Source: Vitrella brassicaformis CCMP3155 (lineage: Eukaryota; Protista; Chromerida). From it: DNA of 64,000 nucleotides. The stretch spans positions 248,001 to 312,000 of the forward strand of contig CDMY01000336.1 in the NCBI GenBank assembly GCA_001179505.1, read 5' to 3'. This document shows positions 1 to 64,000 of the stretch, piece after piece. Every line of letters starts with the position of its first letter. Positions within the stretch are counted from its first letter, which is position 1. A model generated the notes under the pieces. That model did no database searches, was not told where the DNA came from, and saw only the letters and a program-made list of their open reading frames with translations. The position numbers and the translations under genes were made by a program.

Positions 1-7
1 TGTTCAG

Positions 8-3000
8 GGGTGACCGTGACGGCGGGCGTCAGAACGAGGGCAGCAGGACTATGTGGAAGAAAGTCGATCCCGACAAGTGAGTGCGACAACACACACATGC
101 CATGACCGCTCCCCCCCATGCATGCATCCGATGGATGATATATGTTGGTATTCTTCCTTCCACCTTTCAGGAAGGGTGGCTCTGAGGGTTCGGTGCCCGA
201 GAAGGCCCCCGAGCCGCAGACGGCCGCCGGCCGCCAGGCGGGGCCCAGCGAGAAGCGACGAGTCGTCAACCGCGAGAAGCCCATCCAACCCAGACAACAA
301 CCGGACAAAGACAAGTACCCGAATGCGTCCACTCAGACACCGATGACAGCTGCATGTGGCTATCTATGTTTGCGTGTGTTGTGTCATGTGACCCAGGGAG
401 GAGGTGCCTGAGAAGACCGACCGTGGCCCGGCTGCGGGTGCAGGTGGTGGTCGGCGTGACGAGCGTCAGGGGCGGGAGGCCGAGAGGGAGAGGGAGGGCC
501 GCCGCCAACAGGACGGCAGACGACAGGTCTACGCCGAGAAAGAAGGAGAAAGGTGCGCCCGTCCGTCCGCTGCATCGCATCTGGCACATCACATCACATC
601 CCACACGCATCTCATCTACCGAATTAATGCTTCCTCTCTCTCTCTGTCCGCGCCGCATCACGCGCAGGCGGCCGTCGATAGGTGGTGTGGTTGATGGAGG
701 TGCTGGTTTGCTGCCGACCCCTCCCGAGTTGGCGCAGCAGCAGCGGGACCGCCAGGAGGCCGACAGGAGGAACCAAAACAGAAGGGGAAACGAGCCTATG
801 AAGAAATACGTCCCCAGGGTGAGTGAGCCAGCTAGTCGGCGCACACACTGAGGCAGATCGACACGAAACCTCCTCTCTGTGTGTAAGTCTCAGGTGGACA
901 AGGACGGTATGATGCAGCACGAGGACGGCTACCTGCACCATGGCAGCCGGGGCGAGGGTCGGCGCGACAGGTACGGCCACGGCCACCACAGGAGGGGCGA
1001 TGACGACGGCGGCGGAGGGGACATGTGGGACCTACCCGAACCCGGACAAGGGTACCCACCCACAACACACACCACACCCACAATACGATACGATGTGGTC
1101 TTAACTTATGAACATTGCTCGTGAATGCATTGTGGTTGCAGTCCGATGGATGTGAGTGGGATTTTTCACCTGGGCGACATCCGCCAGGCTGAGGCGGCCA
1201 TGAAGGAGAAGGGCCTCTCCATCAACAAGTACGCCGAGGCGGTGCAGAAGGGCGAGATCATGATGCCCTCGCCGCCCCAGCCACCCTCCCAGCCGCCCCC
1301 ACCACGACCCCTCAACCACATGGGCATCTACTCGCCCGTCGCGGCGCCCCCCAGCGGCCCGCCGCCACCATTGCCGCCAATGGAAGAACCCATCTTCGTC
1401 GAGGAAGACTCAGACGAGGTGTGTGTGTGTGTGTGTGTGTCAACGGGTGTGCCTCATGCTTGTCGGTGTCTGTTTGGTGTGTGCTTTCTCGTCAGGTGGT
1501 TGCTGGGTCGAGGCTCTTCTCGCAATGGGTAAGTGAGCAGGGGAGCGAGCGACAAAGCAGAGAGAGGCACAGACATGGCTGGCGCAGCAATCACCCTGTG
1601 TGTGTGTGTGTGGATGTCTGTCTGGTGTGTGCAGAAGGCCGGTGGCGGAGGCCACCACGACGCCGGCGGGCGGCACATAATGGAAATGGTTATGGGAGGC
1701 GGCCAGCAGGACGCACAGAAGCAACACGAAGGCTCACCCAGAGGTGAGACGGCACACCGCCACACACTTGTTGGCTTGTTGCCTCAAATCAATCAATCAA
1801 TCCATCCACCCGTTGGGTGTCTGTCATCCATCCATATATCAGGTGAGATGGACATTCCCCGTCGTCAGCAGAGCGAGTTGTTCCGCAAGCAGATCGCCAT
1901 GGTGGCAAAGCAGCACGACCAAATGGACAACAAAGTCAGGACACAACAGCTCCCAGGCAACATCGCCGCACTCATGCAGGTAGGTAGGCGGCAAACCAAA
2001 CCAACAGGCAAACACACCACACCGCCCTCCCTCCCTCTAATGTGTTCTCTCCCTCCTCTGTCGATTCCTCTGTCTGTCAGCACGACTCGAGCGTGACGTC
2101 CAAGGGTTCCGGTGTGTATGCTGAGGACCTGGAGCACCACTTCATGGCCCGCCAGACACCCACCGCCAGGCCGCAGCCCGAGGACGCCAAGAGCAAAATC
2201 ATGGGACTGCTCTGTAAGAAAGACCACAGACAGACAGACAAACCAGCCGAGTCGCACACACACACGGACTGTACGCCCATGAACTTCTCTCTCTTATGCT
2301 GTGTGCATCCATCGTGGCAGCGTCCAAGAGCACTCGCACGGGTCTCGGCCAGGGGCAGGAAGCCGGGCAGAAGATACTACAGCTACTCGGTACAGAAAAA
2401 CACACACACACCCCATCGCCCCCCACACACCACGCCACATAGAACACCATATACTGTGTGTTTGATCAATCAGGTGGCGGTTCTGAGTCAGAAACCCCCA
2501 CCAGCCACCTCAGTCGCCAGGCCTCCCTCACCCAGCAGCAAGGCGGCAGCTCTCGCCCTCCCTACCCCATGGACCACCAGCAGCAGCAGCAGCAGCCCGG
2601 CCCTCCCAAGCCTGCCGCCCCCCCGCCCGCCGATTCCCAGCAGAGGGTCATGGCGCTGCTCGGCAAGGCCGGTGGCCGCACCACCAGCCGACACGACACT
2701 GGTGCCAGTGAGGGCGGCAAGAGGATCACCATTGACGAGCTCTTCGCATCGGCCAAGCAGCATGAGAGCCACCAGAGGGGCGGCAGCCCTCTCCTCGCGC
2801 CCTCTGGGTCGATGACGCCATCGGGCAGCTCGCAGCAGGCTGCTGCCGCTGCTGCTGCTGGGGCGGCGGGCGGGATGGGCTACCCACAAAAGCAGCCACC
2901 TTACCCCACACAAGGCTATGCACAGAGGTGAGAATGCTCGCAAGATCGTCACACTCACACCCCCTGATCTTCATTTGTGTGTGTCTTGGTGTGTGGATCG

Positions 3001-5250
3001 ATCAGCCCGGCGGCTGCCATGTCCCACCAGGCGCCCTCTGCCATGCCATCCCGCCCCATGCAGCAGCCGCCGTCCCTCTTTGCACAGCCTGGTCCTGGCC
3101 CCGGGATGCAGCAGCAGCCCCCCCAGCCCCCTTCGTCGCTTCCCTCCCAGCCGCCCCCGCCTCCCGGCCCACGACCGGGCGGCAGCACCTCGTCCATGAC
3201 GATGGGCATCGTGGGCGCCACACCTATGGGCAGCATGCCACAGCAACAACAGCAGCAGGGCACCATGCCGCCGCAGCAGCAGCAGGTCAGGGAGAGAGCT
3301 GTTCGTTCGTTTGTCCATCCATGTCATCGTGTGTGTGTTGTGTCTCTTTGTGCTGTGTGTCTGTGCTGCAGGCGCCCCCGTCTCAGCTCAGTACGACGGA
3401 GTACTTCAGCAAGGTCGGCCTGAGCCAGCAGGACCTCAACCAGATCAGGGAGCGCACCGGCTGGTCCGACACCGAGATACTTCGCGTCATCCAGGACTTC
3501 AAGTCCCAGAAGACGACACCACCGCAGCCCAAGATGATGCCCACACAGCAGCAGCCACAGCCACAGGGAGGCCTCCCACCGTCCAGTCACCCCCCACAGC
3601 CCCCATACCAGCCGCCACCCCCTCCCCCCAGTCAGGCCGCTGCTGCAGCGATGCGGCCCCAGCAGCCACAGCCGAGTGGCTACCCCACCCCGCCTCCGCC
3701 GACGACGCAGCCGCCACTCATGCAGACGACCTCACCACAGGCGGCCCAGATGTATGGGCAGCAACAACCGCAGCAGCAACAGCAGCAGCAGCCGAGATAT
3801 GGGGCCCCTGGTGGGGTCACGCCCCAGCAGCAGCAGCAGCAGCAACAACAACCGCAGCAGCCTCTGGGAGGCGGCATGGGTATGCAATCACCCCAGGCAC
3901 AGATGCCCGGCGGAGTACAGCCGCACACACAGTATCCAAACCAGGTGAGAAGAGACACAGCCACCACACACACGTAGAGGATACCTACCATAACCCCTCC
4001 CCGACTGGCCTCTTTGTCTGTCTGCAGCCACCCCCGCCCCCTCCCGGCCGCCCTGGCTCGTCGTCGGGTTTGTCGATGACGCAGCAACCCCCCTATCGCA
4101 CTCCAGCCCCCACCCCGCAGGCAGGAGCCTACCCCTCACAGCAGCAAGGCATCATGGGCAAGACGCCTCAGCCCACTGAGCCCCCCTCCACCACTCAGCC
4201 GCTGCCCCCACTGCTGCAGAGCCATGCAGCATCGCCGGCGGCCGGCTCGCTGCCCTCTGGTGTCGGTCAGCAGCAGACGGCCTACTCGGCTGGCCCCCCT
4301 CCGTCGCATCCCCCCTATGTGCCGCAGCTGTCTTCCACTGCGTCGACGCCCAACTCCACCTACCGGACCATGCAGCAGACTGCCCCGCCACAGCAGCAGA
4401 CAGGGGCGCCATCTGCCCCTTCGCCCAGCGCCAATTACCCCTACTATGGCGGTGGTCCGTCGTCGGGCATGCCTGCCCCGACCACCAACGGGGGAGGGGG
4501 CGTGACGCCCCCCAAGGCCCCCGCGCCACAGGCACAGTGGCAGCCCCAGTCCCAGCCGCAGTCTCAGGGCAGCTTGCAGCAGACACAGCCGGCTCGTCAG
4601 GGATACCCCGCTCCGCCAGTGAGTGGTGCTCCTGCCGGGCAGCAGCAGCCCTTGTACGGCACCAACCTCCCACCACCACAGGCCCAGGTCGGCCAGCAGA
4701 GGCAGGGAGTGCCCCTCCCGACCACACAGCCGCCACTACAGCAGCAACAGCAGCAGCAGCAACAGCAGATGCCGCTACGGTATGGGCAGTCGAGTGGCGG
4801 TCTCTCGTCGTCGTATGGCGTCTCTCCGAGCCCCCCGTCGACTCCTGGCTCTGGTGTGGGTGCGTATGGTGGCCAGCCGTCGTATCAGCGGCCGCAGAAC
4901 CCACAGCTGCCGAGCGGTGTCATGTCGCCCTCTGCTGGCCAGCAGCAGGGGGGTCTCCTGAGAGGCCGACTGCAGAGCGGAGAGCAGATGCTGGGCGGCG
5001 GGTACCCGCCACAGCAGCAGGCACAGCCTCAGCCACAGCCACAGCAGCCGCCCCCGGCTTATGGGATGCAGCAGCCGCCCATGCAGCTGCCCAACAGAAG
5101 AGGTGAGACCAAACCAGACCAGACACACATGGGCGGGCGAGGCAGACACGCTTACACATGGGGTGTGTGGGTGTGAATGTGTGTGTTGCAGTTGACGGCG
5201 TGCAGCCGCCTCCCCCGCCCCCGAGCGGCCAGACGTCCTACACCACATGA
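8..5250 (+). CDS. Multi-exon Q/P/G-rich low-complexity protein (5' end lies before the window); small helical islands including a UBA-like segment near 3373-3520
   Basis: Many GT-AG exons join in frame, for example ..EPMKKYVPR|VDKDG.., ..DMWDLPEPGQG|PMDVSGIFHLGDIRQAEAAM.. and LSTTEYFSKVGLSQQDLNQIRERTGWSDTEILRVIQDFK. Poly-Q/P exons span 2474-5101. The last exon ends ..QTSYTT TGA at 5248-5250. Confidence 0.75.
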
Positions 5251-7790
5251 GCAATGAGAGAGAGAAGGGCCGTGGGCTGGTCGGTGATCGTGTACATGAT
5301 GCATCAACGGATTTTTGCACCACACAGACACATGCACATCACGGGGAGGGTGGTGGCTGGCTGGCTGACTGACTCTTTTAAGGTCAAGCAGCGCGACCGA
5401 TGGATGCGTGGAGGACAGGCAATGTTTGAGAGAGACCTGGTGGATGGATGGATGGGCTCTGCCTTTGTCAAGAGAGCGAGCCGGTCGGTCTGATCTGATG
5501 CTGGCTTCCCCTGCCCCCTATCCCTCTCGTGTATGCCCCTCCCACCCTCCCTCCCTCAGTATCTCCCTCCCTGACTCCCGGTCTGGCTGCCCCTCGCTGA
5601 TTCGAACGCCGTGCCCGACTGCCGGCATTGTTTTGTACGGCTGCGTGGGCGTACGATCGGGGGGAGGCGGCTGCGGCCCTCTCTCTCTCTCTCACCTGCC
5701 CCTATGCCCCTCTCTCTATCTCTCTCTCTGCTTTCTGCTTTCTGCCGAGTGTTTGTCTGCGTGGCGAGAGCTTACGCTACCTGTGGGGCCAACACACACG
5801 ACCCTCTTCTCTCTCCTCTCGTGAGCCGCGCTGCCTGCCTGCCTGCCTGCCCCTATTTCTGGTCGGTGCAATGGCGTGGCAAAGCACTGTGTGAACGCAT
5901 CCCATCCCATCCCATCCCCCTCTCTCCCCCCTCGGCCCTCCGAAATGAGGCGAGATTCGGTCCTTTGCCTCAAGCACAGAGAGATGCATTCATGTCTCTC
6001 TGCTGGTGCCTGCCTGCCTGGCTGGCTGGCTGAATGGCTGGGTGTGTGGTTGGATGGGTGCCGGTAATTCGTTGGCCTTGTTGAGCTAGCTATTTTTTCA
6101 CTTGGTGGATTGGATTGGGTGGAAGAGAACGGGTCGATCGATCGATCAATCGGCTGGGCGATAGAGGTGCTGGCTGGTGCTGGCTGCTGTTTGGGCGCCC
6201 CAGCGTCCGAGTGGCTCTCGCTCAGTCGCCATGACATGACAGCGGGTCAATTCGAGTGCAGCCTGGGGATAGAGAGAGGATGTGGTGTGGCGTGGTGTGG
6301 TGTGGAGTGGAGTGGGTTGAAGCAGGTCGTGCGTATGGTGCCTGCCTGCCTGCATGGCTACTCGTGAATGGCCTCCCTCGTGTGTTTCTCTCTCTCTCTC
6401 TCTCTCTATCTCTTTGTGGTACGTGTAGGTGTGGCTGTGTGGCTGTGTGCGTGGGTGTACTCTATGGCTGTCTTAGCGGCTTTGTGAACGAATGGATGGA
6501 TGGAGGTGCTGCGGTGTGGTGTGTGGCGCGTGCTGATGAAGTGACTTACTGGTCTTCATGCTGCCTGTCTGTCTGTCTGCGTAACACGCGTGATCTGTTC
6601 ATGTGTGTGTGTGTGTCCATGTGCGTGTAGCTGATGGATGCTGCGTGCGATTGCGAGCCTTTGTGAGTGTCTCCCTATCTGCCTTTCTGCCTCCCTATCT
6701 ACCCTACCACCTTTGATACGTATTTGACGACACACACACACCCTTGTCCATCCATCCATCCATCGATCCGCTCACTCGGTCACTCTTGCTGCTGGCTGCC
6801 TGTCTAATCCTGTGCACACCCGCCCCACCACACGCCGGCCTGTGCACGCCACCATATCTGCTGTATTGGTTTTGCCTCACCTCACCGCAAGCACCGCTCT
6901 GCCCACCACCCCCTCATGTGAGCGAGAGACAGTCACGTGACTGACTGACAGATGGCCGTGGTTTCTTGAGACGCCCTGGAGGGCGGCTATGTTTCTGTGG
7001 CTGTGATGCGCTCACTGGGGATGGATGAATGGATGGACAGACAGCTTTCATCTCCCCCTTCACATCACACTCGCTGCGGCAGTTCTCGCTCGGAAGTTTT
7101 TTGGCCATGTCCACCAACGACAGACAGTTCTTCTTCTGACTTGGCCAAAAAAAGGCGGCAGTGAGCGGTGTGGAAAGCAAAAGCCATCGTCTGACTTGTT
7201 TTGACGTTGCTCATCTGACCAACCAACAAGCAAGAGATATATGTGGCCAGCGGGTAGTGACTGGGTGGATGAGTTTGTAATAGCGGTTTGCAGAGCGAGA
7301 CAGCGGGCCGTGTGTGTGTGGGTGGCTGAATGGATGGATGGATGGGTGGGTGGTGGTGGTAGTGGTGGTGGTGGTGGTGCTTTGTCACAACGCATGTGTG
7401 TGCGCTTTCAAAGGGCTGGGCTGGCCAGCTCACGTGTGTGTGGATGTGCGTGTGCGTGTGCATGGGTGTGGATGGATGGATTCACTGTGACCCTCACTGC
7501 AATGCGTTCATTGATCCATTGATCCATTCATTCATGGGACTCACACGTGTGTGTGTGCTGTGCACACCCGGCCATTCATTCAATTCATCAACATGCCTGT
7601 GTGACTATGAGAATTGCACACCACCTGCCATGCCAGGGCACACAGAGAGCGCATTGGACGGACGGACAAGTCATTCATTCATTCATTAGCAGCCGGTCTG
7701 TTGGTCTCCTGACACACACCACGGGCCATCCCGATCAAAATGCCCCCCCCACTAAGAACCCATGTACCTCGCTCGCTGCTGTCTATCTGT
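5251..7790. repeat. Microsatellite-rich 3'UTR/intergenic tract
   Basis: Dense (GGAT)n, (CT)n, (GT)n, (GCCT)n and (CATT)n runs; no coherent coding frame. Confidence 0.7.
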
Positions 7791-8171
7791 CGGTACCACT
7801 GCCGTCAGTTGATGCTCAGCCGCACGAACATCTCAACTCTGATCTGTGTGCATCGAATCACATGACAGTGGGTGTCAACTGACGGATGACATGAGGCAAT
7901 CCAGTGGGTTGGTTTGGATGAAGATCGTCAAGCCATTCATGTCAGTAGGTAGGTTGCTTTGTGTTTTCAACGCACACACACACACGGCACGCAAACCAGC
8001 AGGGGAACATGCCACGCAGAGAGAGAAGGCCAAAGCACAGATGGCAGTCCAGCCACAGACAGCGACCACGTCAGGCATCGCCCAAACCACCAGAGGACAT
8101 CAGTCAGCGAAAACGACAGCTGAGGCAGCGAAGCCTGCCCACACACATACTCCCCCCATCCCTCCCCTCCA

Positions 8172-8226
8172 CCACACCGTCACTCCACCTCCCCCACACC
8201 GTCACTCCACCTCCCCCACACCGTCA
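8172..8226. repeat. 22-bp tandem repeat x2.5 (ccacaccgtcactccacctccc) overlapping the stop codon of ankyrin A
   Basis: Read directly at 8172-8193, 8194-8215 and 8216-8226. Confidence 0.85.
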
Positions 8227-9987
8227 GTTGATGCCCAGCGACACAAACTGCCCCCGCCTGTCTATGTAGCCCAGCTGCTGCCACTGGAACTGGCAGTCGC
8301 TGCTGTCGAGGTGCTCGTTGAAGCCCTTGACCACCCCCTCAACGCCGTGCTGGGCCGCCTCGTCCAGCCGGGCCTTGTGGACCACCTCGCGCACACCCAA
8401 CCTGCGGCCGCCCGCCCCTCCTAGCACGAAGCACTGCAGTGGCCCCTGGCTGTCCTCCCCGCTGCCCACCACCTGCTGATTGCCCGCTGCCTGCAGCGAC
8501 GCAGCGCTGCGCACAAACGCATCCATGGCCTTGTTGATTCGCCGGCCGAAGAGCGTCGCGTTGTGGACGGGGCGGGGCGTCTGCTCGAGTGCCGATGGGT
8601 CGACGAAGAAGGAGGCCACCCGCCAGGCGACGGCTGACATGTCTTCGACGGCCAGCGGCCTGTTGTCGCTATCGCCGTCTGCGGGCGACTCCGATGTGCC
8701 CTGTTCGATGGTGTTGGTGGGCTGGGGGGAGGGGGAGAGACAGGGGTGTCGGGGGAAGAGTGTGTCGAGCTCTATCTTGGTCATCTGGGGAAGGGCACAC
8801 GTCAGCAGGGCCGCCCACTCGCGCTGAGGTCGCAGGGCGGCGTTGATGGCCGACATGACCACATGGGGCACCTCGTTGAGCACCGTCGTGTACTCGACCA
8901 GCACCAGCTGCCGACGACGGCGGTCCTGAACAGTGGCATTGGGCAGCCGGGCGATATCCGCCCCCGCCTGCAGCAGCACACAGATGGTGGTCTTGAGACG
9001 GGGAATCGAGGCTCTGGCGTAGTCCTTGGATGACTCCTCCGCAGTGTCGTCGTCCAGCAGCTGAGTGCCCACATCGAGCTCCCTGGCAGCAGACCAGAGG
9101 GGGGTGTGGTGGGGGTAATTGGGCCTCCCTCTGTTGATGTCGGCAGCCGTAAGGCGGCGGCACAGGGAGGCAGCCACACGGTGGGACCCCCACATTGCCG
9201 CGTAGTGAAATGGCGTCGCGTTACGGTAGTCCACTGCCGTGATGTCCGCCCCACTGTCCACCAACAGGTCGAGGTAGCTGTCGATAAAGGACTGGGACCA
9301 CACGGGACGGTTGGAGGCCACCCAATGCACCGGATTGTCCCCGTACTCTCCATCAGTCTCGGTTGCGAGGGTGGGGTTTCGATCGATGAGTTGCTTGTAG
9401 AAGGACAGCAGGGTGGCCTCGTGGTCCTCGGTGGGCCGGTCCGTCTCCAGTGTCCATGGCAGCCCCATCACCCCACGGCCCCCCAGCTGCAGCCCGTCCT
9501 CTGCCATGAGCAGACGGAAGGCCGTCTCGTTGCAGGCTTTGATGGCAATGCGGATGGGCGTGAAACCCGGCCAGTCCTCAACCTCCTCGTCGGTCGGGAT
9601 GGCGTTGATGTCGGCACCTCCATCGATGAGTGCCTTCATGACGCCCTCCTGCAGGTCGGGTGACGACCACTGAGGCAGAGCGACGTGAGAGTCATCATTG
9701 GCGTCTACTGCCAAGATGGACGGGATGCGGTACTCGGTGAGGTTGTCAATGCACAGGGACAGCAGGGGAAAGGGTAGGAAGCGTCCCGTGGTGCCCTCCA
9801 CCCGCAGCTGGGGTTGCGCATCGGGGTCTGCTCCCTGCTGCTGAATGAGGCCCGTCACCTGGCTGACTCTGGTGAAGCTGCGCGAGATGATGCCCGCAGC
9901 CAGTGGCATGCTTGGAAGACTGGCGGCAACGTTGAGTCTGCTGTGTTCGACCCAGCCGAGGGGCAGAGCTGCACTCACCTCACTCAT
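8224..9987 (-). CDS. Intronless ankyrin-repeat family protein, copy A (upstream in-frame ATG also at 10053)
   Basis: Ankyrin motifs DNPVHWVA, ATPFHYAAMWG..ADIN..HTPLWSAA and LLQAGADIA. Family C-terminus RRLGVREVVHKARLDEAAQHGVEGVVKGFN is shared with copies B and C. Confidence 0.9.
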   Translation of the reverse strand: MSEVSAALPLGWVEHSRLNVAASLPSMPLAAGIISRSFTRVSQVTGLIQQQGADPDAQPQLRVEGTTGRFLPFPLLSLCIDNLTEYRIPSILAVDANDDSHVALPQWSSPDLQEGVMKALIDGGADINAIPTDEEVEDWPGFTPIRIAIKACNETAFRLLMAEDGLQLGGRGVMGLPWTLETDRPTEDHEATLLSFYKQLIDRNPTLATETDGEYGDNPVHWVASNRPVWSQSFIDSYLDLLVDSGADITAVDYRNATPFHYAAMWGSHRVAASLCRRLTAADINRGRPNYPHHTPLWSAARELDVGTQLLDDDTAEESSKDYARASIPRLKTTICVLLQAGADIARLPNATVQDRRRRQLVLVEYTTVLNEVPHVVMSAINAALRPQREWAALLTCALPQMTKIELDTLFPRHPCLSPSPQPTNTIEQGTSESPADGDSDNRPLAVEDMSAVAWRVASFFVDPSALEQTPRPVHNATLFGRRINKAMDAFVRSAASLQAAGNQQVVGSGEDSQGPLQCFVLGGAGGRRLGVREVVHKARLDEAAQHGVEGVVKGFNEHLDSSDCQFQWQQLGYIDRRGQFVSLGIN

Positions 9988-10275
9988 CACGCCTTCTAGC
10001 CACCTGCATTCAAGCACAACCACACGTACCCCGTTTCTCACGCAGTGTGCCATTCATTGCGTACCCATCGTTTTGGATAGCCGCATCAGCCGCAGCAGCG
10101 GTTTCAGGGAGCACCCTGGCGTGACTGCCTCAGCTGATCTTGCATCGTGTGGCAGATCTTGGGTACCCACACGAGCAAGTGAACGACGAATTTCAAGGCC
10201 ATGAAGGCCAACGGGCGAAAGAGCCTCCAGGCGGAGAGAGATGATCATGCGGCATCACCACCCACTGCTGCGTCG

Positions 10276-11847
10276 ATGCAGGGTGTTTCCCGCATACTCT
10301 GTTTCCTGCTCTTGCTGCTGCCGGCATCTCTTGCCGCATCGCTTCCTCGCGCTTCCCCCCGTCGTGGCTCTTCGCCGCTATTTCTGACAAGGACTCATCG
10401 CCCGGTGGATGGTTCGTCTGTGCGGCGGCACTGCAGTCCGTTCTTGCCCCTCCAGACGTCGTATCTCCTGGCGCCAAACCGGACACCGATCCAGCTTCAA
10501 TCACTTCTACGTCCGCCGAAGAGCACCACAGTGGCTGCGGCCGCAAGCTCCCCTCTCGCTCTGCAAGAGGAGTTCACGAGGCCACAGACAGGCGATGAGG
10601 CGTCTAGCGCTGAGGATGGGTGAGTCAAAACACAGAAATGGATGATGGCTACATGCGACCTGTGCGTAAGCTTTTTCGTACGGTGTGGTGTGTGTGCAGG
10701 TATTTGTTCAATGTGAGTCTGCCGAGGATAACGGGGATCGAGTGGGCGTCCACGCTGGCATTCGACTTTGTACGTGAGAGGCAGAGCAGAGAAGAGGCAA
10801 GGGAAAAAAGGGAGATGGATGACACGCGTGACTTGACTTGAGACCAAGCGGCCGCCCACCTTGTCTGTGTGTCTGTCTGTCTGATTGTCTTGTTTGTGCA
10901 GGCCTACGTGAATTCCCTCGAGTACGGCAGCGCGGCCTCGTCATCGAGGATGATCCAGCCAGGTCAGGTGTGTCAGTCACCACATACACACATGCCATGC
11001 GAGGTACACGCACCACCTCTCTCATCTGATGTGATGTGATGTGACGTCCGTCCTGTTTGTACGTCATCGATTCATTCATTCAGGTGACTGGCTGGTAGGG
11101 GTCAACCAAGGTTCGGCGATCAGGGAGGGGATAGCTTTCGATGACGTCATGAGGCTGTTTGACGAACCGAACGTCGCCAAGACGGACACAGAGGTTGGTG
11201 TAACCATAACATACACGCACTGCACTGCACTTAGTGAGGATTATAAATAGGAGGATGAGGACAAGGGCGTGGCGTGTATTTGATTCCTCCCCTGCCTGCC
11301 CATGTCATCCATCCTTTGTTCAGGTGCAGCTGCGCTTTTTTCGTGGATCCCCTGAGGCTTTCCAGCAGTACGTCCGCGAGCAGTCGGGCCGTGGCGACAG
11401 CGATCCCCCGCCCCCCCAGTTCATGACCATCACGGTTGTCAAGGAGGGCCAGCAGGTGGCCACACTCGGAGATATCCCGACGGGCAGCAACCTGAGGGAC
11501 GTCCTCACCGACAACGGCATCAACGTGTACCAGTCATACACAAGGTCCACTCAAGAAACACAGCCACCAACATGACATTTGTCGGGTTTACAGTTGAGTG
11601 TGTTCTGCGATTGGACAGGTATACGAATTGCAGTGGGAAGCAGCTGTGCGGCACGTGCATCGTCCGTGTCCGTGAGGGCATGGAGAATACGTCGATGAAG
11701 GAGCTCGACGAGCTGGCGACCCTGAAGGGCAACCCCGAGTCATACAGGCTCTCGTGTGTCACTGACGTCTACGGCGATGTGACAGTTGAGGTGTTCCCGC
11801 CAGTGCCGAGGGGGCAGTTCATAAGAGGGCCGGCGAGGACCAGATAG
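10276..11847 (+). CDS. Putatively plastid-targeted protein with a PDZ-like domain and a C-terminal 2Fe-2S ferredoxin domain
   Basis: Signal peptide MQGVSRILCFLLLLLPASLAAS followed by an S/R/P-rich transit-like region. PDZ-like exons GIEWASTLAFDF|AYVNSLEYGSAA..|GDWLVGVN. Ferredoxin motif NCSGKQLCGTC...YRLSC (Cx5Cx2C..C). About six GT-AG exons. Confidence 0.8.
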
Positions 11848-12381
11848 GACACGCAGACTGACTTTCTTCTCAGTCAGTTCAGGCTGTGTGGGTATGGAGG
11901 ACAGCTCAGCCCTGCAAGCCAACGTGTTCGACGTGACAGACACATAAGGCGGCGGTCAGTACTATGAATGTGTTGGCTCCGTGTCACTACGATATGCGTT
12001 CGTTGACTTCTACGCACAACCACGTAAATCAAGATCGGTCTGCACAGCCCACTTCCTTCGGAAGCTCTCCCCTCCCCTCCCCTAATGTGCCAAGCATCTG
12101 CTATCGGCACCCACCCTTACAAAACGGTCATTGTACACACGCGCCACGCCACCCCACAGAGCCCATCCATCCTAGACACACAAGCAGTCGGCCCATCTCA
12201 CCAAAACAACATTCCCAGCGCCCACACAACACGGCCCTGCAACGGCCGAGACGACAGTCGCGCTGTCGGGCACCCTCTCGCACGCCTCTCGACGAAACTC
12301 TTGCAAGATTTCCGCCGTGCGCCGTGCGAAGCCGATCCCGCAGGATGACCGCCGTCTCCATTCGCATATTCGCCATCAGTA

Positions 12382-14060
12382 TCACGCCCCGTCCCCGTCT
12401 GCTTCCCCGGTCTGTCTCATGAGGTCATCCAGCGCAGCTATCTGCTCCTCTATGCTGCGTCTCGGCGGTGGTGATGGGCTCTGCAGCCGCTGGTCGATTT
12501 TGCGCATCAACGCCGCCTTCCTCTCCTTCTCTCGCCGCTGGACAGACGACTGAACCAAAACACAGACACACACACGTGTATGATGCCATGACAAGATTGA
12601 TCAAGAGGTGCACGGTCACCTTTCGTTCGGAGAAGAGCAGCGGTTTGGTCTTCTCCAGCTGCCTCAGCTTGCGGTCGATGCGCCTCTCGCGCATAAGGAT
12701 GTCCTGCCCCCTCGCCACCTCCATCTCCCGCACGAAGGTGTGGGTGTTCAGCCACGACAGGTGCTCCAGACCAGCCGCACCCACCGTGCGGTAGAGAACC
12801 TCCTTGTCGTCAGACACCACTATGCACTGCACACGCAGGGACGTGCCATGAGCAGGCGGACGGCATTCTTTGTGTGGTGACTGACTGACTGACTGACTGA
12901 CAGGGGGCTGCTTACGTCTCGTTCTGGGTTGTCGGTGGCGAGCTGACCTGTCTGTCGAATGATGTACTCGTCGGCCTGTGCGCATGCAGGAAGGTAGGAG
13001 AGGTGGTGTGATGTGACAGCGTGTGCACGTGGGTGGGCTGGGTGGCTAGCTTACCTCTCCGGCTGCGAAAATCTCCTCCAGGTGGCGACTCCAGCGCGTG
13101 ATTCTCGGCTCCTCATCGAGGCCATGCGCATCCCACACCAGCTGCACACACACACGCGCACACAGACAGATACAGACACACCAACAACTCTTTCCTTGGT
13201 GGCCCACCCACCCATCCAGATCCACTCACTTTGACGATGTGTCCTCTCCTGACGCCATATGTGCCGGCAAACATCCGCAGCACCTCCCTGGCCTTGCTGA
13301 GCTCCCCCCGCTGCATCAGCCCCTCAGTCGCATCCCAATTGTTGACCACGTTGTACCCGTCCACAAACACCACCGGAATCCCCTCACCGTTGAGCCACAG
13401 CTCGCCGCTCTCTCCCGCCCGCCTCGCTCGCCTCCTCTCCACGTCCTCGACAAGGGCATCCTTCGAGGGCTTCTTGCCGAACCGCTTCGGTGTCGCCACT
13501 CTCGGCCTGTCGGCTGCCACGGCCGCCTTGGCCAGCTCCTTCTTGAGCTTTGCGAAGCGGATCTGCTTCCGCACGGACACATTGATGTTGGGGTCCACTC
13601 GGGGAGCGACTGCCGTCGTTGTCTGCTTGTTGCCGCCCTTCGACGCTGAAAGACGGCTGCGTGGCGAGGAGGGCGAGGCGATGGGTGCCGAGGGGGGAGG
13701 GGCGAATAGATGGACTGGCGAGAGGAAGGATGAGGGGCAGCAGGTGGTGTCCGTGTGTGCGGGGAGGTGGGGGAAGGGCACCGGTGGTGGGATGGGTGGC
13801 CACTCACTCCACCCGTCGGTGTATGCGGGCTCATCAGCTATGGGAGGAAGCACCGAAAGCGAGGAGAGGGGACGAGTGGACGGCCGCAATGGGCCCGCTG
13901 ACGGCATGATGAAGGCTGAGGAGCCGTGGCCTGACGCAGACCACATGCAGCCGACCACACAGCGCCAGAGCCTCCTTCTCCTTCTCGGTGCTAGCGGTGG
14001 TGTCGCAGTCATGAGGCTTGGACCACTGGCTGCCGTCGCTGGATCCTGCTGCATCTGCAT
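12382..14060 (-). CDS. YacP-like NYN-domain (PIN-fold) ribonuclease with organelle-targeting-like N-terminus
   Basis: Spliced motifs VFVDGYNVVN | LVWDA | ADEYI | CIVVSDDKEV carry the acidic residues typical of YacP/NYN. Last exon ends ..DGDGA* at 12382. Confidence 0.85.
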
Positions 14061-14384
14061 TGCAGAGATCTTCGCACGAGTCGAGCTAGTCCAGTGCCGG
14101 CTGTTGCCTGGCGTCGGCTTCGGTTGTTTGCGGGAAAATGTCACAACACAAGGGCACCACTGAAGAGCCTTGTGACGCCTTTGCTTTCTTCTCCTTCAAC
14201 ACGCCGCGAGCTCGAGATCAGAAGTTCGCATCTTAGCTCGCAAGTTGAGCGACGCAATTGCCTTTAAAAGGCGTCAGTAGCTTCGGTTTCTCGGCAATAT
14301 GGAGCGTTAGAAGCGCACCGAACCGCTGAGGGTGTCGGGGAGCCCAGGGGACAGTCATTCGAAAAACGGTCAACACGCCTGCCT

Positions 14385-17300
14385 ATGGCTTCACAAGCGT
14401 CTGCGAGCGCAACAGGTGGCCAGGAGGGCTCTGGCATCGGTTCGTTCACCGTGTGCTTGGCGACCGAGGGCATTGCTGCACGGTGAGGGCCGGCCGACAA
14501 ACACGACACGTGCGGGGCGTTTGGAGCACACACATCGGCTGCATGCAGCTGTGGCGACGCACTTGCATATGTGTGGGTGGTTTGTTTCGTCAGATGGTGC
14601 GAGATGCTCGAGGACACTGACATCCTGGCCTTCCTTAAGTGAGATCCACATGTGTGTGTGAGTCTGTGTCTGTGGTCGAATGATCATTCGTCTGTGTGCC
14701 TCTCTTGTCTGTCCCCCTGATCAAATAATCAGGAGCAGCCCGGCTCAGTGTGCGTTGAAGCAGGAGACGTCCTTCTGGCTGTCGGTCATGGGCGGCAAGG
14801 ACAACGCCTTCCACCTCCTCAACCTCTCACGCCTACCCACCCCCTCCCCCCTCCCCTCTCCCCTCCCATGCGACGAAGACCAAAGCCCCTGGGGCAGCGG
14901 CACCACACGCACGCGAGACCCTTCCACCATCACATCGCCCTACCCCTCTGTGGACGGCCCACGACTGCTCAGCTGCCTGCATGCCCTGGTGCACGACCGC
15001 ATTCGCAAGCTGGTCTACCATCAGCTGTCGGCGGCCATCAAGCGCTCCCCGCTCTTTCTGCACGACATGCTCGCCCACATCCACCAGGCTGACGCGGTCG
15101 AGGCTGACGGCCCCCACCACCAGACGGATCAGCCGCAGGAGGGTGGGTCATCGCCCCCTGCCCAATCACGAGAGGGGTACGCCACGGAGAGCGAGGGAGA
15201 GGATGATGAGGGCGAAGGAGAGGGAGAGGGGGAGGGAGTGGAGGTGCGCCGGTGGTCTGTGTTCGTGACCCCGACCTCAGTGGCCAAGTCGCCGTCGTCA
15301 TCGTCAGGGTCCCCCGCCAACTCGCTCAAGCGCAACGAGTCGTCCTCTTCGTCAACAGGTGGCAGCCGCGGCACCGAGCGCCACATCAGCAGTGGCTCAG
15401 GCAGCCACAGCAGCATCGATGAAGGCGAGGTAGACGTCGCCGTCGACCACCACCAGCAGCACCAGCAGACGAGGCGCACGAGCATCCCGGTGTGCGCTGA
15501 GCGGCGCTTTAGCATTGGGGAGGGTGCCGAGGGGTCAGTGGTAGCCATCCATGGCCGGTATGTGGCGGTGCGGCGAGATCGGCGTGATGTGTTGGAGGTG
15601 CTGGAGGTGGGCGGGGCCGACGGGGGGCGGGTGGTAGCGAGCTTCGAGTTCCACGCCGATCGGTACCGTCTGGACCAAAAGGAGATCATCAATGAGCCCG
15701 ACAGACGGTGAGCGTGGAGCAAAGAAACCATCCATCTCACGTGATGTTTCGACATCTCTTTTTACCTGCCTGCCGGCCTGTGTGTGTGTGTGCAGGGGTT
15801 TGATTAAGAAGTGGTTGTTTCCGTCGCGTCGTTCGTTGTTGGTTGTGACCAAGTTCTTTGGTGTGTATGTGTATGACATCTCCACGGGCCGCGAGCTGTG
15901 CGTCAAAGACGACGAACGGCTGCAGAGCGCGCCGCCTGCCAGAGGGTAGGCAATTGAGCGCACCGCGTGCCTTTCTTTCGATGTGTGAGCTTTCATGTGT
16001 GTGTGTACGTGTGTGTGATGGTCAGTTCGTATGAGATGGAGGGCAACAGTGTGTGGGGCGACGCGTTGCGCCGCGTGGAGCTCACTGCGTGTGATATCGC
16101 CTGCACTAACTTCGTCACAGCGGGTAAGCGCGTGGGGCAATCCTCAGACATCGATCGAGAGAAGTGTGTCGAGTGTTCGTGGATGGATTGATGTTTGTTC
16201 AGGTGCTGACGGCACTCTGCGTTTCCAGAAGTTTTCGGACGACCACCACCACCTCACTCACCTTTGCTCAGGTACACACACTCACTGAGACAAACACATC
16301 CACATATATCGACCAGTCGTCGCCCCTTCCTTCTCTCTGTATCTGTGTGTCGCATGTCTGTCTCTCTCATTACAGTTGATTTGGGTGTGCAGCCGCTGTG
16401 TGACGACTACACCTGGAGCCTCGTGGGCCACACAGTGGTCCCGGACCTGTCCATCTCATCCGCCGGACGACTCGTGTGCGTACTCATACACCAACTCTAC
16501 AAAGAGGTAAGAACACAGCAGGGACCACCAAACACGACAAAACTCGGATTGGCTCGCTTCGCTTAGGTGCGCATCTACCACTGGGGTAGCTTCAAGGAGG
16601 TGCGTCGACTGCGGCTCGACTGCGAGGCGTCCCTGGCTCGTATGGACCCGTCGGGCCGCCTGCTGCTCGTCACGGACGCCCTGTCGCAGCCCCTACCCGC
16701 CACCAAAGTCCTCGCCATCAAGTCGGGAAGGATAATGGCAGAAGTCAACTATAGGTAGGTATCTGACCGTGACCACACCACACCGCTGCAACCATGCCAT
16801 GTCTGTGTGTCTGCTCTGCGTGTGTTTGGATTTCCATCTCATCCAGGCTGTTTTCTCCGTGTTTCTCCCCGTGTGGTCGGTTCCTCATCGCCGGCTGCCC
16901 CACGAGCGACCGAGGCACGCCACTACTCGTGGCTAAAGACCCCCCGTAGGCCGCATGGCATGACAGAGAGTCGTGTCTATGTCCGTCTGTCTGTCTGTCT
17001 GTCTGTGTCGTGTGCTGGCCTGTGTGCCGTCCGTCCCGCCAGGTCATGGCGGCTGTCGAAGGGTGCCAAGAAGGCCCCGCCCGCCAGACCAAAGGACTTC
17101 AGACACACCAAAGTCACACTATACGCCCTGCCATCCCTACAAGTGAGAGGACAAAAGGATCTCGAGAGACAGGGAAGGCCAATGGCATGGCATGGCGGCA
17201 TCCATCTGTGGTTCTTGTTTGCCGACCGACGTGTCTGTCAGTTTCTGGGCACATTGTCTGAGTATGACGGCTCATACGGCCTCAAAAGCAGTTGCCGCCT

Positions 17301-18312
17301 TGGATCAGGCGACCTGTGTCTCCTCAGCCGCACAGCAGACGCCACACTCATCGTCGCGGCAGGCAGACAGCCGTCACATCCTCCCCCATGCCCAGCATCC
17401 ATCCCACCTTCCCCACCGCAGAATGATGCATCAGAATCGCCTGGAGGAGAAGAGCCGGCAGCGGACAACAGTGGCGACAAGGACGACGAGCAGCAGCAGC
17501 AGCAGCGGCAGCAGCAGCAGGAGGCGTCTGCTTCCGCTGATCTGGACTCTCCTGTGCTGGGTCGCCGCGACAGCGTGACCTCCCAGGCATCGTCCTCGGC
17601 CACCACTGTGGCGCCGAGTGCCGTGGTGACGTACATCTACGCGCTGGACCACGAGGAGCTCGTCAAGGCCACCGATCCAGAGATGATGTGCCTGAGCGTC
17701 TTTGCCCGTCGGCGGGAGAGTGCCGAGGATGCGACGGGCGACATCCCCAGTGCGGCGTCATCGCCGATGCGGCCCTCATCTCCGGCGCTCGACGTGGCGA
17801 CTCCGCCCGTGCCGCTCCTCGACTCGCTCGGCGTGAGCATCACTCTGTCCCCCCAGCTGAGCCAAGCCGTCTCCCATACGGCCAGCCAGGCATCTGCATC
17901 GTCCTCAGGGCGGCGAGCCAGACAGAGGCGACGGTCGTCCCAGGCCGACACGGCAGAGCTGGAGCTGATGGGTGATCTGCTCGCGGTGGACGACAGCCCC
18001 GCGTCGGCCCCATCGCGCAAGGGCGGCAAGGCCAAGCGCGTCAAGAGCCGCAGCGGGCAGTCCAATCCCTCCAGCCCCAGCAGCCCCAACATCACGCCAA
18101 TGGACCACAACACATCCATCCTCTCTCCCCTGTCCCCGGCCAGCCCGGCCACTGCCGCGCTCGAGGTGATTGGTGAGCACGAGCCGCCCGACCTGGACCT
18201 CGGCAGCTCGTACGCCATGGTGGGGATTGGGGACCAAGACAGCGACAGCTCGTCCAAGAACGGCAAGAGGAGCAAGAAGAAGGGAGCCAGGGAGGCGAGG
18301 AAGAACAAGTGA
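14385..18312 (+). CDS. Large multi-exon hypothetical protein, possibly with an F-box-like N-terminus and beta-propeller-like core; S-rich tail
   Basis: In-frame exons MASQAS..IAAR|WCEMLEDTDILAFL|SSPAQCALKQ.., FFGVYVYDISTGREL, GADGTLRFQKF and LARMDPSGRLLLV. Ends ..EARKNK* at 18312. Domain calls rest on pattern resemblance only. Confidence 0.6.
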
Positions 18313-19094
18313 AAATGGGATGGATGGCTCTCCCTTTTTCTGCTCTCGCCAACGCGCCATTTTGTTGCTTGCTCGGGCGACGTTGTGCGGCGGGCGGGAG
18401 GGAGGGGTTGCAGAGTGTTTGGTCTCTATCGCTGTGTGGTGTTATGTGGCTGCTGCGTGGTCGTTCTCGCTGGTATTGGGCTCCTCTGTCTGCTCTGCAC
18501 CTGTGGTTGGCTTAAGACGGGAGGGTCGGAGGGTCGTTGTCCTGTCCATGCATGGCATCGAATGGACCTGACGGGACAGTGGGCAGCGAGCGATGGATGG
18601 ACACAGACAGACACACACACACACACAGACAGACAGACAGACATACATATGTTTCGACCGACAAGACAACGGTTCACTCGGCAACGGATTTGATTTGATT
18701 GACTGATAGATCATGGCAGTTGATGGATGTTGATTGAACAAAAGATGGCTTCACTCACTCGGCAAACACACGCAAAGAAGGTCTCTTCGGTCACCACACA
18801 TGGGTGTCCACGCACCACAGCCATCGATCGCACCAGCTTAACCACAGAATCCAGCAGCGAAAAAATTGACAGACACGCTTCATTGATCCATCACAAATGG
18901 GAGGAGAAAAGAGGCAGTCAGTCAACAAACAAGCGAAAGACGGACTCCCATCAGTCAGTGAGTAAACCAGACGCAGGCAGGCTGTGGCGGTGCGCCCAGT
19001 CAGCGCACCACTCGTCCGTCCACCACTCATCCTCCCTCCATTATACACATGGCACCACCACCCCTACGCCCACCCCACCACCCCCTCCCTCCCT

Positions 19095-19394
19095 NNNNNN
19101 NNNNNNNNNNNNNNNNNNNNNNNNNNNNNNNNNNNNNNNNNNNNNNNNNNNNNNNNNNNNNNNNNNNNNNNNNNNNNNNNNNNNNNNNNNNNNNNNNNNN
19201 NNNNNNNNNNNNNNNNNNNNNNNNNNNNNNNNNNNNNNNNNNNNNNNNNNNNNNNNNNNNNNNNNNNNNNNNNNNNNNNNNNNNNNNNNNNNNNNNNNNN
19301 NNNNNNNNNNNNNNNNNNNNNNNNNNNNNNNNNNNNNNNNNNNNNNNNNNNNNNNNNNNNNNNNNNNNNNNNNNNNNNNNNNNNNNNNNNNNNN
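19095..19394. other. Assembly gap (300 N, placeholder size)
   Basis: Run of N flanked by (CCCT)n. Confidence 1.
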
Positions 19395-19449
19395 CCTCCC
19401 TCCCTCCCTCCCTCCCTCCCTCGCATCCGTCAATCAATCCATCAGTCCA

Positions 19450-19815
19450 TCAGTCGAGCATCCTCATGATGTTTTGGTCTCTCTCCGCCCACATGCCCTT
19501 GCGCTTCATCTCATCCTCCTGCCGCTGCCGCTCCTTGAGCTCACGGCGCTTCTTCTCGCTCAACCCGCCCCGCTTCTCGTTCTCCTTCTCGCGGTTCTCC
19601 GCCGCCTGCAGTGCCAGCTGCCGCCGCCGCTCACGCTCCTCCTCGCTGATTCGGGGGTCCACGGACGGCGGCTTGTCGTACCGCTCCTGCCGTCCTACCG
19701 GCATCCGTGGCGGCACCCGCCCGTTGGTGGTGTAGCCATTCGACTGATACCGAGGCGCAGAGATGTGCGCCTTCTCGTCAACGGACGACGTCTGGCAGCC
19801 ACATGACGCACCCAT
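19450..19815 (-). CDS. SVIP: Single-exon SVIP-like small protein with predicted N-myristoylation and palmitoylation
   Basis: Starts MGASCGC (Gly2 plus Cys). EERERRRQLALQAAENREKENEKRG resembles the SVIP R-x5-AAE-R motif. Confidence 0.6.
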   Translation of the reverse strand: MGASCGCQTSSVDEKAHISAPRYQSNGYTTNGRVPPRMPVGRQERYDKPPSVDPRISEEERERRRQLALQAAENREKENEKRGGLSEKKRRELKERQRQEDEMKRKGMWAERDQNIMRMLD

Positions 19816-19974
19816 CCCTACTCACTGTGCTGACGCCGGAGAGAACGCAAAAGCGGAGGAAAGGCACAGATCGGCTTGAAGCTCGCAAATGGCGAGCTCA
19901 GACAGACCGAAAACGGAGCGACGCAGAGAGCTAAACCCGGCCCGCGCCGTTTGCCGGCTTCATCTCATCATCCG

Positions 19975-20669
19975 ATGGGCGAGGGAGATCTCCACCGCCG
20001 TCGGTTTTGGCGCTGCAATGTGGCCAAGAAGGTGGCTGGAGGGGTGGTGCTGCTGTCCTCCTTCATCAGGCCAGCCAACGGCCTCAGCCTCAGCTTCATC
20101 TTCAGGCCACTGCAGGATGGCTGGAGGCGGCGGAGTCCAACTTCGCATCATGTGAGTCCTGGCGTACCGAGGTTGAGGCGTGCGCCGGCGCGGCTGCGGT
20201 CCCGCATCGTTGCTATGGAGGCGCGGGGCAAGGGCATCGACCTGCTGGAATCCATTGCCCTGTCTGATGATGCCGAAGAGGCACCAAGTGCGTGGGAAAC
20301 GAGTCTGGTCTGTTGGATGGAAGGATCTGTCTGTTTGTTTGTGTGGTTGTCAGATCATTCTGTTCATCGCATAGCTGACCGTGGTGCAGTGCATGAGGCG
20401 CCGATGGAGAGCCACATGGGTGATGAGGAGGTGGAAGAGTCGGAGCCCATCGACTTGGCTGCCGCGGGGGAGGGCGAGATCACTCTCACCAACTCACAGA
20501 GAGAGGTCCGACAGCACACTTTGCACATGAGGCACATGTGTCCAACCTTACCCTTGAGCTCTTTGGTCTTGTTCGTTCGTGTGCAGATAGCTCTTGACAT
20601 GGGTCTCCTCGAGAGGCAGATCAAACACATCCGAGATATCATTGGGTGGGTACATGGGGGGCGGCTCTC

Positions 20670-20700
<31 letters not shown>

Positions 20701-22321
20701 CAACACACAATCATCCCACGCCCGCCTTCATTCAAAGTCGCTGTCTGGTGACATGTCTGTCTGTCGATTGTCAGTGTCAGTGCTTTCGACATCGGCGTCG
20801 AGCTCGTCGACAACCAAAGGATGCAGGTAGGTAACACCAGCCCGCATGAATGAGACGCGGAAATGCACACCGATGAGTGAGTCCTTATCTATCGTGCAGC
20901 ATTTGAATCGTGACTTCCGTGCCAAGGACCGCCCCACTGACATCTTGTCCTTCCGCTGCTTTGACGACATCGAGCCTGGCTCGCTGCCCAAGGTCACCAG
21001 TGCGGAAGACCTGGACCTGGGCGATATATTCATTTCTGCCGGTTGGTCGATCGGCGACAGATAGCAACAAACACACACATAGAAGGGGTGTTCCGTATGC
21101 ATGCCGTGGCCGCGTGTGTGTTTCTGTGGGCTTGCAGAGTATGTGCAGGAGCGGTGTGATGAGGACCGCGCAGAAATGGAGGCGCAGCTCGAGGACAATG
21201 GGGAGTTCGTCAGCACCGAAAGGTGGGTCGATACACTGCAGTACACACACAGAGACAGGAACAGGAGATCAGAGGACGTCTGTTGCTGTGCGCGTTGTGT
21301 GTGAAGGGGTGTGAGTGGCGCGATGGCCAAGACATTTACAGTGAGGGAACGGCTGCCGCTACTCGTCATACACGGCATACTCCACCTACTCGGGTAAGCC
21401 ATCCAGCCGCCCCCCCAACTCATGCGCCGTTGACCTGTCTGCGCGTGTCTGAGTCTGTGTCTGTGTCTGTCGTCCCTCAGTTATGACGACCAGAGTGACT
21501 CAGATTGGTCGATGATGGTCAACCGGGAGGAACAGGTCATCAAACAGTACTCCGAGACACCCATGGGACCCAAGTAGCCGAAACACACACACACACAGAG
21601 CGCACATAGCGCATGCAGAGGAGCACCGATTCCTCGTTTGCGCTGTGTGTGTGTACAGGAGTTCCAAGGCCGGCACGTATGTGGTGGGTGTGGGTACTGA
21701 CATAGTCTTCATCCCCCGCGTCAAGCGGGCCCTCAGCCGTGCCGAGGAGCGCTTCACACGCCGCATCTTCACCGCCCGCGAACACTACATTTACCGCCAG
21801 TTCAGGAAGACCAGGAAGGACCGACGGAACCTCACCGACGACGAGTGGTCAGTCAGTCATGACACACACGGAAAAGGGCAAAGCTTTGCAGCGAATGGAC
21901 GTCCTGCCTGTCCTCCCCATGTGATGTGTGTGCGGCTGCAGGTTGGAGTTGGCGGCGTCGTTTGTGGCCAAGCGGTTTGCCACGAAGGAGGCCGTGTCCA
22001 AGGCCCTCGGCGTGGGGCTGCGCATCATACACCCAAGTCAGTCAGTCAGTCAGCCATATACCTAATGAGACCATCCAACACACTCGCGCACGTGACATGA
22101 CGCGTGCATCTCTCCACCCTGTGTGTGTGTGTGTGTGTGTAGATGGTCTTCGGTTGAAGGACATAGAGGTGTTGAATCGTCCGTCGGGCCAGCCCTATGT
22201 GGAGCTACTCAATGAGGGGCGGCGGAAGGGTATGGCCATGGGCGTCGTGGACGTGGCCGTCAGCCAGGCCGACGAGAAGGAATATGCCGTCGCATTCGCC
22301 ACGGCCACCGGCAGCACCTAG
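19975..22321 (+). CDS. ybeY-acpS: YbeY endoribonuclease fused to AcpS (holo-ACP synthase) with a targeting-like leader
   Basis: YbeY motifs LNRDFRAKDRPTDILSF, LGDIFIS and IHGILHLLG|YDD. AcpS motifs VGVGTDIV, KRFATKEAVSKALG and IEVLNRPSGQP..EYAVAFA. The two are joined in frame by a phase-2 intron at 21574-21658; AcpS has no ATG of its own. Confidence 0.85.
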
Positions 22322-22956
22322 CTGGTACCCACCTGGCTGGCTGGGCGGGTGGCTGGAGTGTTTGAATGTGTGTGGCTTGGGTGCTGGGGCCGCGTGGGAA
22401 TCATCACGACGGACGGACGGATGTGGGCGTGCGTGGGGTGGGTGGGTGGTGTTGGTGCGGTTAATTCGTCTCATTCGAGGGTCTGTCTTGTGCCGCTTCC
22501 TCTATGTAAATGTCTCCGTAAGAGTGGCTACTATATATTAGTTGATTGGTCGTCAGACAAGAGTGTTTGTGTAATCACGGGGGTATCTTTCTTGGCCTGG
22601 ATGGAAGAATGGATGGATGGACATATTGCTTGTGTGTACAGAGAGCGAAGAATGGACGGAAGGACAAACACCAACTAGATTACGTATAATTTTTGCTAAC
22701 ACCACCGGATCGGGTCAGTCATGGTCGGTCAAATAGCTGCTGCACACACTTTTCGCGTGGACGCATTCCTCCACACAGACAGACAGATGCATACACACAC
22801 ACACACACACACACGTGTGGGGCACCCATCGGCCACTGAGAGGAGCGGGAAAACCTCTCGTTGCCGTCAGCCCCACTCACACTCACATGCAGCTAGCCAC
22901 CCACCCACCCACTGTACAATAATGGTCTGTCTGTCTGTCTGCCACCCCTCTCTCCC

Positions 22957-25900
22957 TCATTTGGCCACCAGAGTCAGGCTCAGCTGCAGGAACTCACCCT
23001 CCTGACTCAGCGCACTCTTGCTCTCCGTCATCGTATAGTGCGCACGCACTCTTTCGCAGCACCCCCACGCAAACGAGCGCAGGTCACTCAACTTGGCCGC
23101 TCTGTCCTCACCCTTCAACTCATCGGCAGACACCAGCACCTCGTCAATAGTGAGCTGTGACGGCCGGGCTGCCATAGCGCACTCAATGAGCGCCAGCAGG
23201 TCGGCCTTTCTGCAGCATGCCATATCCCCCCCTAGGCCTCCCCTCTCTCCCCTCTGCACCTCAATGTGCTTTATCTGTGCGATTCCCCTCGACCACATCG
23301 GAGGCACGGAACCGGGAAAACCGTGCGATGTGGGAGGCGTGGAAAACGTGACCTCATCCAGCTGCCTCACAGGAAGGAAGCACAGCACCTCACACGCCAG
23401 AGCTAAGCTACACGCACCTCGGAACCACACGGACTTGACCGATGTGAGCGTGCCCGTCAGCCCACTCAGCGCGCTGGGAAACCCACGCAGGTCAGTGGTA
23501 GGGAGGGAGGGAAGCCAGATGATCAAGCGCTCGATTGACGGGAAGCGCCGGATCGGCTGCTGCCGGCCTGGCAGGGCCGGCAGCCAAGTGGGGATGCTCT
23601 CGACCACAGCTGCGGCACTCACGCCGTGCTTGACGCGCACGGTGAGGGTCTTGGCGTGGGCGAAGACGAGCATGTCGCCAACGAGCTTGTGCACAGGTCT
23701 GCCGCCGAGCTTGAGCTCCACCTGACACAGCACAACACACAACGCGGCGCGCCCTGCCAGATGGATCCCTCATGCCTTATCATTCTTTCTCCTCTCACCT
23801 CGGTCGCTTTGGCCGCCAGCTGTGCAGCGATCTGGCCGTACAGCTTGTCGGGCGCTGTGAGCACAGGGGCACTCACACCGTCAGCACTGCTGCAGTCGAT
23901 GGTCATCGAGTTGTCGCGGGTGCGCCACTCGAGATGACAGCCGACCGCCACGGCCCACCACCGGAAGGTCTCTGTCGTGGCTCCGCCCTCCCAACGCCGC
24001 GCACCGATCGACAAACGGGGCACAACGAAGCCCAGCTTCTTGCGCACAGATGCACGCCATGGTCTCGCCCAGTGCGGCTCGAGGGCGTCCTTGAGCTGGT
24101 TCGCGCGGCGACCCACGTCGTCGAAGTCGATCTTCAGGCCGGTGATGGAGGTGATGTGGGGGCACTTGCCGAGGGCGACGGGGAAGTCAGCCCACTCCTG
24201 GTCGGTGAAGATGATGGGCGCGGCCTCCAGCTGCTGTATCTCCGGCGCCGTCTCGAGCACACGCACGACGGCTGTGGAGGGAAAGGGGAAGTCGACGCTC
24301 CGGAGGCTCCTCAGCGATGGAAGGTTCCATCGATTGCTGCAGACAGAGAGTACGCAAGGACCAAATGAACGAACGACAAAATGGAAGCTGGCGTCAATAC
24401 AGACATACATACCCGACGTGATGGAACCACGCCTTCGATCGGATGCTCATGTGCGCCAGCTTGGGGAAGGTGATACGCTGCCGGGGGCTGAACTTGCCGC
24501 CTCCATCCTGCTGGAACGCCATCCAGCCGCCCGATACGTGCAGCTCCGCCAGCGTGTCACTGGCTGCCTCCAGGACCTTCGCCACAGCCACCGACACGCT
24601 GGGCGCCCTCACGTGTGCCGCGTGAATGTTGCCCTGCAGACATACATGAAAGAGGCGCACGAGCACAGCCACCGCCACATCACATCAAATGCATGCATCC
24701 CACTCCCTCTTCCCACCCAGCCACCCACCAGCCGCTGAGATGGCGATGTGGTTTCAGAGAATAGCCATTTGATGTGTGTGTCGTCGCACGCTTCCTCCTC
24801 CAGTTTGTCGTATGTGTCGTACTCGTCCTCGGTCACGACCAAGGTGCGGTAGATGCCGAAGGTCTCGTCGGTGGCCTTGCCGTGGATCTCCCTACTGAGG
24901 TGCGTGAGGCGGCGTGTGGCGTCAATGGTGGTCAAGAAGGAACCCATGTGCCCCATCACGCCCGGGGGCAGACCAGCCAGACAGGGCCGGCCGTACTCCT
25001 GACACACACACACACACAGACAGACAGACAGACACAGTCACGCACAACAGTTTTTGGTGTCTGTTTGCGAATGAAGGCACCTGCCTCACCTTGGCCGCAG
25101 TGTTGCCTGCCCCTCCGTGCTGAGACCCCGACAAACCAGCACCGACCCCACCTGCACACCACGTTCACACACAGAACATTCCATCGAGGCGCTGTCAGGT
25201 GATGCATTCATTCATCGGTGTGACCAGCAGCGAGTTGCAGGCGGAGTTGCTGCAGCCGACTCAGTGGGGGACCCCCTGGGCGGCGCTGGCAGTCTGGCAC
25301 CTCCCAGTCCAACCCACCGAGCTGGTCGAAGATTCGCGATACGGGGTCGCCTGTGTTGCGCTCGCCAGCAGATGTGTTAGCATCCTCCACACGCACGCCT
25401 GAGTGCTTCCCATCAGTGGTCGACGCCTGCAGGTAGGTGCACCAAGATGGGAAGGGAAGGGCCCCATGTGTCTGAGATCGGACGTGCGTACCGCTGTCGA
25501 CTGCTGTAGTGTTGAGTTAGACGGCTGGTCCGAAGGCACCGCGCTACTCGCACGATGGATCAGGCTGAACATCAGGCCGTCATCTTGCCGATGCTGGGAT
25601 GAAATCACAAACACGCATACACACACATACACACACACACACACACACAAGCAGATACCGGTGATCACCATTTGTGGGGTGTGTGTGTGGCGTCGCTGTG
25701 TCGCAATCAATGATCCCCCACCTGCGTGTCTGTTTCCACCGAATGATCCTCCTGCTGTACAGCCGGCTCCACCGAAGCACCCTGACGGTAGGTGGACACA
25801 GACGGACACCACAACCAAACCACCAGGCAGTTGTCTTCTGTTCCCTGTTCGTGCCTTTTTGTCGATTAATGAATGGTTGTGCTGACCTCCTCTGCTCCCT

Positions 25901-26395
25901 GTTTCTGTGCGATGGCGTCTAGCTGCCCCATAGCGTCACCGTATGCGGCCGACAGGCTCGTCTGCATGAGGGCCAGGTTGTCACCCGACAGGCCCTGCAT
26001 GAAACGCACACACACGCAGCCACGCTCTGTCCTCGCTGCCCCGTGGCTGACAGTTTGGTTGATCTTTCCTGTGTGTGCGTGCCTGTGCATCGACTGCGTC
26101 GGTGAGCAGCTGCTCTGCATGGGCGGTCTGGGATCTAAGCTGCATACAAAGCAAGGACGGCATGTATAGAGAGGCGGACATCCTTCCCCTTCCAGCTGTC
26201 TGTGTACGCTCACCGCCCTGAGTTTGTCTACCGCCTCCAGCAACGCGGTCGAACTGTGCTGGCCACCCGCGCCTGCATCAACAGACAAGCGAACCGAATC
26301 CCAGACGACTGCAATGACATGGCCGACACTTCGTATCTGCCCTCACTGTGTTACGTACCTGTGCTATCGGCCGCCAGGATGGCAGCTGTGTCCAT
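22957..26395 (-). CDS. Multi-exon lineage-expanded hypothetical protein (F-box-like segment followed by an LRR-like region)
   Basis: Leader exons MDTAAILAADST|[33 protein letters not shown]-box-like CLAGLPPGVMGHMGSFL, then RWNLPSLRSL, CPHITSITGL and FPSIERLIIW. Ends ..LSLTLVAK*. Exon structure at 25.0-25.4 kb is uncertain. Confidence 0.65.
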
Positions 26396-26870
26396 CACAG
26401 ATGGGGATGGAGGGGACGGCGTGGCGTGGATGCAGCGTTTGCGCGCCTAAGGGACCTAAAGGGTTCAGGGTTCGGGTTTCAGGGTTCGCTTTCAGGGTTC
26501 GGGTTTCGGCGAGCAGAGCCCTGTTGGTGCCTCAGCCTGACTGACGTCATCATCTTCGCCATAGAATCATACCGACGGACGGCAGAGCGGCAGAGCTGAT
26601 TGAGTTGGAGGTGAATGGAGAGTCTGATGTCGGTGTACTGTAGCAGCATCGCATTGATATCAGCGGTACGCAGTAAGCGCACGCCAGACATACCGACGCA
26701 GAGAGCTCAGCACCATCAGACACATGTTGCCCAACATGCTCTCTTCTCTTCTCTTTGGTCCCCCGTTCTCAGGTCGGTGTACGTGCTGCCGTGATAGATC
26801 CATCCATCCATCCGATTGACTGAGTGAGTGGTCGATTTCCTTGCCGGTTGCCACACACGCCGGATCCACC
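26396..26870. promoter_or_regulatory. Putative divergent (bidirectional) promoter region, copy B
   Basis: Lies between ATG 26395 (-) and ATG 26871 (+); homologous to 33575-34085. Confidence 0.45.
26460..26508. repeat. Degenerate telomere-like (GGGTTCA/GGGTTTC) tract
   Basis: agggttcagggttcgggtttcagggttcgctttcagggttcgggtttcgg. Confidence 0.7.
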
Positions 26871-29462
26871 ATGATGGGCCCGCAACAGTACCAAAGGTAT
26901 GCATGGACACGTCAGTCACCAGAACAGCCACACATGACCACATCCATCAAGTCTTGAGAACGGCGGATGATGTTGATGTCCATTTGCTGTTTGTCATGCT
27001 GCAGTGGCCGCAATGTGGTGATGTCTGGTTCATCGGCTGGCAGACCTCTGCCCCTCGGCTGGGTCGGACGCAGCAGGCTCAGTGTTAGGCTCAGTGTTAC
27101 GGCCAGTCTTCCAAGCATACCTGGCGGTTGGAGATGTGGCAGAAGGAACAGGTGGAGGCGCTTGTGTGCGAGGCGGAACGACTGGACCTGGTGCTGGTGG
27201 CGGCGGGCTGCCCCCTCGCATCATCATCCTGGACGAGTCGTCCCCGGCCGACCACCCAGCAATTTACTAGCTGCGGGCATCCTCTCGCGCAGCTTCACCC
27301 GAGTCAGCCAGGTGACGGGCCTCATTCAGCAGCAGGGAGCAGACCCCATTGATGTGCAGCCCCTGCTGCGGGTGAAGGGCCGCACCACGACCCGCTTCGC
27401 CCCCTTTCCGCTGCTGCCCCTGTGCATCGACAACCTCACGGACAACCGCATCCCGTCCATCTGGGCAGCAGACGGCGATGATCGGCGCGTTCCCGTCGCT
27501 CTGCCGCTGTGGCGCACCCGCGGCCTGCAGGAGGGCGTCATGCGGAGCCTGATTGAGGAAGGTGCGGACATCAACGCCATCCCGACCGACGAGGACGGCT
27601 TTGACTGCCCGGGCGCCACGCCCATCCGCGTGGCCATCAAAGCATGCAACGAGAAGGCCTTCCATCTGCTCATGGCAGAGGCTGGGCTGCAGCTGGGGGG
27701 CCGTCAGGTGATGCGGGTTCCATGGACACTGGAGACGGACCGGCCCACCGAGGACCACGAGGCCACCCTGCTGTCCTTCTACCAGCAACTCCTCGATCGC
27801 GCCCCCACCCTCGCAGCCGAGACTGATGCAGGGTATGGCGGCAATCCGGTGCATTGGGTGGCCTTCACCCGTCCCGTGTGGTCCCAGTCCTTCATCGACA
27901 GCTACATCGGCCTGTTGGTGGCCAATGGGGCGGACATGACGGCAGTGGACTACCGTAACGCGACGCCACTGCACTGCGCGGCAGACTGCGGGTCCCACCG
28001 TGGCTGCCTCCCTGTGCCGCCGCCTCACGGCTGCTGACATCAACAGAGGGAGGCTGCACACCTGGTGTCCATGCATTCACCCCAATGACACGCCTCTCGC
28101 TGCTGCTGCCCAATGGCTCGATAAGGACATTCAGCGGCTGGACGACGACACTGCGGAGGCGGCAGACAAGGACAAAGCCACCAGCGAGATTCCCCATCTC
28201 AAGAGCACCATCCGTGTGCTGCTGCAGGCGGGGGCGGACATCGCCCGGCTCCGCACGGACACCGAGCGGGACCGCCGTCGTCGGCGTCTGGTGCTGCCCG
28301 AGTACAAGACGGTGCTCAACGAGGTCCCCATTGCCGCCATGTCGGCCATCAACGCCGCCCTGCGACCTCAGCGCGAGATGGCTGACGCGCTGACCAAGGC
28401 ATTCCACAACGGCACCGCCCAGCAACTCAAGGCCGCCTTCCCCTCATTCGACCCACTCCTCCCCCCCCNNNNNNNNNNNNNNNNNNNNNNNNNNNNNNNN
28501 NNNNNNNNNNNNNNNNNNNNNNNNNNNNNNNNNNNNNNNNNNNNNNNNNNNNNNNNNNNNNNNNNNNNNNNNNNNNNNNNNNNNNNNNNNNNNNNNNNNN
28601 NNNNNNNNNNNNNNNNNNNNNNNNNNNNNNNNNNNNNNNNNNNNNNNNNNNNNNNNNNNNNNNNNNNNNNNNNNNNNNNNNNNNNNNNNNNNNNNNNNNN
28701 NNNNNNNNNNNNNNNNNNNNNNNNNNNNNNNNNNNNNNNNNNNNNNNNNNNNNNNNNNNNNNNNNNNNGCCCCCTCCCCCCCTGCCCCCACACGTCGCCC
28801 CGGTGGCCGCCTGGCAGGACGACGAGACTCCCCTGGCCATCCGGGACATGTCGGCCGTCGCCTGGCGGGTGGCGTCCTTTTTCGTCGACCCATCGGCACT
28901 CGAGCAGACGCCCCGCCCCGTCCACAACGCGACGCTCTTCGGCCGGCGCATCAACAAGGCCATGGAGGTGTTCGTCCGCAGCGCTGTGTCGGCGGCGGGC
29001 AATCAGCAGGTGGTGGGAAGCGGGGGCAGCAACAAGAGGGACAGCCAGGGGGAGCGGGTGCGCCGCCCGCCACTGCAGTGCTTCGTCCTGGGCGGGGCGG
29101 ACGGCCGCAGACTGGGTGTGCGTGAGGTGATCCACAGGGCTCGGCTGGACGAGGCGGCGCAGCACGGCGTGGAGGGGGTGGTCAAGGGCTTTAACACCCA
29201 CCTCGGCGATAGCGACTGCCAGTTCCAGTGGCAGCAGCTGGGGTATGTGGGCAGCGGTGGGGGCTTCGAGTCTCTTGCTGCCGCATTCCAGCCGCCCGCG
29301 GGGCCGAGTGATAGCGAGGCGTCGGACGATAGCAGTGGAGATGACTTAGACGAGGGAGAGGATGGTGACGGTGGCGAGGGGTCGGCCGGTGGTGTTGGCG
29401 ACGTATCTGACGAGGGGGAGGGCCACGGGCATGATGATGATGATATGATGGAGGAAGAATAG
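26871..29462 (+). pseudogene. Ankyrin-family copy B, frameshifted, with a short leader exon and an acidic tail; spans a gap
   Basis: Exon 1 MMGPQQYQ, intron 26897-27004, then ankyrin ORF. A 2-nt loss near 27998 (caccgtggct versus caccgtgtggct in copy A) shifts the frame. Gap at 28469-28768. Ends ..DDDDMMEEE*. Confidence 0.75.
28469..28768. other. Assembly gap (300 N)
   Basis: Run of N flanked by poly-C. Confidence 1.
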
Positions 29463-29787
29463 TAGTGGCCTGGGCTGCAATAACAGGAGGGGTGCTGTCT
29501 TAGTGACGATGGGACGAACAGACGGATGGATGGATGTGTGCATGTGTGACTGCCTGACCGGCTGTGTGGTGTGTGTGAGTGAATGTCTTGTTTGTAATGT
29601 GATGACATAATTAATGGCTCCTTCTTAGCTCCAGCCGGGTCATTTCTCAATCTAGCCCTGTGCCACGGCATGGCATCTACCGCGCACTTGCACACCAAGC
29701 GAAACTCTTGTCGGATGCACGAGAGAATTTTCACCTGTGCATTTCACTGATCGCCACAACGTAAAGACGTCTAGCTGGCAAACTCAC

Positions 29788-30554
29788 TCAACGCCATTGT
29801 CCACCCACTGCCCGCCCGGCCCTCTCTGAGTACTGCCTGTCACGACCCACAGCTGCCCTCCTACCATGCCCCTTGTTAACCACCCCACCACCAGCAGCCC
29901 ATTTCCTGGCCTTCTCCCGCTTCTTCTCCCTGGACCTTGCCTCATGGATCTCGCCCCTCCTTTTGCGCAGCAGCGCCAAAGCGCTCTGAATGACGCTCCT
30001 GTCCCTCTCCCCTGCTGGCCCCCCTGGCGCAGCGACCACCTCGAAGTCATCGATACTGGCTGCATTCATATGGTCAGCTGCATCGGCCGCCTCGGTGCGT
30101 CGCTCCTTCTTGCTGGGCTTGTGGGACGATGCTGATGCTGACGTGTCGCGCTTGCGTTTCCCCCACTGTGTTGTGCCTGGGAGAGGCCGGCTGGTGCTGG
30201 CGTCTGGACCACCGTGCTGTGTGTGGGGGTGGGCTCCGTGGAGTGCCTTGCCAGGTGCCTCGGAGAGGCCGAATGAGGAGGCATAGTGTCCGAGGTGGAT
30301 GGCTCGGGGGTTGAAGAAGGCCTTCAGCTCCTTCTTGTACGTGTGATACGCCCTGCAGAAAGCAGACACACACGCAGCACAGGAATGAGCTATCTGGAGT
30401 GTTGTGTGTCGTGCTGTCATTCCAACACCCACCTGTGTGCCGATACGAATGCTCTGCGGGCTTTGGCGAGGAGGTCGGGGTCGCGGGCCACAGACTTGCA
30501 CACAAACGAGCCGAGAAAAGAGGCCAATCCCTGAAGGATAGATACAACAGACCA

Positions 30555-30586
<32 letters not shown>

Positions 30587-31016
30587 GTGTGTGTGTCCGT
30601 CGTGTGTTGGTCTGCCGCCCTGTCGTGTCGGCTGCTGACTTTGAGTTTGAGTGTCTTGAGGTGTTGTGCCACTTGTGCCTCCTGGAAGAGGTGCAGGATG
30701 GTGAACTCCGAGAGGAGCTTGACGTCCACACGGTGCTGCTTCAGACACTCCACATACCCCACCTCAGATGGCAACAAAAACACCACCGCATTGCCCTGAC
30801 AGACAGACAGATGGACGCAGAATGCCCCGGTTCGCTGCATTTGGCTGACGTCTTTGCCGAGACGGGCAGTGCGCCCCACACGGTGGATGTACTCCTCGAC
30901 CTCCTGCGGCGGGTCATACTGCACAATCCAGTCCACATGGGGCAGATCCAGCCCACGGGCGGCCACATCAGTCGCCAGCAGAATCGCCCGCCTCTGACGC
31001 GTGAAATCAGCCAAGT
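29788..31016 (-). CDS. DDX31: DDX31/Dbp7-type DEAD-box helicase C-terminal part, copy 1 (5' end lost in the gap)
   Basis: [32 protein letters not shown] (motifs V and VI) and [30 protein letters not shown], which is typical of the Dbp7/DDX31 C-terminal extension. Confidence 0.8.
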
Positions 31017-31316
31017 NNNNNNNNNNNNNNNNNNNNNNNNNNNNNNNNNNNNNNNNNNNNNNNNNNNNNNNNNNNNNNNNNNNNNNNNNNNNNNNNNNNN
31101 NNNNNNNNNNNNNNNNNNNNNNNNNNNNNNNNNNNNNNNNNNNNNNNNNNNNNNNNNNNNNNNNNNNNNNNNNNNNNNNNNNNNNNNNNNNNNNNNNNNN
31201 NNNNNNNNNNNNNNNNNNNNNNNNNNNNNNNNNNNNNNNNNNNNNNNNNNNNNNNNNNNNNNNNNNNNNNNNNNNNNNNNNNNNNNNNNNNNNNNNNNNN
31301 NNNNNNNNNNNNNNNN
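31017..31316. other. Assembly gap (300 N)
   Basis: Run of N. Confidence 1.
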
Positions 31317-32908
31317 GGCCACGGGGATGATGATGATATGATGGAGGAAGAATAGTAGTGGCCTGGGCTGCATTCGTAGGAGGGAGGGATGCTGTCTTAG
31401 TGACGGAGGGACGAAGCAGACGGACGGACGGATGGATGGATGTGTGCAGGTGTGACTGACTGACCGGCTGTGTGGTGTGTGTGAGTGAATGTCTTGTGTA
31501 TCATGTGATGACATAATTAATGGCTCTCTCTAAGCTCCAGCCGTGTCATTTCTCAATCTAGCTCTGTGCCACGGCACGGCATCTGCCGCACTTGCACACC
31601 AAGCCACACTCTTGTCTAGCTTTTTCACCTGTGCATTTCACTCATCGCCACAACGCAAAGACGTCTAGCTGGCAAACTAACTCAACGCCATATGTCCACC
31701 CACTACCCGCCCGGCCCTGAGCTCTGAGTGCTGCCTGTCACGACCCACAACCGCCCCCCTCCCATGCCCCTTTTTAACCACCCCACCACCAGCAGCCCAT
31801 TTCCTGGCCTTCTCCCGCTTCTTCTCCCCGGACCTGGCCTCATGGATCTCGCCCCTCCTTTTGCGCAGCAGCGCCAAAGCGCTCTGAATGACGCTCCTGT
31901 CCCTCTCCCCTGCTGGCCCCCCTGGCGCAGCGACCACCTCGAAGTCATCACTGGCTGCATTATGGTCAGCTGCATCGGCCGCCTCGGTGCGTCGCTCCCT
32001 CTTGCTGGGCTTGTGGGACGATGCTGATGCTGACGTGTCGCGCTTGCGTTTCCCCCACTGTGTTGTGCCTGGGACAGGCCGGCTGGTGCTGGCGTCTGGA
32101 CCACCGTGCTGTGTGTGTGGGTGGGCTCCGTGGAGTGCCTTGCCAGGTGCCTCGGAGAGGCCGAATGAGGACGCATAGTGGCCGAGGTGGATCGCTCGGG
32201 GGTTGAAGAAGGCCTTCAGCTCCTTCTTGTACGTGTGATACGCCCTGCAGAAGGCAGACACACATGCAGCACACAGGAATGAGCTGTCTTGAGTGTTGTG
32301 TGTCGTGTTGTGTTGTGTGTCGTGTTGTCATTCCCACGCTCACCTGTGTGCCGATACGAATGCTCTGCGGGCTTTGGCGAGGAGGTCGGGGTCGCGGGCC
32401 ACAGACTTGCACACAAACGAGCCGAGAAAAGAGGCCAATCCCTAAACGATACACCACACCAACACACACACACACACACGTGTGTCCGTTGTGTGCTGGT
32501 CTGCCGCCCTGTCGTGTCGGCTGCTGACTTTGAGTTTGAGTGTCTTGAGGTGTTGCGCCACTTGTGTCTCCTGGAAGAGGTGCAGGATGGTGAACTCCGA
32601 GAGGAGCTTGACGTCCACACGGTGCTGCTTCAGACACTCCACATACCCCACCTCAGATGGCAACAAAAACACCACCGCATTGCCCTGACAGACAGAAAGA
32701 TGGACACAGAATGCCCTCCCTGCTGTGCTGCATCTTGCTGACCTCTTTGCCGAGACGGGCCGTGCGCCCCACACGGTGGATGTACTCCTCGACCTCCTGC
32801 GGCGGGTCATACTGCACAATCCAGTCCACATGGGGCAGATCCAGCCCACGGGCGGCCACATCAGTCGCCAGCAGAATCGCCCGCCTCTGACGCGTGAAAT
32901 CAGCCAAG
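31317..32908. repeat. Diverged tandem copy of 29421-31016 (ankyrin-B tail, spacer and helicase 3' half)
   Basis: Both copies begin ggccacggg(c/g)atgatgatga..gaggaagaatagtagtgg and end gtgaaatcagccaagt, with scattered substitutions and indels between. Confidence 0.9.
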
Positions 32909-33574
32909 TAACCCTCCCTGCACACACAGCGACATGACAGGTGACCATGCAGTGGTGTGGTGGATGTGGTGTGGAGAACGTCGCCTCTTTCACCTGTCAT
33001 GGCGTTCCAGGTTGCCGTGGAGCTTGAACAGCTTCACGTCAGCAAAGACGGGCAGACCCACCATCTCACCCCACTCGGCCTCATCGGTCGCAGCGGCAGC
33101 CTGGTCGCCATCAAGATCCTCGTCGCTCAACTCTTCGGCATCGTCCGTGTCGTCCATGTCGTCCATGTCATCTGCCGCCTTGGCCTTTCCCCTTCGGCCC
33201 ATCTTGGCGAAGAACTTGCGGGCGATGGCCTGCTGCCGCGCATCGCTGACCGGCCGCCTGTCGGGGCGGGTCGCTGCCGATCTGCCCTGGAGAGCCTTGA
33301 GTGACGGCCATCGGATGGTGGGCCCAGCATAGCAAGGATAGCCGGCAGAGAGGCGGACATCCTTCCCCTTCCAGCTGTCTGTGTACGCTCACCGCCCTGA
33401 GTTTGTCTACCGCCTCCAGCAACGCGGTCGAACTGTGCTGGCCACCCGCGCCTGCATCATCAGACAAGCAAAGCGAATCCCAGAAGACTGCAATGACATG
33501 GCCGGCACTTCGTATCTGCCCTCACTGTGTTACGTACCTGTGCTATCGGCATGCATTTCGGCGGAGATTTCCAT
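31677..33574 (-). CDS. DDX31: Chimeric gene: two leader exons plus the C-terminal half of a DDX31/Dbp7 helicase (no DEAD domain)
   Basis: [12 protein letters not shown]|[12 protein letters not shown]|[20 protein letters not shown]|[15 protein letters not shown]|GNAVVF..|GLASF..SAHR|AYHTY..*. All junctions are GT-AG and phase-compatible. Confidence 0.65.
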
Positions 33575-34085
33575 CACAGAGGGGGATGGAGGTGGAGTGA
33601 GGGCTCAGGAGAGGGGAGCGGCGGAGGCAGCGTGGATGCCGCGCTTCCGCGCCTAAAGGGTTCAGGGTTCGGGTTTCAGGGTTCAGTATGCGGACTCGCA
33701 GTGCGGCGAGAAGCTGAGCCCGTTGGTGCCTCAGCCTGACTGACGTCATCATCTTCGCCATAGAATCATACCGACGGACGGCAGAGCGGCAGAGCTGGTT
33801 GAACTGGAGGTGAATGGAGAGTCTGATGTCGGTGTAGCAGCATCGCATTGATATCAGCGGCACGCAGTAAGCGCACCACGCCAGACATACCGACGCAGAG
33901 AGCTCAGCACCATCAGTCCAGCCAGAAAGCGAAACCACCCACACATGTTGCCCAAGAGGCTCTCTTCCCTTTGTTCTCTTGTTCTCAGGTGCACGCACTG
34001 CCGTGATAGATCCATCCATCCATCCGATTGACTGAGTGAGTGGTCGATTTCCTTGCCGGTTCCCACACACCACACCGGATCCACC
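33575..34085. promoter_or_regulatory. Putative divergent promoter region, copy C
   Basis: Lies between ATG 33574 (-) and ATG 34086 (+); homologous to copy B. Confidence 0.45.
33657..33685. repeat. Degenerate telomere-like tract, copy C
   Basis: agggttcagggttcgggtttcagggttca. Confidence 0.65.
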
Positions 34086-35506
34086 ATGATGGACGGCAGC
34101 GATGCGATGAAGCGCAAATGCGACCGCTCCCGGCTGCCGTTTCAAAGCATCGCTGCGGATGAAACTGCCGGGTGCACCAACGGCTACCCCGCGCCCACAG
34201 ACGCACACCCACCGCCACACGGCGGGCCGACGCCACTGACGGACGACGGCACCATGGCTCAGAAGCGGCAGGGTGCGGGTCCCAGCGCGCAGCCGGGTCG
34301 TGTGCTGCTGATCCGCGATTTGCCGCGGGACGTCAACGAGTTGGAGATCAAGGAGGCCTTCTCGCGATTCACCGTGGGGCAGGCACTCAGCGTGTTCCAC
34401 GTCCCGAGTGCTGGACAGACGCTCGTACAGTTTCCGGTATGTGGGAGGAGGGGGAGGGAGGAGAGAGAAGGGAGGAGGGAGGAGGGTGGAAGGAACATTC
34501 TTCATGAACCCTCCCACCATAGATATATCGGTATGTGTCATGTGATCAGGACGGGCCGGCTGCGTCGGCTGCGCTGGCTCAGGTGCGTCAGGGTGGTGTG
34601 GTGATCGGCGGCTGCACCATCCAGGGCGACTACAGCAACGCCGATTGCCGCATCCTGCTCGTCAACGTCACCAATTTGGGCTACCCAGTCGAGATCGACG
34701 CACTGCACCGCATCTTCTCCGCACACGGACCCGTCAAAAAGGTCAGCGACGGACACACACACCACAACAAAGCAGCTTGCCTTCATCTGTGTGTGTGGTT
34801 TCTTATGTGTTGCAGATAGATCTGTTGTCTGGGACGGTGCGCGGGGTGGCGCAGGCGCTGATTCAGTTCGAGAACTTGACTGACGCCGCGCAGGCCGTCA
34901 CACACGTCAACGGACACAACATGTACGACGGATGCAACACCCTGCAGGTATGTACACACGGCATGGCACCACTGACCACCACACAAGATCCACTGGATGG
35001 GTGCAACCAATGTTGGTGCCTTTTCTGCTCTCTCTTCTGCTAGCTGCAGGTTCAGCTCTCTGGCGTGACGATGACGGAGTTATCGGTGGGGGACGGCCCC
35101 AACAAGGGCCGCGACTTCACTATACAACCACCCACCGCACACCCCGCTGGTCAGCCGTTACGCGCACACACCCGATGCTGATGTCGACGTCACTTGTCGT
35201 CTGGTGTGGTGTGGTGTGGTGTGGTGTGGTGTGTCCCTTACGTATGGGTGGCTCTCTGACAGCTCGTGGCGGTGTTAACTCGATGCCCCTGGGCTACTCC
35301 AACTATGCGCCACCATCACCAATGGTACGTAACAGCACAACAAAGACGCGAGACGGAGAGGCCATGTGAGCTCATCTCTCTGTCCTTTTTGTTGGGTCAC
35401 CAGGGCATGCCCCCGCAGGACATGAGTGCGATCGGCGGTCTCACCCCACCTCCCCTGCCGCCCACTACACACCCGCCTCACACAAGGGCCCGCAACAGCA
35501 ACAAAG
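34086..35506 (+). CDS. PTBP: PTB/hnRNP-L-like protein with two RRMs and a Pro-rich tail (3' end uncertain)
   Basis: RRM1 RVLLIRDLPRDVNELEI..QTLVQF. RRM2 RILLVNVTNLGYPVEIDALHRIFSAHGPVKKI..QALIQF..VNGHNMYDGCNTLQVQLS..GRDFT matches the PTB RRM2 pattern. Six GT-AG exons. Confidence 0.8.
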
Positions 35507-35629
35507 GTATACATGGACACGTCAGTCACCAGAACAGCCACACATGACCACATCCATCAAGTCTTAAGAGCGGCGGATGATGTGATGTCCATTTGCTGTT
35601 TGTCGTGCAGCAGTGGCCGCAGTGTGGTT

Positions 35630-37411
35630 ATGTCTGGTTCATCGGCTGGCAGACCTCTGCCCCTCCGCTGGGTCAGACACAGCAGGCTCAACGTTGCCGC
35701 CAACCTTCCAAGCCTGCCACTGGCTGCGGACATTCTCTCGCGCACTTTCACTCGAACCCAGCAGGTGACGGACCTCATTCAGCAGCAGGGAGCCGATCCC
35801 AATGAGCATCCCCAGCTGCGGGTGAAGGGCAGCACCACGCCCCGCTTCGCACCCTATCCGCTCTTGGCGCTGTGCATTGACAACCTCACCGACAACCGCA
35901 TCCCGTCCATCTGGGCAGCAGACGGCGATGGGAGGGACTCTCCCGTCGCTTTGCCGCAGTGGTCGTCACCCGACCTGCAGGAGGGCGTCATGAAGGCACT
36001 CATCGCCGGAGGCGTTGACATCAACGCCATCCCGACCGACGATGCGGGGAGGAGGTGCCTGACCGCCACGCCCGTCCGCGTGGCCATCAGAGCGTGCAAC
36101 GAGACGGCCTTCGGTCTGCTCATGGCAGAGGCTGGGCTGCAGCTGGGGGGCCGTCAGGTGATGCGGCTGCCATCGACACTGGACACGGACCGGGCCACCG
36201 AGGACCACGAGGCCACCCTGCTGTCCTTCTACCGGCAGCTCATTGATCGCGACCCCACCCTCGCAACCGAGACTGATGCAGACAGTGGCGGCAATCCGCT
36301 GCATTGGGTGATCTTCACCCCTCCCGTCTGGTCCCAGGCTTTCATCGACAGCTACATCGACCTGTTGGTGGCCAATGGGGCGGACATGACGGCAGTGGAC
36401 ATCATTGGCGCGACGCCATTGCAGTGTGCGGCAATGTGGGGGTTCCATCGCCTGGCTGCCTCCCTGTGCCGCCGCCTCCCGTCTGCCGACATCAACCGAG
36501 GGCCCCCCAACCGCCCCAACCGCACGCCCCTCTGGTGTGCTGCCCAATCATTATGGCTCGACATTCAGCTGGAGCATAACGACACTGCGGAGGCGGCATC
36601 CAAGGACAACGCCAGAGCCCGGATTCCCCATCTCAAGAGCACCATCCGTGTGCTGCTGGAAGCGGGGGCGGACATCGCCCGGCTGCCCAATGCCACTGAG
36701 GGGGACCGCCGTGCTCGGCATCTGGTGCTGGCCGAGCACACGACGGTGCTCAACGAGGTGCCCCGTGTGGTCATGGCGGCCATCAACGCCGCCCTCGCCC
36801 CTCAGCGCGACCACTCGATGCTGCTCGCCCGTCTGCTGCCCCTGGCGCCCCACCACGACGGCCACCCCACGCACCCATCCCCCTCCAAGCTCTCATTCGG
36901 CCCCCAGGAGGCAGAGGCCATCACCTGGAAGATCGGCTCCTTCCTGCACGAGCCACACACCGCCATGGCGACCGTCGATGAGTACCTGATGGGCGAGTCG
37001 CTGCTGAAGCGCCGTGTGCGTGCGGCCGTGGCGCATTTCGTGACGCAGGCGGCCACACGGACGACCGGCAACCGGGAGGTTGTCGGGGGGACGAGGCACG
37101 TGCAGCAGGAGGAAGGGACGAAGCGCACCAGAGTGACGATTCCGCCCCTGCAGTGCTTTGCTGTCAATGGGGGGCAGGAGGGGGGCGGGCAGCATCGGCG
37201 GCTGGGTGTGCGTGAGGTGGTCCACAGGGCTCGGCTGGACGAGGCGGCGCAGCACGGTGTGGAGGGGGTGGTCAAGGGCTTCAACACCCACCTCGACGAT
37301 AGCGACTGCCAGTTCCAATGGCAGCAGCTGGGGTATATCAACAGGGGGGGGCAGTTCGAGGCACTGCAGATCAGCAGGTGGTGGGCAGCATGGGTATGTT
37401 TGTGGGGCTGA
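35630..37411 (+). CDS. Ankyrin-family copy C (uninterrupted ORF)
   Basis: GNPLHWV, ATPLQCAAMWG..ADIN..RTPLWCAA and LLEAGADIA, plus the family C-terminus RRLGVREVVHRARLDEAAQHG. Confidence 0.9.
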   Translation: MSGSSAGRPLPLRWVRHSRLNVAANLPSLPLAADILSRTFTRTQQVTDLIQQQGADPNEHPQLRVKGSTTPRFAPYPLLALCIDNLTDNRIPSIWAADGDGRDSPVALPQWSSPDLQEGVMKALIAGGVDINAIPTDDAGRRCLTATPVRVAIRACNETAFGLLMAEAGLQLGGRQVMRLPSTLDTDRATEDHEATLLSFYRQLIDRDPTLATETDADSGGNPLHWVIFTPPVWSQAFIDSYIDLLVANGADMTAVDIIGATPLQCAAMWGFHRLAASLCRRLPSADINRGPPNRPNRTPLWCAAQSLWLDIQLEHNDTAEAASKDNARARIPHLKSTIRVLLEAGADIARLPNATEGDRRARHLVLAEHTTVLNEVPRVVMAAINAALAPQRDHSMLLARLLPLAPHHDGHPTHPSPSKLSFGPQEAEAITWKIGSFLHEPHTAMATVDEYLMGESLLKRRVRAAVAHFVTQAATRTTGNREVVGGTRHVQQEEGTKRTRVTIPPLQCFAVNGGQEGGGQHRRLGVREVVHRARLDEAAQHGVEGVVKGFNTHLDDSDCQFQWQQLGYINRGGQFEALQISRWWAAWVCLWG

Positions 37412-38308
37412 GCATCGCCTGACGGCCGTGGTACCGATAGATAGACAGCAGCGAGCGGCGGATAGATTGCACATGCATAGAGGCAGACGGAGGGATGGAT
37501 GGATGGAGGGAGGGAGGGAGGGAGAGAGAGGGCGCAAATTGCTGTCGTAGAAGGCGGGCGTGTTGAGGCGAGTGTGTGGACACCTTCCTCCATCCCCTGC
37601 TTCACTCTCTTCTCGCCTCGTGCGACCAACTGCTTGCTTCCTAGTCGCATGTGTGTGTGCACAGCTTGGTGAATTGTGTGCTGTTTTTCAACCACCGATT
37701 CTGCCTTATATCCGTTGCTTGACAGACACAGCCAGACAGGCAGACAGGCAAGGAGGGAGGGAGGGTGGATGTCTAGTTGGCGCATGGACGGACTGATGGA
37801 GGGTCCTTGATTGATTCATGTGTGTCGGCGTAGCTGCGGACGACTGACTGGGGGGACTGCGTGAGGTGTGGTGTGTACAGGTCGGTCTGTCTGTCTGTCT
37901 GTCTGTGTGTATACGGGGTGGCCGACCAGGTAGCTGGCTGGCTGGGTGCTTTGTTTGGCCAGCCGCCGCGGCTCATGTCGGTCGGCAACCTTATTCGTGT
38001 CATCCATCGCTGCGTGCAGCTGTGTATGTATGGGTGGTGCTCTGACTGAGGCGGGTGGGTGGAAGACCCCTCCTTGATGTAGCTAGCTAACGCGCCACTT
38101 GTACCATGTGGCTGCTTCAGATGGCATCTTTGTTTGCACCCATTGATCGACCAAAACAGAGAGGGTCTCACTCTACTCACGACATGAAGCTTGTTTCATC
38201 CATCCATCCGTCCGTCCACGCCACAAGCGCATGAAGGAAGCGTCAGGCACATCACGCCACACCGGCGTCATGTCATTGAAGACAACACCACCTTGGCTAA
38301 GCCCCTCC

Positions 38309-41300
38309 TCACATCCGCAGAATGTACAGACGGCCGTCCTCCCTACACACACACGACACGCCACGACACGACACCAAGAGAACGAACATGATTGACGACA
38401 CACATGCATCCCCCCTGATTGCTTGTCCGTCCCACCCACTCACCTGACGAGTCGCAGCTCGTTGCGTGCCGTCCATGAGAGCGATATCGTCTGCAGCTGC
38501 TGCAACACACAGCACGCGACACACACACAGCATACAGACATCATAAATGTGCTGTCCCGTGACCCATCATCTCATCTGAGTGGCGTACGTGGACGGGGGA
38601 GTTGAAGACGCCGGCCACTTTGGTTGCCGGGAGTGAGTGTGCCTTGAGGCACTTGCCAGACATGCCCAGCAGACCTCCAAAGAACCCTGTCGACCCACAC
38701 TGATGGGTGATAATGCAACCCAACACACACACACACACACGCACAGGCACACACAACACACGTGCACGCTTCATGACGGTCGGCAGCGTGTCTTTGGTGT
38801 CTGGTGTTGCTCATCATCTATATGGTCTGTAGATACCTGCCACGTGCGTATGGATCGGTCGCCGGCCGAGTAGGAGGCCAGGTGATTGCCGTCCTCAGAG
38901 AAGGCCAAACAGCTCACACGACCTGATGAATGAACCAACCAATGAATGAATCGGTGACAACACACAGCAAAGCGTGCCAGCCAGGTCGAGTCCATCGTCT
39001 TCTCTGCCCTCTGACCCACCTACCCACCGGTGTGCCCCTCGAGTATTCGCCACTTGGTCGCCGTCCGCAGGTCGTATATCACTATCAGACCCGTCGTCGT
39101 GCCCTGCAGCAAGGAAGGAAACACATACACACACATACGCACACACAGGGGTCTCCCTCCCTCCCTCCCTCCCTCGACTGACTGACTGACCACGGCGAAT
39201 CTCTGAGTGATCTGGTGGAAGGTGACCATGGGGAAGGTCTTGACCAACTCGAACAAGGCTGACGTCGCCGCACTCAGAGAACTACGCCTGCACACACACC
39301 AAAGACACACACACAGCCACAAAAGGGAGGGCAACATCGTCAGCCAGCCTGGTGACCAGATCAGATCAGATCGGGTGTAGTGTGTGTCTGTGACTGCAGG
39401 TGAGTGACCTCAGGACGGGGTCTGATGGCTCCAGGCACCTCAGGACGGCCTCAGTGAGGGTCGGCAGCCACGGCAGCACTTTCTGCGGGAAACTGCGGGA
39501 AAATAACACACGACACACCGATTCGATCAGCAGGCATCCGCCACAGCGTTGACGCCACTCACTTGTTGACGAACCGCACCAGGACCAGGAGGGCCGAGTT
39601 GGCGTACGGCGCCCCCAGATCAAGACGCCTGACATGGCAAAAGAGACAGACAGACTGCATCACCTCCTTGACCTCTCTTGACTTGAGGCTTGGCTGCCTG
39701 GGTTGGTACCGTACCTTGCGGCGGCCCCCATGGCAGCGATGAGGAGTGAAGGGTCCTGTGTGCCGATCTGCTGCAGGATGGACAGGCATGGCGTGGCGTA
39801 GACAGGCTGCTGCGATAGACCCAACACGCGAAGCGACAACGTAAACAGCTCACCCTCCTCCTGACATGACACACAAACACACACACACCCATCAACACAC
39901 ACAACACACACACGCGCCTTCCCAGCTGCCCAGCTCCCGTCCGACATACATACCGCCGATCTGTTCTGCAGCGCGTCTCTGTCACCGAAGTCCCTCCTCA
40001 CAGCCGATGCCGCCACGCTGCTCAGGTCCTTCATGTTCGGCGACTGTGCCGGTGTGGCGCCGTCGCCCCCCGCAATGGACGAGAGGCTCTGGAGGTGGAT
40101 GCCCTGCTTGTTGGTGGCCGTAGGCAGCGCGTGGCGCCACAGAAATGAGAAGGCGAGAGCGAAGAACTCGCAGGAGAGGTAGGTGACGATGGTGCGGTTG
40201 GGGGGCGGCTGCACCTGCTGCTGCTGCTGTGAGTCGTGGGTGTGTGCGTGAGATGGGTGCTGCATGTGGGAGGGGAGGGGGGCCTGGGTGTGGGTTGAGC
40301 TGAACATGATGCGCAGCAGGGCCTGGGTCACTATGGGCGTCCCGAGGGATGGGGGGCGGCCTGCCAAGAAAGACGGAGACAGTGGTGACACCCACATGAG
40401 AGACCAGCTGCCTGTAGGTGGAGAGATGTACCTACCGTATTGCTCTGGTCGTTCGTAGCCCACGACAGCCAGGAAGGTGAGCGCCGCATCGTCCGTGCGA
40501 ACCTGAACACAAAAACAGGACGGACAGACAGACAGACAGACAGAGAGACAGACAGAAGGATGCCATGAATGCAGCACAACTCAACCAGCGATGGCGCAAA
40601 CACGCGCATGCCCACCCTGAAGTCGTGGTGTTGGTCGCTCCATATCATGGGCAGGGGTCTCTGGCTGCTGCCACCCGCAGCAACCACTGCCAACGCCGCC
40701 ACGACCTCAAACGAATTCCGCATTGTCTGACAAACACCCCCACACACACAACCACACTCGCATCGCCATGATGCAGGCCGGTTGGTGCCTGTGTCTGTGT
40801 CTGTGTCTGTGTGTGTCTTCTCACCTCTTTCAGAATTTCGCTGTCGGATAGCCGCACCGCCCGCCTCAGAGCCATCTTGGCACTCTTGCGTAACGCAGAA
40901 CTGCAAAATGCAAAACAGAGAGGTCGGCAGATCAAACTTATCCGCTGCTGGTTCCTCTGAACACCCATGTGATGGTTGACCCTTACTGACAATCTGGTCT
41001 GCAGCAGTATGTGTGCCAGGAGGATGAGCGACGGCATGGCGCCCTTCGGCCGCGGGTCCCTCCTCTTCCCGCCGCTCCCATGATGATACTCACCATCCTG
41101 CTCCGCGCCGCCACCACCACCACCAGCTCCTCCACGCCCCTTGCCGCCTGCACCTGCCCCCAGGATCTCCCGCATCATCAGCTCACGCAGCCACGGCAGC
41201 GACGCAGGACCCACAACCAGGGACGGTATCCGTCGGTTGCCAAATAGGTGGACGAAGAGGGTGTCGAAGCTGATGGCGAGGAGTGCCGACATGTGGCCGC

Positions 41301-44300
41301 TGAGAAGGTCGGAGAGCATGACGCCGCCGTCCCATGGGGGCACCTGTGGGGGGTATAGGGTGGGCACGAACTGCAGGGCGGACCCGATGGACCGCTGGGA
41401 GACGTCGCCCACGCCGCCTCGTTTGAGGATGCCGTGGGTCTTGTGGACGACGCCAGAGGCCTCCGATGATGTGGCACGGGCCGCGTCGACGTAAGAGGGG
41501 CTGGCTGTGGGCGGGGGCATGTGGGGCTGCGGGAAGGGCTCGTCCTCCTCTCCCCCCTGCTGCTTCATCTCCCTCCCCCTCTCCAGCCCCCGCCCCTGCG
41601 CAGCCTCCTGCATGGCCTTGGCGAAGTCAACAGTCCCATCGGCATCATCCTCCCCCTCACCGTCACCCTCGTGATCGATCTCCTGCTGGTCCCCTCTGTG
41701 GGGCGGCACAACATGGCGGCCAGCGGCCAAGGCTGACTTGGCCGCATCTGTGGCTGAATCGCTCTTACGCCGAAATGCTGGTGGCTTCGGCGGTAGGTCC
41801 TGGGCCGCCACCAGTTCGGGTGAGGATTCATCGCCTGATGGAGCGATGGATGGGCCGGCGCTTGTGTGAAGGGACTGCGAGTGGTCAGTGATCTTGATGA
41901 CGGTGGGTTGGGGCGAGACGGATGGGGGGACGGGGGGGGCGGGGTAGGGGAGAGGGGAAGGGGCGTGCAGGGGCTCCGCTGACGGGCTAGAAGAGACGAT
42001 AACCCTGCCACGTGACGACGGTGAACCATACTGGGCTGTGCCGACAACATATCTGCAAAGGACCAAACAGAGAGCATAAAACGAAAATGAGCCCACAAGG
42101 AAGGTGTCACTTGTTGTACTGGCCCATGGTCGGCTGACCTTCTAGACGCCTTGACAGGCTCGACGGTGGGCGCCTCCCCGTCATCCCTGCCGTCATCCCG
42201 CCTCCGCCTCGCGCGCATCGGCGACACATCCAGCACCGTCTTGGTCTTCAGATCGCCCACAGGCCGCCCTAACCTTCGGGGCCGCTCGTCCTCGTGCGCT
42301 ACCACAGACGCCCTCCTCACACGTGGCGGCAAGGTCGGTGCCGCCGACTCGGCAGACAGATGGCGGCCCTCAACCCCTGCCCCTCCCTGGCCCGACGCTG
42401 GCTTGGGTGGAAGTGGGCCGCTGATGGGGGGCAGTGTCTTGGTGTCGGCGAGTGCGTCGAATTGTGAGAGTACGGGAGGGAGAGGTATGGAGAGGGTGAA
42501 ATCGACGCCCACGACGGCGAGTGTGACGGGGCAGCATGGGAGGGTGAGGAAGGGGAGGTGCTGCTGCACCTGCTCGTCGCAGCTGCTGCTCAGGTGCCAT
42601 GGGAAGAACAGAGACAGCAGGGGGAAGGCCGACAGGATCCACTCGAGACGGTCGGTGTAGGAGTGGTGCATATGCAGGCCCTTCGCCCCACCACTGCTGT
42701 GGCCGGCCTCCTCCTTCAGGTGCTGCACTTGGGACGTCATGGCGTGGATGAACTCCGCCACGGGCAGCAGCAGCACCCCCGCCGACGCCACGTACAGTTG
42801 CTCAGACACTTCGCCCCGCCCTCCATCGCCTGACGACGTGCTTGTGGTCCGGGGGAGGGCAGCCGGCAGCCGGAGGTCCGTGATGGCCAGCCCAAAGGAG
42901 GTGTGCGAGATGTGGGGCTGCGTGTGGGCGGCAAGAGCCGCCACATTGGAGGGGAAGGTCCATGCCTCGGTGGGTCTCCCAAGCCCTCCCAGCGGCGCCA
43001 CAGGGGCCAGGTCGACGCGGCGCTCGAATGTGCCGGAGGGCAGGTGCCACACATAGGCCGCCACGCTGGTGAAGATGGCCAGCAGGTCCGTCTGCAGGTC
43101 CAGCACCACTCGTCGCACGTCGGAGGCCATGCACCCGCTCCTGCGGCTGATCTGGCACAGGATGGTGCCTCCATGCAGCTGCTGCATATGCCGTCTCGCC
43201 CCCCTGGCCGGCCGGTCGTCGGCCGTCCACTTGGCGGTCCAGAGGAGGGCGGCCTCTGGTGCTGTGCTGCGGCCGTGGTGGTGTGGGTTGTGGTGGTTGT
43301 ACACGTGGGCCGCCTGTGAAGTGTCGAGGACACACATGTGGTTGGAGGCGTCGATCGACAGTACCTTGGAGGGGTCGCACCGCCACTGGCCATGCGACCC
43401 GTGGGGCTGCCGCATCGACGAGCCCCCCGCCCCTGACGGCGCCAGGTAGACCCGATGGAGGGCGATGACCGATGTGGCGTGACATGCCGGGTGGAAGCCT
43501 GTGAGAGTGAAGTCAGGCATGTTCCACCAGCAGAGGTCGCCAGACGTGGTGCCGCCGATCAGGAGGGACGACGCGAGCGCGCGGAGGACACAAATGGCCG
43601 GTTGGGGGGCGGCAGGGGGAGAGGGGGCGGGCGATTGCCGTCTGTAGGGCGTCTTGAGGTGGAACACCGAGAAATACGGCTGCGACGGGTCGACGTCTGG
43701 CGGCTGGTCCGAGTCGTCGACGGCTTCGTCGTGCTGCGGCTGCTGCTGGACCACCTCATCGCCATTGCTGTCGATGCTCCACCTGACGTGCAGATGGGGG
43801 TGGTGGGGGTGCACCTCACCGCTGCTGTCGACATAGCCGTCACCCTCGTCATGGTGGTGGGTCTTGCGCAGGAACTCAGACCGATCTTTGGACAGCGCAT
43901 TGAGCCGCACAGCCGCTATGGCGCCGTCAGAGAAGGACTGCACCAGGAACACTCGGTGCTCGGCCTCCAGGATGCACGACGAGAGGCTCCTGCGGGCGGT
44001 GCTGACGGCATCCGCGGTCTGCTGGTGGGGGAGGAGGGGCGACTCGCGTGGGAAGAAGATGGACTGAACGCCCGCCCGTTTCCGCTGCGGCAGCTGCCAG
44101 ATCTTCCGCAGCGGCAGGGTCTGCATGCTCCACCTGGCGGGTGGGGCTGCTGGTGAACAGCGTGTCTCTTGCCCTTGCCCTTGCCCGGCCATCCACACTT
44201 GCACCACATCCGGCAGAGACTCCGTCACAGCCCACAGCCCGATCGAATACACGGGGGCGGCGCTGGTCGAGCTCTTTCTCCACCTCTGTCCTTGCAGCGC

Positions 44301-46216
44301 GATAAAGCACGGCCCCACGGGATACGCACTGCCGGGGTCGCTGGGGGCCGCCTCACCTGTACCCCCTCCCGCCTCGCCCTCACCGCCCCCACTGATGGCC
44401 TCGGGCAGCGTCGTGAGCAAGGACGGTGATACCAGCTCGCTGTCTGACGTGCCTTTGGGCCTCTGCAAGGGAGTGGGGGTGTCGGATGAGGCGGTTGTCG
44501 AGTCGTCCGCCGCCCTCGGCCTCAACGGCGACTTCTGCCGTGACGGCGGGTTGACGTAGGTGTCGATTTGCCGCCTGCTGGATGGCGTGGACGTGGGCGG
44601 GCGTGTGGGTGCGGTGGCAGGGGGGTTGGTCTGGGAGAGGCAGTAGGTGTAGCATGCACCTGATGAGGTCCATGCCGCAAGCAGGAGCTTCCACGCGGAG
44701 AGGGAGGACGGCGGCCTCGAGCGACTGGCGGGAGCATCGGCGTCTGCGCTACATGTCAATAATGAGAGATACAACACACACACCGAGACAACACATGGTC
44801 GATCTGATCTATGTGGCATCTGTGGATGTGTGTGCATCTGTGTGTGTGCGTTTTCTCACCCAGTGGAGTCCTCATCTCGCAGCTCTGATGTCGCAGTGCC
44901 CTCCACATACAGCAGCTGCGCCCCCTCCCAGCCGCCCGCCGCACCTGCAGAGATCAGCGGTCCCCCGCCGGTCCTCTTGGGCATGTCGGGACAAAACAGG
45001 TCGATGAACGGCTGCAGCACAAACGTCACATCGCCCGAAGAGCCGTTGCCGCGCTTGCCCGACGGTGTGGGGGCTGGTGGCTGTTTGCGCCAGATGACGA
45101 TGCGCGAGTGGCCGACGGCGACCAGAAAGTGTTTGCTGAGGGCTATGCGGTGGCATCTCGAGGCGCCCCGGCCCGCGCCGGTGACAGCGGGGGGAAAGCG
45201 TGTGGCGCTATCGTCGTCCGTCACGCCGAGAGAGCGGCCGGCAAAAGCCAAGAAGTCGTCTTCTTGCTGAAATCGGAATGCACACACCAGCCAACCACAG
45301 AGAGGGAGAGCCTCGACGGATACTACATGGCCATGAGCTCGCTCACCTTTTTGTCATGCTCCAGCGCGTCGCTAGTGAAGGTGGCCTTGAGCTTCATGGC
45401 CGCCCCAGCCCCACCCGTGCCGTCGACACCAATGCCATCCCCACCCCCACCGCCGCCTTTTTTGTCCTTATCGGCGGCCCCCGCCCCCCTCTCAATGCCC
45501 ATGGGGATCCGAAACAGCTCGCCATCCTTCGGAGGCCTGACCAGTCGTGTGGCGGCCGCCTTGTCCAGGTCCCAGCAGAACACCTTGCCCTTCACCGATA
45601 GTGCTGCTGCGAGTGCAGGCTGGGGGGCGGGGGCGGTGGGCACAGCGATGCTCGACAGGGGCAGTGAGTCGGTGACGAGATGGCACAGCAGGGACTGGCT
45701 CCAGAGGTCGAACACGCACAGGGAAAGGCCGTCAGACAGCAGCAGGAAGTGGGTGTATGGCGCCGGGAAGACGCGCACACACTTGGCCTTGAATGGGATA
45801 CGGTCTCTGAGGATGGCCAGACACCGGCCGTCGTTGTCGGACCACACGCGGGCGGCTCCGTCTTCATGGAGGGAGATGACCACATCCTCAGAGCATCCGG
45901 TGAAGAGCGGCGTCGGGCAGCTGCTGAAGGCCACGTCATGCACACCACAGGGGCCGGTCCAGTCGGGGACCAGCACGTGCCGGGGGATGAAACGCCGAAT
46001 GCCGACGCACTCGGCGTCTGCCGCATCAGCAGAGTCGCCTTGTGCCGCTTGGGAGTGGCCGATGGAGACGGTCCAGAGGTAGATGTGGCCCGAAGTGCAC
46101 CCGGTGGCGAGCTTGACGTGTGATGGATGGAAGGTGGCGCACGTGATGGACTGCTCCGCCTCGATATCAGGCCATATCGTGCACGCCAACCACACGTCAG
46201 ATGAACCGCTCATCAT
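38309..46216 (-). CDS. WDR7: WDR7 / rabconnectin-3 beta-like WD40 protein
   Basis: N-terminal WD repeats ITCATF..KLATGCTSGHIYLW and VISLHEDGAARVWSDNDGRCL. C-terminal FPMVTFH..RFAVGTTTGLIVIYDLRT..LEGH, VSCLAFSEDGNHLASYS and SWTARNELRLV|REDGRLYILRM*. This matches WDR7 architecture. Confidence 0.85.
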
Positions 46217-46423
46217 GATCTCACTGACAAAAAGAGCCACTTAAACGTGATCTTGGTGGGCGGAGCTCCTCATGCCGGCAGCAATGGGCCCTCGTCGCCG
46301 AAATCCAGCGCATCTCGTCGACATCTGCAATCTGAGCTTGCACGTGTCGAGCTCGCATCGTTTCCCGTTGCTTTTTCGGTGCATTCACCGTGGCGCTGCG
46401 TCGAGATGGAGGTGCCTCGTCAG

Positions 46424-47286
46424 ATGGGCGACAGCAGGGCGTTGGGCACCAGGTTGCTTAAGAAGGTCTTGGCTGAGGTGAGGGCGTCGGAGAAGAGGCA
46501 GGACCGGACAGAGGAGCCCGACGAGGTGGATCTGCAAGAGGGCGTGCAATTCTGGCCCTTCGAGGCGCCCTGGTGGCCCGAACCTGGCATGGTGAGTGAC
46601 AGCCGTGTGTGGCAGAAGACGCCAGTGATGCTTAAGGCACGGCAGCATCGGATCTGTGTGTGTGCCTTTTTTTTGACGCAGGAGAAGGTGCGTGACGGCG
46701 ATGAGGTGCTGTACCCCTACCCAAGCATGATCGTCAGCAACGGTGGGTAACACTCCAGCAATGTGTGTGTGGCTCCATGGATCTCTGTGCCTGTCTGCAG
46801 GCATGAGCGTGGACGCCTTCGAGCGGCCCGTGAGTGTGGGCCGCCAGTCGCCCCTCGAGGGGCTGAGCTGTGTTGTGGCCTGCCCCATCAAGGCGTCAGA
46901 CGCCGTGAGCGACCAACAAACACACATACACAGCGAGGGAGGCGTCATGGAGTGATGTGGGTGTGGTGTGTTGATATCTGTCTGCAGTCGAGGGGCGTGA
47001 CGGTGCGCGACTTCGTGACGGCACTCGAGCAGTGTGAGGATCCCAACACCGGCGACAATGAAGAGTGTGAGGACTCGGAGGGCTTCATCGAGGAGTGGGA
47101 GCAACAGCGCTCCGCCGCCAATCTGCTTCGACCCGACATAGAGGGCGGAGGAAAGACCGGGTGAGTGAGAGAGCGGCGGACACCGCACCACAACACACCG
47201 AGCGTGTGTTTCTATGCAGGTTTCTCATCAATATGGTGCGGGTGGCTACGGGGCGCTATCGCGTCATTTGGGACGATTCCAAGTGA
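46424..47286 (+). CDS. Small acidic orphan protein, tandem copy 1 (five exons; upstream ATG at 46406 is an alternative)
   Basis: ..DEVDLQEGVQFWPFEAPWWPEPGM|EKVRDGDEVLYPYPSMIVSN|GMSVDAFERP|SRGVTVRDFVTALEQC..|FLINMVRVATGRYRVIWDDSK*. Confidence 0.7.
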
Positions 47287-48046
47287 GGTCGCCCGATATA
47301 TATAGGCGTCGTGCCGATCCATTCGACGAGTGACAACATCAGCCAGCACTTTCATAATAATATGTCCTGTCCGTTGCTGGCGGCGGGCTGTCTGTAGGAT
47401 GGGATGCATGAGAGCGGTCGCATGCCCCTGCTAGAGGCAGCTCGCCGCCTCTCTATGCAATGACTACAGCTGTGCATACTTATATTGTGTTGTGTTGGAG
47501 GGGGGAAGTGAGAAAGACATCAGATTCTTCTTCTTCTTTTCCTCAACGGCCTATCTTTGCCGATGGTGTTCCCCGGCGTGTCGTGACTCGGCCTCTGGCT
47601 GGTTTGGTGGTGCACCGTATCGATGTATGTCTGCACTGTAGACGGCATGGGTGGGACGAGCTGGGCGAAAGAAGCAGCAGATGGACTCACTTTGTGCCTG
47701 CCTACTTCCTCTTATGCACAGCGAAGGAACGAGAGAGCAGAGAAAGAGGGACGTACGGGAAAAAACTACGGATGGATCTGTATGTATGAGGTTGTATGTA
47801 TGTATGTACTTGTGTTTGTGTATAGTTTGTGTGAGCATGTATGTCATCACGCCGGCAGGCAGGCAATTCACACGCGCAGGTATCTGTTGTGTCTCGGGTG
47901 TCTCCCCTTTCCACACTCTTGGCTACCCCGCGACAAACTTTCTTGGCTAGGCTCACGCAGTGTCCTCCGTGAAACCGAATCGAGATGGCAAATAAACAAG
48001 GCATTCCTTCTTCTCTGTCTTTTCGAGGTGGGAGATGCTCCGTCAG

Positions 48047-48932
48047 ATGAACGACAGCAGCACTGCGGCGGCCACGCTGCTCAAGGAGGTCTTGGCTGAT
48101 ATCAAGTTGGCGGAGCGCAAGGGCGAGCGTCGGCAGGAGCCCGATGAGGTGGATCTGCAAGAGGGCGTGCAATTCTGGCCCTTCGAGGCGCCCTGGTGGC
48201 CCGAACCTGGCATGGTCAGTGAGAGCCGTCCATGGCAGAAGACGCCAGTGATGCTTAAGGCACGGCAGGATCTTTGTGTGTGCCTTTTGACGCAGGAGAA
48301 GGTGCGTGACGGCGATGAGGTGCTCTACCCCTACCCAAGCATGATCGTCAGCAACGGTGGGTAACACTTCTGCAATGTGTGTGTGGCTGGATCAGCCTGG
48401 ATCTCTGTGCCTCTCTGCAGGTGTGAGCGTGGACGCCTTCGAGCGGCCCGTGAGTGTGGGCCGCCAGTCGCCCCTCGAGGGGCTGAGCTGTGTTGTGGCC
48501 TGCCCCATCAAGGCGTCAGACGCTGTGAGCGACCAACAAACACACATACACAGAGAGAGAAGGGCGCGTGATGAACGTTGTAGTGATGTGCCTGCCGTGT
48601 GTTGATGGTGTCTGCAGTCGAGGGGCGTGACGGTGCGCGACTTCGTGACGGCACTCGAGCAGTGTGAGGATCCCAACAGCGGCGACAGCGAGGAGTGTGA
48701 GGACTCGGAGTGGTTCATTGAGGAGTGGGAGCAGATCGCCACTCTGCTGCGACCCGACACAGCGATCCACGGCCGAGGAAAGACCGGGTGAGTGAGAGAG
48801 CGGCGGACACGAACGAATCCCGTCACAGCTAGAAAATGTTCCGTCGGTGTGTCCTTTAGATACCTGATCAACATGGTGCGGGTGGCTACGGGGCGCTATC
48901 GGGTCATATGGGACGATTTCGACTGCAATTGA
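48047..48932 (+). CDS. Small acidic orphan protein, tandem copy 2
   Basis: Same exon-intron structure as copy 1; ends ..RYRVIWDDFDCN*. Confidence 0.7.
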
Positions 48933-49837
48933 CAACCGAGGCAGGTGGGTGAGTGAGGTGGTTGAAAGAAATACATACACGGCCGGCAAGTCAAAGGCAG
49001 CCTCGTGCGTTGCTTGCTGCAGGCAGCGTCATGACCGAGCAATCCATCCGATGAGTGACAGCAACACCTTCCTCTGGCCAGCTAAGTGACTGGTCTGACT
49101 GTCTGTCTGTCTGTCTGCCTGCGACTCTATGACAGTCGGCTGGCTGCCTGTGCTGTCCCTCTCTGTCTGTACCTATCTGTTCTTGTTCGTTCCTGTATCT
49201 GACGGATGATTTTGGCTGGCTTGCTCTCGAAGGTCTCGAACGTGTGGTGGTGCGGCATATCCATGTCTGCACTGGCGACACGTGCGGGATGGCCGAGACG
49301 AGCCGGACAAAGGCACCAGCAGATGGACTTACTCTTCTTTAATTGTCTTTTTCTTGCTACACATCCTGCCGGCCTGTTTGTCGCACATTGTGAGTCGAAT
49401 GATTCGTGTACAGAGAGAGAGAGAGCGCGCTACAGAAAGGGATACATGGGTGGGTAAACTTTAGTTCGTGGCCCGTATGAGACTGCTGTATGTTGCGTGA
49501 CCCGAGGGAGAAGGGCTGACTTACGTGTTTGTACATAGCTGTGTTCATGCCTACCTGCCATCACGTCGGGCACCCGCACTCACATAGTCGGCTGACAGGC
49601 TTTTGCGCAGTTGATTTCTGTCCATGTCCATGGTATGTATATCTCCCCTTCCCGCTCGAAAGCACACGCTTGTCTATCCCAGTCAGGGTACAGACACTCT
49701 TGTCTGCCGATGCAGACGCTGTCTTTGCAAGCATCATGATCACCAGAACCCCCCAGAAACACTCAGACATTCGCTCACACTGACCAGAAGACAACACCCA
49801 GGCCTAGATAGATAGCTGGCCTCGTGACACACACTCA

Positions 49838-50138
49838 CTAGTAGTACTCAAATCCTTCATCAGTCTCCTCTGTGCAGCATCCCACGCAGCATGCACCGAG
49901 CCTTTCACAAATGACTCTAATGAGTTGGCAGATGAGCCAAGTCCCCCCTGTAACCACGGTAACATAAAGTGCCCTCAGGATGCCATACTGCCACCAAGTA
50001 AGTGTAATTGTGTCCCGCGTCACGTGGAGGAGGGGGACGACGAGCACGGCAATTGCGACCATACCTGCATCCACCACACAAACCGAATTCAGATGTTCGT
50101 CGGTCTCTGGTGAGAGCGGCTCGTGGGGCCTGACCTGT
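49838..50138 (-). CDS. Probable last exon of a small membrane protein
   Basis: Acceptor aatacag|GTCAGG. ORF VRPHEPL..DAGMVAIAVLVVPLLHV..GILRALYVTVVTGGTWLICQLIRVICERLGACCVGCC..* has two hydrophobic stretches. The start was not found. Confidence 0.35.
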
Positions 50139-50261
50139 ATTCAAAGCCTGTGTGTTTGCAAGCCTCGAGAGGGAAAAAAGGACGGCGATCCTTTTGGGGC
50201 CGTGAGGTGGAGCCCTCTCCCTTCCCTCCCCTCTTCCCCCCTCCTTTTCTCCCTTCCCACC

Positions 50262-51333
50262 ATGCGCCCGCAGAGGGGGATAGGAGAGCCAAAAAGACCC
50301 AACAATGCATACTACGAGTACTTGCTGGCCCATCAAGTCATCGAACGATATCCAAGTGGGGCCACGCGACACAAGCCTTCCTCCCTCATCCATCCGTCAG
50401 TTCCTGCTCTCCTGTTGCTCAGGGGCTGTGTGCGAGCACCTGCTCCGTCACCCTGCACTGCAGCGTCTGTTCCTGGACTCGCTCCACGAGATGGTCGATG
50501 GCGGCGTGGTGCACATCAATGAGGTGACCAAGGCATTCGATTTGGTCGAGGACATCAACAAAAGACAGCGATACAACTTCGTCTACATGCCCGAAGCAAC
50601 CGTCATGCCTAGAGTGTCATACCCCCCGCCCCCTTCGGCTGCCGTCTACCCCGCAACACAGACCCGTCCCGTTGCTCTCGACCTCCCTGAGGATTGGTTC
50701 ACTGTCGAGCAGCAGCGGCCACTCGCCGGCCACACACAAGAGCCCGACTACTTTGCGGTGACCGGGACAGCAGATGGTGTCGCCCCCCGGCCGCCACCGA
50801 CTCACACAACAATTGTCACGGGCGGCCTCGCCAGCCACCCCACTGGGGCCAGCCTCGATTGGCAGCAGATCCACTCCGTGCCCTTCCGTGAGTCGACAGG
50901 GATGACAACCAGCCCACCGAACAAGCGCTTCCACATCCCCGAGAGTTCCGTCCTCCACAGCCCTCCCCCATTCACGCGGCCGGACATCCCTCGGAAGTGG
51001 GGCCACTGGGAGCCGGCACCCACCATTCCCCTACAGCAAGACGAAGACGCAGGGGCCGACGAGGGAGGCTATGGCGTCAGCCGCTTTGCACCCGTCCAGC
51101 CGCTGCATCCTACCGATCCATATCATTCTGCGCTGAAGGTGGGGCTGCAGGGGCGGGGTGGTGTTGGGGAGACGGGCAGGGAGAGGAGGGGGGTGAGGGA
51201 GGGTGGGGTGATCTGGGCAGGGGATGACGTGCAGACAAGGTATCGGGGCGCCGAATACGTCAGCGTCCTCCAGGAAAGGCAGCTGCGGCTGTACAAGATG
51301 CCAGCACCTAGTGAAAGGCAGAAATCAGCATGA
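50262..51333 (+). CDS. Hypothetical protein with a Pro-rich C-terminal half
   Basis: MRPQRG..YYEYLLAHQVIERYP|(phase-1 intron)|AVCEHLLRHPALQRLFLDSLHEM..; open to 51333. Confidence 0.55.
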
Positions 51334-51658
51334 ATCGGTGGCTGTTGGGGGGCTGGCATGTGTGTGTGCGTCCACTTCTTGCCTGATTAAGTAGTGGTCT
51401 GGGTATGCAGCGTCTGCATATCATTGGAAAGTGCTTGGCCTGCGAAGACGCCTTTGCTGATCCATAGTTTCTCACGTCATTTTCGAAAGACCATTGTCAC
51501 GGCACCCACGCAGCGTCCACGAACAGCAGTCTCGTTCAACCGAAAAACAGTCCATCAGGCTCTGACCTCTCATTAGGCAGGCAATCAGACACCTCAAACC
51601 ACACCGACCCACCCACCCACCCATCCTTAGCATCACCACAGCCACTCCTCCCATTCCT

Positions 51659-52441
51659 TCACAGAATGCTCTGCACCTTGTCGTCCAGCTTTTCCCTCAG
51701 GTCGCCATACTCGTTTCGCCGGGCGTCGAGCCCCTCTGCCTTCTTGAGGTCGCCCAGCTGGAAGGGCCAGAGGAACTTGAGCACATCCTTGGCCCGCTCC
51801 CCGCCCTTGAAGACCTCCTGCACCATGTCCTCCACACAGAGCATCCCCAGGTGGCCCAGGTGGTCCTCCACATATGTGTTGTCCGTCAGCGGCTCCTTCT
51901 TGGTGCGTCCGGGTACATGCAGGCGGGCCCGTTTGCTGAAGAGCTGACGGACAGTCGACAGAGTGGGAGGGCCGTAGAAGATGAAGGGCTCCACGCTCTT
52001 GAGCCTCGCCACGTTGTCGAGGTTGTTGAGCACCAGCACACCCGTGAAGGCCTTGGTGAGTCCCAGGCCCTTCAGCGCGCCTCTGGTCGCCGCATTGCCG
52101 CCTTTCCGTCCGTTGCGGACAGCTAGAAAGACAGCCGTGGAGTGCTTGAGCTTGGCGCTCTTGGTCCTCCTCTGCTCGCGGGTCTGCCGCTTTCTGTCGA
52201 GGTGCCGATTCCGATACTCCTTGATGAGCTTCTGGACCGTCACGATGGGCGAGCGCCGCTGCTTCTTGACAGACTGCTCCTTGGCCAGCGCGATCTTCCT
52301 TCGCCGCTCAGCGATGCCGGCAAGGTCATGACGCCGCTTCCGCAGGACAGTCTCAGACACCTTGATGCTCTCGCCCTCTCGCCGAGGCTTCAGCTGACCA
52401 GAAGGGCCACTCGACAGGTCAGGACCTTCATCGACCTCCAT
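51659..52441 (-). CDS. RPL7L1: Intronless RPL7-like (uL30 family) protein, probably the ribosome-biogenesis paralogue
   Basis: VSETVLRKRR, VFLAVR, LGLTKAFTGVLV, VEPFIFYGPP, PLTDNTYVEDHLG..GMLCVED and FLWPFQL; 260 aa. Confidence 0.85.
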   Translation of the reverse strand: MEVDEGPDLSSGPSGQLKPRREGESIKVSETVLRKRRHDLAGIAERRRKIALAKEQSVKKQRRSPIVTVQKLIKEYRNRHLDRKRQTREQRRTKSAKLKHSTAVFLAVRNGRKGGNAATRGALKGLGLTKAFTGVLVLNNLDNVARLKSVEPFIFYGPPTLSTVRQLFSKRARLHVPGRTKKEPLTDNTYVEDHLGHLGMLCVEDMVQEVFKGGERAKDVLKFLWPFQLGDLKKAEGLDARRNEYGDLREKLDDKVQSIL

Positions 52442-53327
52442 GGGAAAGAGGGGATGAATGCAACGAGCACAGGCGGTTCCGCAACGCAGCTGGGAAAGAG
52501 AAAGTGGAGGAGATGGGTGGAAACGAAGTGAAGGGTTTGGGGCAGAGGGTTTCGGGGTGGGGGTTGTGGGCCGAGCTCGGATCTGCCAGTGCCTTCTCTG
52601 CCGTTCTAATGCGCTTTTCTGGCCTCTGAAGGCCAACATAGAGATCGGACGAGATTCTCGGAGACGAGAGACAACTTTTTTTTCGCTTTTCAGATTTATT
52701 TCGTTTTCACTCATTTCAGAGGTGATCCTCAGCTTTCTGCGCCTCTCCCTTTTCCGCATCTCCCCGGCTTCGTCGCCATCTCATTCTCGTCTTATGTGGC
52801 CCGCCCGAGCCCCTCCCGAGCCTCCCCGTTTGTGCGGGAGTCGGCGCGTCACTTTTTTCTTCCGCTGTTCGAGAGACCTCGGCAAGGGGCGCCTCGGCAT
52901 CTGCCGAGCGCCGGATGACTCCTGGCGTCGGCGAACTGCTCGTACGCCCTGTCTCTTCTTCAAGAAATCCTCTTCAAGTTGTCCGGTGAGGTGAGTGCGT
53001 GTGTGTGGTGACCTCGTGTGGTGTGCGCCTTGCTTGTGTGTGGTAGTTCAAGTGAGGCCTGTGTGTGAGCGCATCGTCAAACGGCCGCTCCTGACACGTG
53101 TGATGGTTGCCGATGGCATGCTGTCGCCGTTTTGTGCGTTGTGCGGCTTGTTGCGTCCCTTCTCTTGGCTGGTGTGATGGGTGGATGGATGGATGAATGG
53201 ATGGTGTGCAGCGATGAACGCATGCTCCCATAGGCAGCAGCCCTTGTGCTCATGAGTCTTCTTGTTTGTCGCCTTTGTGTGCAGCTGAAATTGTGATTCT
53301 TTGATGGCCGTCTCCTTTCTCGACAGG

Positions 53328-56300
53328 GACCCCAAAAGGCAATGCACAGCCTCAGCAACAGTCCAAAGATGGTGAAGTCTTACTCTCTCTGTCTGTCTGT
53401 CTGTGTGTGTGTGTGTGTGTGTCTGTCTGTGTGTGTGTGATGCATGTGACCTGCAGCCGTGTGACTGTGTGGGAGCGGCGATACGACGACCTCGACCAGG
53501 AGCTGAGGACCAAAGACGATGCGCTCCGGTCGGTACATCCACACATCCTAACCACCGGCAGATTGATAGACGTGATGTGATTGATGCACACAAACATGTG
53601 CACGTCGCATTTGTTGTCGTGCTGTTGGTTCTTAGGAGTATCACAGAGGATCGCGACAAGTGCCTGGCCGAGTCACTCGAGACCATCCAGAGGTAGGGGG
53701 GGAGGGGAGGGGGGTAGCAGAGTGTGTGTGGATGGATGGATGGTCCGTGTCATGTGCCTGCCTGCCTGGCGGCTCTCCTCCCTCCTCTTTGCTGTGCTGC
53801 AGTCTTGAAGATCAAGTAGAGGAGCTGACGGCCAAGCTGACGGCCATGGCGGAGCAACACGGACGTACATTTGAGACAGAGGGGAGGGGGCGGCCCCCAT
53901 GATATGTATATAACCATACATACATGTCTTGCCATGCTCATTCGATGTATGTATGTATGTATGTATGTATTGCGTCCCTCCGTCTCTGTGCTGTGCTGTG
54001 CTGTGCTCTGCTGTGTCGTTTGTGTCAGGAGGCTGCTCGAGCACTCATCGCCGGTGAGCGCCAGTTGTTCGCCGAGCTGTTTGACGAGTACAAGTACAAG
54101 CTCTTCTCCAACGTCGACTATGCCCAGCGGGAGATGGCACATCTCCGAGACGAGGTGGTCTGGACACGACAGGCCTTGGGACGACGCACAACGGGTAAGT
54201 TAAGTGGGTGACATACATACGCGTGGTTCGTGTGTGCACTGCACTTACTGACTGCAGCACGGCGCCACCGAGCGGGCGGCCATCTTTAAGAACATATACG
54301 AGGCGTTCGGAGACCGGCTCGCCAACACTGAGGTTGACCTGGAGAAGGACCGCATCAAGGCCGACCTCGCCGAGTAAGCCAGCCAGCCAGCCAGCCAGAC
54401 AAACGGACGAAACACACAACGGACGCACTCACATCATGGGGATGTCTGTCTGTCTGTGTAGAGAGCATGTATCCCTCTACCGAGACATGGTCAACGGTCT
54501 ACTGGACGAGGGGCGGCTGCCCGCTGACGTGCTGGCCGAGCTCAAGAATGCACTGGCGCACATCGATGAGGTAGGCGCGACGTACAAGAGACATCCAACA
54601 GACAGCCCTCGCTTCGATTGTTGGGTATGATTGATGGATGTCATTTGTGTTCAGCTGGCCACCAAGCACACCAAGTGCGAGAGGGAGCACACCATCTCGG
54701 TGAATGAGCGTGCAGCAGGCCAGCCAGCCAGCCAGCCGCAAACGCGTCATATCTACCGGACTGACTTGCCCTCCCTCCCCCATTTATGTTCTCGGTCGGT
54801 TATGTCAGTGTCTCAAGACTCAAGTCAAGGCCGCGAGGTTGCTCCCTCAGCAACATCGTTGCTTACATTTTATATTTGGGCGGAATGTGTCTCCTCTTCC
54901 GACGTTGAGGGCTGAGGTGAGAGAGATGAGCGAAACAAAAGCACAGCAAGGACCCACCACTCTGTCCGCTGGTGGAGGTCAGGTCGGGAGGGACGGCAGC
55001 TTGTACGTCAGCGAGACCGAGCCAACGCCCACGCCCACACCCACCACACCCACCCCACCAGCGGTTCGACGAGATCGGATCCAACGCCGCAACACCCTCT
55101 CGTGAGCGAGCTCATTCACAGGCAGACAGCGCAGTGAGTGCCTTTTGTATGTATGTATGTTTGGTGGCTGGTTCATTCATTTCTGGTCTTTTGCCATCCA
55201 TCCATCCATCAGGCGGAGAGCGAGTGAGGAGATAGAGACGCTGAAGGCGCGTGTGCGGGAGCTGGAGGAGGACCACCACACGGAGGTCGGCATGCGCACC
55301 AAGTGAGCACACACAATGCACCCACACAACGGATGCGATGCGATGCATGTGCATACCGACTCACATGTGAGCTTCACATCGTTTGTGCTGTCTGTCTTTG
55401 CTGCTTTACTTCAGGTATATCCTAGACACAGAGGCCAAGAAGGACAGGGCGCTGGCTGACTTGGAGGAGGCCAAGGCCGAGATGCAAAGGCTGCCCAACG
55501 AGCTGGCCCAGGCCAACAGGTGCGCCGCGCAAACCTCCCACCCACACCCACACCCACACAACACATCAGTTTCTCCTTTGTGTGTGTTGGGGTGCCTAAG
55601 GTGCTCCCCGAGACCGCTGCTGCAGCGGGGCTGGGGAGTAGTACTAGTAGTAGGGCCATGATGTCCTTTCGCGGGAGGCGGAAGAGCCTCCCTCGCGGGA
55701 GGTGGGAGAGGCTCGATGAGGATGTCCCCCCAGGGAAGAGGTGGTGGAAGAATGAATCTGATGAGAACTATCCCCGTCCCCGTCCCCCTCCCCAGCCCGT
55801 GCACCTGTCGGCACTGCAGCGCACCATCCCGGAACGTAAGTCAAAGAGAAAAGAAAGGCCTCATAGACAGATTTGCTCATATCTTCTCTTTTTTCCCTCG
55901 CAGCGGGGATTCCACGGTGGGCTGCTGGGGGAGACCAAGCGGTGGCTGGCGGAGAAGGCCCGCTACGCCGAGAGGGAGGTGCGGTCGCTTCGCGACCAGC
56001 TGAAGTCGACGCGTCAGGACCCGGTGTGTATGTGTTTGTTGCTGGTGTGCAGATCGTTGTCTACATTTTATATCTGACGGACTGATGACGACCCATCGAC
56101 AGCACCGCCTTGTCCCGCCATCTGCGCATCGAATGTGAGCTGTCAAAGCAGACTGATCGACTCCACTGTATGTGTCTCGGGGATGTGTATGCAGAGCGAT
56201 GGCTGTCTACTTCATCCAATTTTGGCTCCTATTAGTACGTATCCCCGGCGGCGCCTCAGGTACGTAAGTCAAAGAGAGAAGAAAAGACTCATAGACAGAT

Positions 56301-59300
56301 TTGCTCATATCTTCTCTTTGTTCCCTCGCATACTTGGCCGCCTTGGCGGCCACCGAGAGACGTACTTTGGTCATGGAGCTAGGGAAGACCTCCACGACCT
56401 TCATTTGTGTACACACCACGCCCTTGTTTTGGCCAAGGAGGTGCGCTCTCTGTCTATGTATGGATTTCCGTGCAGCCGTCGTGAAATGTGGGTCGCGGGG
56501 ACGGGGAAACCAACGCCAAGGACACAGACCACCAGGTGAGCACAAACACACATATACACACACACACACACACGTATGCAGAGACGCACAATGTGTGTAT
56601 GGGTGTGTGCAGTTCAGGCCTCTCCTACTTCATTCAAGTTTGGCTCCCGGAGGCCCCAAAGGTGCGTAAGTGAGGGAGAACAGAAGAGACTCATGAACAT
56701 CCGCTCATGTCTCTTCTCTCCTCTGTGTGTCTCCCTCTGCATATTTGGCCGCTTCGGCGGCCACCGAGAGACGACCTTGGCCAAGCTGCAGGACGAGGGT
56801 AGGAGGAGGACCCTCCACGACCACGCCAATCGGTGCGCCGCGCCAGCCCCCCACCCACACCCACCCACACACGCACACATCAGTTTCTCCTTTGTGTGTG
56901 TTGTTTGGTGTGTGGCATGTAGGCGGGCTGACACGTGGCAAAGGCGCCCCACACCCAGGCATATGCACATCAGATGCCGCTGGCTGTCTGATGTGCTGTA
57001 TGTATATCAGTGCTCTGACGAGAGCCAAGGAGGCCGCCGAGGCGCAGAAGGCGTCCACCGACTCGGTGCTCAAGATCATGGTCGACAAGGTGGTCAAGCT
57101 CGAGAAGGACATCGAGAGCTTTTCGCCCACCAGCCCACAGGCCACCATCAGGTGGGTGTCGATCGCATCACTTCACTCACGTCGGACAGCACACACACAC
57201 ACACATGCATGTCAGTCATTTGTTTGTGTCTGTCTATCTGCCAACCAACCAGGGAGGCAGGCGCGAGCGAGAAGATGATGGTGATTCGAGGGACAGGGAT
57301 AGAGATAGGGAGGGGCGGCGGGAGCGGGACAGGGACAGACACGACGACCACCGACACAGATGGGGTGGGCGCATAACACAACACAACACAACACAGGATG
57401 CGCACCGATGGTCTTGCGTGTGTGTGACTGTGTGTGTGTGTGTGTTTTCTGTGGCAGAGGATGGGAGCCGTAGAGATGGAGATGGAGATCGGAGGTACAT
57501 GCATACTTGCCCCCTACACATACACATACACGCGCGCGCGCGCGCGCGTTGTATGACACAATGTGTGTTGGATTCTTTCACCGTCCTTCTGTATATGTGT
57601 GGATCTATCACGGACAGGAGGGACGACAGAGACCGCAGCCGGAGCCACGATAGGGACAGTCGTAGCCGTGACCGTGACCGATATGTGCCTTTCTCACAAA
57701 GCAGGCGAGCATCTGTATGTAATGCAGCGACCCGGAGAAGAGGTATCGGAAGTCGCATCGGCAGTCGCTCGACCCCTCGGCTGGGTGGTGGGGAGCAGCA
57801 CCTGCTGCCGCTGCTGCAGCTCCAGGTACAGAGAGTGAACGTTTCACACGTGTCCCTTGAATGCGTGTCGCTCTGTTTGTGTGTGTTGGTTGGTCAGCGG
57901 CTGCAGCAGCAGCCGCTGCTGCGGGTGTGGGGGGCAGTGGTGGCAAGCGTGGGCATGATGAGGATGAGGAGCAATATGACCCTAACAAGGATCTTAGTGT
58001 ACCTGCACACACACACACACACACACCCCTACCTCACACACCAAGCAATGCACCCGTGACATCCCCCTCTCTCTGTGTGTGTGTGTTGAATGAGTGCAGG
58101 CGGCCAAGCGCCCAGCCGATGACGACGACAATGAGGACGGTAAGTGCCCGTTGACACAGAACTGATGCACGCGCCACTGGCGTCTGAATGTGTGTGTCAG
58201 ATGAGGATGAGGATGTGTCCGTGTCTGCTGCTGGTGGCATGTTGAGGATCCCTATGACACACACCTGGTCTGCCTGCCTGCTCATTGGGTGCCTGTCTGT
58301 GTCTTCATCCGTCCATTCGTCGTGCAGACAAGATAGAGGACCTGGAGCGACAGCTGGCGAAGGCGCGCGAGCACGAGTCAGCATACCAGCGAGCGTTGCA
58401 GGACAAAAAAGGTGAGCAAGAAAAGGCCAACGCACGAGGGTTTCAGGACACACCTGGTCTGCCTGCCTGCTCATTGGGTGCCTGTCTGTGTCTTCATCCG
58501 TCCATTCGTCGTGCAGAGAAGATAGAGGACCTGGAGCGACAGCTGGCCGAAGTGAGGGGCAAGGCGCGCGAGGAGCCGCAGGAGGAGACCTTCGAGAGCC
58601 TGTAAGCCACACATGCACACACGCACTGACCCGTGTACACACATGTCAACGAACATCATGTCCACGTCCATTCAGAGCGTGCTTTCGGGCACAAGTACTC
58701 CAGCAGCTTGACCGACAGCATGACCGACAGCAGAAGATAGAAGACTACATGCCCGAGGTAAATTGATGACCCGCACGTACATACAACCGACATGGATGCC
58801 GAAACCATGCGCTTCTCGCTCCTCAGGCCAGAGAGGACGTAGAGGCACTGCTGCTGGCCCTGTTGGACAAAAGCAAGGAGGACTTCGAGAGAGAGTGCGC
58901 CCGATATCAATGACCAATATGCACAGAGACAGCTGCGCACTGTCTGTCAGTTCATCTGCCTTCTGTGTGTGTATGCGCAGGATAGATCGCCCCGCTGAGG
59001 ATTTCACCAAGCACGACCAGAACAACAACAGCGAGGCCACAGAGAACAATGCCACGTACCGCGAGAAGGTGAGCGAGTGCCACAAACATCCGCTTCTTTT
59101 GTACATCATCGTCTGCCTGTCGGTTTGCAGCTCCGTTGGCAGTGGCAGGAGAAGCTCCTGAAGGAGTACCTGGCTAAGAAGCCTGTGTGGCTAGACGACG
59201 ACAATGTGGATATAAATGGAGGGCCGGGTCATCCACCGATTTGTTGTGCAGATCGTTGTCTACATTTTATATCTGACGGGACTGATGACGACCCATCGAC

Positions 59301-62300
59301 AGCACCGCCTTGTCCCGCCATCTGCGCATCGAATGTGAGCTGTCAAAGCAGACTAATCGACTTCACTGTATGTGTCTCGGGGATGTGTGTGCAGATCGTA
59401 GTAGGACCATGTCCTTTTCCAGAGTTCTAGCCCGCGGGAGGCGGGAGAGCCTCGGTTCCGGATGGTGGGATGATGAGCAGCGTCCCCGTCTCCCTCCCCT
59501 TCAGGTGGGTGATCCATCGCTTCGCATCAATCACGTCGGCCACACATGCATGTATGTCATTTGTTTGTGTCCGTCTATCTGCCAACCAGGGACCTCACGA
59601 GACTGGGGAGTAGTACTAGTAGTGGGACCATGATGTCCTTTCGCGGGAGGCGGAAGGGCCTCCCTCGCGGGAGGTGGGAGAGGCTTGATGAGGATGTCCC
59701 CCCCAGAGAAGAGGTGGTGGAAGAATGAATCTGATGAGCACCATCCCCGTCCCCGTCCCCCTCCCCAGCCTGTGCACCTGTCGGCACTGCCGCGCACCAT
59801 CCCGGAGGACTGCACAGTGCGCCGCAGGTACGTAAGTCAAAGAGAGAAGAAAGGCCTCATAGACAGATTTGCTGATATCTTCTCTTTTTTCCCTCGCAGC
59901 GGGGATTCTACGGTGGGCTGCTGGGGGAGACCAAGCGGTGGCTGGCAGAGAAGGCCCGCTACGCCGAGAGGGAGGTGCGGTCGCTTCGCGACCAGCTGAA
60001 GTCGACGCGTCAGGACCCGGTGTGTATGTGTTTGTTGCTGGTGTGCAGATCGTTGTCTACATTTTATATCTGACGGACTGATGACGACCCATCGACAGCA
60101 CCGCCTTGTCCCGCCATCTGCGCATCGAATGTGAGCTGTCAAAGCAGACTGATCGACTCCACTGTATGTGTCTCGGGGATGTGTGTGCAGAGCGATGACC
60201 GTCTACTTCATTCAAGCTTGGCTTCTATTAGGATCCCCGGCGGCGCCTCAGGTACGTAAGTCAAAAAGAGAAGAAAAGACTCATAGACAGATTCGCTCAT
60301 ACATATCTTCTCTTTGTTCCCTCTCATACTTGGCCGCCTTGGCGGCCACCGAGAGACGTACTTTGGTCATGGAGCTAGGGAAGACCTCCACGACCTTCAT
60401 TTGTGTACACACCACGCCCTTGTTTTGGCCAAGGAGGTGCGCTCTCTGTCTATGTATGGATTTCCGTGCAGCCGTCGTGAAATGTGGGTCGCGAGGACGG
60501 GGAAACCAACGCCAAGGACACAGACCACCAGGTGAGCACAAACACACACACACACACACACACACGTATTCAGAGACGCACAATGTGTGTATGGGTGTGT
60601 GTGCAGTTCGGGCCTCTCCTACTGCATTCAAGTTTGGCTCCCGGAGGCCCCAAAGGTGCGTAAGTGAGGGAGAACAGAAGAGACTCATGAACATCCGCTC
60701 ATGTCTCTTCTCTCCTCCATTTGTCTACGCATATTTGGCCGCTTCGGCGGCCACGGAGGAACGGGGTGGGCGATGTCTGCATTGCATGATAGGACAGGGG
60801 CACGGCACACAACAAACAGGCAGCAGACTGGCAGACAGACGTCCATCTGTATGTATGTATGTATGTCGGCTGCGTGGGTCTTTCAGGTCGAGAAGTCCCT
60901 GACTACGACTGGCCCGGACCTCACGAGCACTACCGGGGACAAACACAAGGTGAGTGCGCCTCTAAACCCACCGACTCACCTATGTGCCGTCGTTGTGTGC
61001 GTGCAGCTCGAGATTCACGACAAGGACACCAAGATAACCACGGTACGCACACACGCACAGAGACACTGACACAGAGACAGACCCATGATAACCCGCACTT
61101 CACACCCGTGCTGTTCTCAGAAGTATCACAGAGGATCGAGACAAGTGCCACGAGCCACGTGCTGATCTAGCGGTTCGACGAGATCGCATCCAACGCCGCA
61201 ACACCCTCTCGTGAGCGACCAGTGTGTTTGGTGGCTGGTTCATTCATTCTTGTCTTTTGCCATCCATCCATCCATCAGGCGGAGAGCGAGTGAGGAGATA
61301 GAGACGCTGAAGGCGCGTGTGCGGGAGCTGGACGACCACCACACGGAGGTCGGGATGCGCACCAAGTGAGCACACACAATGCACCCACACATCGGATGCG
61401 ATGCGATGCATGTACATACCGACTCACATGTGAGCTTCACATCGTTTGTGCTGTCTGTCTTTGCTGCTTTGCTTCAGGTACATCCCAGACACGGAGGCCA
61501 AGAAGGACAGGGCGCTGGCTGACTTGGAGGTTGCCAGGGCCGGGATGAACAGGCTGCAGAACGAGCTGGCCCAGGCCAATCGGTGCGCCGCGCCAGCCCC
61601 CACCCACACCAACACACACACAACACATCAGTAACTGTTTCTCCTTTGTGTGTGTTGTTTGGTGTGTGTTGTGTGGCATGTAGGCGTGCTGACACGTGGC
61701 GGAGGCGCCACAAGGACACGGACGAGCAGCTCAAGACCCGCGACGATTCGCTCCGGTGAGTGACCACCACACACCACACCCAGGCATCCGCACTCCTTCA
61801 CACATTGATGCCGCTGGCTGTCTGATGTGGTGTGATGTATATACATCAATCAGTTCTCTGACGAGAGCCAAGGAGGCCGCCGAGGCGCAGAAGGCGTCCA
61901 CGGACTCGGTCCTCAAGATCATGGTCGACAAGGTGGTCAGGCTCGAGAAGGACATCGAGAGCTTCTCGCCCACCAGCCCACAGGCCACCATCAGGTGGGC
62001 GTCGATCGCTTCGCTTCACTCACGTCGGACAGCCCACACACACACATGCGTGTCATTTGTTTGTGTTGTTGGTGTCTGTCTATCTGCCAACCAACCAACC
62101 AACCAACCAACCAGGGACCTGACGAAACGGATCGCGGCACTGGAGCAGGAGCTGAGTGACAAGCAAGAGGAGATGCACATGCTCGTGGCCGCAGGTGACG
62201 AGGAGGCCGACCGGACACTCGACACCATCAAGACGTACGTAAGGGAGGCGAGAGGGAGGGAGGGAGGGAGGGAGGACACACATGTGCCTTGTTGACTCAC

Positions 62301-63722
62301 CCACGTGAACTGGTGGTTGGCGTCGGTCAGGTGCGAGGAGCAAATGGGGCGCCTGGCAGCGCAGAGGGCGAGGGCGCACAAGAAGACCGAGAAGCTGCGG
62401 CTGCACAAGGCGAAGCTCGTCGAGGGTTCCAAGGCGCTGGTGGCCCAGCGAACGGCCCTAACACACCGACTGGTATGCACGTCATCATCATCAGTCACAT
62501 ATAAGTACATACGGACTTGTGTACCCTCACTCACTCAGTGTTCCCTCCCTCCCTCCCTCCCTCCCTCCCCTGCTTGATTCCCTCCATGTGCGTGTCCAGG
62601 AGCGCAAGCAGACCACACATCGGGTATGTGAGTACATTATGCACACACCATACACAGACAGGGAGAGAAGGCATGGGGGTCTGTGTGTTGCAGTCTGGCC
62701 AAGTGTTTGCCGCACTGAGGGCCAATGTGACCATCGCCAGAGCGGAGAAGGACCTAAAGGTAAGGTATCCATCCCACAGCATCTCGTGACTTCTGTCCGG
62801 CACAGAAAAGTCTCCCTGTCTCTGCCTTCATCCACCCACCCCACTCATGTCTCCGTGTCTCTGTCTTCAGACCATTGCTGCGTACATTTTATATCCGGAT
62901 AGTCTCTCTTCACGCCATGAATGCCGGCTGCCGATCTCAGCTCAGCATCATGCGTTGACCAGCCTCAAAGCCTTCCAAGACTTTACGCATGGACAGGGGC
63001 CATACCCATGCAGATCTAGATACAGTGCATCGGGCCATCCCGTGAGCTCTGTCTGCTTTGAAGGCACAGCGGGCATTCATCATGTGTCCTTCCTTCTTGA
63101 CCCTCATTTCTCCGCCTATATATCTCCAGGACACTGCGATCGTGGCCTTGTGCAAGGAAGGTACACATCTTAGATACGATAGAGATGATCGCTCACACAT
63201 GCCATGCCGCCGGCGCCTTCCTTCATCTCTCTCTGTCTGTCTGTGTGTCTAGCGTATGGAGGCTGAGTTGGAGGGCACCAAGGAGAGGGGCCAGTACGCC
63301 GTCGATAGCACACGACGCATCCTCGCCGCACGAGCCATGTACACACACAGAGCACACCGCGGTTCCCTCCCTCCGTCCGTCCCTCACCCACTCTCTCTCT
63401 CTGTTTGGTTTGGTTTGCATATATGGATGCAGCCGTGACAAGTTGGTTGGCCAGAGGAGACTCGAGCTCAGCTGCGCTCTGCACTCCTGGCACCGCCAGT
63501 CACGTGCACGTGCCACTCCCCCCCACCCGCCGCCCCAATCGCTGGTGGAGACGTGTGAGCTGGGCTGCCAGACCGGTGGGGCATTGGGTGGGGTGGGCGT
63601 GGGCGTGTTGGTGAAACTACCTGAGACCCGCGATGTCAGTACAGCCACCGAGACCGAGGCGAGAGAGACAGAGGACAGAGCCGCTCAGACAGATAGTCGA
63701 CGGGACGACAGAGACCAAAACA
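53328..63722 (+). CDS. Fragmented multi-exon coiled-coil locus made of duplicated and reshuffled exons; probably partly pseudogenic
   Basis: Heptad-rich micro-exons such as RYDDLDQELRTKDDALR, LEDQVEELTAKL, EIETLKARVRELEE, RALADLEEAKAEMQRL and DLTKRIAALEQELSDKQEE. Several occur twice or more, some with lost splice sites. Confidence 0.55.
55061..55575. repeat. Segmental duplicate of about 61170-61650
   Basis: Shared gcggttcgacgagatc..caacgccgcaacaccctctcgtgagcg through the EAKKDRALADLE exon. Confidence 0.9.
55631..56745. repeat. Segmental duplicate of about 59603-60745
   Basis: Both start ctggggagtagtactagtagt and stay collinear for about 1.1 kb. Confidence 0.9.
56830..57255. repeat. Segmental duplicate of about 61580-62116
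   Basis: Shared LTRAKEAAEAQKASTDSVLKIMVDKVV(K/R)LEKDIESFSPTSPQATIR exon and flanking introns. Confidence 0.9.
58257..58563. repeat. Local tandem duplication of an intron end plus the (D/E)KIEDLERQLA exon
   Basis: acacctggtctgcctgcctgctcattgggtgcc..gatagaggacctggagcgacagctggc appears at about 58257 and 58448. Confidence 0.9.
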
Positions 63723-64000
63723 GGTGGGATTGTCGTTCATTCATTTGTTGTGGCGCTTTGGTTGGTTGATGTGGTGTGGTGTGGTGTTGCTCGGCTCGGC
63801 TCGGCTCGCAGGTGTGTGGGTGCGGTGGGTCTGAGTGGGCTGATCAGTCGTCGCAACGAGCTGCACGGCCGATCCCCTTCATCGGCTCTGGTACGTACGT
63901 ACGTACGTACGTGTGTGTCTGTCCCTTTCTCCCTCCCTCCCTCCCTCCCTCCCTCAAATATATCCCATTCATAGTAATACTATGTATTATGTACGTACCA

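What the first reader, a model, noticed from the sequence alone, without database searches (positions are those of the whole stretch)
26168..34092. Duplicated leader-exon/divergent-promoter module whose leader exons splice onto different genes
26168-26877 and 33347-34092 are clearly homologous, and homology resumes in the downstream ankyrin genes. The module holds two minus-strand leader exons (M..ADST|[21 protein letters not shown]), a telomere-like tract, a spacer and a plus-strand ATGATGG. The left breakpoint (agagaggcggacatcc) lies inside the intron after leader exon 2. In copy B the leader splices to an F-box/LRR-like family gene; in copy C it splices in frame to half of a DDX31 helicase. 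This looks like a portable expression cassette travelling with an expanded ankyrin family and creating new chimeric genes on its far side (inference).
Basis: partly seen in the sequence, partly recalled or inferred. Interest (0 to 1): 0.8.

Follow-up and report, generated by a model that had tools for sequence, protein, structure and literature searches.

The report
Local duplication making a chimeric transcript
In the alga Vitrella brassicaformis a promoter plus the first two exons of one gene were copied once, a few kilobases away, next to a beheaded copy of a DDX31-type helicase gene, giving a chimeric RNA; this is an ordinary by-product of local duplication, not a mobile expression cassette, and part of the region is probably misassembled.

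Summary
The duplication is real at the stated coordinates, and homology resumes in the ankyrin genes. The module exists only twice in the 72.7-Mb genome, although the ankyrin family gives over 60 hits. It has no terminal repeats.

- **Copy B:** the two leader exons are the normal first coding exons of the left-hand gene (CEM03216.1). An RNA contig confirms this.
- **Copy C:** the module abuts, within 9 to 25 bases, the middle of an exon of a 5'-truncated helicase copy. The full-length parent lies about 37 kb downstream on the same scaffold.
- **In-frame splice in C:** The only RNA contig reads straight through that stretch, so the leader reading frame is out of frame. The helicase fragment has its own 400-codon frame.
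- **Gap 31017-31316:** it is flanked by two 91%-identical copies of the same 1.6 kb. About 31317-32811 is most likely parent-locus sequence pulled in during gap closing, so the window probably holds one helicase fragment.
- **Gap 28469-28768:** it probably hides only about 5-15 bases.

Verdict: a segmental duplication junction creating a transcribed chimeric fragment, which is a known kind of event. A side lead is a telomere-like 20-mer next to both RNA starts that recurs at 28 dispersed sites.

The parts
26168..26877 (.). Module copy B: gene X leader exons, promoter region, start of the plus-strand gene
   Evidence: homologous to 33347-34092; only two copies in the genome.
33347..34092 (.). 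Module copy C. B-like similarity probably starts at about 33331.
26359..26436 (-). B leader exon 1: coding part 26359-26395 (MDTAAILAADST), with 5' UTR reaching at least 26436
   Evidence: RNA contig L074 nt 1-75 matches 26436-26362 at 100%. It is the N-terminus of CEM03216.1 = P0145.
26214..26272 (-). B leader exon 2 (59 nt, identical to the C copy)
   Evidence: L074 nt 193-254; P0145.
26083..26139 (-). Gene X exon 3, the natural splice partner of leader exon 2. It is followed by a GC-AG intron.
   Evidence: L074 nt 255-311 at 100%; sequence.
22960..26139 (-). Body of gene X (826 aa, no Pfam domain, Vitrella-specific family)
33538..33647 (-). C leader exon 1: coding part 33538-33574 ([12 protein letters not shown]), with 5' UTR reaching at least 33647
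   Evidence: RNA contigs L075 nt 1-111 and L074 nt 86-196, both 100%.
33393..33451 (-). C leader exon 2
   Evidence: L075 nt 112-170.
33287..33392 (-). The RNA contig retains it. It contains the duplication junction.
   Evidence: L075 nt 108-569 is colinear with 33454-32993 at 100%. An in-frame TGA lies at the unspliced donor.
33322..33346 (.). Duplication junction. Helicase-derived sequence ends at 33321, B-like sequence is certain from 33347 and probable from 33331.
32994..33321 (-). Truncated helicase exon a. The parent exon starts about 55 nt further upstream with the motif IV region. The ATG of the fragment's own 400-codon frame lies inside this exon.
32743..32917 (-). Helicase exon b (motifs V and VI)
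   Evidence: Pfam Helicase_C, E = 5.7e-18.
29421..31016 (-). Helicase 3' part, 'copy 1', contiguous with ankyrin B. It is probably the true 3' part of the truncated gene.
   Evidence: RNA contig L075 nt 742-1613 is 100% this version, against 95.5% to copy 2 in the last exon. The same holds for P0001 and P0122.
31317..32811 (-). Helicase 'copy 2' 3' part, probably parent-locus sequence misplaced here
   Evidence: 31317-31786 is 100% identical to C336:320871-321340 and dovetails with the parent-locus gap, which lacks exactly the rest. The parent-locus model P0146 lacks this part.
31017..31316 (.). Assembly gap. Its flanks are paralogous copies of one segment, not continuous sequence.
28469..28768 (.). 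Assembly gap in a C-rich linker of ankyrin B. About 5-15 nt are probably missing. The frame across it cannot be tested.
   Evidence: Colinearity with copies A and D, which have 143 nt between anchors against 135 nt of read sequence in B.
26460..26507 (.). Telomere-like (AGGGTTC)n tract in B, holding the 20-mer AGGGTTCGGGTTTCAGGGTT
33657..33686 (.). Telomere-like tract in C, with the same 20-mer
26542..26549 (.). TGACGTCA palindrome in a fully conserved block. The C copy is at 33741-33748.
   Evidence: Read from the sequence; a promoter role is inferred.
26871..29270 (+). Ankyrin gene B. It lacks the PTB-like segment, has a 2-nt deletion at 28000/28001 and contains a gap.
34086..35504 (+). PTB-like exons present only in copy C
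   Evidence: RRM_8 and RRM_1, both weak and below the curated cut-offs.
35630..37408 (+). Ankyrin gene C, part of an open 661-codon frame (35426-37408)

Best explanation
This is a local segmental duplication inside an ankyrin-gene cluster of Vitrella brassicaformis scaffold C336. The copied block starts in intron 2 of gene X (CEM03216.1). It runs through X's two first exons and the roughly 430-bp divergent promoter region into the head of the neighbouring plus-strand PTB-like/ankyrin gene. In copy B the leader exons are simply X's own 5' exons. In copy C the same block is joined head-to-tail, with at most 9-25 unassigned bases, to the middle of an exon of a 5'-truncated paralogue of a DDX31/Dbp7-type helicase. 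The full-length parent of that helicase sits next to another ankyrin copy about 37 kb downstream. Both promoter copies fire. From copy C the RNA splices leader intron 1 and then reads through the junction into the helicase fragment. The leader frame (106 codons) ends out of frame. The fragment keeps its own frame of 400 codons covering the second RecA-like domain and the C-terminal extension. The chimera is therefore a by-product of where the duplication breakpoints fell. It is a transcribed gene fragment, probably a pseudogene and possibly a newborn gene. Shown here: the homologies, copy number, junction, parent gene and RNA structure. Inferred: the order of events, that the window holds one helicase fragment and not two, and that the fragment has no function.
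For: - **Copy number:** two module copies in 72.7 Mb against 63 ankyrin-family matches. Ankyrin copies A and D have no module upstream.
- **Leader uniqueness:** the leader-exon reading frame has no other relative in the genome.
- **Junction:** C matches the parent helicase up to 33321, in the middle of the parent exon that encodes ...YHHELLS|TIRWPSLK.... C matches B from 33347, probably from 33331.
- **Parent gene:** it carries the Q motif, GSGKT, DEAD and SAT plus the same acidic exon.
- **RNA for gene X:** L074 shows exon 2 spliced to X exon 3 and all later X exons at 100%. The deposited X protein starts with the B-type leader.
- **RNA for copy C:** L075 shows C exon 1, then exon 2, then unspliced read-through into helicase exon a, then spliced helicase exons. 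The matching transcript-derived proteins are P0001 (MMETSP, 400 aa, 'complete') and P0122.
- **No transposon signs:** no terminal inverted repeats at the block ends and no Rfam family in the region.
- **Recombination in the cluster:** the ankyrin copies are patchy mosaics of one another.
Against: - The deposited gene model (P0121) does use the in-frame splice, and a minor spliced isoform cannot be excluded from one RNA contig.
- After ankyrin C there is no helicase 3' part. A single simple tandem duplication therefore does not explain everything, and further rearrangement or template switching must be assumed.
- The RNA contigs come from short reads and are themselves assemblies. L074 joins the C-type exon 1 to gene X across a 72-nt stretch that is identical in both copies, so that link is not phased.
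- Two sites in helicase exon b (32761, 32743) follow copy 2 in the RNA, while exon c onward follows copy 1.
Confidence: 0.8

Rival explanations
1. Portable expression cassette: a mobile promoter/leader unit that moves with ankyrin genes and captures new downstream genes.
For: Two copies have different left-hand partners. Both copies are transcribed.
Against: - Only two copies exist, 7.2 kb apart as scaffolded.
- More than 60 ankyrin-family hits lack the module.
- There are no terminal repeats or transposon-like ends.
- One end is continuous with gene X's own intron, and the other continues into the ankyrin gene.
Confidence: 0.03
2. The chimera is a working new gene. Leader exon 2 is spliced at 33392/33287 in frame to the helicase C-terminal half, as in the deposited model, giving a leader-RecA2 protein.
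For: - The splice is in frame, and the annotators' predictor chose it (P0121).
- The donor GTGAGC is the same one that works in copy B.
- The fragment's exons are intact and 97-100% identical to the parent.
Against: - The proposed acceptor lies inside what is exon sequence in the parent gene.
- The only RNA contig retains the stretch.
- A word search over the leader and exon a (candidates of 425-1351 aa) found no transcript-derived protein with that join.
- The near-identity to the parent is also what a young, unconstrained copy would show.
Confidence: 0.12
3. The scaffold is right as written: two real tandem helicase C-halves lie between ankyrin B and module C, making three helicase copies in the genome.
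For: - The two versions differ by 9%, so they are not one sequence read twice.
- Tandem repeats often break short-read assemblies at just such places.
Against: - The homology ends exactly at both gap edges.
- 31317-31786 is 100% identical to the parent locus and dovetails with that locus's own gap. That gap lacks exactly the part present here.
- As scaffolded, the parent gene model has no C-terminal part (P0146) and the window model has it twice (P0121).
- At every position only two sequence versions exist among the three places.
- The RNA links the C-side 5' part to the copy-1 3' part.
- The assembly used iterative gap closers (PMC4501334).
Confidence: 0.2
4. Compatible with the main explanation: the C promoter also serves as a distal alternative promoter of gene X, with C exon 1 and 2 spliced over 5-7 kb to X exon 3.
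For: L074 reads C-type exon 1, then exon 2, then X exon 3 in one uninterrupted stretch at 100%. A B-type exon 1 piece is attached only through 10 N. P0123 starts with the C-type leader.
Against: The last 13 nt of exon 1 plus all of exon 2 (72 nt) are identical in B and C, so a short-read assembler cannot phase exon 1 with exon 3.
Confidence: 0.25

Closest known systems
Chimeric genes or transcripts formed at the junction of tandem or segmental duplications (well described in Drosophila and mammals; cited from general knowledge, not from a tool)
   Same: The duplication breakpoints fall inside two genes. The new junction places the promoter and 5' exons of one gene in front of the 3' part of another. 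Both intact parents persist, and the product is transcribed.
   Different: The structure is not a clean two-copy tandem. The helicase part comes from a unit (ankyrin plus helicase) whose intact copy lies 37 kb away, and the ankyrin copies are mosaics. The RNA seen does not fuse the two reading frames.
Gene-capturing transposons (Pack-MULEs, Helitrons)
   Same: They also carry gene fragments to new places and create chimeric transcripts.
   Different: Here there are no terminal inverted repeats or Helitron-type ends, no multi-copy family, and the copy sits next to its source.
Bidirectional (divergent) promoters
   Same: A stretch of roughly 430 bp lies between the minus-strand RNA starts and a plus-strand ATG. 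It holds conserved blocks, including a TGACGTCA palindrome.
   Different: Only minus-strand transcription is shown here. Plus-strand starts were not found in the data I could reach.
Plant 'telo-box' promoter elements (short interstitial telomere-like motifs near transcription starts; cited from general knowledge)
   Same: A telomere-variant tract lies 10-25 nt upstream of both RNA contig starts. The true telomere repeat is TTTAGGG. The core 20-mer recurs at 28 dispersed sites against 0 for the control.
   Different: The motif is longer and different in sequence, is untested in chromerids, and was not checked for position relative to genes at the other sites.
DDX31/Dbp7 DEAD-box helicases
   Same: The fragment has Helicase_C and the CTE_SPB4 (PF13959) extension. 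Its best named relatives are DDX31/DBP7.
   Different: The window copy lacks the whole first RecA-like domain (Q motif, motifs I to III) and half of the motif IV exon.

Membership tests
Segmental duplication with a chimeric junction | Two homologous copies of a block with defined ends | tested here: met
   26168-29270 against 33347-37360, with one 1.39-kb indel.
Segmental duplication with a chimeric junction | A novel junction that joins sequence from two different parental contexts | tested here: met
   parent-helicase-like up to 33321, gene X intron-like from 33331-33347.
Segmental duplication with a chimeric junction | Intact parental genes exist | tested here: met
   Gene X is intact and expressed. 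The full N-terminal half of the helicase is at C336:318.6-320.6 kb. Its C-terminal part is interrupted by an assembly gap.
Segmental duplication with a chimeric junction | Transcript crossing the junction | tested here: met
   L075 is colinear across 33451-32994 at 100%.
Mobile element or portable cassette | Multiple dispersed copies | tested here: not met
   Two adjacent copies only.
Mobile element or portable cassette | Terminal inverted repeats, target-site duplication or Helitron-type ends | tested here: not met
   One search found no terminal inverted repeats. The ends are continuous with flanking gene sequence.
DDX31/Dbp7 DEAD-box helicase (for the window fragment) | C-terminal RecA-like domain with motifs V and VI plus the CTE_SPB4 extension | tested here: met
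DDX31/Dbp7 DEAD-box helicase (for the window fragment) | N-terminal RecA-like domain (Q, I, Ia, Ib, II = DEAD, III = SAT) | tested here: not met
   Absent from the window copy. Homology to the parent stops at 33321. The domain is present only in the parent locus.
Bidirectional promoter | Divergent transcription starts within about 1 kb | tested here: inconclusive
   Minus-strand RNA contigs start at 26436 and 33647. No plus-strand transcript was retrieved.
Spliced-leader (trans-splicing) gene | Many tandem SL RNA genes, with the leader joined to many mRNAs | tested here: not met
   There are two copies. The leader is coding, is joined in cis by ordinary GT-AG introns, and is found on no other protein.

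The most novel reading that the evidence does not exclude
The duplication has produced a newborn gene. The copied promoter of gene X drives an RNA whose 400-codon frame encodes only the second RecA-like domain and the C-terminal extension of a DDX31/Dbp7 helicase. That product might act as a regulator or competitor of the full-length ribosome-biogenesis helicase. The leader would act as an upstream reading frame or, in a minor isoform, be fused in frame.
Probability: 0.15. Interest if true: 0.45.

Novelty: new member of a known kind. Interest (0 to 1): 0.25.

Why it matters
- **Explains the observation:** the striking duplicated leader is ordinary duplication-junction biology, so it should not be pursued as a new kind of mobile expression unit.
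- **Flags reference errors in the Vitrella genome:** CEM03218.1 carries the helicase C-terminal half twice, across a gap. The DDX31-type helicase model at the parent locus (P0146) is cut off at a gap. About 1.5 kb is probably placed at the wrong locus.
- **Gives a documented example:** this is an RNA-supported case of how duplications in a multigene cluster of a chromerid create chimeric transcripts.
- **Leaves one testable lead:** a telomere-like 20-mer lies next to both RNA starts and recurs at 28 dispersed sites.

Tried and rejected
- **Inverted 41-kb block.** I considered that the whole block between the two gaps (window 31017-31316 and C336:320568-320867) is inverted in the scaffold, because both pairs of gap edges dovetail. 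I dropped it because the 98-nt overlap is identical in all three helicase pieces. Misplacement of about 1.5 kb explains the same facts more simply.
- **Word search with the 158-codon open frame over leader exon 2 and X exon 4:** no hit. The length window excluded the real proteins.
- **Exact-pattern scan of JGI contigs for leader exon 2:** nothing.
- **Exact look-ups of two possible ankyrin C products:** nothing, so plus-strand transcription stays untested.
- **Rfam scan of 25000-38000:** only sub-threshold hits on an (AC)n run.
- **Flanking homology at six other sites of the telomere-like motif:** none found, so the motif is a stand-alone element.
- **Joined spliced models:** I did not search any model of my own. 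Exons were searched by reference, and all full-length spliced sequences used here are database entries (P0001, P0121-P0123, P0145, P0146).
Full report
**Organism and setting**

The window is C336:248001-312000 of a 72,700,666-bp assembly in 1064 scaffolds. That is the published size of the Vitrella brassicaformis CCMP3155 assembly (PMC4501334). Proteins retrieved from the region carry Vitrella accessions. The published assembly was built from short reads, scaffolded with short inserts, and closed with GapFiller and IMAGE.

- 26168-26877 and 33347-34092 align at 83% over 762 columns, and an ungapped 246-nt block reaches 93%.
- Homology resumes at 26876-27081 / 35486-35690 (94%).
- It then continues through the ankyrin genes: 27266-28376 / 35719-36810 at 82%, and 29094-29270 / 37182-37360 at 88%.
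- Copy C carries 1393 extra bases of PTB-like exons (34093-35485). Copy B lacks them cleanly, as another note of this scan already recorded.

Elements of the module, in order:
- Two minus-strand exons: 26359-26395 and 26214-26272 in B, 33538-33574 and 33393-33451 in C.
- A 7-nt-period telomere-like tract.
- A conserved spacer with a TGACGTCA palindrome.
- The plus-strand ATGATGG.

**Copy number**

Whole-genome searches with either copy find only these two. A six-frame search with the leader reading frame also finds only these two. The ankyrin body gives 63 matches on many scaffolds, seven of them on C336. Ankyrin copies A (7770-9968) and D (C336:321491-323184) have no module upstream. No inverted terminal repeats mark the block.

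**Copy B is the native 5' end of a gene**

- A profile search with the last exon of the left-hand gene returned an 826-residue protein.
- Its cluster holds the deposited Vitrella protein CEM03216.1. That protein begins with the B-type leader exon 1 and exon 2, followed by LRSQTAHAEQ....
- A 4787-nt intron-free contig from a JGI transcriptome sample (L074) matches exon 2, exon 3 (26083-26139) and all later exons at 100%.
- It also confirms a GC-AG intron after exon 3.
- Its first 75 nt are the B-type 5' UTR and exon 1, starting at 26436.
- After 10 N it continues with the C-type 5' UTR and exon 1, starting at 33647.
- The last 13 nt of exon 1 and all of exon 2 are identical in B and C. The join of the C-type exon 1 to gene X is therefore not phased.
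- Gene X has no Pfam domain. 'F-box/LRR-like' is not supported.

**Copy C abuts a beheaded helicase copy**

- The sequence left of module C encodes the C-terminal RecA-like domain of a DEAD-box helicase (Helicase_C, E = 5.7e-18). Its best named relatives are DDX31/DBP7, and it has the CTE_SPB4 extension.
- A genome search found a further helicase copy just beyond the window's end, at C336:320067-321340 in opposite orientation, next to ankyrin D.
- That locus carries the whole N-terminal half, upstream from about C336:318.6 kb: Q motif, GSGKT, DEAD and SAT.
- It also carries the same unusual acidic exon.
- Similarity between C and this parent stops at window 33321. That point is inside the parent exon encoding ...VFLSSCDSVDYHHELLS|[14 protein letters not shown]....
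- B-like sequence is certain from 33347 and probable from 33331 (AGCAAGGA in both).
- C is therefore a direct join of helicase mid-exon sequence to intron 2 of gene X. In B this breakpoint lies about 10-25 nt from the exon 3 acceptor.

**What the RNA does in C**

- The 1613-nt RNA contig L075 starts at 33647 and removes leader intron 1.
- It then runs unspliced from exon 2 through the junction to the end of helicase exon a (33451-32994, 100%). After that it splices the remaining helicase exons normally.
- In it the leader frame runs 106 codons and stops out of frame.
- The helicase-fragment frame starts at an internal ATG and is preceded by an in-frame TGA in the unspliced donor. It runs 400 codons.
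- This equals the MMETSP protein P0001, labelled 'complete'.
- A search over the leader and exon a found no transcript-derived protein with the in-frame join.
- The JGI and MMETSP entries may derive from the same reads, so I count them as one line of RNA evidence.

**The gaps**

Gap 31017-31316:
- 29421-31016 and 31317-32909 are two versions (91%, 152 differing columns) of the same helicase segment. Each ends exactly at the gap.
- The last 98 nt before the gap are identical in both versions and in the parent locus.
- The first 470 nt after the gap (31317-31786) are 100% identical to the parent locus. There they begin 3 nt from that locus's own 300-N gap.
- That gap lacks precisely the equivalent of 31787-32811.
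- As scaffolded, the parent model loses its C-terminal part (P0146), while the window model has it twice (P0121).
- At no position do the three places show more than two sequence versions.
- The RNA links the C-side 5' part to the copy-1 version from exon c to the 3' end. It matches copy 1 at 100% and copy 2 at 95.5% in the last exon.
- My reading, at about 0.7: the window holds one truncated helicase, made of 33321 to about 32812 joined to about 30918-29421.
- On the same reading, about 31317-32811 is parent-locus sequence recruited during gap closing. The real B-to-C spacing would then be about 5.3 kb, not 7.2 kb.
- Caveat: two exon b sites (32761, 32743) follow copy 2 in the RNA. They sit in a 60-nt variable island between exact repeats of 148 and 129 nt, which neither short-read assembly could phase.

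Gap 28469-28768:
- It lies in a C-rich linker of ankyrin B.
- Copies A and D have 143 nt between anchors where B has 135 nt of read sequence. Only about 5-15 nt are likely to be missing.
- The frames on the two sides differ, and continuity of the frame cannot be tested.

**History (inferred)**

B's left part is C-like (93-94%). Its ankyrin and 3' flank are most often closest to D (89-96% in many 200-nt windows). The ankyrin copies are patchy mosaics of one another. Ankyrin B has a 2-nt deletion at 28000/28001 that A, C and D lack. The junction in C is the kind of head-to-tail join produced by a tandem or template-switching duplication. The duplicated block would have run from X intron 2 through the module and an ankyrin gene into the convergent helicase. 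Later deletion (the PTB-like segment in B), conversion and rearrangement must be added, because no helicase follows ankyrin C. I cannot order these events.

**Comparison with known systems and verdict**

The closest known case is chimeric transcript formation at a segmental-duplication junction. The features tested here are met. Transposon-type capture and spliced-leader genes fail their defining tests. This is a real feature, a new example of a known kind, and of modest interest.

**Side observation**

Both RNA contigs start 10-25 nt downstream, on the minus strand, of the telomere-like tract. The core 20-mer AGGGTTCGGGTTTCAGGGTT occurs 11 times exactly and 28 times with at most one mismatch across many scaffolds. 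The reversed control occurs 0 times. Six of the other sites show no flanking homology. The true telomere repeat is TTTAGGG at scaffold ends.

Noticed in passing
window 26467-26486 and 33664-33683; also 26 other sites, e.g. C263:42028, C327:71748, C344:9205, C831:249250: The telomere-like 20-mer AGGGTTCGGGTTTCAGGGTT occurs 11 times exactly and 28 times with at most one mismatch in the genome, against 0 for the control. Six other sites show no flanking homology. In both modules it lies just upstream of the RNA contig starts, so it may be a promoter element.
   Followed up: partly
C336:318640-321340 (L039 6640-9340), gap at C336:320568-320867: The full-length DDX31/Dbp7-type helicase gene is interrupted by a 300-N gap that should hold about 1.0 kb. 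Its deposited model (P0146, 556 aa) is cut off after motif V and ends in an artificial exon.
   Followed up: partly
window 28000/28001: Ankyrin B has a 2-nt deletion relative to copies A, C and D, which shifts its frame. It is either a decaying copy or a base-calling error.
   Followed up: partly
window 26871-26896 versus 34086-34092 and 35486-35504: The 1393-bp PTB-like segment is absent from B with a GG overlap at the join. In B this leaves a 26-nt first exon whose ATG is in frame with the ankyrin frame after splicing. In C the PTB-like frame runs out of frame into the ankyrin exon and would stop at about 35765. PTB-like paralogues lie at C336:116332, C336:146653 and C387:5494-6958.
   Followed up: partly
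window 26081-26082 (minus strand): The intron after gene X exon 3 is GC-AG, as confirmed by RNA contig L074.
   Followed up: yes
window 19908-22036 (L074 nt 3454-4787): The same RNA contig continues into a spliced, convergent plus-strand gene with ten exon blocks (e.g. 21656-21849, 21476-21574, 20895-21041) and a 503-residue frame. This gives transcript support for exon borders in the region of the YbeY-AcpS note (21481-21720).
   Followed up: no
window 7770-9968, 27266-29270, 35719-37460; C336:321491-323184: The four ankyrin copies are patchy mosaics. Pairwise identity swings between about 75% and 96% in neighbouring 200-nt windows, which suggests repeated gene conversion in this cluster.
   Followed up: partly
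scaffold ends, e.g. C20:1-233, C292:4-101, C539:1-134: Canonical TTTAGGG telomere arrays sit at many scaffold ends (366 pattern matches).
   Followed up: no
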